Position numbers and translations under genes: made by a program
Notes under the pieces: model-generated
The model's input: only the letters and a program-made list of their open reading frames with translations
The model's database searches: none
What the model was told of the DNA's origin: nothing
Virus record (IMG/VR): IMGVR_UViG_3300045988_036476
Coordinates: 1-41,677 of that record
DNA: 41,677 bases
Reading direction: 5' to 3' (one strand)
DNA from: a virus
Shown: positions 1 through 41,677 of the stretch, piece by piece
Position numbering within the stretch: position 1 is the stretch's first letter
Layout of the letters: each line of letters starts with the position of its first letter

Positions 1-6302: not shown

Positions 6303-7581
6303 CGCAAAGCAAGCGAAAATCCTCGCCTTTCCCTATTCCAAGTATGACGCGCTGATCTGTGACGGCGCCGTGCGTTCCGGCAAGACCTCCATCATGATGT
6401 GGGCATTTGTCCGCTGGGCGATGGAGAATTTCAGCGGTCAGCGCTTCGGCGTGTGTGGTCGCACGGTGGATAGCTGCACCAAGAACATCATCGTGCCGTT
6501 CACAGCGATGAGCCTTGCGAAGGAACGCTATATCATTCGATGGCGGCGCGGCGACAAGGTGATGGAAGTCCGGCGTGGAGCCGTGACGAACTACTTTGAG
6601 GTATTCGGCGGCAAGGACGAGGCAAGTTATACGCTGATCCAAGGCCGCACGCTGGCGGGCGTTCTGCTGGACGAGGTAGTATTGATGCCGCGTTCGTTCG
6701 TGGAACAGGCGCTTGCTCGTTGCTCTGTGGACGGTGCAAAGCTGTGGTTCTCTTGCAACCCCGGAAGTCCGCATCACTGGTTCTATCAGGAGTGGATTAA
6801 GCGACACCGCGAACGGAACACGCTATATCTGCACTTCGAGATGACTGACAACCCCGGTTTGAGTGCAAGAACGCTCGAGCGCTACGCGAATATGTATGCC
6901 GGTATCTTCTACGACCGCTATGTGCGCGGCCTTTGGGTGGCGGCGGAGGGCGTTGTCTACAAGGCCTTTGCCAACAACACCGAAAAGTATTTGATTGACG
7001 ACCCTTTGAAATGGGCGGAAGAACAGGAAACGAAATTCTCTGTTATTTCCATTGGTGTTGACTTCGGCGGGACAAAGTCCGCGACAAAGTTTCAGGCGAC
7101 CGGGATCACAAAAGATTATCGTGTGGTCGCGCTGGAAGAAGAATATATTAAGAACGAAGAGGTTGACCCTGACGCATTGAATAGGCGCTTTGCTACGTTC
7201 TGCCAAATGGTTACGGCAAAGTACGGATACAGCCAGACGCGAGCAGATAGCGCGGAAACGGTGCTGATTCGCGGGTTAGATCATACCGCGCAGAAGATGC
7301 ACCTCGGAACGCAGGTCAAGAACGCAATGAAACTGCAAATCACGGATAGAATCAGACTTGTTGTGTTGCTGATGAAGCAGGGGAGATTCAAGGTTTCGCG
7401 AAATTGCCCGCATCTGATAGACGCACTGCAATCTGCAATTTATGATCCTGATAAGTTCGAGGACGAGCGCCTTGACGATGGAACATCTGATATTGACAGC
7501 CTTGACGCATTTGAGTACAGCATTGAGCCGTACTACAAGGAATTGGAGCGCGCAGGGCACATGAGGACGGTGAAACAGTGA
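6295..7581 (+). CDS. terL: Terminase large subunit (PBSX/Terminase_3-like)
   Basis: Walker A motif DGAVRSGKTS, plus LLDEV and a C-terminal nuclease-like region. AAGGAG RBS 10 nt before ATG 6295. The track start at 6286 is a TTG. Confidence 0.9.
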   Translation: MISAKQAKILAFPYSKYDALICDGAVRSGKTSIMMWAFVRWAMENFSGQRFGVCGRTVDSCTKNIIVPFTAMSLAKERYIIRWRRGDKVMEVRRGAVTNYFEVFGGKDEASYTLIQGRTLAGVLLDEVVLMPRSFVEQALARCSVDGAKLWFSCNPGSPHHWFYQEWIKRHRERNTLYLHFEMTDNPGLSARTLERYANMYAGIFYDRYVRGLWVAAEGVVYKAFANNTEKYLIDDPLKWAEEQETKFSVISIGVDFGGTKSATKFQATGITKDYRVVALEEEYIKNEEVDPDALNRRFATFCQMVTAKYGYSQTRADSAETVLIRGLDHTAQKMHLGTQVKNAMKLQITDRIRLVVLLMKQGRFKVSRNCPHLIDALQSAIYDPDKFEDERLDDGTSDIDSLDAFEYSIEPYYKELERAGHMRTVKQ

Positions 7582-8981
7582 ATATTCGCAGAGCACTTAA
7601 AGAATTGGGCTTTGACACGATCAATAGCAAGTTCTACGACCTGATCGATGTATGGAAATCATGGTATGACGGCGATGTAAAAGACTTCCACAGTTATACG
7701 GTGTGGAATGGCATCGAAGAACTGGAATGCCACAGATATTCCGTCAACATGGGCAAGAAAGTCTGCGAGGACTGGGCAAATCTGCTGATGAATGAGCGTG
7801 TGAATATCACGCTTGAGGGCAAGAAGGAGCAGGAATTTGTAGATGCGATTCTTGCTGATAATAATTGGGAAGTAAAATCCAATGAATTGCAGGAGCGGAA
7901 ATCCGCTGTTGGTACCGTCGCTTATGTTCCAATCATGGAGGATATGGGCGTTGACCCTGATACAGCAGAGATCGCTAACCCCGGAAGAATTCATATCAAC
8001 TATGTAACCGCTGCAAACATCTACCCGCTGACGTGGGACAATGGCATTATTCGTGAGTGCGCTTTCGCATGGACAAAACGAGTTGATGATACAGAATACA
8101 CCTACATTCAGGTGCATCGGCTGAGCGGCGGCGAATACGACATTGAAAACCACCTGTACGATGCGGAGGAAGTTCCATTAACCAGCGTGAGAGGATTTGA
8201 AGCAATTCCCCCTGTTGTCCACACAGGAAGCGCCAAGCCGCAGTTTGTCATCGACCGCCTGAACATTGCGAACTCTGATGAAGATAACCCTATGGGCGTT
8301 GCAGTGTTCGCTTCCGCCATCGACCAGCTCAAAAGCGTTGATATTACATACGATAGTTATGTGAATGAGTTTGTGCTGGGGAAAAAGCGTATCGTGGTAC
8401 AGCCGGAAGCAACCAAGGACATCAATGGTAGGCCAGTCTTTGATAAGCGCGAAACGGTTTACTACGTTCTACCGGAAGATCGCGCATCTGATGGAAACAT
8501 TTTGCAGCAGGTCGATATGACGCTGCGCACAGCAGAGTTTAACACCGGTATGCAAGATATGCTCAACGTATTGTCGAGTAAATGCGGCTTTGGCGAGAAT
8601 CATTACAAATTCGATCAGACAAGCATTGCCACGGCTACGCAGGTCATCAGCGAAAACAGCACTATGTTCCGCACAATCAAGAAGCATGAAATTCTGCTCG
8701 AGCAAGCAATCACGGAGCTGTGTCGCATCCTGCTTCGCTTGGGCAATCGCTACATGGACGCAGGACTTGATGAGAAAGTCGAAATTTCCATTGACTTTGA
8801 TGATAGCATCATCGAGGACAAGCAGACTGATTTCACCCGCGATATGCAGCTTTTGCAGGCGGGAATCATGAACGACTGGGAGTTCCGCATGAAGTGGATG
8901 AATGAAGACGAGGCGACCGCAAAGGCGGCGCTTCCAAAGATGCAGGAAATGACGACCGAGGAAGAAACGGAGGTAGAGTGA
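7578..8981 (+). CDS. Portal protein (SPP1 gp6-like)
   Basis: 467 aa directly after terL. GTG start overlaps the terL stop. Acidic C-terminus (EEETEVE). Confidence 0.85.
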   Translation: MNIRRALKELGFDTINSKFYDLIDVWKSWYDGDVKDFHSYTVWNGIEELECHRYSVNMGKKVCEDWANLLMNERVNITLEGKKEQEFVDAILADNNWEVKSNELQERKSAVGTVAYVPIMEDMGVDPDTAEIANPGRIHINYVTAANIYPLTWDNGIIRECAFAWTKRVDDTEYTYIQVHRLSGGEYDIENHLYDAEEVPLTSVRGFEAIPPVVHTGSAKPQFVIDRLNIANSDEDNPMGVAVFASAIDQLKSVDITYDSYVNEFVLGKKRIVVQPEATKDINGRPVFDKRETVYYVLPEDRASDGNILQQVDMTLRTAEFNTGMQDMLNVLSSKCGFGENHYKFDQTSIATATQVISENSTMFRTIKKHEILLEQAITELCRILLRLGNRYMDAGLDEKVEISIDFDDSIIEDKQTDFTRDMQLLQAGIMNDWEFRMKWMNEDEATAKAALPKMQEMTTEEETEVE

Positions 8982-9023
8982 TGGGATTTGGAGAAAATAA
9001 TGGGACTTTTGGGGTTGTGAAAG

Positions 9024-10193
9024 ATGAGCCGGTATCCGTTTACCCCGGAACTACTTGATGCGTTCCCAGAAGAACTGGCAGAGCTATACCGTGCTCTCGA
9101 AAACACGCTGCTTGATGAGATTTGCAGCCGATTGGTCTTCGCAGATCAGCTCAATGAAGTTACAGTGCAGGATATTCAAGCGCTGAGAATGCACGGCATT
9201 GACCTTAAAAGCATTGAAGAAGCGATTAGCAAAACAGCAGGGATTAGCAAACAAAAGCTAAATAGTTTGCTTAATGACGTTGTAGAGCGCAATCAGAAGT
9301 ATTACACCGAAGTCATCGACCTTGCGCATGTAACGCAGCCAGAAACGCTTGTAGACGAGGCTGCAGTGGATGCAATTAAGCGGCAGACCCATGATACATT
9401 CCGCAATTTAACGGCTTCTATGGGTTTCCTTGTGGGCAACACGATGTTAAAGCCCGCGCGCGCTTATCAGTGGGCTTTGGATAACGCAGAAATGCAGATC
9501 CAGAGCGGCGCGATCAACTATAATCAAGCCATCAAGACGGCAGTAAAGCAGCTTGCAGACGGCGGATTGAAGGTAGTTGACTATGAGAGCGGGCATCGAG
9601 ATCAAATTGATGTGGCGGTGCGCAGAGCAGTAATGACTGGCGTAAATCAAATTTGCGCTAAATATACGGAGCAGTCGGCGCAATATCTCGAAACTCCGTA
9701 TTTTGAAGTTTCCGCCCATGCTGGCGCGAGAGATAAGCCGGGGCCGTCACCGTGGTCAAGCCATAAGGATTGGCAAGGCAAGGTTTACAGTATTCGCGCA
9801 GATGACATTTACCCGAGCATCTACGAGGTGTGTGGTCTGGGGGCCGTGGATGGGCTGGAAGGAGCCAACTGCCGCCACCGACGCAATGTTTGGGTCGAGG
9901 GCGTAAGTGAGCGCACATATACAGATGAACAGCTTGCCCATATTGATGATGATCTCGGCTGCGAGTTTGACGGAAAGAAATACACTGCATACGAGGCGAC
10001 GCAGATGCAACGGCGCGTTGAGCGCCAGATTATCAAGCAGAAAAGGCTTGTAACAGCGTATAAGGCAAGTGAGCAAAAGGACGAATATTATGCCGCAAAA
10101 GCGAAACTGGCAAGACTGAACGCCAAATATAAGGCTTTTAGTGAAGCGGCGGGGTTGCCGCTGCAATGGGAAAGGACAAAGGTGCTGTATTGA
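9024..10193 (+). CDS. Minor head / head-morphogenesis protein (Mu F / SPP1 gp7-like)
   Basis: Position after the portal gene. Contains ...GARDKPGPSPWSSHKDWQGKVYS...GANCRHRR. Confidence 0.8.
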   Translation: MSRYPFTPELLDAFPEELAELYRALENTLLDEICSRLVFADQLNEVTVQDIQALRMHGIDLKSIEEAISKTAGISKQKLNSLLNDVVERNQKYYTEVIDLAHVTQPETLVDEAAVDAIKRQTHDTFRNLTASMGFLVGNTMLKPARAYQWALDNAEMQIQSGAINYNQAIKTAVKQLADGGLKVVDYESGHRDQIDVAVRRAVMTGVNQICAKYTEQSAQYLETPYFEVSAHAGARDKPGPSPWSSHKDWQGKVYSIRADDIYPSIYEVCGLGAVDGLEGANCRHRRNVWVEGVSERTYTDEQLAHIDDDLGCEFDGKKYTAYEATQMQRRVERQIIKQKRLVTAYKASEQKDEYYAAKAKLARLNAKYKAFSEAAGLPLQWERTKVLY

Positions 10194-10321
10194 ACTGGGA
10201 AGAAGTCAAAAAGGCAATCGATGCAATTTTGAAGCGCGGCAACGATGCTGAAATACGCCGAAAAGGCGACGGGTACATTGTCTTAGAAGTCAAGAAAACA
10301 ATCAAATACACTTCCGCGTAA
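10190..10321 (+). CDS. Possible small protein (43 aa, TTG start)
   Basis: TTG overlaps the previous stop. Translation: LNWEEVKKAIDAILKRGNDAEIRRKGDGYIVLEVKKTIKYTSA. No independent RBS. Confidence 0.35.
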   Translation: MNWEEVKKAIDAILKRGNDAEIRRKGDGYIVLEVKKTIKYTSA

Positions 10322-10328
10322 AGGAAAA

Positions 10329-10348
10329 CCGCCCCTTAACCGGGGCGG
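10329..10348. terminator. Hairpin CCGCCCC-ttaacc-GGGGCGG between convergent genes
   Basis: 7-bp GC stem. On the minus strand it is followed by TTTTCCTTT, which suits termination of the 10362-10727 gene. Confidence 0.65.
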
Positions 10349-10361
10349 CACATCGGGGAAT

Positions 10362-10727
10362 TTATTCTGTCGTCGAATCCACAAAGCTTTTGGCATATTC
10401 TTCAATCCTCGTCGGATGCAAATTGTCATCAATCAGTGCGACAGAAATGTTACTCGGCCTGTTTGACCAAAGCTGTAAAACCTCACGCCCCCAATCAACA
10501 ATCCAACGATTCAGTCGATCTTCTCTCATTACTGCTGTAACAGCGATGCAAATAGCAACCGGCACGCGTCCATGTTTCTTTAAGGTGTCATTAAAAGACC
10601 TAATGACATTAGGTGTGGATAAGTCTTTATTAGCCGCCTTAACGCGGGAAAGAAGTTCGAACTTTGCGTCTCGGCTTCCGTCTCCGTTTGCCTTTCGGAC
10701 TTCTTTAGCAAGTTCACGATCTATCAT
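10362..10727 (-). CDS. Reverse-oriented moron protein resembling DUF3849
   Basis: AAGGAA RBS before ATG 10727 (MIDRELAKEV...). C-terminal half ...RLNRWIVDWGREVL...ALIDDNLHPTRIEEYAKSF resembles DUF3849 as I recall it from conjugative elements. AT-rich relative to its flanks. Confidence 0.55.
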   Translation of the reverse strand: MIDRELAKEVRKANGDGSRDAKFELLSRVKAANKDLSTPNVIRSFNDTLKKHGRVPVAICIAVTAVMREDRLNRWIVDWGREVLQLWSNRPSNISVALIDDNLHPTRIEEYAKSFVDSTTE

Positions 10728-10784
10728 TATGTTTCCTTTCCGGCTTTTGCCTGTCACATTTGTTCCTTGTGAGTACATGATAAT

Positions 10785-10798
10785 ATAAGTTTACTTAT
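10785..10798. promoter_or_regulatory. Operator-like palindrome ATAAGTTTACTTAT
   Basis: One of two ATAAGTnnACTTAT palindromes in the divergent intergenic region 10728-10907. Confidence 0.55.
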
Positions 10799-10851
10799 AT
10801 TTCAAGATGGGATATTCAACAATAAATTGCAGATTGGATTGTTGAAAGTGT

Positions 10852-10865
10852 ATAAGTTGACTTAT
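10852..10865. promoter_or_regulatory. Operator-like palindrome ATAAGTTGACTTAT (contains TTGACT)
   Basis: Second copy, 67 bp from the first. It overlaps a -35-like TTGACT. Confidence 0.55.
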
Positions 10866-10907
10866 TGCAAGGAATGTGATACCATGTTGCAAAAGGAGGT
10901 TTGCAGT

Positions 10908-11084
10908 ATGGCAACAGAGGCGCAGATAAGGGCAAGCACGAAGTACAACCGAAAACAGGACACCATAACGGTGAGGATGGATAAAGAAATTGGCAAAAAA
11001 ATACGCGATGCCGCAGAACGGCAAGGCGTAAGTGTGAAAGAGTTTATTCTTGCGGCGGTAATGCCGCACATCAACGATAAGTAA
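10908..11084 (+). CDS. Ribbon-helix-helix (CopG/Arc-like) small DNA-binding protein (58 aa)
   Basis: AAAGGAGG RBS before ATG 10908. ITVRMDKEIGKKIRDAAERQGVSVKEFILAAV fits a beta-strand plus two-helix RHH pattern. Confidence 0.6.
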   Translation: MATEAQIRASTKYNRKQDTITVRMDKEIGKKIRDAAERQGVSVKEFILAAVMPHINDK

Positions 11085-11125
11085 ATAACATCTTCCGCGC
11101 AATAGGGCGCGGAAAAGGGCAATAG

Positions 11126-11169
11126 GAGCCAGCTATCGAGGTTTTCTCGGTGGTTGGCTCTTTTGTTTT
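11126..11169 (+). terminator. Rho-independent terminator after the RHH gene
   Basis: GAGCCA...TGGCTC stem with an inner CGAG-gtttt-CTCG hairpin, followed by TTTTGTTTT. Confidence 0.65.
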
Positions 11170-11251
11170 AGGTAAAACCCGCGAGGTACAGCGGTTTTAT
11201 ACAACGTTCGCCCCCGAAGAATTGGGGCCAAGGAAAAGGAGAACGAACAAC

Positions 11252-11857
11252 ATGGCGAAATTTACGAGAGCGGAAATCAGAAATATTCTCGGCGAGGCTT
11301 GCACCGAAGAGATCGAAAATCGCTTGGTTGCGCTGCATCTGGGCGTGGTCGACCCCCTCAAGGACGATCTCACAAAGTACAAGGCGGACGCGGAGAAGCT
11401 GCCCAGCGTTCAGAAGCAGTTGGATGACCTCAAGGCAGCGGGTGACGGCGGTTATAAAGAGAAGTACGAGAAGGAACACTCGGCCTTTGAAGCCTTTAAG
11501 ACCGACATCACGGCAAAGGAAAGCAAGGCGGCGAAGGAAAAGGCCGTGCGCGCTTACTTTGAGAGCAAAAACATCACCGGCGCGAATTTGGACCTTGCCA
11601 TGCGTGGCTGCGGCGAAGAAATGGCCGCATTGGAGCTGGACGGAGAAAAGATCAAGGACACCAAGTCTCTTGATGCGCTCGTAGACGGCACTTACAAGGG
11701 GCTTGTCTCCAAGCAGACCGTTCGCTTCGACACTGGCGCGCGCTTTAACGGCGGAGGGAAACCGATGACAAAGGACGAGATCATGCAAATCACTGACAGA
11801 GCAGAGCGGCGCGCTGCAATCGCCGCAAATATGGATTTGTTTAGAAAGGAAGAATAA
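11252..11857 (+). CDS. Scaffolding protein
   Basis: AAAGGAG RBS before ATG 11252. Charged helical protein immediately upstream of the capsid gene. The track start at 11150 lies inside the terminator. Confidence 0.75.
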   Translation: MAKFTRAEIRNILGEACTEEIENRLVALHLGVVDPLKDDLTKYKADAEKLPSVQKQLDDLKAAGDGGYKEKYEKEHSAFEAFKTDITAKESKAAKEKAVRAYFESKNITGANLDLAMRGCGEEMAALELDGEKIKDTKSLDALVDGTYKGLVSKQTVRFDTGARFNGGGKPMTKDEIMQITDRAERRAAIAANMDLFRKEE

Positions 11858-11859
11858 AA

Positions 11860-12732
11860 ATGGCTGCTGATCCTAAACTCATTAAGAAAGCTGACCTCGC
11901 GCGTGTGCGCGAAATTGAATTTACCGAAATGTTCGGCTATTCCATCAAAAAGCTGATGGAGGCCTTGGGTGTGACCCGCAAGATCGCAAAGCAGGCTGGC
12001 ACCGTGCTCAAGAGCTACAAGGCTACCGGTACGCTGGAAGATGGTGCCGTGGCGGAAGGTGAAACCATTCCCCTGAGCAAGTACAAGACTGAGGCTGTGA
12101 ACTATCAGGAGATCACGCTTAAGAAGTGGCGTAAGGCTACCTCTGCCGAGGCAATCACAGACCGCGGCTACGATCAGGCGGTGGAAATGACCACCGACGA
12201 AATGCTCAAGGACGTGCAGAAGGGCATCCGTAAGGACTTCTTTACGTTCCTCGCCACCGGCACGGGGACGGCAACGGGCGCGACCTTCCAGGCGGCTCTT
12301 GCGCAGGCATGGGGGCAGCTCCAGGTGCTGTTCGAGGACGACGAGATCGGTGCGGTGTATTTTCTGAACCCGCTGGACGTTGCTGACTACCTCGCAAGCG
12401 CAAACATTACCTTGCAGACCGCGTTCGGCATGACTTACGTTGAGAACTTCCTCGGCCTTGGCACCGTGATTCTCAATTCCAGCGTTCCCAAGGGCAAGAT
12501 TTACGCCACCGCCAAGGACAACATTGTCCTGTACTACATTCCTGTGAACGGCGCTGATCTTGGCGAGGTGTTCGATTTCACCTCCGACGCCACCGGCTAT
12601 ATCGGTATCCATGAGGAGCCCGATTACACCAACATGACCGCATCTGACACCGTTATCAACGGCATGGTTCTTTTCGCTGAGCGTATCGACGGCGTGGTGG
12701 TCGGCTCTATCACTCCGGCGGTGGGGGGCTAA
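11860..12732 (+). CDS. Major capsid protein
   Basis: 290 aa directly after the scaffold gene. Composition typical of HK97-fold capsid proteins. Confidence 0.85.
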   Translation: MAADPKLIKKADLARVREIEFTEMFGYSIKKLMEALGVTRKIAKQAGTVLKSYKATGTLEDGAVAEGETIPLSKYKTEAVNYQEITLKKWRKATSAEAITDRGYDQAVEMTTDEMLKDVQKGIRKDFFTFLATGTGTATGATFQAALAQAWGQLQVLFEDDEIGAVYFLNPLDVADYLASANITLQTAFGMTYVENFLGLGTVILNSSVPKGKIYATAKDNIVLYYIPVNGADLGEVFDFTSDATGYIGIHEEPDYTNMTASDTVINGMVLFAERIDGVVVGSITPAVGG

Positions 12733-12779
12733 CTGAACTGCTGAATGAGCCTGACCCTGACACCCCGGCTTTCTCCGAC

Positions 12780-12887
12780 ATGACAAAAGCTGAAATGCTT
12801 GCGTATGCCGATGAAAACGGGGTGGAAGGGGTCAGCAGTTCAATGAAAAAGGCTGAAATTCTCGCAGTTTTGGAAGGAGGGCACTGA
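12780..12887 (+). CDS. Small Rho-N/SAP-like (HeH) domain protein; possibly a frameshift extension of the capsid protein
   Basis: Translation: MTKAEMLAYADENGVEGVSSSMKKAEILAVLEGGH. The frame is open back to 12720, there is no RBS before ATG 12780, and the stop overlaps the next ATG. Confidence 0.5.
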   Translation: MTKAEMLAYADENGVEGVSSSMKKAEILAVLEGGH

Positions 12888-13324
12888 TGACTTACGCAGA
12901 CTTTGAATACTACTCCGGCACCTATATGGGCGCTGTGAGTGAAAATGACTTCCCGCGTCTTGTTGTCCGCGCCAGCTCCTTCCTCGATTACTACACGCGC
13001 AACAAAGCCAAAGACCACGCCAATCTGGACGCGGTGAAGATGTGCTGCTGTGCGCTTGTTGACAAGTATGCAGTCATTGAATCAGCGCAGGCGCTTGCCA
13101 TGAAGAACCTTGCCAGCGCTGCGGCAAATGACTCGGAAGTCAAAAGCGAAACGGTAGGCAGCTATTCCAGGACGCTTGCGACTGGCGGCGAATCCGCGCT
13201 GTCTGCACTTAATGCGACGGACGGTGCGAAGAAACTGCTTGCGGAAACGTGCATGGAATACCTTGCCCATACCGGGCTGCTGTATCGCGGAGGTGGTTGT
13301 AGATGTACGCTCTCCACACTGTAA
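12887..13324 (+). CDS. Head-tail connector (gp6-like) protein
   Basis: MTYADFEYYSGTYMG...FPRLVVRASSFLDYYT... is typical of connector/DNA-packaging proteins. Position after the capsid gene. Confidence 0.65.
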   Translation: MTYADFEYYSGTYMGAVSENDFPRLVVRASSFLDYYTRNKAKDHANLDAVKMCCCALVDKYAVIESAQALAMKNLASAAANDSEVKSETVGSYSRTLATGGESALSALNATDGAKKLLAETCMEYLAHTGLLYRGGGCRCTLSTL

Positions 13325-13752
13325 CAATTTACAACATTGTGCAGGAGATCGACCAGACAACGCTTGATGAGGTCGAAAAGGTCTATACCACAATCCTGCG
13401 TGGCGTGATGTTGCAAGCGTCGAAGGGCGTGAACGTGCGCGAGAGCGGGCTTGAAAGTGCGGACGCTGTGAATCTGGATATCCCGTTCGCCGTAGAAGCG
13501 GTGGACGGGGTAACAGGTAAACCGAAAACTTACATCGGCCCGCAATCGTTTTTCAAATCGACGGACAAATCCGACCTGTGGACGCTCTCATACAAAGGAA
13601 ACGGTGGCATGACGTGCTTTGTGAAGGGTGAATTCGTTTCGGACGACATGACCGTCGTACTGAGCCATGACGATTGCTACAACGTGACCAAGGTTGACGC
13701 TATGGACTACGGTAGCCCCGATATGCAGCACTGGGAAGTCGGAGGTGCGTAA
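13303..13752 (+). CDS. Neck / head-closure protein (position-based)
   Basis: GGAGGTGG RBS. Gene order supports the call. Confidence 0.55.
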   Translation: MYALHTVTIYNIVQEIDQTTLDEVEKVYTTILRGVMLQASKGVNVRESGLESADAVNLDIPFAVEAVDGVTGKPKTYIGPQSFFKSTDKSDLWTLSYKGNGGMTCFVKGEFVSDDMTVVLSHDDCYNVTKVDAMDYGSPDMQHWEVGGA

Positions 13753-14180
13753 TGGGCATCAAGTTTTCCGTGCATACCGTGCATACCGATGGAATGGACG
13801 TTGTAAGGGCTGCCATTGCAAAGGCTTGTACGCGCGCTGAGCACGTTTTAGCCGAGCAGATGGAGAAAGACACTCAGCCCTTTGTGCCGATGCTCACAGG
13901 CTCGTTAACGCAGCGTACGAGGGTAGTTGGCAACGACATCATCTACCCCGGCCCTTATGCGAGGTTCCTGTATTACGGGAAAGTCATGGTTGACCCAAAT
14001 ACCGGCAGCACATATGCGCCGAAAGGCGGTACAAAGGTCGTGACTGACCGCAATTTAGTATTCAACCACACAGCGCACCCACAAGCACAAGCCCATTGGT
14101 GCGAAGCATCGAAAGCACAGAACCTTGATAAATGGTTGCGAGTAGCAGAAAAGGCGGTGAAGAAGCACGGAACAGATTAA
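13752..14180 (+). CDS. HK97 gp10-like neck / tail-completion protein
   Basis: Contains ...DTQPFVPMLTGSLTQ...IIYPGPYARFLYYGK... Confidence 0.65.
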   Translation: MGIKFSVHTVHTDGMDVVRAAIAKACTRAEHVLAEQMEKDTQPFVPMLTGSLTQRTRVVGNDIIYPGPYARFLYYGKVMVDPNTGSTYAPKGGTKVVTDRNLVFNHTAHPQAQAHWCEASKAQNLDKWLRVAEKAVKKHGTD

Positions 14181-14265
14181 AAAGACGGTATCGGCAGCGG
14201 AAGAGGATCAAGTCTCCAGAAAACTGCTTGCGTGGTTAAACACATTTCCTGACAAGCCGGTTGAT

Positions 14266-14622
14266 TTGATTCGGTTCGAATTTCTTCCCGCCGATACTGC
14301 GGCGATGGCGCTGTCTACGATTCAAGCGGCATACATCGTACAGAAATATATCCTCGGTGGATATCAGGCGGAATACCAATTCAAGGTCATCTACCGCATG
14401 AAACCGGGGAACAGCAACGACAAACGGCTCAAAGCTGACGAGCTGCTTAACGCCTTGGGCGATTGGGCAACAAGCGAAACGCCACCTGACATTGGAGATG
14501 GTCGGAGCGTCATCCGTATTGAGCCGACAACGCGATCCTCTCTTTTTGCCGTGTATGAAAACGGTGATGAGGATCACCAAATCCTTATGAAAATGAACTA
14601 CGAGGTGATTAAAAATGGCTGA
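14266..14622 (+). CDS. Neck/tail protein (tail-terminator position); true start probably upstream
   Basis: The frame is open from 14161 and encodes a protein-like N-terminal segment (IKKTVSAAEEDQVSRKLLAWLNTFPDKPVD) with no ATG or GTG. The first canonical start is TTG 14266. Confidence 0.6.
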   Translation: MIRFEFLPADTAAMALSTIQAAYIVQKYILGGYQAEYQFKVIYRMKPGNSNDKRLKADELLNALGDWATSETPPDIGDGRSVIRIEPTTRSSLFAVYENGDEDHQILMKMNYEVIKNG

Positions 14623-15139
14623 TACGACATTTAACACTCCAGCGGGGCAGGCCCCTGACAGAGAAAGTTTAGTCGCATTTCTAAATGTTGCGTCATCTTC
14701 TGGCACTCCGGAGTGGTCTCCGTTGGGCGAAGGCGTTACTGATTCCAGTATGGAATACGACTGGCAGAAAGATTCTTCGAAGGATATTCGAGGTGTGACG
14801 AGAACGACGGTGAGAAAGCCTATCATTACTGAAGACTTTGATACGTCTCGGCTTGATTCTGGCAGCAAGGCTATCAGTAAGCTTTGGAATTTGGCCGTCA
14901 AAGAGCAAAACCCGGCGGCTCTGGCGAATCAGGATATGCTTGTTGTTCATGCCTATGCTGGCACGGAAAAAACGGCAGCATTTGCAGAACGCTATTCGTC
15001 CTGCACGGTTCTTCCTACGCGCGTCGGCGGCGAAGGTGGCGGTGCTGTCGACATGGATATTTCCGTGACGTTCGGCGGTACGCGCACGATTGGCACTGCC
15101 GCTATTGATGGCGACACTGTTACGTTTACCGCAGATTAA
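14615..15139 (+). CDS. Major tail protein
   Basis: 174 aa with a GAGGTG RBS. Located between the neck genes and the chaperone pair. Confidence 0.75.
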   Translation: MADTTFNTPAGQAPDRESLVAFLNVASSSGTPEWSPLGEGVTDSSMEYDWQKDSSKDIRGVTRTTVRKPIITEDFDTSRLDSGSKAISKLWNLAVKEQNPAALANQDMLVVHAYAGTEKTAAFAERYSSCTVLPTRVGGEGGGAVDMDISVTFGGTRTIGTAAIDGDTVTFTAD

Positions 15140-15148
15140 CAACTCATA

Positions 15149-15178
15149 GAGGGCTGGCATCTGTCAGCCCTCATTTTG
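15149..15178 (+). terminator. Hairpin GAGGGCTG-gcatctgt-CAGCCCTC followed by ATTTT, after the major tail gene
   Basis: 8-bp perfect stem followed by a T-rich tract. Attenuators are common at this position. Confidence 0.6.
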
Positions 15179-15187
15179 GAGGAACGT

Positions 15188-15613
15188 ATGGAACTCAGTT
15201 TTGATTCTGGCGTAAAAGAATATACCATTCGCGGCGTGAACGGCGTTGTAACGGTGCACTTTAACCCTGCGGATGTTAACTTTGCAAAGAAAGCATATAA
15301 AACCTTTGATGATCTGCGCAAGAAACAGGAGGCCCGTGCAAAGACGCTCGAAAAAGATATTCCCGATGATGAGCTTTTCGACATGGTCGATTCTCTCGAC
15401 AAGGAAATGCGCGGCATCATCAATGACCTGTTTGGGCAGGATATTGCCGACACTCTTTTCGGCAGTGTCAACGCTTATTCCGCAGCCAACGGCGCACCGG
15501 TATGGCAGAACTTTATGACTGCCATTATCGAGCAGTTTGACGAAGCGGTGAAGCGTGAACAGGCGCTTGCCGATGAGAAAATCCGCAAGTACACGCAAAA
15601 ATACCGCAAATGA
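15188..15613 (+). CDS. Tail assembly chaperone (gpG position)
   Basis: GGAGG RBS 5 nt before ATG 15188. Acidic helical protein upstream of the TMP. Confidence 0.65.
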   Translation: MELSFDSGVKEYTIRGVNGVVTVHFNPADVNFAKKAYKTFDDLRKKQEARAKTLEKDIPDDELFDMVDSLDKEMRGIINDLFGQDIADTLFGSVNAYSAANGAPVWQNFMTAIIEQFDEAVKREQALADEKIRKYTQKYRK

Positions 15614-16179
15614 TGTACGATCTTCCGACGTCACTGAACGTCTGCGGCGTTGATTATGCTATCCGATCGGACTATCGTGCGGCGTTGGACGTGCTTGCGG
15701 TATTTGCTGCGGTCGATTTGGACAATGGCCAAAAGGTTCTTGCTGCGCTGGATATTTTCTATCCTGATTTTTTGCAAATGCCGGACGAGCATATTCCAGA
15801 TGCGGCGAAACAGATGACATGGTTTCTCGACTGCGGCGATGAGGGCGACAACAGGAAACGCCCAAAACTGATGGATTGGGAGCAGGACTTTCAATACATT
15901 GTGGCTCCCATCAACCGCGTTGTCGGGCAAGAAATCAGGGCAATCCCGTATTTGCATTGGTGGTCATTCGTCTCGGCGTACTATGAAATCGGGGATTGCT
16001 TGTTTGCAAACATCGTGCGAATTCGAAATCTGAAAGCAAAAGGGAAAACGCTCGACAAGGCCGACCGCGAGTTTTACCGCGAGAATCGGCGCATTGTTGA
16101 CTTAAAGCGGACGCTGACCGAGGAAGAGAATAACACAATCAACGCGTGGCTGGGCAAAAAAACGCCCGACGCAAAATAG
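15610..16179 (+). CDS. Phage Gp15-like tail assembly protein (gpT position)
   Basis: Own ATG overlapping the previous stop, in the -1 frame relative to it. Contains YAIRSDYRAALDVLAVF...WEQDFQYIVAPINRV..., which resembles the Phage_Gp15 family. Confidence 0.65.
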   Translation: MMYDLPTSLNVCGVDYAIRSDYRAALDVLAVFAAVDLDNGQKVLAALDIFYPDFLQMPDEHIPDAAKQMTWFLDCGDEGDNRKRPKLMDWEQDFQYIVAPINRVVGQEIRAIPYLHWWSFVSAYYEIGDCLFANIVRIRNLKAKGKTLDKADREFYRENRRIVDLKRTLTEEENNTINAWLGKKTPDAK

Positions 16180-16188
16180 CATCGGGCG
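16155..16188 (-). terminator. Rho-independent terminator of the reverse-strand moron
   Basis: The minus strand reads CGCCCGA-tgctattttgcg-TCGGGCG followed by TTTTTTTT. It overlaps the 3' end of the plus-strand gene 15610-16179. Confidence 0.75.
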
Positions 16189-16194
16189 AAATAG

Positions 16195-16773
16195 TTACTT
16201 GTTTGCAATGAATGTAATTTCGTTTCCAGACCAAAAGTCGGGAGTAAAGCGAATTTCAATTTCTTTCCAGCTTTTGGGGACTTCGTATCCGACAACACCG
16301 GTCATTTTCTTACCGGCAGCAACGGCTCCATCTAACTGGGTTTTATCGGTTGCGATGGTGGCCGAAATGCTCAGGTTTGTCGAGTAGTCATCAACATAGG
16401 CGTTGAACGATGCGATAGAGCTAACGGCAATATCTTTATCCGACTGGTTATCAATGGAGAATTCACAAAGCAAAAACACATCGCCGTCATCAGGGGTGTT
16501 GAACTGCGATCCATTGCTTTCAGTGCAGGAATCAAACTTTACACTGATTCCGTTTAGCTCGGCAGTTTCTCCAACGCCAAACGTTTGTTTCTCTGCGGTA
16601 GGATCATCGCCCATGTCGTTTAATGCGGCGGCAATCATGCAAATGCCGAAAATAGCAATGATAATCCCCAACACCGGGTGGCGCTTTTTCTGCTTGGCTC
16701 CACACTGCGGGCAAGTGGTAGCGGATTTTGCGATAGATGCCCCGCATACCTTGCAAGTAGTCATCTTATCCAT
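16195..16773 (-). CDS. Zinc-ribbon / single-TM / DUF4352-like extracytoplasmic domain protein
   Basis: CKVCGASIAKSATTCPQCG zinc ribbon, then a TM helix (VLGIIIAIFGICMIAAAL), then ...GDVFLLCEFSIDNQSDKDIAVSS..., a DUF4352-like beta domain. Reverse orientation, own terminator, lower GC. Confidence 0.8.
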   Translation of the reverse strand: MDKMTTCKVCGASIAKSATTCPQCGAKQKKRHPVLGIIIAIFGICMIAAALNDMGDDPTAEKQTFGVGETAELNGISVKFDSCTESNGSQFNTPDDGDVFLLCEFSIDNQSDKDIAVSSIASFNAYVDDYSTNLSISATIATDKTQLDGAVAAGKKMTGVVGYEVPKSWKEIEIRFTPDFWSGNEITFIANK

Positions 16774-16851
16774 TTTTCATTCCTCCTTGCCATTATTTAT
16801 GGCTGCTTGGATGATATCACGCAAAAAACCAAAAAGCAAGAAGGTGATATT

Positions 16852-18813
16852 ATGGCTGACGGCGAAGTCGTATTTGAAGCGACTATTAGCGACAAAAAAC
16901 TCCATCAGGAGTTGAACAAAGTAAAAAGCAATATCGAATCCCTGCAAAAGGAATTCAACCGGCTCGGCGACCAGAAAACGCCGATGGAAGACCGGCTGCG
17001 CAACATCGGCGCAGAGCTGGATGCGGCAAAACAGGTGCTTGCCGATATGCGCACAGCGCCAAAAGGCACGTATGAGAAAATCGACGTGTCCGAGCAGGCC
17101 GAGCGCGTGCGAATGCTGCAAAGCGAATTTAACAAAACTGCAAATAGCATTGATAAGCTCAACGAAAAGATCAACAAAACCGGCGATAAGATTTCCGACG
17201 CGAAAACGCAGGCAGTCGAGCTAACACAGCAGATTGAGGGCAGAGCCAAAGGCGCAGGGCTGCGCAATGCAACCGAAGCGGCGGCAGATTCCATGAAAGT
17301 ATTTGGGCAGCGCTTAAAATCCGTTGTCCGCAGTGCGCTTGTGTTTACGGTTATTACTCAGGCACTATCAAAGGTGCGCGACTGGGTAAAGAACGTCGTA
17401 ATGGTAAACTCCGAGGCAAGAGAATCCATTGCGCAGCTTAAAGGAGCGCTTTTGACGTTGGCACAGCCTCTTGTAAGTGTAATTGTTCCCGCCTTTACAC
17501 TGCTTGTAAAAGTTATCACGGCAGTAGTCTCGCAGATCACGCGCCTTGTGGCGCTTATCTCCGGCAAGAGCGTCAAGGCAACTGCTAACTCAGCAAAGGC
17601 GCTGAACAAGGAAACCAATGCATTAAAGGGAACGGGCAGTGCCGCGAAGAAAGCGGCAAGTCAGCTTGCGGCGTTTGATGAGATCAACCAGATTTCCACC
17701 GATACCGCAAACGATGCGGGCGGCGGTGCATCCGCTGACGCAATCACTCCGGACTTTAGCTACATGGACGACATCAGCGACCGCTTAAAAAAAATCGCCG
17801 ATGCAGTCATGCTCATTGCGGCAGGCTTAGCGCTGTGGAAAATTAGCAGCAGCTTGCCGGGTGTGCTTGGCACTATTCTACAAAAGCTCGGCGGCATCCT
17901 CATTGCTGTTGGCGGATTGATTCTTCTGTGGGACGGTCTATCCGACGCATGGAATAACGGCGTTAACTGGGGGAATCTGCTCGAAATGCTTGCAGGTACA
18001 GCGGCGCTTGCAGGGGGGCTTGCAATTGCATTCGGCAAAGTCGGTGCGGGAATCGGCCTTGTAGTGGCTGGCGCAGCAATGATTATCACAGCGTTTAAGG
18101 ACATTTGTGATAACGGTGCAAATCTCCAAAATACGCTGTTATTGATTGCTGGCATTGTGGCAACGGGGCTGGGGTTCTTTTTCTTGACCGGTAGCGTCAT
18201 CCCACTTGTGATTGCGGGAATTGCTACGGTAGTTACCGCTGTACTTGCGCTGACTGGCAATCTGACCGAGTTTGCGAGAAACCTTAAAGATAACATCCTT
18301 GGCGGTATTATCCAGTTTATCAAGGGAGTGTTCACTGGTGACTGGAATTCTGCATGGGGTGGTGTCAAAAAGGTATTTAAAGGCATCTGGAACAGCATCG
18401 TCATTATTGCCGAAAGCGCGGTTAATGCCATTATCAAGGGATTAAACTGGCTTATCAGCAAGATCAACACGATTAAGTTTACCGTGCCGAGTTGGGTTCC
18501 TGGCATTGGCGGCAAAAGCATCGGCGGGCATCTTTCCTCGCTTTCTGAAGTACATCTTCCGCGTCTGGCAACCGGTGCAGTCATTCCGCCCAACAAGGAA
18601 TTTCTTGCTGTACTGGGCGACCAGAAGAGCGGAACGAACATCGAAACGCCACTTGCAACGATGGTCGAAGCATTTAAGCAGGCTATGGCGGAATCCGGCG
18701 GCGGTGCAACCACTGTTGTTATCCAGCTCGACGGCAAGGAGATCGCACGCAGCACCGTGAGGAACATCAACAACATGACGCGCGCGGCGGGTAAGCCCGT
18801 GCTGCTGTACTAA
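16852..18813 (+). CDS. Tape measure protein
   Basis: GAAGGTG RBS before ATG 16852. 653 aa with an N-terminal coiled coil and central hydrophobic, Gly/Ala-rich segments. Confidence 0.85.
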   Translation: MADGEVVFEATISDKKLHQELNKVKSNIESLQKEFNRLGDQKTPMEDRLRNIGAELDAAKQVLADMRTAPKGTYEKIDVSEQAERVRMLQSEFNKTANSIDKLNEKINKTGDKISDAKTQAVELTQQIEGRAKGAGLRNATEAAADSMKVFGQRLKSVVRSALVFTVITQALSKVRDWVKNVVMVNSEARESIAQLKGALLTLAQPLVSVIVPAFTLLVKVITAVVSQITRLVALISGKSVKATANSAKALNKETNALKGTGSAAKKAASQLAAFDEINQISTDTANDAGGGASADAITPDFSYMDDISDRLKKIADAVMLIAAGLALWKISSSLPGVLGTILQKLGGILIAVGGLILLWDGLSDAWNNGVNWGNLLEMLAGTAALAGGLAIAFGKVGAGIGLVVAGAAMIITAFKDICDNGANLQNTLLLIAGIVATGLGFFFLTGSVIPLVIAGIATVVTAVLALTGNLTEFARNLKDNILGGIIQFIKGVFTGDWNSAWGGVKKVFKGIWNSIVIIAESAVNAIIKGLNWLISKINTIKFTVPSWVPGIGGKSIGGHLSSLSEVHLPRLATGAVIPPNKEFLAVLGDQKSGTNIETPLATMVEAFKQAMAESGGGATTVVIQLDGKEIARSTVRNINNMTRAAGKPVLLY

Positions 18814-18824
18814 GGAGGGGTAAC

Positions 18825-19184
18825 ATGGAAGTCCTTATTATCAACGGCACGGACTACTCGTCCGCAATCGCAACGAAAGGCTACGGGTGGAGCAGAAACG
18901 ACCTTGACAGCGACAAGACCACCCGTACCAAAGACGGCAAAATGCGGCGCGACAAGATCACCACCAAGCGAAAACTGAGTTATACAACGCGCTCCGTCAA
19001 GCGTGACGTGCTGGCAAAACTTGACGACGATCTGAACAAAACCACCTGCACTGTCCAATACCTTGATTTGCATGGCGTCAGAACCAGCACGTTTTACTGC
19101 TCGTCGATGGAATGCACGCTTGAAGAAGCGGCGGACGACAATGAGGTGTGGGGCGGCGCAACGTTTAACCTGATCGAGGTGTGA
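18825..19184 (+). CDS. Distal tail component (position-based)
   Basis: AAGGAGGGG RBS. Directly downstream of the TMP. Confidence 0.6.
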   Translation: MEVLIINGTDYSSAIATKGYGWSRNDLDSDKTTRTKDGKMRRDKITTKRKLSYTTRSVKRDVLAKLDDDLNKTTCTVQYLDLHGVRTSTFYCSSMECTLEEAADDNEVWGGATFNLIEV

Positions 19185-19185
19185 C

Positions 19186-19863
19186 ATGGGGCAGACAACA
19201 AGTGCGCTGTGGCGCGAGCTACTTCACAAACCCGGAACAGAACGAGAGTACAAATTTGACGTTGCGGGCACGGAATATGGCAAAGACGCGGAAGTTTCGC
19301 ACTCCGTAGAATCCCAACTGTTTGAAGAATTCGGCATCGGAAACGCTTGCTGCGCAACATTAAAACTGGCACTGTATGCGGACAACGTACCGCGCGCTGC
19401 GACAGTCAAGCGTTATCTCAGGCTTGTTAATGGCGGTCAGGCGACAGAATGGATCCCCAAAGGCGTGTTTTTTACCAACCGCCGTTCCTGCGATGGGAAT
19501 TATTGGGAACTCGAAGCATACGACGCTATGAGGAAAGCTGACGTTGTATGGGAGCCAGACCAGTCGCTTAACTTCCCGATGGCCATGCCTGACGCTGTAA
19601 ACATCTTTTGCCGGTTGATGGGCGTGGAGCTGGACAGCCGCACAGCGCTCAATAGCTCATATACCATCGACTATCCTGCAAACGATTACACCATCCGCAA
19701 CGAGTTGTGCTTTATCGCAGCGGCGCACGGGGGGAACTGGATTATCACCGATGCAGGGAAACTATTGCTTATTCCGCTGTTGTCCATGCCGAGCGAGACA
19801 AACTATCTCATTACAGAAGCGGGCAACGCTATTACATTCGGAGGGGTGAGAATCCTTGTCTGA
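19186..19863 (+). CDS. Distal tail / baseplate component (position-based)
   Basis: GAGGTG RBS. 225 aa. Confidence 0.6.
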   Translation: MGQTTSALWRELLHKPGTEREYKFDVAGTEYGKDAEVSHSVESQLFEEFGIGNACCATLKLALYADNVPRAATVKRYLRLVNGGQATEWIPKGVFFTNRRSCDGNYWELEAYDAMRKADVVWEPDQSLNFPMAMPDAVNIFCRLMGVELDSRTALNSSYTIDYPANDYTIRNELCFIAAAHGGNWIITDAGKLLLIPLLSMPSETNYLITEAGNAITFGGVRILV

Positions 19864-21205
19864 AAAGTATTATGTCGGCAGAGACGTTACAAGTTTTTCC
19901 GACAAGGGCAAGTACAAGCCTATCTCCCGCGTAACGTTGCTTGTGGACGACGAAAATAGCCTGACGGCGGGCGATGATACCGGCATGGAGATTATCGCAA
20001 GCTGTCCTCACTCCACGCAGCCAATGGTAAACGCTTTATTGCAAACCATGAAAGGCTACCAGTATCAGTCATACGAAGCAGGCGCGGCAAACATCGATCC
20101 AGCGGCAGAGCTGGGGGATGGCGTGACAGTTGCGGGCGTGTACTCTCCGTTGTCTAAAATCTCCGACGATGGCCGCGGATATGCTGGTATTTCGTCCCCC
20201 GGAGAAGCGGAGATGGAAGACGAATATCCGTCCGATGGGTACATCACGCAGGAATTCAACCGAAAGATTGCCGAAACACGTTCGACTATCACCAAGACCA
20301 GCGAGGAAATCAACCTCAGAGTGGAGCATATCGACGGGCGGGTATCGGACATCAATCAAACGGTTGATGGAATCAGCTTATCCGTCACGTCAGCATCCAA
20401 CCCGGATGGCCAGACGACCGCGACGATCACGCTCAAAGTCGGGCCAAACAACTACACGGGCTACATCAAGCTCGACGGAAACGTGGACGTCTCCGGTCAG
20501 CTTTCGGCGGACGCGCTGTATTCCGCGCTCGGCGAGATCGCGGACTTGAGCGTCAACCGGCTGTCGACCTCTCGCCGGGTGGTCAAGTACCTCGCTGGCG
20601 ACACAACGGATGACAATTTTATTCGCGTGGCAGAGCAGAGCCTTGAGTTTGTGGCGGGCATCGCCAAGAGCACGACGGAGCAGGCCAAAAACCCCAACGG
20701 GGAGCTGATCTACTGGGAGGCAGACCCCGCGGGCGCATCTATTGGCTCGGACGGGTACCCCTACGCAAACGGCGAGCGCATTTTCACGACCACCAAGCAG
20801 ACGAGCTGGCCGGTGATGGTCTATCAGTACGAGGAGCAGGTCAAGCGCGCGATCTCGTTTGAGTCGGACGGCCAATACTACTACCCTGTGGACGTCTTCG
20901 GCGCGGGCGACAACAACGGCAAGCAGCGCGGCTACCTCGTCAAGCGACAAAACTCGCTGGAGCTGACGTACGAGACGAGCACGGGCAAACAACTCGGGCT
21001 CGCCGCGCGGGATGATGGGTATATGGATCTGATGGGGGTAAGGAAAACCGTTGGGCTTAACTTTTCCGGATGGGACAAGGGCAGCTGGGGTGTTCTGCTG
21101 GAAGGCGTTACGGAAATGCTGAATTACGGCGTCACGCTGAACAGTGCGGGAGTCCCGGTAAAGATCACATACCCGGATGGGACGGACTGCCCAATCTACT
21201 GGTAG
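19856..21205 (+). CDS. Tail-associated / baseplate protein (449 aa)
   Basis: TTG start with a GGAGGGG RBS. Position matches Tal-like proteins. Confidence 0.65.
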   Translation: MSEKYYVGRDVTSFSDKGKYKPISRVTLLVDDENSLTAGDDTGMEIIASCPHSTQPMVNALLQTMKGYQYQSYEAGAANIDPAAELGDGVTVAGVYSPLSKISDDGRGYAGISSPGEAEMEDEYPSDGYITQEFNRKIAETRSTITKTSEEINLRVEHIDGRVSDINQTVDGISLSVTSASNPDGQTTATITLKVGPNNYTGYIKLDGNVDVSGQLSADALYSALGEIADLSVNRLSTSRRVVKYLAGDTTDDNFIRVAEQSLEFVAGIAKSTTEQAKNPNGELIYWEADPAGASIGSDGYPYANGERIFTTTKQTSWPVMVYQYEEQVKRAISFESDGQYYYPVDVFGAGDNNGKQRGYLVKRQNSLELTYETSTGKQLGLAARDDGYMDLMGVRKTVGLNFSGWDKGSWGVLLEGVTEMLNYGVTLNSAGVPVKITYPDGTDCPIYW

Positions 21206-21214
21206 GAGGCGGCA

Positions 21215-22696
21215 ATGGTGATCAAACACAAAAAGAGCTTTTTAACAGGATATCTGACCGGACAGGCAATCAAGCGCGGGTTCAATGGCACGTTTGACGC
21301 GCACCGCCCGGACGGCAGCGGCACGCTGCGCGGCTATGATGCAGCCAGCTTTAAAGCAGGGCTGGCCGCGGGGCTGTGCGGAGACGGATATTTGCTGCCG
21401 TACACGCCGCCGGAGAAAAAACCTGGGATATTTGACGTCGAGGTCAACTGTGATGAGGTCATCATCGACCTGTATCTGCGCAATGCCCGCGGCGAGGCAA
21501 CCGCGCCGAGTATCTACGGACTGCAAGACATGGGGGGGTGGCTGCGGGACAACAATGTCAAGACTATCAGCGACTTCTATGCCTTCTGCGAGCGCACAGC
21601 ACCGCACTTTGGTGGGGTGTTTAGCAAGAAAAATGCAGCACGGATTACGGCATTGTTTTATAACCGCTCTTATTTGCACGAGATATGTGCAAAAAAAACT
21701 CTCCCCTTCTCCTATCTCATTCGCGATGCTTATATGGCCGGCAAGATGACCTGGGAACAGTTTATGGAAAACAAGCTTTCCGTGGATTCCCGCCTGGACA
21801 ACTGGACATTCACACTGACACATCATGTAAAAGCAAACTGCGGAGCAAGTGGCACAGCAGCTTTGACACCGGTATATGTTATTAAGACCTATGTTCTTTG
21901 CCCTGGGAGGTATAGGTTCTCATTCATTGAGACAGTGTCTCCTCCATTTGACGATGACGACACTTCTAAGGCATGGGTGGCAGTTGCTGTCCCTGGAGTG
22001 TTTGGCAATACAAGTAACCTAAAAACGAAACACAGACAAGGTGACCTTTACTATCTTGCATCTGGAGAGAGCCTCGAGTTTGACGTCCCAGTAGGGTCTA
22101 TGAAGCATTCGTACCTCTACATCAATCTGTGGCCATGGCCGCCTTTTAAGGTGGACGGATATAATGCTATGACGGATCAGGCGCACCGCAGCTATCATGC
22201 GGGGATGACTCACATTCAAACGCTTGCTATGGATCTGCAGCTTGTTGAGATCTATCCGATGCACACACCGGATAAAGAGGTAAATTTGACAAGACTGCTC
22301 CGGGCGGTTGATGCCCTCGATGATTATAGAATCAAAAACGAAGAACTCGACAGACTCGAAGATCTTACACTGGTGGATGAATACAAGCTGCTGGTCAGTG
22401 GTTCGCCACGTGATCCAAAGGTATACCGGGCGACTGCAGCAAAAACAAAACACGGTGTTGGAGAGGACGATCTGCCAAAAGCACAGATCCTCACTCTTGC
22501 AACGGTTGAAAGTGGCATGAACGAGGTAAACGCCAGTGGAGTGGAGACACCGGTCGACGCAGTATCTCTTAGCCTCGTTCTGGGGGAGGCTGCACCGGGG
22601 CTGTCTTACCAGAAACACCAGATCGCAGGAGAAAAACTGAATTTGATCAATTCGTGGACTGCTCCGATCGTACGGAGGAGGGATGAGGAGAAGTGA
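21215..22696 (+). CDS. Tail fibre / receptor-binding candidate (493 aa)
   Basis: AGGAGG RBS. Central part (~21830-22500) is visibly lower in GC. Confidence 0.6.
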   Translation: MVIKHKKSFLTGYLTGQAIKRGFNGTFDAHRPDGSGTLRGYDAASFKAGLAAGLCGDGYLLPYTPPEKKPGIFDVEVNCDEVIIDLYLRNARGEATAPSIYGLQDMGGWLRDNNVKTISDFYAFCERTAPHFGGVFSKKNAARITALFYNRSYLHEICAKKTLPFSYLIRDAYMAGKMTWEQFMENKLSVDSRLDNWTFTLTHHVKANCGASGTAALTPVYVIKTYVLCPGRYRFSFIETVSPPFDDDDTSKAWVAVAVPGVFGNTSNLKTKHRQGDLYYLASGESLEFDVPVGSMKHSYLYINLWPWPPFKVDGYNAMTDQAHRSYHAGMTHIQTLAMDLQLVEIYPMHTPDKEVNLTRLLRAVDALDDYRIKNEELDRLEDLTLVDEYKLLVSGSPRDPKVYRATAAKTKHGVGEDDLPKAQILTLATVESGMNEVNASGVETPVDAVSLSLVLGEAAPGLSYQKHQIAGEKLNLINSWTAPIVRRRDEEK

Positions 22697-22971
22697 GAAA
22701 GGCGAAAGAGACGTGCGGGGCGGTGATCGCATATACCCTCAACCTGATCGACCTGTCGTGCACGCTTTGGGCGCTGCGTCATGGAGCGGTGGAGCTAAAC
22801 CCGCTGATGCAGAGCGTGACGGTGATGGTGGGCTACAAGGTCATCATCGTGTGGGCGCTGCTGTGGTGGCTCTCTACCCGGCGGGAGAGGGCGGCGCGGT
22901 ATGCGCTATACGTTGCTGCCGTGGTCTACGGTGCGGTGGACGTGTACCATATAATCAATATTTTACGATAA
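22693..22971 (+). CDS. Small multi-TM membrane protein resembling DUF5658
   Basis: NLIDLSCTLWALRHGAVELNPLM motif plus two further hydrophobic helices. GTG start overlaps the previous stop. Confidence 0.6.
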   Translation: MRKAKETCGAVIAYTLNLIDLSCTLWALRHGAVELNPLMQSVTVMVGYKVIIVWALLWWLSTRRERAARYALYVAAVVYGAVDVYHIINILR

Positions 22972-22981
22972 GGAGGGCAAC

Positions 22982-23218
22982 ATGGACAAAACCATTGACG
23001 ATCTGCTTGCGGCGGAAACTGTAACGGCGGATGATCTCTTTGTGGCGCAGCAAAATGGGACGGCAAAAAAGGTGTCCGGTGGCACTTTGCGCAGATATTT
23101 TGGGCAGGAATCCGGGTTACCAAAGCCTGATGGCGCGGAAGAAGGCGCTTTTCTTCGCATACGGAATAAAAAATGGGTGGCGGAAACCGTGCCCGCGGCG
23201 GAAGGAGGTACGTTCTGA
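22982..23218 (+). CDS. Hypothetical tail-fibre-module protein (78 aa)
   Basis: AAGGAGGG RBS. Coupled to the next gene. Confidence 0.55.
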   Translation: MDKTIDDLLAAETVTADDLFVAQQNGTAKKVSGGTLRRYFGQESGLPKPDGAEEGAFLRIRNKKWVAETVPAAEGGTF

Positions 23219-23898
23219 TGGCGGAATATCTGGTACAGGGCGAAAGCATTACGGCAGTTGCGGACGCCATTCGCGAGAAGGGCGGGACAACCGCGCCCTT
23301 GAGCTTCCCGGCGGGGATGGCTGAGGCAGTGCGGGGCATCCCGTCTGGCGGGACTGATATCTCCCTTGGCTTGACGGCTGCAACAGTGGGCCAGACCATC
23401 AAGGTCAAGGCCGTTGACACCGAGGGAAAGCCAACTGCGTGGGAGACGGTGGATATGGCGGGCGGCGAAACGTGGGAAAAAATTGCGGAAATCGATTTCG
23501 ATGTCGATGCTGCAAACGATGTTTCCGTGTGGGAATACAATAACCTTCCAAGCTACAAAGAACTCGCGTACAGAAAAGTAAGTTTGGTTGGCAGAACTGA
23601 GACTAACTCTGGTATATCAATTTCTATCAATAGTAGCCGTCCGCAATCCAGCGGTATTGAGTATTCCAAAAAAGGCGGACAATATAGTGGTTGGGGAGAG
23701 ATTTGGCTGCTTCCATTAGGATGGGTTCATGCTTGCTTCCAAAATGCAGTCTCGCCAGATAACAACGGAATGGGTCCTTTTCAGACGGTGTATCACCCAA
23801 TCCCGTTTGACGGAGAAAGCATTACAAGCGTAAGGCTTTTCGCTCACCCGACATACAAGATTGCAGGCGGAAAGCTATTACTGTACGGGAGGAAATGA
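23218..23898 (+). CDS. Tail fibre / receptor-binding candidate with a mosaic C-terminus
   Basis: GGAAGGAGG RBS. N-terminus MAEYLVQGESITAVADAIREKGG is common in Firmicutes phage fibre-module proteins. Sharp GC drop from ~23510. Confidence 0.6.
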   Translation: MAEYLVQGESITAVADAIREKGGTTAPLSFPAGMAEAVRGIPSGGTDISLGLTAATVGQTIKVKAVDTEGKPTAWETVDMAGGETWEKIAEIDFDVDAANDVSVWEYNNLPSYKELAYRKVSLVGRTETNSGISISINSSRPQSSGIEYSKKGGQYSGWGEIWLLPLGWVHACFQNAVSPDNNGMGPFQTVYHPIPFDGESITSVRLFAHPTYKIAGGKLLLYGRK

Positions 23899-24089
23899 CG
23901 AACATGAAAATTTGTGAAAACGGCATCTACCGCGATATGACCGCTGAAGAAATCGCGGAGCTTGAAAAGTTAGCAACCGAACAGCCCGCGCCTGAACCTA
24001 CGCCAGAGGAGCGTATCGCGGCGCTGGAAAAAGACAACGCTGAGTTACGTGAGGCAATGGAGGCACTATTAAGCGGGGTGACAGCATGA
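23895..24089 (+). CDS. Hypothetical protein (64 aa)
   Basis: ATGA coupling on both sides. Confidence 0.55.
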   Translation: MTNMKICENGIYRDMTAEEIAELEKLATEQPAPEPTPEERIAALEKDNAELREAMEALLSGVTA

Positions 24090-24247
24090 GCAAGCTGAGG
24101 GAGCGAGTCATCGCGTACAACACGGAGGTCAAGACCGCACTGCAAGCAGTCTACAACGACCTCAATCGAGGGCAGCAGAAGAAACTGCTGCGCAATCCCG
24201 CCATCCGCGCCATGTTTGAGCGGTATGGCGTGGAGATTGAAGAATAA
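24086..24247 (+). CDS. Small hypothetical protein (53 aa; below the track cutoff)
   Basis: ATG 24086 overlaps the previous stop. Translation: MSKLRERVIAYNTEVKTALQAVYNDLNRGQQKKLLRNPAIRAMFERYGVEIEE. Confidence 0.45.
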   Translation: MSKLRERVIAYNTEVKTALQAVYNDLNRGQQKKLLRNPAIRAMFERYGVEIEE

Positions 24248-24266
24248 GGGAGAAAGGGAGCGGGAT

Positions 24267-24569
24267 ATGGATAATGCAAAGCACTACGATGATGCAGAGA
24301 TCGCGCTGATCGAAAGTCGATGCAAAAGCAATACGCACCGCATCAACGAGCTGGCCGAGCATCAGGCCGCGCTTGATAGGCTCGCTGCATCGGTCGAGGT
24401 GCTGGCAACAAAGCAAGAGACGGTCGAAGGCGACGTGAAAGAGATCAAAGAGGACGTGAAAGCCATCACGGGCAAGGCGGGGAAACGGTGGGACAGTCTG
24501 GTCGACAAGGCTCTCGCGGCGCTGGCGGGCGCGTTTATCGCGTGGCTGCTGTCGGGGGTAGCCTTATGA
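24267..24569 (+). CDS. XhlA-like lysis-associated membrane protein
   Basis: GGGAG RBS. N-terminal coiled coil plus a single C-terminal TM (ALAALAGAFIAWLLSGVAL). Confidence 0.65.
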   Translation: MDNAKHYDDAEIALIESRCKSNTHRINELAEHQAALDRLAASVEVLATKQETVEGDVKEIKEDVKAITGKAGKRWDSLVDKALAALAGAFIAWLLSGVAL

Positions 24570-24760
24570 AGAAGCTGAGAAAGCGGGACAAGTACGTCAT
24601 CGCGGCAGTGCTCAACCTCTGCTGGTACTGCATTGCGGTGCTCGTATTGACCGCGCATGACAAGGTAGTGCCGGACAGCCTGACCGTCGCGTGGTTCGCC
24701 GCGTGGACGGCAGAACTCGGCCTGCTGGCTGGAATCAAAATCAAGGGAAAGGACGAATAA
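24566..24760 (+). CDS. Holin-like two-TM protein
   Basis: ATGA coupling. 64 aa with two hydrophobic helices. Confidence 0.6.
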   Translation: MKKLRKRDKYVIAAVLNLCWYCIAVLVLTAHDKVVPDSLTVAWFAAWTAELGLLAGIKIKGKDE

Positions 24761-24761
24761 C

Positions 24762-24956
24762 ATGAACGAATTACTGAACAAGAGAATCGCAAACCTTCTC
24801 AGCGTGAAGAGCCTTGTGACGATTGCGCTGACGGCGACCTTCTGCGCGCTGACAGTACAGTCGAAGGTGACGCAGGAATTCAACACCGTGTACCTCATGG
24901 TCATCGCCTTCTACTTTGGCACGCAGAACGCGGCGGGCAGCGCGAAGGGAGAGTAA
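24762..24956 (+). CDS. Holin
   Basis: 64 aa with two TM helices (...SLVTIALTATFCAL...VYLMVIAFYFG) immediately upstream of the endolysin. Confidence 0.65.
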   Translation: MNELLNKRIANLLSVKSLVTIALTATFCALTVQSKVTQEFNTVYLMVIAFYFGTQNAAGSAKGE

Positions 24957-24960
24957 AAGC

Positions 24961-25536
24961 ATGGCGAGAGCAGAAGACATCCTTGCCATCGCGCGCAAGG
25001 AGATCGGCATGGTGGAGCAGCCGGGCAACCGCCAGAAGTACGGCAAAGCCTACGGCATGGACGGCGTGTACTGGTGTATGCAGTTCGTGTGGTGGTGCTT
25101 CCAGCAGGTGGACAAGACGCTCTTCTATGGCGGCGGGAAGACCGCGAGTTGCGGCGAGCTGATGAACTACGCCAAAGCCCACGGCCAATGGGTCACATCC
25201 GGCTATCAGCCGGGCGACGTGCTCATCTATGACTTTCCCAACACGAAGGTCAAGACCGACCATACGGGCATCTGCGAGAGCGTGAGCGGGCAGTACGTGA
25301 TCGCCATCGAGGGCAATACCTCCAACGGCAACACCGGCAGCCAGAGCAACGGCGACGGGGTGTATCGCCGCAAGCGCAAGCTGTCGCTGGTGCTGGGCGC
25401 ATACCGCCCAAAGTATGAGGCGAGCTACCGCGAAATGCTCAAGAAGCGCTCCGGCCTCGAGGACAAGACGATGGACTACCTCGCGGCCTACAAGTACGGC
25501 AGCGACCTCATCCGCAAGTTGGCAACGATGAAATAA
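24961..25536 (+). CDS. Endolysin, CHAP-domain peptidase
   Basis: GGGAGAG RBS. Catalytic-type motifs GVYWCMQFVWWCF (Cys) and DHTGICESV...IEGNTS (His). Confidence 0.8.
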   Translation: MARAEDILAIARKEIGMVEQPGNRQKYGKAYGMDGVYWCMQFVWWCFQQVDKTLFYGGGKTASCGELMNYAKAHGQWVTSGYQPGDVLIYDFPNTKVKTDHTGICESVSGQYVIAIEGNTSNGNTGSQSNGDGVYRRKRKLSLVLGAYRPKYEASYREMLKKRSGLEDKTMDYLAAYKYGSDLIRKLATMK

Positions 25537-25627
25537 TTGTGCCCGAATCGGGCACGGAAAGGGAAACGGGCGGGAGACCTGCAACGTCTCCCCTCGCGTG
25601 AGCGCTCTGCAAGCCCCGGTGCACAGC

Positions 25628-25873
25628 ATGGACAAGCAGCACCGAGCGATCCGCGCACAGTTATCCTCTATGGCCCCCAAGCGGGCCGTGGCGTATATCT
25701 TATCGTTTGAGCTGCCAGCGGACGAGGCGGCGTGCCTCATCGAGTGCGACGTGCGGCGCAAGAGCTACGCACAAGTGTGCGAGGCGCTGCACCTGTCGCC
25801 GGAGGCGGTCAACCGCTGCCGCAGGCGGGCATACCAAAAAATGGCAGACGGACAAAGAGAGCACCGAGGTTAA
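25628..25873 (+). CDS. Sigma-70 region-4-like HTH protein
   Basis: SYAQVCEALHLSPEAVNRCRRRAYQKM. The start is ambiguous (GTG 25598 or ATG 25628). Confidence 0.55.
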   Translation: MDKQHRAIRAQLSSMAPKRAVAYILSFELPADEAACLIECDVRRKSYAQVCEALHLSPEAVNRCRRRAYQKMADGQREHRG

Positions 25874-25889
25874 TCGGTGCTCTCTTTTT
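25855..25889. terminator. Strong bidirectional rho-independent terminator
   Basis: AAGAGAGCACCGA-ggttaa-TCGGTGCTCTCTT followed by TTTA, flanked by A/T runs. Lies between convergent genes. Confidence 0.8.
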
Positions 25890-26355
25890 ATTCGTTCGGT
25901 TCGAGCTGGATGACCGTCCATCCGTGCCACCGACAGTGATTGTATGACGCGGCATACAGCATCTTGGCCGTACGCTTGGCCTCATACTTATCCTCTGGGT
26001 CAATGCCAAACAGCTCCACATGATCTCTGACAAATTTCGATAAGTTTTTGATCTCCCACTCACGAGCACCGTTTGATACTCGATACCATTTTGCACGGAT
26101 ATTGGTCTCATATGGCCCTGTCAACGGGGATTCCAGCAGCGCCTTAACTCGAGCGGCTGGGGATTGCTGGGCCTCTGCCATAGCACAGCCGCAGGACGTG
26201 GTATGCCCGGTCATAAGATTCCTGCCCGATACGTCGGTCCCTTTGCCGCAATCGCATCGGCAGAGCCATTTTGCCCGACCGTATTTATCCGGCTCCGCAG
26301 GCTCAAGCACAGTCCAGTGCCCAAAAGTCTGCCCTGTTAGGTCATACGTGCCCAT
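25888..26355 (-). CDS. Cys-rich zinc-ribbon protein (155 aa)
   Basis: LTGQTFGHWTVLEPA...WLCRCDCGKGTDVSGRNLMTGHTTSCGC is a recurrent phage N-terminal module. The start overlaps the upstream stop (TAATG). Confidence 0.7.
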   Translation of the reverse strand: MGTYDLTGQTFGHWTVLEPAEPDKYGRAKWLCRCDCGKGTDVSGRNLMTGHTTSCGCAMAEAQQSPAARVKALLESPLTGPYETNIRAKWYRVSNGAREWEIKNLSKFVRDHVELFGIDPEDKYEAKRTAKMLYAASYNHCRWHGWTVIQLEPNE

Positions 26356-26636
26356 TACAGCAGCTCACTTATATCCACACCCAGCGCGTCGGCGAGCGCA
26401 AATAAGGTTTTTGCAGCCATATTGCCCGTCTCGATCTCGCCGGATTCAACTTTCTGGATCTGCCGGATATAGATGCCGGATTTTTGAGCCAGCTCGGACT
26501 GCGTCATGTCTGCCATGCGGCGAGACCACTCAAGCTTAGTGATGGGGCGGTTGTGGCAGTCCCGCCCGTAGTTGACCAGAGAACAGGCGGTGCAGTCGCC
26601 GTCCGCCCGCTGGCAGTCGCTATACTTTCGTCTCAT
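26355..26636 (-). CDS. XRE-family HTH protein with a Cys-rich N-terminus (93 aa)
   Basis: GAAGGTG RBS. CQRADGDCTACSLVNYGRDC followed by MTQSELAQKSGIYIRQIQKVESGE. Confidence 0.7.
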   Translation of the reverse strand: MRRKYSDCQRADGDCTACSLVNYGRDCHNRPITKLEWSRRMADMTQSELAQKSGIYIRQIQKVESGEIETGNMAAKTLFALADALGVDISELL

Positions 26637-26652
26637 ATCGTAGTCACCTTCT

Positions 26653-26871
26653 TTAGAGGAGATCGTAGCCGACGAGAGGGACGCTGCCGTATTCGTCCGG
26701 CTCCTGACCATACACGGGACGGAGGAGGCGGCCCTCGTCGATGTCCCATTCCTCACCGTTCCAGCAGTCGTTGCCGTACTGCTGAAGCCATTCGCCAAGA
26801 GCGGCGAGATTTTCGTCGGTGGGGTTTTTAGTGGCCGCCTCGCGGAGTTCTTCATATCTGTATTCGTTCAT
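26653..26871 (-). CDS. Small, highly acidic hypothetical protein (72 aa)
   Basis: AGGAGG RBS. Begins MNEYRYEELREAATKNPTDENLAALGEWLQQYGNDCWNGEEWDIDEG... Confidence 0.6.
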   Translation of the reverse strand: MNEYRYEELREAATKNPTDENLAALGEWLQQYGNDCWNGEEWDIDEGRLLRPVYGQEPDEYGSVPLVGYDLL

Positions 26872-26893
26872 GATGTTCTTCCTCCTGTAAGTT

Positions 26894-27154
26894 TTATAAA
26901 TCGAGTATGGTCGCGCCGCCGTTGCGGGCGTCGACAATGTTGCTGATCTCCTCGTAGCAGGTCGCAGGGTCCGGCTCGCCGCCCTCCCAGTCGTCGGCGA
27001 TGGGGTCGCCGCCCGCATTGAGCGCGTCCAGCGCCCCAACGACCAGAGCGCGGTCCGCGTCACAAAGGTAGTAGATGCAGGTGCCGTTCTCGCCCATGAC
27101 AGCGAGGTGCAGCCGGCCGGCATTGTCTTCATAAATGCTGTAATTGTACTTCAT
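26894..27154 (-). CDS. Small acidic hypothetical protein (86 aa)
   Basis: CAGGAGG RBS. Begins MKYNYSIYEDNAGRLHLAVMGENG... Confidence 0.6.
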   Translation of the reverse strand: MKYNYSIYEDNAGRLHLAVMGENGTCIYYLCDADRALVVGALDALNAGGDPIADDWEGGEPDPATCYEEISNIVDARNGGATILDL

Positions 27155-27196
27155 TTTCGTTTCCTCCTGAGGTTTTCCCTCTTGCTTTATGTGCTT

Positions 27197-27225
27197 AGTA
27201 TACGCCAATATTGGCGTAAAGTCAA
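27197..27225 (-). promoter_or_regulatory. Near-consensus sigma-70 promoter (TTGACT-17-TATACT) with a 16-bp palindromic operator in the spacer
   Basis: The minus strand reads TTGACTttACGCCAATATTGGCGTATACT. The palindrome ACGCCAATATTGGCGT spans 27202-27217. Confidence 0.7.
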
Positions 27226-27255
27226 GAGTTTTTTGAGCTTTTTGCAAAATATTTT

Positions 27256-27286
27256 TTGACCAAATATTGACCAAAGACTGACCATT
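27256..27286 (+). promoter_or_regulatory. Three direct TGACCA repeats with 11-bp periodicity
   Basis: TTGACCAAA at 27256, TTGACCAAA at 27267, CTGACCATT at 27278. Located in the divergent control region. Confidence 0.55.
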
Positions 27287-27341
27287 TGGCAAACGAATTT
27301 TATGGCATCATAAAAACAGAATAAGAAAGAAGGTGCGCGAG

Positions 27342-27464
27342 ATGTACGAACGACTTTTGGCTTGTGGATTTACCGAGCAAATGGCGATGGACATTCTCGC
27401 GCTTTTTCCTGACCCTGACGAGCTGAGAGCATACGTCTACTTTGCAGAGATGTTCCATGTATAG
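27342..27464 (+). CDS. Small hypothetical protein (40 aa; below the track cutoff)
   Basis: AAGAAGGTG RBS 7 nt upstream of the start. Translation: MYERLLACGFTEQMAMDILALFPDPDELRAYVYFAEMFHV. The stop overlaps the next start. Confidence 0.4.
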   Translation: MYERLLACGFTEQMAMDILALFPDPDELRAYVYFAEMFHV

Positions 27465-27840
27465 CTATTTCAACCCGAATCCAAACGGGCGCAACGTCAG
27501 CGACTGCACCGTGCGCGCGATCTGCAAGGCGACGGGGAAGGACTGGGGCGAAGTTTATTTGTCTCTGTGCATACAGGGATACTTGGACGGCGACTTGCCC
27601 AATGCAAACGCCTGTTGGGGCGCATATCTGCGGTCGCTCGGCTATCGGCGCTATATCATGCCGGACACTTGCCCGGACTGCTACACGGTCGGCAGATTTG
27701 CTGATGAGCACCCGCGCGGGACGTATATTCTCGCGCTTTCTGGTCATGTGGTCTGCGTGCAGGATGGTGTAATTTACGACAGCTGGAACAGCGAGAACGA
27801 AATCCCGCTTTATTATTGGGTCAAAGAAACGGAGGAATGA
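27457..27840 (+). CDS. Hypothetical protein with a papain-like Cys/His/Asp arrangement
   Basis: Contains YFNPNPNGRNVSDCTVRAI...LSGHVVCVQDGVIYDSWNS. Assignment to a peptidase fold is inference. Confidence 0.6.
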   Translation: MYSYFNPNPNGRNVSDCTVRAICKATGKDWGEVYLSLCIQGYLDGDLPNANACWGAYLRSLGYRRYIMPDTCPDCYTVGRFADEHPRGTYILALSGHVVCVQDGVIYDSWNSENEIPLYYWVKETEE

Positions 27841-27842
27841 AC

Positions 27843-28280
27843 ATGGCATATCCCTATTTCAATCCCTATTATCCGCAGCCAATGCCGGACAACCTCATGC
27901 AGATGCGGCAGATGCAGCAGCCACAGATGCAGCCCATGCAGCAGCCTATGTCGCAGCCAGTGCAACAGAACCCCATTGCACAGGGCGGCGTGCAGTGGGT
28001 AAGCGGCGAGCAGGAGGCGAGAGGGTATCTCATCGCGCCGAACTCCGCTGTGGCGCTGTGGGATTCTACCGCGCCGACTGTGTATCTCAAGCAGGCGGAT
28101 GCAAGCGGCAAGCCGACGCTAAAGATTTATGACCTTGTAGAACGCGCAGAAACGCCCCGTACAGCGCCGCAGGAAAAGGGCGTGGAATTTGTCACCCGCA
28201 AGGAGTTTGACGCGCTGGCGGCTCTTGTGGGCGAATTAAAGGGCAAGAAGAAGCGCAAGGAGGACGATGACGATGAATAA
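27843..28280 (+). CDS. Protein with a Q/M/P-rich N-terminus (145 aa)
   Basis: ACGGAGG RBS. Begins MAYPYFNPYYPQPMPDNLMQMRQMQQPQMQPMQQPMSQPVQQ, then VQWVSGEQEARGYLIAPNSAVALWDS...KIYDLVER. Confidence 0.65.
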   Translation: MAYPYFNPYYPQPMPDNLMQMRQMQQPQMQPMQQPMSQPVQQNPIAQGGVQWVSGEQEARGYLIAPNSAVALWDSTAPTVYLKQADASGKPTLKIYDLVERAETPRTAPQEKGVEFVTRKEFDALAALVGELKGKKKRKEDDDDE

Positions 28281-28491
28281 CCCCTTTTTCGGTGCGCTCG
28301 GCGGCGGGCAGATGCCTGGACCGATGGGTGAGCTGATGCAGCTCAAGCAGAAATTCCAACAGTTCCAAAGCGGCTTTCAGGGAAACCCAAAAGAAGAAGT
28401 CAATAAGCTCCTGCAATCTGGCGCTATGAGCCAGCAGGAGTTAAACCAACTGCAATCTATGGCAAAACAGTTTGAGCATTTATTCCATTGA
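28273..28491 (+). CDS. Small Q-rich protein (72 aa)
   Basis: AAGGAGG RBS 9 nt before ATG 28273. Begins MNNPFFGALGGGQMPGPMGELMQLKQKFQQFQSGFQGNPKEEV... Confidence 0.55.
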   Translation: MNNPFFGALGGGQMPGPMGELMQLKQKFQQFQSGFQGNPKEEVNKLLQSGAMSQQELNQLQSMAKQFEHLFH

Positions 28492-28542
28492 TCTTATCGT
28501 GGCCGCGATTTGATAAATAAAATTTATGAAAGGAGAGATAAT

Positions 28543-29268
28543 ATGTCTCTTTCCGACGGTGCTCCCATGATGACTATGCCGGTCGCGCCCGCGAACAATT
28601 ACGGCGGCGGTATGGGCATGTGGGGCGACAGCTGGATCTGGATTATCGTTCTTTTCCTCTTCGGCTGGGGCCGCAACGGATTTGGCAACGGTAACGGCGG
28701 TGGTGTAATGGACGGCTATGTTCTGACCTCCGACTTCGCAAGTGTTGAGCGTAAGCTTGACAGTATTGCAAATGGCGTTTGCGATTCCACGTTTGCCCTG
28801 AACAATGCCATTTCCGGCGGCTTTGCTACGACCACGCAGGCCATCAATACCGGCTTCGGCAATGCCGAACTTTCCCGCGCCAACCAGCAGGCCGCGCTGA
28901 TGCAGCAGCTCAACGCCATGCAGATGCAGGCTGCAAATTGCTGCTGCGAGAATCGCGCGGCTATCGCGCAGGTGCGCTACGACATGGCGACGCAGGCGTG
29001 CGACACTCGCAACACGGTCAACACGGCAGCCCGCGACATCATTGACGCGAACAACCAGAATTCGAGAGCAATCTTGGACTTCCTCACGCAGAGCAAACTG
29101 TCCGATCTCCAGACTGAGAACCAGAATCTCAAGCTGGCTGCGTCTCAGGCTGCACAGAATAACTACCTCATTTCGCAGCTTCGCCCTTGCCCTTCCCCCG
29201 CCTACATTACCTGTAACCCGTGGGCAGGTAGCGGCTACGGCGGCTGTGGTTCCGGCTGCGGCTGCTGA
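28543..29268 (+). CDS. Single-TM protein with a helical Cys-containing ectodomain and a GCGSGCGC tail (241 aa)
   Basis: AAAGGAGAG RBS. TM helix WIWIIVLFLFGW, then a Gly-rich linker, AANCCCENRAAI, and the C-terminus ...CNPWAGSGYGGCGSGCGC. Confidence 0.7.
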   Translation: MSLSDGAPMMTMPVAPANNYGGGMGMWGDSWIWIIVLFLFGWGRNGFGNGNGGGVMDGYVLTSDFASVERKLDSIANGVCDSTFALNNAISGGFATTTQAINTGFGNAELSRANQQAALMQQLNAMQMQAANCCCENRAAIAQVRYDMATQACDTRNTVNTAARDIIDANNQNSRAILDFLTQSKLSDLQTENQNLKLAASQAAQNNYLISQLRPCPSPAYITCNPWAGSGYGGCGSGCGC

Positions 29269-29300
29269 CAACTGCATAGCATAGCTTTTTGTTGGCGATG

Positions 29301-29320
29301 TTTTGTTGACGTCAACAAAA
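29301..29320. promoter_or_regulatory. 20-bp perfect palindrome TTTTGTTGACGTCAACAAAA
   Basis: Lies in the 137-bp gap between genes 28543-29268 and 29406-29846. Confidence 0.5.
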
Positions 29321-29405
29321 TGTTCGGCCCCGTGCCGATACTGACAACAACGCGGCGGGGCTATTGCCTCGCCGCTGTATTTTAATTGCCTCGATTTCGA
29401 GGCAT

Positions 29406-29846
29406 ATGAAAGGACTGATTATTTTGGCAGAGTACACAAACGCGAATATTGTGAGCGTAGCCGCAGGCCAGAACATTCCCCTGACTGAAACGGCGGTCAA
29501 TAGCAAGCCCTGCATCGTGCATCGTCAGGGCGCAGGCGTTGTCACGCTTCGCGGCCTCACCAATCAAAACCGCGCTCTGTTTCGGGTTTCCTTTGGCGGC
29601 AACATCGCTATTCCCACCGGAGGCACGGTTGAGTCCATCACGGCGGCGCTTGCCATTAACGGAGAGCCGTTGACCAGTGCAACGGCGGTCGTCACGCCCG
29701 CGGCGGTAGGGAACTACTTTAACATTTATGTTTCCGCACAGGTCTGCGTTCCGAAAAACTGCTGCCTGACGGTCGCAATGGAAAACACCAGCACTCAGGC
29801 CGTCAACTTCGCCAACTCGAACCTGACGGTTGAGAGAATCGCGTGA
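29406..29846 (+). CDS. BclA-C-terminal / C1q-TNF-like beta-sandwich protein (146 aa)
   Basis: The pattern ...FRVSFGGNIAIPTGG...ALAINGEPLTSA...NFANSNLTVERIA parallels the BclA CTD (...IQVNGVPV...ASIIIEKVA) as I recall it. The GAGG RBS lies inside hairpin 29389-29404. Confidence 0.6.
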   Translation: MKGLIILAEYTNANIVSVAAGQNIPLTETAVNSKPCIVHRQGAGVVTLRGLTNQNRALFRVSFGGNIAIPTGGTVESITAALAINGEPLTSATAVVTPAAVGNYFNIYVSAQVCVPKNCCLTVAMENTSTQAVNFANSNLTVERIA

Positions 29847-29859
29847 AAGGAGAATGGAC

Positions 29860-30267
29860 ATGAGCAAGAAAGCAATGTATGATTTGCGCAATATGCTGTG
29901 CGACGAACTCGACGAGCTGGCACGTAAGGGCGAACTTGGCGCGGGCGATCTCGAAATTGCGCATAAGCTGACTGGCACCATCAAGAACATCGATAAAATC
30001 GAGATGATGGAGGACGACGGCTATTCCCGCGATGAAGACTATTCTCGCCGCTACTCCCGCGATGGAGACCGGCAGTCGGGTATGCGCGGCGGTTATGAAC
30101 GGGATATGTCCAATGCGAGACGCGGCACGCACTACGTCCGCGGCCACTATTCCCGTGATGGCGGAATCGACAGCATGAAACGCCAGTTGCAGGAAATGCT
30201 GGACAACGCCGACGACGAAAGCATCCGCAGGGCCATCCAGCGCTGCATGGACACGATCGAGGGCTAA
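29860..30267 (+). CDS. Hypothetical protein with a central YSRD/RGG low-complexity region (135 aa)
   Basis: GAAAGGAG RBS. Contains ...MMEDDGYSRDEDYSRRYSRDGDRQSGMRGGYERD... Confidence 0.65.
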   Translation: MSKKAMYDLRNMLCDELDELARKGELGAGDLEIAHKLTGTIKNIDKIEMMEDDGYSRDEDYSRRYSRDGDRQSGMRGGYERDMSNARRGTHYVRGHYSRDGGIDSMKRQLQEMLDNADDESIRRAIQRCMDTIEG

Positions 30268-30282
30268 AGGGGGTGCTCCCCT

Positions 30283-30603
30283 ATGGTCGACGAGAATGAG
30301 GTCAAGCGCTGGATAGCTCGCCTTGAAACAGAGGAATCGAGTTGGACAAACTATGAGCGCCTTGCCGTGCTGTATGCCATCCGTGACCAGCAAAGCGGCA
30401 GCAGAGAGAGGGCTTTGCCGATGGCATACTCCGCAGCGCCCGCGCCAGTTAGCGCCGAAACATACGGCGACAGCGATTTTCTGCGCGCGGTGGCAGATGT
30501 TCCACCGGACAAGGCGTGGGAGATTATGGACGAGCTGATGGACAGCTTGAAAATCGTAAACGAGCGCGTCTATAATAGCGTCATGCGCAAACTGGAAAAA
30601 TAA
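30283..30603 (+). CDS. Hypothetical protein (106 aa)
   Basis: AAGGGGG RBS. Contains ...WTNYERLAVLYAIRD...DSDFLRAVADV...IMDELMDSLKIVNERVYNSVMRKL. Confidence 0.65.
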   Translation: MVDENEVKRWIARLETEESSWTNYERLAVLYAIRDQQSGSRERALPMAYSAAPAPVSAETYGDSDFLRAVADVPPDKAWEIMDELMDSLKIVNERVYNSVMRKLEK

Positions 30604-30604
30604 A

Positions 30605-30627
30605 TTGCAGATGGAATTACAGATGCG
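30605..30627 (+). repeat. Two arm-type repeats TTRCAGATG (left of the attP core)
   Basis: TTGCAGATGGA at 30605 and TTACAGATGCG at 30617. Confidence 0.6.
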
Positions 30628-30670
30628 TGTCAAAAAACCGTGTAATATCAATGCTTTTGCGGATTTGGTT

Positions 30671-30698
30671 GCGGGTTCGACTCCCGCCGCCTCCACCA
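30671..30698 (+). other. tRNA 3'-end fragment (T-arm, acceptor strand, discriminator, CCA); probable attP core
   Basis: GCGGG-TTCGACT-CCCGC, then CGCCTCC, A, CCA. No matching 5' acceptor strand (GGAGGCG) lies upstream, so this is a fragment and not a tRNA gene. Confidence 0.65.
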
Positions 30699-30707
30699 AT
30701 AAAAAAA

Positions 30708-30737
30708 CCTCGCAGTCTCAACGGCTGCGGGGTTTTT
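30708..30737. terminator. Bidirectional terminator next to the tRNA fragment
   Basis: A9 run, then CCTCGCAG-tctcaacgg-CTGCGGGG, then TTTTT. Confidence 0.7.
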
Positions 30738-30821
30738 CTTGTATTTGCAAGGGTTTTCGGTCTTACCTGTTTGCACATTACTTGCGATATTTGCAAGCCA
30801 TCTTCCGCCAAAACAGTGTTT

Positions 30822-30855
30822 TTGCAGATGAATTGCAGATGAAATTACAGATGAA
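30822..30855 (+). repeat. Three arm-type repeats TTRCAGATGAA (right of the core, overlapping the 3' end of int)
   Basis: Copies at 30822, 30833 and 30845, all in the same orientation as the left pair. Confidence 0.6.
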
Positions 30856-31873
30856 ATTCGGATTCAAAAAAGCCGTCAACGGCATCTGCCACTGCTACGG
30901 CTTTATCATCCATGGTGTGCTGATATACATTTTTAAGCATGTTGTTTGTGGAGTGCCCCATGCGCTCCATTGCGTATTTGTCCGGGACATTGAGCCTGAG
31001 CATAACCGATGCGTTTACATGGCGCAGGTCGTGGAAGCGAAACGGCGAAACTCCGCAGCGGGCACACGCGCGTTGCAGATGCTTATACAGGACATTTCTG
31101 GTTGCGTGGACAATATACTCATCTGTTCGCGGTGTTGCGTCAAGCAGCCCCATAATATACGGCGGCACTTTTAGTTTTCTGTTGCCGCTGTAAGTTTTTG
31201 GCTGCTTGAGCTGCGGGCCGTCCTCACCGTCTACCATTGCTTGCTTGATCGTCAGGATATCACCGTCAAGACACTCCCATGTTAGACCTCTGATCTCCGA
31301 TGTACGGAGGCCGAGCCAGACGGCCAGAAGGAAAGGCAATTCAAAGCCCGTGCCCTTGCAATCCTCGTGCAGAATTCTAATTTCTTCCATGGTAGGTATT
31401 TTGATTTTGGGGGCTTCCTTCTGCGGCAAAGATACACGGAACACCTTATCCGGGCATTCCTCTGCCATTGCCGCCGTAAATAAGCCGTAAGCGTTGCGGA
31501 CGTACTTAGGGGACTTTTCACGTGCCATCTTATTCACGGCACGCTGCACGCGATCCTGCGTCAACGCGGAGCACTTAACGCTCATCAGCTCCTGGAAAAC
31601 CACCTTGCGGAGTTTTCTGTACCCGTTGACGGTGGAGGGGGAGAGTATTGCGTCCTTGCTGTCAATGTATCGGTCGATAGCATCACCAACCGTGCGCTCA
31701 GACGCATGAGCGGCAGACTTCGCACCGGACTTCAACGCGGCGGCTTCATTCTCCGCTTGCCGTTTGGTAAGGGCTGTGACGGACACGCGCTTTCCGTCTA
31801 CCATGACACTGACATTCCAGTTGCCAGATGGTAGCAGTTTTGCTTTTGGAATTTTCATTAAATCCCCCTCCAA
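30845..31873 (-). CDS. int: Tyrosine integrase
   Basis: Motifs LRTSEIRGLTW (Arg), HDLRHVNAS (HxxR) and GHSTNNMLKNVYQHT (Tyr). N-terminal SAM-like domain. Adjacent to attP. Confidence 0.9.
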   Translation of the reverse strand: MEGDLMKIPKAKLLPSGNWNVSVMVDGKRVSVTALTKRQAENEAAALKSGAKSAAHASERTVGDAIDRYIDSKDAILSPSTVNGYRKLRKVVFQELMSVKCSALTQDRVQRAVNKMAREKSPKYVRNAYGLFTAAMAEECPDKVFRVSLPQKEAPKIKIPTMEEIRILHEDCKGTGFELPFLLAVWLGLRTSEIRGLTWECLDGDILTIKQAMVDGEDGPQLKQPKTYSGNRKLKVPPYIMGLLDATPRTDEYIVHATRNVLYKHLQRACARCGVSPFRFHDLRHVNASVMLRLNVPDKYAMERMGHSTNNMLKNVYQHTMDDKAVAVADAVDGFFESEFHL

Positions 31874-32250
31874 TCAATGTACAAGCACCATGCAGCCAGC
31901 AAGACGATAATGACAAACATTATAGCAATCACGCCGTTGCGGATACGCACTCCGCGCCGCATGATCTCGATGGTATCGGCCTTTGCGTCCACATGGCGTT
32001 CCAACTCATCGTTCCGAGCTTGCAAGGTTTCCTCGGTCGGCGTCAAGTGTTCTATGATTTCGCACGTCTTATCGATCGAAACGCCGAGAGCTTTACAGAT
32101 TGCAACAACGGTATAAAAAGATGGAGCTTTCGACAATTTAGAAAAATAGTTCTGCACGGTGGACAGTGGTACGCCGGAAGCGTCGGAAATGTCCTGATAG
32201 GTCAATTTCAATTCTTCTTTACGGATTCTGCACACTTCTTGAATGTTCAT
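31858..32250 (-). CDS. XRE-type HTH protein with a C-terminal transmembrane anchor (130 aa)
   Basis: AAGGTGG RBS. LTYQDISDASGVPLSTVQNYFSK HTH, a helical linker, then the TM helix VIAIMFVIIVLLAAWCLYI. Overlaps the int start by 16 nt. Confidence 0.75.
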   Translation of the reverse strand: MNIQEVCRIRKEELKLTYQDISDASGVPLSTVQNYFSKLSKAPSFYTVVAICKALGVSIDKTCEIIEHLTPTEETLQARNDELERHVDAKADTIEIMRRGVRIRNGVIAIMFVIIVLLAAWCLYIDWRGI

Positions 32251-32419
32251 TTATGCCACCTTAATTTCTCCGATTTTTGCGCCGCGAAGTCGTAAGATGA
32301 GGGCTTGTCGAACCGCGTCGAGCGCTGTCTTATTGCAAGGTTTTGGTATTGAAGTAGTTAGGTAAAGCGGAGTATGGTCAAAACAAGCAGCGGCGACCGC
32401 TTCCCGCTTGCTGCGAAAA

Positions 32420-32453
32420 GGCCCCGCCGTTTGTTGCAGAGGGCGGCGGGGCC
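32420..32453. terminator. 10-bp GC-stem bidirectional terminator
   Basis: AAA-GGCCCCGCCG-14 nt-CGGCGGGGCC-TTT. Confidence 0.7.
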
Positions 32454-32539
32454 TTTACTTCGAGATATTGATGCTTGCACCGCTATGTGCAACAATCGAC
32501 ATATAGCCCCGTTACTATAATTACTTGGAGGGACACAAA

Positions 32540-32728
32540 ATGTTGCGTAATGGCGTAAAAAATAATACAATAAGAGAAACGGATATTGAAATAATGCGAG
32601 AGAAAGTACTTTATTCCGCGCTATCACTCGCACCAGAAGAAAAAATCCAGCTTCTAAGGTTTATTGAAGGAGGGGTATGCCATGAAAGAGCTAACAAAAG
32701 CATGGTACATAGACGCGAAAATGGTTGA
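32540..32728 (+). CDS. Small hypothetical protein (62 aa)
   Basis: GGAGGG RBS 7 nt before ATG 32540, with a TATAAT box at 32513. Overlaps the next gene by 47 nt, so the 3' extent is uncertain. Confidence 0.4.
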   Translation: MLRNGVKNNTIRETDIEIMREKVLYSALSLAPEEKIQLLRFIEGGVCHERANKSMVHRRENG

Positions 32729-32936
32729 CGCAGTAAATCGGTGTATGGACGCAATCCACGCGTCCGGGCTTTCTGCCAGCAGCGCGGAATACTTACCCGC
32801 CTGTTTAGATCAGGCAATCAAAGCAAGCAATCAGCTTGCTGCGCAAAGCACTCCGTTTCGCGAAACCCATGTGAGGGTAGAAGAAACGAACGGCGGGTAC
32901 GATGTCACGCCTTGTGAGCTATTATTTGTTCAATAG
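32682..32936 (+). CDS. Small hypothetical protein (84 aa)
   Basis: GAAGGAGGGG RBS before ATG 32682. Confidence 0.5.
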   Translation: MKELTKAWYIDAKMVDAVNRCMDAIHASGLSASSAEYLPACLDQAIKASNQLAAQSTPFRETHVRVEETNGGYDVTPCELLFVQ

Positions 32937-33348
32937 CTGCCGACGCAATGCCCTTTGATATTGTTTCGATTACCGTCAAAGAAACAGACCCAAGGGAGTG
33001 AAGTATTCCTGCCGTTTTCTCCCATTGCGATTTTTCAGCAATTGTCGCTATAAACTCATGTCCCTTTGGTGTGACATAGTAGATAGATGGCAGTTCATTA
33101 TGACGAAAATTTTCAACTGGGTCAAAGTGAAAATCTGTTGCCAGGTACCCACTTTCGGAAAGCTGGATGATGTGATAAATCAAAGCCCCTGTATCATATT
33201 TGTTCAGCGGCGGGATGTGCCGCATGGAATCCACATATAAAACATGGTATCTCGCTGCGGTGCATCTTCCGATTTCTTCCGTTTTGATGTAGGTATGTTC
33301 CTCGCAAAAGAGCATCAAATCGCGGACGCAATCAGGGTCAAGTTTCAT
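32905..33348 (-). CDS. DUF2513-like winged-helix protein (147 aa)
   Basis: Contains DCVRDLMLFCEE...LIYHIIQLSESGYL...YYVTPKGHEFIATIAEKSQWEK. ATGA coupling to the upstream gene. AT-rich. Confidence 0.6.
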   Translation of the reverse strand: MKLDPDCVRDLMLFCEEHTYIKTEEIGRCTAARYHVLYVDSMRHIPPLNKYDTGALIYHIIQLSESGYLATDFHFDPVENFRHNELPSIYYVTPKGHEFIATIAEKSQWEKTAGILHSLGSVSLTVIETISKGIASAAIEQIIAHKA

Positions 33349-33791
33349 TTCTTCACCCTCTTGCTTTCCAAAAAATCAATATACCGGTAAATCTCGTCCA
33401 GTTCCTCCGCAGACGCGGAGCGAACAAACCGAGAAATTTTCTCATCCGAGCCCTCGCCCTCTGTGGCGGGGGCTTCTTTTATGCCCTTGGCCTCGACCAG
33501 TTTCCGCACCGTCTCAATATCTTTTAAGCACTTTTTGGTTTCTTCCGGGGTCTTTCCTTCGTGCAGGAGGATGTCATCGGGGGAGACGTTGAGCGTTAAA
33601 CACATTTGCACAGCAAGTTCTTTTGATGGCAAATTCAAATTTTTGCTTCTGCGTAAGTCAGATACCCATCTATTGTTTTTCCCAAATTTTCGAGAAAACG
33701 AAGCTTCACTAATATCTTTTCTTTTGCAATAAGCCTCGATAAATTTAACGCAATTATTACCGAGAGTAACGCTATTTAATGTTTTCGGCAT
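33345..33791 (-). CDS. HTH (XRE-like) regulator; candidate repressor (148 aa)
   Basis: ISEASFSRKFGKNNRWVSDLRR HTH. AAGGA RBS. AT-rich. Confidence 0.65.
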   Translation of the reverse strand: MPKTLNSVTLGNNCVKFIEAYCKRKDISEASFSRKFGKNNRWVSDLRRSKNLNLPSKELAVQMCLTLNVSPDDILLHEGKTPEETKKCLKDIETVRKLVEAKGIKEAPATEGEGSDEKISRFVRSASAEELDEIYRYIDFLESKRVKK

Positions 33792-33802
33792 ATTAAATTC
33801 CT

Positions 33803-34468
33803 TTAAATTATATCTATTCCGTATAATGCCGCTTGGGCTAATATTTTTTGATAGGCTTTAGAATTAGAGTTTTTCATTCTGGAGTATCCAGATAATGATT
33901 TTGGGCACAACGCAGGAAGATATTCTTGCAATCGATAATATTCATGTCGGATAGAACGCTTTCTAATTCGTTCTTCTTCCATTTCTTTAATTAAGCGCTT
34001 CCATTTAAAATATGCAAATACGTTTGGGAAATCTCTTATAGAGAGATGCGGGTATATTCCAACTTTTTGAAAATAGGAATCAACTCGCGCTTCTTCTTCC
34101 CATGCTTGCTTATGTGCACCTAAATTGTGCAAATGCGTTATGTCAGATATGTAAGCATCGTACTTCCAAATCATATCTGATATAAACATTAAGCTATGTG
34201 CTTTTCTTACACATTCTACGGCAAGTGCAATATTTTTCTCTTTGTAGTATTTTGCGAAGCACTGACCGCGCAAGTAATATTCTACACGGCCTGTAGGGGA
34301 ATCTCCGTTTACCTCTGTACATGGGACAGGAATATTTCTTATCCCATCAACGGTTGAAAAATCATAAAAGCTTCTCAATCTAACGACCTCTTGTTCTCTT
34401 ATTTGAGAATAAGCGTCGTTTTTTTCTTCGAGCGGTTTAGATCCGTCATCAAAAATATTGTAAGCCAT
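33803..34468 (-). CDS. Hypothetical protein (221 aa), first gene of the AT-rich cassette
   Basis: Long ORF with protein-like composition. No family recognised. Transcribed divergently from the cro-like gene. Confidence 0.7.
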   Translation of the reverse strand: MAYNIFDDGSKPLEEKNDAYSQIREQEVVRLRSFYDFSTVDGIRNIPVPCTEVNGDSPTGRVEYYLRGQCFAKYYKEKNIALAVECVRKAHSLMFISDMIWKYDAYISDITHLHNLGAHKQAWEEEARVDSYFQKVGIYPHLSIRDFPNVFAYFKWKRLIKEMEEERIRKRSIRHEYYRLQEYLPALCPKSLSGYSRMKNSNSKAYQKILAQAALYGIDII

Positions 34469-34545
34469 ACTTTAATAATAACTGCCAAATCCAACGACAT
34501 GTGTTTGTCCATTCTGCTAAATCCTACATTTTGTTGTCAAAGGCG

Positions 34546-34574
34546 TTGACATCCACCGTTATGTAGGCTATAAT
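34546..34574 (+). promoter_or_regulatory. Consensus sigma-70 promoter TTGACA-17-TATAAT (early rightward promoter)
   Basis: TTGACA at 34546-34551 and TATAAT at 34569-34574. The palindrome AGGCTATAATAGCCT (34565-34579) overlaps the -10 box. An opposing TTGACA lies on the minus strand at 34535-34540. Confidence 0.75.
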
Positions 34575-34702
34575 AGCCTTACAGAACTTAATTAAGGCAA
34601 CAAAAAACCAAGCCCCCAACGGATTTCCCGTTTTTGCGGACTTATAACCGATATTTTGTTGGCTGACACTTACATAATAGCGGTGTTGGTTGTGTTTGTC
34701 AA

Positions 34703-34723
34703 TATAAAGTTCTGAACTTTATA
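34703..34723. promoter_or_regulatory. 21-bp palindrome TATAAAGTTCTGAACTTTATA abutting the cro-like RBS
   Basis: 10-bp arms with 1 central nt, ending at the AAGGAGGGG RBS (34723-34731). Confidence 0.6.
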
Positions 34724-34738
34724 AGGAGGGGAGAACGC

Positions 34739-34963
34739 TTGGAATTAAAGGCAATCCGAGAAAATGCCGGTTTGCGGCAGGAAGACGTAGCAAAGAAACT
34801 CCGCGTAAGGGTTTCCGCTGTGTCGAACTGGGAACGCGGAGTGAATGGTATCGCAAGCAAGTACATTAGACCGCTGACCAGATTGTACGGTGTGACCGAA
34901 ACAGAGATCAGAACAGCATCAGAAGCAGCGCAGACCGCAAGGGCGGTCAAGGAGGGATCATGA
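34739..34963 (+). CDS. Cro-like XRE-family HTH protein (74 aa, TTG start)
   Basis: LRQEDVAKKLRVRVSAVSNWERGVNG. AAGGAGGGG RBS 7 nt upstream of the start. Confidence 0.7.
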   Translation: MELKAIRENAGLRQEDVAKKLRVRVSAVSNWERGVNGIASKYIRPLTRLYGVTETEIRTASEAAQTARAVKEGS

Positions 34964-35325
34964 ACTGGATTATCGTAATCGTTGCCGGGATTATTGTCAT
35001 CTGCGTTTCACATTGGCTTGAGGGAAAGACAGGTTTCTTTTTGTGCCTGTTGGCAGTAGAAGCAATCTCTATCATTGCCATAGTCACGGCGGTAGTGGTT
35101 ATCCTTGTGGGCGTGCTCGAAACGCCACAGTCCATCAATAACTTTAACCGCCAGAAGGCATACATCGAAATGCACGAAGCGAAAAACGCCGTGGAAGATG
35201 CGGCGCTGACTTCCAAGAAAATCGAGCTGAATGAGTGGCTTTATGACGCACAGTGCAGCAAATCCCGATTCGGGAGTTGGAGCTTTTACCCCGACAGCAT
35301 TTTTGACTTGGAGCCGATTGAATGA
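34960..35325 (+). CDS. Two-TM membrane protein (121 aa)
   Basis: Hydrophobic segments IIVIVAGIIVICV and AISIIAIVTAVVVILVGV. ATGA coupling. Confidence 0.6.
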   Translation: MNWIIVIVAGIIVICVSHWLEGKTGFFLCLLAVEAISIIAIVTAVVVILVGVLETPQSINNFNRQKAYIEMHEAKNAVEDAALTSKKIELNEWLYDAQCSKSRFGSWSFYPDSIFDLEPIE

Positions 35326-35440
35326 AAGGGCATAAGAAAAGCCCTGTTCAGCGTAGCAGGCCGAACAGGGCACCGGACAAATCTCACCACAAGATATTGT
35401 GTCCGTGCTTATTGTAGCACGGGAGAAAGGAAAAGGCAAG

Positions 35441-35686
35441 ATGCTAAAGCCACAACAGTTAACGCGACGGCGAAACGACCTTGAACGAGCCGTGCGCGGC
35501 GCGATGGGACGGGCGTTGATTCGCACCGGCAAGGAGCTGGGCGAGGAAATCGGCCTATCGGAAACGCAAATCTGTAATCGAATGGCGGGGCGTTCCCGCT
35601 GGACGTTAGAGGAAATTTGGGAGCTTGATCGAGTTTTGCAATTTACGGACGCGGAAAAGCTCATGCTGATCGGAGGCGCGAAATGA
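35441..35686 (+). CDS. Small HTH-like regulatory protein (81 aa)
   Basis: RBS GGAAAAGG. Contains EEIGLSETQICNRMAGRSRWTLEE. Confidence 0.55.
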   Translation: MLKPQQLTRRRNDLERAVRGAMGRALIRTGKELGEEIGLSETQICNRMAGRSRWTLEEIWELDRVLQFTDAEKLMLIGGAK

Positions 35687-35838
35687 TCGACACACTGATT
35701 TTTGGCTGCATCGCCGCTACGGTGATCGCGCTGAACGGCTGCGACTTTACGACGAGCCTCGCCGTCATCGGCGCGTGCGCGGTGTGCAAGGGGCTGTATA
35801 ATCTGCTGCCGTTCCTCGACAGGGGGTGCAGACGGTGA
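35683..35838 (+). CDS. Small hydrophobic protein (51 aa; below the track cutoff)
   Basis: GGAGG RBS and ATGA coupling. Translation: MIDTLIFGCIAATVIALNGCDFTTSLAVIGACAVCKGLYNLLPFLDRGCRR. Confidence 0.4.
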   Translation: MIDTLIFGCIAATVIALNGCDFTTSLAVIGACAVCKGLYNLLPFLDRGCRR

Positions 35839-36365
35839 GAAGGCATGACAAGCGCACGAGAGAGCAGCGCAAGGCGGACGAATCGGCACTGTTTGCGGCG
35901 GCGTGTTTGGGCGCGACGATCCTCTTGATCGTGATCTCAATCCTCGCCACCAGCGCACAGGCGGTCGAAGCGGAACCGGAAGAAACTCCCATTGTAGAGG
36001 AGTATGATCCCGCGTGGGACATTCCCGCGACTGAAAGCGCGGTGTGCAACGACGTTTTTCTTGGCGAGTTTACGCTGACGGCCTATTGCCCCGGACGCTG
36101 CTGCTGCGGCAAATGGGCAAGCGGCTACACCGCAACTGGCACGCTGGCGACCGAGGGACGCACAATCGCGGTTGACCCGAAGCTGATCCCTTACGGGACG
36201 CACGTGCTACTGATCTGGCCGGACGGCACGCAGCACAGCTATATCTCGGAGGACTGCGGTGGCGGCGTAAACGGGAACCACATCGACGTGTTTTTTGACG
36301 ACCATCAGGCGGCGCGCGTTTTTGGCGTGCAGAGCGCGATGGTGTATTTGGAGGCGGAGGAATGA
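35826..36365 (+). CDS. Membrane-anchored 3D-domain (MltA/RlpA-like double-psi beta-barrel) protein
   Basis: TM helix LFAAACLGATILLIVISILA, then FTLTAYCPG..CCCGKWASGYTATGT...GRTIAVDPKLIPYGT...DCGGGVNGNHIDVFF. GTG start. Confidence 0.75.
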   Translation: MQTVRRHDKRTREQRKADESALFAAACLGATILLIVISILATSAQAVEAEPEETPIVEEYDPAWDIPATESAVCNDVFLGEFTLTAYCPGRCCCGKWASGYTATGTLATEGRTIAVDPKLIPYGTHVLLIWPDGTQHSYISEDCGGGVNGNHIDVFFDDHQAARVFGVQSAMVYLEAEE

Positions 36366-36562
36366 TGCACTGCGATTCGTGCGGTGCTGATTTTGAGCAC
36401 CCGGGCATTTACAAAGCGCGAGAAAACCTCGACGGAGAGCGCGGCGTGTGGCTGCACATTGAGGAGAGCTGCCCGTACTGCGGGAGCGAATTTTTGAAGG
36501 AGCGAAAAGATGAAGATGCAGACGATATCGACGCTCAGGATGAGCCACAAGGAGTGGCTTAA
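36362..36562 (+). CDS. Zinc-ribbon protein (66 aa)
   Basis: CDSCG...CPYCG pairs and an acidic tail. Confidence 0.55.
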   Translation: MMHCDSCGADFEHPGIYKARENLDGERGVWLHIEESCPYCGSEFLKERKDEDADDIDAQDEPQGVA

Positions 36563-37496
36563 AGAGCGCAAGAAGAGCCTCGGCGGCAGCGACATGGGCG
36601 CGGTGCTGGGGCTGAACAAATACCGCTCGCCATACACGGTATGGGCGGAGAAGACCGGCAGGCTCGGTGAAGAGCCGGAAAACGAGGCGATGCGGCAGGG
36701 GCGTGACCTTGAGCAGTACGTCGCGAGCCGCTTTGAAGAAGTGAGCCGCATGCCGGTGCGCCGGATGAACTACCTGATGCGCCGCAATGACTGCCCACAC
36801 CTGCATGCAAACATTGACCGAAAGGTGGTCGGACTTAACGCGGGTCTTGAGTGCAAGACTGCGAGCGCGCTGAGCCTCAAGCGCTACGAGGGCGGGGATT
36901 TCCCCGAGAGCTACTATGCACAGTGCGTGACGTATCTTGCCGTGACCGGCTGGGCGCGGTGGTATCTCGCGGTGCTGGTGCTCGGCAAGGGCTTTTACTG
37001 CTACCAGATCACGACAACTCCCACCGATGACACGCCGGAATGGTGCGAGAGCAGCGTATATGTCAGCCCGGATGAGATCGAGGCGTTGAAACGCTGTGCA
37101 GCGGACTTCTGGCGCGACTACATCGAGGCCGACAGCCCGCCGCCGATGGACGGTATGGAGAGCACGACGGAGACGATCACGAGCATCTACGAGGGCGGCG
37201 GCGGCGAGGTTGAGCTGTTCGGGCGCGAGAGCCTGATCGAGCAATATCAGTACCTGATGAGCCAAAAAAAAATCATCGAGGAGGACGCGGACACCATCAA
37301 GCAGCAGCTCATGAACGACCTCGGCGACAACGAGACGGGGTTCTGCGGGCGCTACACGGTGAACTGGAAGGGGCAGAGCCGCGCGACGTTTGATGCAAAG
37401 GCGTTTGCAAAGGATTACCCCGAAATGGACTTGAGCAGTTACTACAAAACTACAAATTTCCGCAAATTTGCGGTGAAGGAGGACAAAGAAAGATGA
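36510..37496 (+). CDS. YqaJ-like recombination exonuclease
   Basis: Contains EWLKERKKSLGGSDMGAVLGLNKYRSPYTVW...ANIDR...LECKT. AAGGAG RBS. Confidence 0.85.
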   Translation: MKMQTISTLRMSHKEWLKERKKSLGGSDMGAVLGLNKYRSPYTVWAEKTGRLGEEPENEAMRQGRDLEQYVASRFEEVSRMPVRRMNYLMRRNDCPHLHANIDRKVVGLNAGLECKTASALSLKRYEGGDFPESYYAQCVTYLAVTGWARWYLAVLVLGKGFYCYQITTTPTDDTPEWCESSVYVSPDEIEALKRCAADFWRDYIEADSPPPMDGMESTTETITSIYEGGGGEVELFGRESLIEQYQYLMSQKKIIEEDADTIKQQLMNDLGDNETGFCGRYTVNWKGQSRATFDAKAFAKDYPEMDLSSYYKTTNFRKFAVKEDKER

Positions 37497-38311
37497 AGGA
37501 AGGATTGATTCAGAACGCGCAGGGCGCACAGGCTGTCAAGGCAGGAAAGCCGACGATGCAGCAGTACATCAAGCAGATGGAGGGTGAGATCGCCAAGGCG
37601 CTACCGAGCGTCATCACGCCGGATCGCTTCACGCGCATCACGCTTTCTGCTCTGAGCGCAAACAAGCAGCTCGCGCAGACGACGCCGCAGAGCTTCCTCG
37701 GCGCGATGATGACGGCAGCACAGCTCGGCATGGAGCCGAACACGCCGCTTGGGCAGGCGTACCTGATCCCGTACCGCAACCACGGCCAGCTGGAATGCCA
37801 ATTCCAACTGGGATATAAGGGGCTTATTGACCTTGCGTACCGCAGCGGTGAGGTCAGCATCATTCAAGCGCAGGTCGTTTACGAAAACGACGAGTTTGAA
37901 TATTCCTTCGGCCTTGAGCCGAAGCTCAACCACAAGCCCGCCTGCGGCGAGCGCGGCGAGCCGAAGTTCATCTACGCGATGTTCCGCACAAAGGACGGCG
38001 GCTTCGGCTACGACGTGATGAGCGTTGAGGACGTTCGCAACCACGCGAAGCGCTTTTCCAAGGCATACAGCAATGGCCCGTGGCAGACGAACTTCGAGGA
38101 AATGGCAAAGAAGACTGTGCTCAAGCGCGTGCTCAAGTATGCGCCGCTCAAGAGCGACTTTGTTCGCGCGGTGGCGCAGGACGAGACCATCAAAACGAAG
38201 ATCAGCGAGGACATGTATTCCGTGAGCGATGACACGGTCATCGATACGGAGAACTTCACCGTGGATGAGACGACCGGCGAGGTCATCGAAAGCGACGGTG
38301 ACGCACAGTGA
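37493..38311 (+). CDS. recT: RecT-family single-strand annealing protein
   Basis: Contains ...SFLGAMMTAAQLGMEPN...QAYLIPY...QLGYKGLIDLAYRSG... Confidence 0.85.
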   Translation: MKEGLIQNAQGAQAVKAGKPTMQQYIKQMEGEIAKALPSVITPDRFTRITLSALSANKQLAQTTPQSFLGAMMTAAQLGMEPNTPLGQAYLIPYRNHGQLECQFQLGYKGLIDLAYRSGEVSIIQAQVVYENDEFEYSFGLEPKLNHKPACGERGEPKFIYAMFRTKDGGFGYDVMSVEDVRNHAKRFSKAYSNGPWQTNFEEMAKKTVLKRVLKYAPLKSDFVRAVAQDETIKTKISEDMYSVSDDTVIDTENFTVDETTGEVIESDGDAQ

Positions 38312-38313
38312 GC

Positions 38314-38718
38314 ATGAATCGCGTGTGCCTGATGGGACGCATCGGGCGGGACTTGGAGCTGAAAAAGACGAACAGCGGCGTATCCGTTGTGTCGTTCCCT
38401 CTTGCCGTTGATCGCAACGGCAAAGAGGGCGGCACAGACTGGATCGACGTTGTCGCATGGCGCGGCACGGCGGAGGTGCTCTGCAACTACGCCGATAAGG
38501 GTCGCATGATCGGCGTCGAGGGGCGCTTGCAGATGCGCGACTGGACGGACAAGAACGGCAACAAGCGCAGGAGCTGCGAGGTGCAGGCTGACAGCGTGTA
38601 TTTCGCAGACAACAGGCGCGCGGAGGATAACAACACCGCCGCACCGCAATACGCCACAGAGAGCGCCGCAGGCGGCTTTGCAGAGGTCAGCGAGGACGAA
38701 TCCGAGCTACCGTTTTAA
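38314..38718 (+). CDS. ssb: Single-stranded DNA-binding protein
   Basis: OB-fold pattern MNRVCLMGRIGRDLELKKT...DWIDVVAWRGTAE...GRLQMRDWTDKNGNKR and an acidic tail ending DESELPF. Confidence 0.85.
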   Translation: MNRVCLMGRIGRDLELKKTNSGVSVVSFPLAVDRNGKEGGTDWIDVVAWRGTAEVLCNYADKGRMIGVEGRLQMRDWTDKNGNKRRSCEVQADSVYFADNRRAEDNNTAAPQYATESAAGGFAEVSEDESELPF

Positions 38719-38730
38719 GGCGGTGACGGT

Positions 38731-39384
38731 ATGGGAGCTGCATCTGCAAGGTGCTATGTAAAGGCATATTACGACTGGATCGAGCAAACAGCAGCACTGG
38801 AAGATGACGAAAAAGGCCGTCTGTTTGTTGCGATTTTAGAATATGCCAGGTCGGGTGAAATTCCAGACAACCTCGGGAGAGAATCCCTTTTATTTCCGGT
38901 ATTTAAGTCGGTCGTTGACCGTGACGCTCAAAAATCTGATGCGCTGGCTCAGAATGGAGCGGCTGGCGGCAGAGCACCAAAAGCAAATGCAAGCAAATGT
39001 AAGCAAACGCAAGCAAATGCAAGCAAATGTAAGCCTACTAATAACATAAGACATAAGACAGAAGACGAAGAACATAAGACAGAAAACGATATACCCTCTA
39101 AATCCCCCTCTACGAGGGACGCATTCGAGCGTTTTTGGTCAGTTTACCCGCGAAAAATCGGGAAACAGTCTGCTAAGAGAGCTTTCGAGCGGGTCAAAGT
39201 CCCACTCGAAACACTTGTGACCGCAGTGGAGCGGCAGAAGTGCAGCGACCAATGGACGCAGAACAACGGGCAGTTTATTCCACACCCCGCTACATGGCTG
39301 AATCAAGGCCGGTGGGACGATGAGCTACCCGAGAGCGGCAGAGGGTATCACTACGACTACGGCAACACGGAGGGGAGCCTATGA
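38731..39384 (+). CDS. Replication initiation-associated protein (DnaD/phage-replisome-organiser-like C-terminus)
   Basis: Contains FERFWSVYPRKIGKQSAKRAF...FIPHPATWLNQGRWDDE. Holds the iteron array. Lies upstream of the DnaC-like loader. Confidence 0.7.
   Translation: MGAASARCYVKAYYDWIEQTAALEDDEKGRLFVAILEYARSGEIPDNLGRESLLFPVFKSVVDRDAQKSDALAQNGAAGGRAPKANASKCKQTQANASKCKPTNNIRHKTEDEEHKTENDIPSKSPSTRDAFERFWSVYPRKIGKQSAKRAFERVKVPLETLVTAVERQKCSDQWTQNNGQFIPHPATWLNQGRWDDELPESGRGYHYDYGNTEGSL
38981..39034. repeat. Five tandem 10-bp iterons AAGCAAA(T/C)G(C/T) plus a partial sixth; candidate origin inside the replication gene
   Basis: aagcaaatgc aagcaaatgt aagcaaacgc aagcaaatgc aagcaaatgt aagc, translated as ANASKCKQTQANASKCK. 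Confidence 0.8.
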
Positions 39385-40205
39385 ACGTTGACGCATTGAT
39401 CGACAGCATCGCGAAAAAGGCCGAGCCTGTGCGTGATCTGGTCGACTACGAGAAAGACGGGCTGCTGTACTGCGGCCATTGCAACACGCCGAAGCAGTGC
39501 CGGATCCCCATCGGTGGGACCGTCCGCCTTGTCGGCTGTCAGTGCGCTTGCGCGGCGCGAGAGTACGAAGCGGAGAAGAAAGCACGCGCTGACCGCGAGA
39601 AGCGACTACGCATCGAAACGCTGCGTGCTGACGGAATCCGCGACAAGAGCCTGACGGCGTGCCGGTTCGACAAGGCGACGATGAGTGACGAGATCGTCAA
39701 ATGCAAACGCTATGCCGACGCATGGGACGATATGCGGCGCGAGAACAATGGGCTTCTGCTGTGGGGCAACACCGGCAACGGGAAGACCTTCGCGGCGGCG
39801 TGTATCGCCAACGAGCTGATTGACCGCGGGATCCCGGCGATGATTACGAGCTTCCCGCGAATCCTCAACGCGGGATACGACAAGAAAGAAATCGTCGAGC
39901 AGGTGCACTATTACCCGCTGATGGTGATCGATGATCTCGGCGCAGAGCGCAGAAGTGAGTACGCAATGGAGACGGTTTACACGGTCATTGACGAGCGATA
40001 CAAGGCCAAGAAGCCGCTGATCGTCACCACAAACCTGACGCTTGACGAGCTGTGTAGGCCGAAAGACATGACCTATCAGCGCATCTATGACCGCATCCTC
40101 GAGATGTGCACGCCGCTGGTATTCAAGGGCAATAGCATGAGACGCGACAAGGCAAATCAGCGCATGAGGCACGTCAAATCGGTGTTGGCAGGCGGTGCGC
40201 CGTGA
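39381..40205 (+). CDS. DnaC/IstB-like AAA+ helicase loader
   Basis: Walker A GNTGNGKTF, Walker B LMVIDDLG, plus an N-terminal Cys cluster. Confidence 0.85.
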   Translation: MNVDALIDSIAKKAEPVRDLVDYEKDGLLYCGHCNTPKQCRIPIGGTVRLVGCQCACAAREYEAEKKARADREKRLRIETLRADGIRDKSLTACRFDKATMSDEIVKCKRYADAWDDMRRENNGLLLWGNTGNGKTFAAACIANELIDRGIPAMITSFPRILNAGYDKKEIVEQVHYYPLMVIDDLGAERRSEYAMETVYTVIDERYKAKKPLIVTTNLTLDELCRPKDMTYQRIYDRILEMCTPLVFKGNSMRRDKANQRMRHVKSVLAGGAP

Positions 40206-40408
40206 GCGGGTATCGCGGGGGCATTTTCAAGTGCCCGTTTTACTCGCGGGACTACCGCGACTATCTCAACTGCGAGGGTGCGCAAGTCAAGCTGCCGAAA
40301 GAAGAGCTGGACGAATACACGCGGCGCTACTGCGCCAACGAAGAATGGCGGCGTTGCCCGATCGCCCGGGCGCTGACGCTGCACTACGAAAGGACGGAGA
40401 ACCGATGA
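40202..40408 (+). CDS. Cys-rich hypothetical protein (68 aa)
   Basis: GTG start overlapping the previous stop. Confidence 0.5.
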   Translation: MSGYRGGIFKCPFYSRDYRDYLNCEGAQVKLPKEELDEYTRRYCANEEWRRCPIARALTLHYERTENR

Positions 40409-40893
40409 GCGAAAGAAACAGAGACAAGATCAAGAAACTCAAACACGAGATTGGCCGCTACGAAAAGCGCTGCGGCGACCTGATGAAGCTGAACGCGCAG
40501 CTTTCCAAGCGCGCCAGCGGCGTTGCCGAGATCAGCATTGCAACCGACGCGCTGCTTGCGCAGGTGGCGATTGCCTACGGCGAGGACGCAGTAGACCCCG
40601 ATACGGGGGCGGTCATCGGCAAACGCCTGATGCTGCCGAAATTCGACGTGCGGAAGGTCTACCAGCAGTACGAAGTGCATGCCAGAAGGGATGGCGAAAA
40701 CTACATCATCGGCGTCGGGTTGCGTGACGATCCTGCGGACGGCAAGCGGGAAACTGCCGGGAATGCCACTGAGAGCGCGCAGGAGCGTTTGGGATTCGAA
40801 AAACGTGAAATGACACCACCGGAGGATAAAAACGCGCAGAGCGCGTCTCAGGGCGATTTGCAGGAGGCTAACGATGGCGCTGACATCGGCTGA
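40405..40893 (+). CDS. Hypothetical protein (162 aa)
   Basis: ATGA coupling at 40405. The track start at 40195 is an upstream read-through. Confidence 0.55.
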   Translation: MSERNRDKIKKLKHEIGRYEKRCGDLMKLNAQLSKRASGVAEISIATDALLAQVAIAYGEDAVDPDTGAVIGKRLMLPKFDVRKVYQQYEVHARRDGENYIIGVGLRDDPADGKRETAGNATESAQERLGFEKREMTPPEDKNAQSASQGDLQEANDGADIG

Positions 40894-41320
40894 CCTTGCG
40901 AGGCTGGGGCCTGCGGCACAGAAGCAGGTGCTTGACAAGCTGGCAGGCGCGCAGAAGCCGAAAAAAAGCAAATACGGAAACCGCAAGGTCGTGTGCGACG
41001 GAATCAAGTTTGATTCCGAGCGTGAGGCGGCGCGGTTCGGCGAGCTGAAAGTGCTGCGAGCGATGGGCAAGATTCGCGATTTGCGGTTGCAAGTCAATTT
41101 CACACTCGTTGAAGGCTACACAACCATCGAGGGTGAGAGAATCAATCCGATGGTCTACCGTGCGGATTTTGTTTACGAGCGGGCGACCGACCCGGACTGC
41201 AACGGCACTGTGCACTGGCTGCGCGAGGTCGAGGACGCAAAGGGCGCGAAAACGAAAGACTATCTGCTGAAGAAGAAACTGATGCAGGACAAGTACGGCA
41301 TCATGATCCGCGAGGTGTGA
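40874..41320 (+). CDS. DUF1064-like (PD-(D/E)XK nuclease / resolvase-like) protein
   Basis: AGGAGG RBS. Contains SKYGNRKVVCDGIKFDSEREAARFGELKVL...YRADFVY. Confidence 0.7.
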   Translation: MALTSADLARLGPAAQKQVLDKLAGAQKPKKSKYGNRKVVCDGIKFDSEREAARFGELKVLRAMGKIRDLRLQVNFTLVEGYTTIEGERINPMVYRADFVYERATDPDCNGTVHWLREVEDAKGAKTKDYLLKKKLMQDKYGIMIREV

Positions 41321-41321
41321 G

Positions 41322-41516
41322 ATGAGCTTTGAGCATTGCCACTTCTGCAAGCCGCCAATGCGGCACGTAGGCTGTCACGGCGATTGCCCGTACTATCAGG
41401 CGGATATCGCCAAGTACACCGAGGCGAAGGAAGAAGAAGCGCGCCAAACGCAGGAACGCGGTGCCTATTGGGGCGCGCGGCAGTTTAAGACGAGGCGCTA
41501 TCAACGAACGAAATGA
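41322..41516 (+). CDS. Cys/His-rich small protein (64 aa)
   Basis: CHFCKPPMRHVGCHGDCPYY. GAGGTG RBS. Confidence 0.5.
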   Translation: MSFEHCHFCKPPMRHVGCHGDCPYYQADIAKYTEAKEEEARQTQERGAYWGARQFKTRRYQRTK

Positions 41517-41528
41517 GGGAGCGAAAAG

Positions 41529-41636
41529 ATGTTGACAGAAAAAGAGTTGGGCGAACGGCTCAAAAACGTTCGCGAAGTGCGCCGCATCAGTCAGTTTCGG
41601 CTTGGCGAAATGGCGGAATGCGAGGGGATAAGATGA
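41529..41636 (+). CDS. 35-aa truncated XRE-type HTH ORF overlapping the MTase start
   Basis: GAGGGAG RBS. Translation: MLTEKELGERLKNVREVRRISQFRLGEMAECEGIR. It stops within what should be the recognition helix. The stop overlaps MTase ATG 97 (equivalent to 41633) as ATGA. Confidence 0.4.
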   Translation: MLTEKELGERLKNVREVRRISQFRLGEMAECEGIR

Positions 41637-41677
41637 AGCACCTCGGTGATATTACGAAGATCAACGGCGCGGAGATC
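41537..41677. repeat. Right copy of the 141-bp terminal overlap
   Basis: Identical to 1-141 by direct comparison. Confidence 0.9.

Follow-up and report, generated by a model that had tools for sequence, protein, structure and literature searches.

The segment at 25888-30603 of IMG/VR record IMGVR_UViG_3300045988_036476 (analyzed as one window of 41,677 nucleotides, positions 1 to 41,677 of the record) was originally predicted to be a single divergent island of twelve genes driven from one control region. It consists of two unrelated units: a sporadic, repressor-controlled insert (the left arm, unit A) and a widespread phage cassette of eight genes, R1-R8 (the right arm, unit B). The gene Sig, which flanks the island and lay outside its predicted boundaries, belongs with the right arm. 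Our comparison set held about 190 related loci, and gene presence was counted over 99 of them.

All twelve reading frames are where they had been placed, and for every one of them homologues exist among the related loci; the corrected gene starts (R1, R2, R6, and R7) rest on these homologues. The left-arm genes occur in 7-15 of the 99 loci, whereas R2-R7 occur in 84-99. The gap between Sig and R2 is at most about 350 bp in 49 of 71 loci, and holds 700-3100 bp of variable content in the other 22. The left arm is thus a sporadic insert at an insertion hot spot, and the idea of twelve genes acting as one system has to be given up. The left and right promoters are independent modules that stand back to back by chance. 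The expectation that the genes travel together is borne out for the right arm, where R2-R7/R8 are collinear in nearly all 99 loci, but not for the left. The terminators predicted at both flanks are present as hairpins, and the region has 17 terminator-like hairpin sites (8.8 ± 2.7 in shuffled sequence). The features of the left flank and left arm are as follows.

25598-25873, plus strand: Sig, 81-91 aa, a sigma-70 region-4 HTH only; likely start ATG 25628
25854-25887, both strands: hairpin terminator common to Sig (plus) and the left arm (minus), a 14-pair stem followed by a T run
25888-27226, minus strand: the left arm, an XRE-controlled mini-operon
25888-26355, minus strand: L4, 155 aa, with a CxCxC...CGC motif; kin of the N-terminal part of phage HNH endonucleases
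26355-26636, minus strand: L3, 93-aa XRE/Cro-type HTH regulator with a 4-Cys N-terminal extension; Pfam HTH_3
26653-26871, minus strand: L2, 72-aa acidic protein, pI 4.05; in 7 of 99 loci
26894-27154, minus strand: L1, 86-aa acidic protein, pI 4.05; in 8 of 99 loci
27197-27225, minus strand: left-arm promoter, conserved, with a palindromic candidate operator in its spacer

The predicted minus-strand promoter, TTGACT-17-TATACT, reads from 27225 to 27197. Its spacer contains the predicted 16-bp palindrome ACGCCAATATTGGCGT (27202-27217; 0.04 chance matches expected), which in relatives has undergone a compensatory change to ACGCTAATATTAGCGT with the promoter kept. L3 matches Pfam HTH_3 above the cut-off (1.5e-8) and gives weak matches to the 434 Cro and repressor proteins. 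L4 matches phrog_374, "HNH endonuclease" (2.9e-21, residues 3-61), with no Pfam match; in other loci its homologues turn up at varying places within the cassette, including between R4 and R5 in the Clostridium perfringens phage CPD1, and true HNH genes adjoin R5 in Dulem virus 33 and Bacteroides phage C3_41T2LP. PADLOC, Pfam, and PDB searches returned nothing for L1 and L2, and L2 has no family match. Unit A appears to be a self-repressing mini-operon with a palindromic operator in the spacer of a strong housekeeping-type promoter, expressing first two very acidic small proteins, then an XRE protein that presumably binds the operator, and lastly the HNH-endonuclease relative. In this architecture, and in this alone, it resembles anti-defence (acr-aca-type) operons.

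The right arm and its outer boundary contain the following, all on the plus strand.

27257-27313: R-cassette control region, three TGACCA repeats (27257-27284) and then a -10-like element at about 27301-27313
27329-27335: R-cassette RBS, GAAGGTG
27342-30603: R cassette (R1-R8), strictly collinear
27342-27464: R1, 40 aa, stop overlapping the R2 start; start corrected; conserved in 58 of 99 loci
27457-27840: R2, 127 aa, compact alpha/beta; start corrected; phrog_3754 (3e-36)
27843-28280: R3, 145 aa; phrog_21718 (6e-33)
28267-28491: R4, 74-aa Gln-rich protein; phrog_22984 (7.6e-19); in 85 of 99 loci
28543-29268: R5, 241 aa; phrog_16490 (1.9e-36)
29269-29385: conserved three-hairpin RNA between R5 and R6
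29301-29320: RNA hairpin 1
29324-29338: RNA hairpin 2
29352-29375: RNA hairpin 3, a terminator followed by a T run
29424-29846: R6, 140 aa from the most likely start, TTG 29424 (corrected; 146 aa if the start is ATG 29406); phrog_20016 (4.5e-50)
29854-30267: R7, 137 aa, helical ends around a YSRD/RGxY low-complexity center; start corrected; phrog_28802 (2.9e-9); in 96 of 99 loci
30283-30603: R8, 106-aa helical protein; in 80 of 99 loci
30625-30737: attP core, a copy of a tmRNA 3' end (best part 30664-30699; Rfam tmRNA), together with the terminator that follows it
30703-30737: terminator after the attP core, 15 pairs

Together, Sig and R1-R8 make up a conserved and self-contained accessory cassette that gut Firmicutes phages carry. 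The R cassette was found in thousands of gut phage contigs, Oscillospiraceae being the hosts of the close relatives, and Sig lies directly 5' of R1/R2 in about 70 of the 99 loci. When loci were retrieved via Sig (n=68), 59 had the cassette, 8 had divergent variants carrying the same RNA motif, and 1 was a clean deletion. A collection of unrelated morons with no common role is what one would expect beforehand at such a genomic position; the original prediction had itself raised this caveat, the left arm does behave so, and R2 is also found by itself, in Bacillus, Geobacillus, and Lak phages. For the right arm, however, this explanation is highly improbable. Even where the proteins are only 30-55% identical the genes keep a strictly collinear order, also in Dulem virus 33 and Butyrivibrio virus Ceridwen; start and stop codons of adjacent genes overlap or closely abut; and one control region is common to all, with the internal RNA kept even in variant cassettes.

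In that control region the three predicted TGACCA copies, 11 bp apart, are present (matched in 0 of 100 shuffles), and every lineage, with or without a left arm, has the same three-repeat, 11-bp architecture upstream of R1. The repeats match themselves best at shift 11 (0.42; other shifts give 0.22-0.32). In every lineage the triple repeat lies about 20-21 nt upstream of the -10-like element, and the promoter has no canonical -35 element. Sig matches Pfam Sigma70_r4_2 (1.6e-8; 34.5 bits, cut-off 25.7), and the repeat sequence tracks its C-terminal (recognition) helix: NRC goes with TGACCA, AKL with CGGGCA, and KKY with CAC/CCC-TTT. We infer that Sig binds the repeats; such co-variation of adjacent sequences could arise from shared ancestry alone, and it persists across 1.5-1.8 kb of intervening left arm. 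We propose, from these sequence patterns, that Sig may be the dedicated regulator of the R cassette.

The cassette occupies the end of the prophage, with the lysis genes on one side and attR on the other. In integrated copies bacterial genes come directly after R8. The attP core matches only the 3' end of Rfam tmRNA (1.8e-5), with no complete tRNA or tmRNA gene found; it marks the outer boundary of the cassette and is not a part of it. This position, with its own promoter region and flanking terminators, is the usual place of prophage-expressed genes, and the original prediction took the site as the classic one for lysogenic conversion. On such a reading, products expressed from the resident prophage would change the host, for example by superinfection exclusion or membrane modification via R5. 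The cassette is also dispensable, since R1-R7 are missing from contig L172, where the flanks on either side are 96-97% identical, and R5 is a mosaic, with C-terminal types swapped among relatives as would be expected of arms-race proteins. Against this, the cassette is conserved and collinear rather than sporadic, its GC content is normal, like the rest of the phage, and it is carried by Ceridwen, a phage of Butyrivibrio fibrisolvens that has no integrase and for which only lytic growth has been seen (PMC7372960). Sig lies at the end of the lysis operon, with no terminator or promoter in the interval between the endolysin gene and Sig, and the cassette promoter, without a canonical -35 element, apparently depends on this late-operon protein. 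Only R5 could reach the envelope, the other seven proteins having no export signal, and PADLOC gave no matches. Lysogenic conversion is thus weakened, and we consider it unlikely.

The hairpins between R5 and R6 are seen in single-sequence folds and in an alignment of 24 sequences. In the alignment the proposed partners pair in 89% of cells, compared with 43-60% once they are slid against each other; both sides have changed in 10 pairs, and the covariation score was reached in 0 of 500 shuffles. Many G-U pairs point to the plus strand. With a covariance model each locus gives one copy and no more, in every case immediately 5' of R6, and no Rfam family matches. Hairpin 2 could alternatively pair with the terminator's 5' arm in 88% of cells.

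Turning to the proteins, the compositions given in the original prediction hold (L1 and L2 acidic, R3 with 17 Gln, R4 with 13 Gln, R7 with YSRD repeats). The small R1 has a homologue in Dulem virus 33 (hhalign 58%). R2 is modeled by AlphaFold2 as a compact fold (pLDDT 93.9), and the Cys/His/Asp layout ascribed to it is present, with Cys17, His97, and Asp108 invariant; Foldseek gave no significant match in the PDB, the best weak ones being papain-like enzymes, and R2 is a putative cysteine peptidase. R3 has a Q/M/P-rich N-terminus, a conserved core of about 55 aa, and a charged helical tail, with a homologue in CPD1 (hhalign 96%). R8 resembles CPD1_042 (hhalign 70%). In variant cassettes R7 is replaced by a rubrerythrin-like (weak) or a DUF7841 protein.

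R6 had been likened to BclA-CTD and C1q/TNF beta-sandwiches, and we agree at moderate confidence. Its AlphaFold2 model (pLDDT 66, pTM 0.62, with the first 30 or so residues disordered) has ExsFA (7r1m), BxpB (8d02), and BclA, then C1q/TNF proteins, as its best PDB matches in Foldseek (TM 0.5-0.56). The variant protein R6' at the same position has a sub-threshold, full-length match to Pfam BclA_C. These exosporium matches favor the spore-surface assembly (exosporium or coat-like) first proposed, which an infected cell or lysogen would build in its mother-cell cytoplasm as it sporulates. Such an assembly would also suit Cys-, Tyr-, and Gln-rich partners, a Cys-His-Asp triad in R2 (transglutaminases have one), the rubrerythrin-like protein of one variant cassette, proteins none of which needs export, Oscillospiraceae hosts, and, by analogy only, a Sig that is a small HTH regulator as GerE is. 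However, the C1q/TNF fold is widespread in viruses, with R6 also matched in BFVD. Among the best 150 of 534 clusters of R6 relatives (50% identity; these 150 are 72-196 aa), as in R6, there is no collagen-like repeat or known exosporium-targeting motif, and no sporulation-type promoter was identified for the cassette. Butyrivibrio fibrisolvens, whose phage has the cassette, is not known to sporulate, and viruses of Bacteroides and of Methanomassiliicoccales (methanogenic archaea) also have R5 relatives. The spore-surface idea is, on balance, doubtful enough to be given little weight, though it keeps a small probability where the host forms spores. Unit B as a whole does not look like a spore or envelope system expressed from a prophage.

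R5 consists of a short, Gly/Trp-flanked hydrophobic segment, a long Q/N-rich region, a CCC motif, and a Cys/Gly-rich C-terminus; the CCC and the GCGSGCGC tail are present as predicted, CCC being invariant in 8 of 8 distant homologues. It matches proteins of CPD1, crAss-like cr116_1, Bacteroides phage C3_41T2LP, and a Methanomassiliicoccales virus (hhalign 97.6-99.6%). A virion-associated accessory structure would have R6 (anchor plus TNF-like knob) and R5 (helical stalk) as dispensable head or tail fibers or decorations; R2 would be the maturation protease, and R7 and R8 would serve in assembly. The R6 fold is that of knobs of viral-fiber and collagen-like proteins, others have annotated R5 relatives as "viral fiber" or "spike", mosaicism and an inferred late timing are compatible, and crAss001 has small dispensable head fibers with an N-terminal anchor (PMC10172136). 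Yet R5 carries a membrane-type hydrophobic segment, found in none of the other proteins, and the cassette is not in the structural operon but follows the lysis genes, and in some phages it lies among early genes. Contigs of sipho-, podo-, and myoviruses all have R6-like proteins, which so are not bound to one virion architecture, and neither R6 nor R5 is similar to the phage's own tail proteins. We regard a virion structure as quite unlikely.

Our preferred explanation, held tentatively and at rather less than even confidence, is that the cassette is a late, Sig-activated accessory assembly of the lytic cycle that happens to lie beside the unrelated unit A. Besides the prophage-end site with its promoter and terminators and the dispensability seen in L172, three points count against parts of it. 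R5-type genes of CPD1 and C3_41T2LP are among DNA-metabolism genes, not late genes; no Sig homologue was detected in Ceridwen, Dulem virus 33, or loci L006-L019; and the R5 hydrophobic segment (maximum hydropathy 1.69 at residue 26) is short, at 13-16 residues.

In the proposed sequence of events, the free-standing sigma-region-4 DNA-binding protein Sig would be transcribed with the lysis genes and would occupy the three phased repeats, centered near -36, -47, and -58, to switch on a -10-only promoter. A Sig-dependent promoter of this kind would hold expression back until the last stage of the lytic cycle, and the terminator-containing RNA may set or gate expression of R6-R8 relative to R1-R5. 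As the products lack signal peptides, they would assemble inside the cell, around a membrane-anchored R5, with the TNF/BclA-like R6 (presumed trimeric), the low-complexity R3, R4, and R7, and the helical R8 as partners, and with the Cys-His-Asp enzyme R2 processing or cross-linking the components. The assembly would act at lysis or be released by it. Its presence in Ceridwen, its normal GC content, and the R5 kin in crAss-like and Bacteroides phages count for a cassette that is not specific to lysogeny.

Judged by gene order across 99 related loci, the right arm of the region (R1-R8, plus strand, here the cassette) is a fixed unit, and the left arm (L1-L4, minus strand) is an insert at a hot spot. 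The original prediction had joined all twelve genes in a single lysogenic-conversion island; this grouping falls, while the twelve open reading frames are all present and the composition described for their proteins was borne out. The window is a complete 41.7-kb siphovirus contig whose R5 protein is identical to one recorded for "Siphoviridae sp. ctfhy6," and close relatives have been binned with MAGs of Oscillospiraceae and other Clostridia.

Features of the region and its surroundings
Plus strand: tape-measure and tail genes, then an XhlA-like gene, holin, and CHAP endolysin (24216-25536)
25598-25873, plus strand: Sig, a 91-aa sigma-70 region-4 protein, after the CHAP endolysin and before the studied region
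25888-27226, minus strand: left arm, L1-L4
27342-30603, plus strand: right arm, R1-R8
30845-31873, minus strand: tyrosine integrase, after the attP core and followed by a CI-like repressor

In integrated copies R8 is directly adjoined by bacterial genes, so the studied region is the right end of the prophage. The attP core is a copy of the 3' end of tmRNA (ssrA; T-arm and acceptor, GCGGGTTCGACTCCCGCCGCCTCCACCA, about 30671-30698), flanked by 26-nt direct repeats (30600-30625 and 30828-30853, 92% identical) that could be arm-type sites for the integrase. A tRNA at attP was ruled out: ARAGORN found no full tRNA or tmRNA, and the core is a tmRNA 3' fragment. Rfam searches over 25500-31000, at E up to 1, returned only this 3' end and, at another place, a match to the S15 leader that is due to chance. 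The terminators predicted to flank the region were found as hairpins at 25854-25887 and 30703-30737, among 17 such sites in the region against 8.8 +/- 2.7 in shuffled sequence. A perfect 7-bp hairpin (GTGCCCGAATCGGGCAC, window 25541-25557, without a T run) also lies between the endolysin stop codon and Sig. Homologues shift the gene starts of R1, R2, and R7 to 27342, 27457, and 29854, and that of R6 is probably the TTG at 29424.

R6 served to collect 99 loci (17 in genomes, 80 in IMG/VR records, and two in annotated phages), against which the twelve proteins were compared by tblastn, with the following result.

Loci matched by each protein (of 99)
R6: 99
R5, R7: 96 each
R3: 86
R4: 85
R2: 84
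R8: 80
Sig: 71
R1: 58
L3, L4: 15 each
L1: 8
L2: 7

The most frequent layout is Sig-R1-R2-R3-R4-R5-R6-R7-R8, with the left arm missing. In 49 of 71 loci Sig and R2 are separated by at most about 350 bp, and in the other 22 by 700-3100 bp of variable content; because this interval varies, we read the left arm as inserted there, at a hot spot separating Sig from the cassette. The right-arm genes do travel together: R2-R8 order is kept at 30-55% protein identity in Dulem virus 33 and Butyrivibrio virus Ceridwen, and in both the cassette directly follows the endolysin. When loci were collected through Sig instead, 59 of 68 carried the standard cassette, eight carried divergent variants, and one (the viral contig L172, 7243-8440) a deletion, in which Sig and an L4 gene are followed directly by R8 and the integrase. 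Everything from L3 to R7 has been cleanly lost there, and the sequence on either side is 96-97% identical to the window. The existence of this deletion argues against an essential role of the cassette in the virion or in lysis, as does the placement of the module among early genes in Clostridium perfringens phage CPD1 and a Bacteroides phage. We regard it as settled that the right arm is a coherent system.

Lysogenic conversion, in which the cassette would be expressed from the prophage, was suggested by position, and here the observation stands: like a moron, the region is placed with late genes on one side and the attachment site on the other, and carries a promoter and terminator of its own. 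The sporadic distribution or atypical composition of a moron is found in the left arm but not in the right, which is conserved and collinear, with a GC content of 0.52-0.55 that is inside the phage's range. Against conversion there is also the presence of the cassette in an integrase-less phage, Ceridwen, for which only lytic growth is described, no integrase was found, and a virulent lifestyle was concluded by its authors (PMC7372960).

A regulator is linked to the cassette. Sig (81-91 aa) matches Pfam PF08281, the region 4 helix-turn-helix (HTH), at 34.5 bits against a cut-off of 25.7, and this is its sole domain; because sigma-70 region 2 is missing, we consider Sig a DNA-binding protein and not a sigma factor. 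Upstream of R1, in every lineage and with or without a left arm, three direct repeats of 11-bp period are followed after about 20-21 nt by a -10-like element and then by the ribosome-binding site GGAGGTG; the mean self-match is 0.42 at a shift of 11, compared with 0.22-0.32 at other shifts. In the window these are the three TGACCA repeats that had been reported, located at 27257-27284 and matched in 0 of 100 shuffles. The repeat sequence is lineage-specific and tracks the C-terminal helix of Sig, and the pairing persists where Sig and the repeats are set apart by 1.5-1.8 kb of left arm.

C-terminal helix of Sig and the repeat upstream of R1, by lineage
...SPEAVNRCRRRAY: TGACCA
SPETVKRCRRRAY: GACCTTT
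SVDGLAKLRRRAY: CGGGCA
SVDGLYKLRRRAY: GGGCAGAAT
...KKYR(R/Q)(K/R)AY: CAC/CCC-TTT

We infer that Sig is the dedicated DNA-binding regulator of the cassette, and go no further, because linkage alone could yield such co-variation. No terminator or promoter was found between the endolysin gene and Sig, and since Sig would be produced along with the lysis genes, expression of the cassette would start last. A cassette promoter that appears to need a late phage protein is a further point against expression from the prophage. Like phi29 p4, Mu Mor/C, T4 MotA/AsiA, and GerE, Sig is a small DNA-binding protein, here phage-encoded; as with phage late-gene activators, its gene adjoins a promoter that has a -10-like element and phased upstream repeats and lacks a canonical -35. 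Unlike p4, Mor/C, MotA/AsiA, and GerE, it is a bare sigma-70 region-4 domain without homology to them. A Sig homologue was not detected in Ceridwen, Dulem virus 33, or loci L006-L019; small open reading frames upstream of R1 in the first two look HTH-like by eye, and were negative with the Sig HMM and Pfam.

A second, candidate regulatory element lies within the operon. The spacer between R5 and R6 (29269-29385) forms three hairpins in each sequence folded singly, at the same place in loci L002-L107, and the last is a GC-rich stem followed by a T run. Across 24 non-redundant spacers, standard pairs occupy 89% of cells, compared with 43-60% when the partners are slid; ten base pairs are changed on both sides, and the covariation score was reached by 0 of 500 shuffles. 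Hairpin 1 is paired throughout despite quite different sequences between loci, and the many G-U pairs indicate that the element is a plus-strand RNA. With a covariance model, each locus yields a single copy, in every case immediately 5' of R6, even where an HNH-like gene separates it from R5, with weaker matches at the same place in variant cassettes; the model finds none in Ceridwen, CPD1, a crAss-like phage, the Bacteroides phage, or an archaeal virus, and no Rfam family matches the element.

Hairpin 2 could also pair with the terminator 5' arm, to which 88% of cells are complementary; this pairing, read off the consensus, suggests that the element may be a terminator/antiterminator switch. 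As in transcription attenuators, conserved hairpins end in an intrinsic terminator just upstream of a gene, with possible mutually exclusive pairing of hairpin 2 and the terminator 5' arm; unlike them, the element is intra-operon, between two protein genes, and belongs to no Rfam family. In some lineages a fourth hairpin (29388-29403) overlaps the R6 ribosome-binding region. Separately, about 21 loci have a 300-nt R5-R6 spacer with an extra small open reading frame of about 65-70 aa that starts MATFKDVKEKYIDYLMD... and lies between the RNA element and R6 (L007, about 8240-8440; L008 and L011, about 9790-9980), and a 65-aa gene is called at this place in the L104-L107 prophage loci.

Turning to the proteins, the BclA-CTD/C1q-like fold proposed for R6 gained support, with moderate confidence. 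The AlphaFold2 model is an all-beta structure of eight strands (pLDDT 66, pTM 0.62), and the best Foldseek matches in the PDB are ExsFA, BxpB, F-BclA, and BclA-CTD (7r1m, 8d02, 9h3d, 1wck), then C1q/TNF ligands, with top matches at TM 0.5-0.56 and E from 6.5e-4. We therefore model R6, with moderate confidence, as a jelly-roll beta-sandwich of the BclA-CTD/ExsFA/C1q type. Among predicted viral structures its matches are small uncharacterised proteins on sipho-, podo-, and myovirus contigs and also the C-terminal knobs of collagen-like proteins. Pfam BclA_C (PF18573) gave no match to R6 at E 0.1 or better; R6', the protein at the R6 position in variant cassettes, matches it over its full length below threshold (19.5 bits against a cut-off of 38, E 9e-4).

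R6 has neither a collagen-like GXX repeat nor an N-terminal exosporium-targeting domain, and the best 150 of 534 cluster representatives (50% identity) are 72-196 aa, which is too short for a long collagen-like region. It is a free-standing protein, as ExsFA/BxpB are, with a length of roughly 140-150 aa and an N-terminus that is disordered, and shares the modelled jelly-roll with them and with BclA-CTD; unlike the Bacillus exosporium proteins, to which its identity is 12-16%, it lacks a collagen-like region, is phage-encoded, and occurs in phages of some non-sporulating hosts. A spore-surface assembly, as first proposed, agrees with folds and composition, and is opposed by the host range of the cassette and of R5.

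For R2, a papain-like Cys/His/Asp layout had been proposed, and the residues hold: in sets of 11 and of 56 sequences, D16, C17, H97, and D108 do not vary. In the AlphaFold model (pLDDT 93.9) the first helix starts at Cys17, at the N-terminal position of a papain-like nucleophile, and strands 97-102 and 105-108 carry His97 and Asp108, the rest of the putative catalytic set. A match to a characterised member was not secured; the weak top Foldseek hits are papain-like and below significance (AvrPphB, E 0.13, the best; Josephin-2, TM 0.42, the highest), and profile searches of Pfam, NCBIfam, and PDB sequences gave none. R2 shares the Cys at a helix start, with His and Asp on following strands, with papain-like peptidases, deubiquitinases, and NlpC/P60 amidases (AvrPphB, Josephin, Tae4), and differs from these enzymes in length (127 aa against 152-188 aa for the matched chains). 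It occurs alone in Bacillus, Geobacillus, and Lak phages.

The sequence of R5 combines a single short hydrophobic segment with a long Q/N-rich stretch, a CCC motif that is invariant, and a Cys/Gly tail. By hhalign (97.6-99.6%) it is related to proteins of CPD1, crAss-like cr116_1 (labelled "spike protein/glycoprotein"), Bacteroides phage C3_41T2LP ("outer capsid protein/viral fiber"), and a Methanomassiliicoccales virus; genes resembling R3 and R8 are present in CPD1 as well. R5 is the only protein common to cr116_1, C3_41T2LP, the archaeal virus, and the cassette. Its neighbours there are alike in size and composition to those of the cassette, and were negative by hhalign and HMMs against R2-R4 and R6-R8, in a search that for R6 included a deeper 97-sequence profile. 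Among the R proteins only R5 has a hydrophobic stretch, so the others are without an export signal, which is again unfavourable to prophage-expressed conversion. Pfam, NCBIfam, and PADLOC gave no usable match to the R proteins, and PDB sequence searches, run with R5, R6, and L1-L4 as single sequences and with R2 and R3 as profiles, gave nothing of significance.

R5 resembles i-spanin Rz and phi29 p16.7 in its N-terminal hydrophobic anchor, behind which comes a long helical region with Cys residues, and it adjoins lysis genes in several lineages; unlike both, to which it has no sequence similarity, it carries the CCC motif and Cys/Gly tail. A spanin reading was rejected, since a partner lipoprotein is missing and the hosts are mostly monoderm, or archaeal. 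Kinship of R5 or R6 to the tail proteins of this phage was likewise rejected, the window's 449-aa and 493-aa proteins being dissimilar to both. In prophage relatives (L104-L107) the tail-fibre region at about 1400-4515, equivalent to about 19856-22696 of the window, encodes, besides a Peptidase_S74 (intramolecular chaperone) protein, one in which collagen repeats are matched faintly or weakly.

Variant cassettes (L153, 9022-11440; L125, 8903-11276) stand behind the same Sig gene and left arm. They retain R1, R3-like, R4-like, R5-like (27% identity), and R8 genes, lack R2, have R6' instead of R6, and have R7 swapped for a weak rubrerythrin-like or DUF7841 protein; DUF7841 recurs in the Bacteroides phage cassette. 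Bacteroidota phages (L101, 2377-4861; L103, 4489-7734) show a parallel cassette after the R5-type gene, with a beta-rich CC-motif protein, a coiled-coil-tail protein of about 170 aa (phrog_28898), a YDRD/RE-repeat mini-protein, a DUF7841 protein, and an HExxH metallopeptidase.

The left arm has a character of its own. Its near-consensus promoter, TTGACT-17-TATACT, is present as reported at 27225-27197 on the minus strand, with the 16-bp palindrome ACGCCAATATTGGCGT in the spacer (27202-27217; chance expectation 0.04 matches). In relatives the palindrome becomes ACGCTAATATTAGCGT by compensatory change and the hexamers are unchanged, which fits a candidate operator for a dimer. L3 is an XRE HTH protein (Pfam HTH_3 PF01381, 35 bits against a cut-off of 23); by sequence it thus combines, as Cro/C1-type repressors do, an HTH_3 domain with a palindromic operator at its own promoter, and the promoter is probably self-repressed. 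L1 and L2 are small, with a pI of 4.05, and match nothing in Pfam, PHROGs, NCBIfam, PADLOC, or the PDB.

Anti-defence acr-aca operons have a strong self-repressed promoter, small acidic ORFs, and then an HTH gene. By architecture alone, the left arm resembles them: one operon holds a strong promoter with an inverted-repeat operator, small acidic ORFs, and a promoter-distal HTH gene, and its content is variable, at a hot spot. It differs in the unusual 4-Cys N-terminal extension of L3 and in the HNH-related gene, L4, that closes the operon.

Only the N-terminal 60 residues of L4 match phrog_374, an HNH-endonuclease PHROG; a Pfam HNH search for the catalytic domain was negative, and residues 68-116 have a weak PDB "HNH endonuclease" match (E 0.024). 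L4 homologues behave as homing endonucleases do, sporadic and varying in position among collinear genes: depending on the locus they are found to the left of the control region, in the R5-R6 interval, or behind R6 or R8, and in CPD1 between R4 and R5. A NUMOD4 and HNH_3 (Pfam) gene adjoins the R5-type gene in Dulem virus 33, and one annotated I-HmuI does so in C3_41T2LP. Such neighbours suggest repeated homing into the R5 gene or its flanks. Endonucleases of at least these two kinds, and of the L4 type, recur beside R5-type genes in unrelated phages, as listed.

Endonuclease genes beside R5-type genes
L002: 8046-8597, minus strand
L100: 4017-4667
L103: 3770-4390
Window: 25888-26355

What the cassette makes can be stated more tentatively. 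We consider it possible, if somewhat short of probable, that it specifies a Sig-activated, end-of-cycle accessory assembly, cytoplasmic and built around R5 and R6. We are more doubtful of the fuller proposal, which we think rather unlikely to hold in all its parts, that Sig and R1-R8 form an undescribed, very abundant system: a Sig-switched post-late operon with an RNA attenuator and a membrane-anchored assembly, whose core protein family is common to gut viruses. If it is true, the assembly would be Cys/Gln-rich and membrane-anchored, joining the CCC protein R5 to an exosporium-like TNF-fold trimer (R6); the core family would be common to viruses of Firmicutes, Bacteroidota, and gut methanogenic archaea; and the system would serve a general step at the end of infection or a gut-specific function.

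We rate the cassette as abundant in human-gut data and as a real, previously undescribed phage module. Searches with R5, R6, and R2 each gave at least 8000 significant candidates, one R5 sequence is found on 271 contigs, and R6 forms 534 clusters at 50% identity. No component beyond generic folds maps onto a characterised system: the PHROG families of the cassette are all labelled "unknown function," no paper was found on phrog_16490, DUF7841, or BclA-like proteins in Oscillospiraceae prophages, and the crAss001 structural atlas (PMC10172136) contains no counterpart of R5 or R6.

The fixed gene order, the linked regulator with its tracking helix, and the covarying RNA outside Rfam are the marks of a working system; both the RNA element and the pairing of Sig with the repeats lend themselves to direct test as regulatory parts. 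Phages from three host phyla or domains are connected by the R5 family and its invariant CCC motif. Solving the cassette would annotate thousands of human-gut phage genomes, and may reveal a new late step of infection or a new structure at the surface of virion, cell, or spore.
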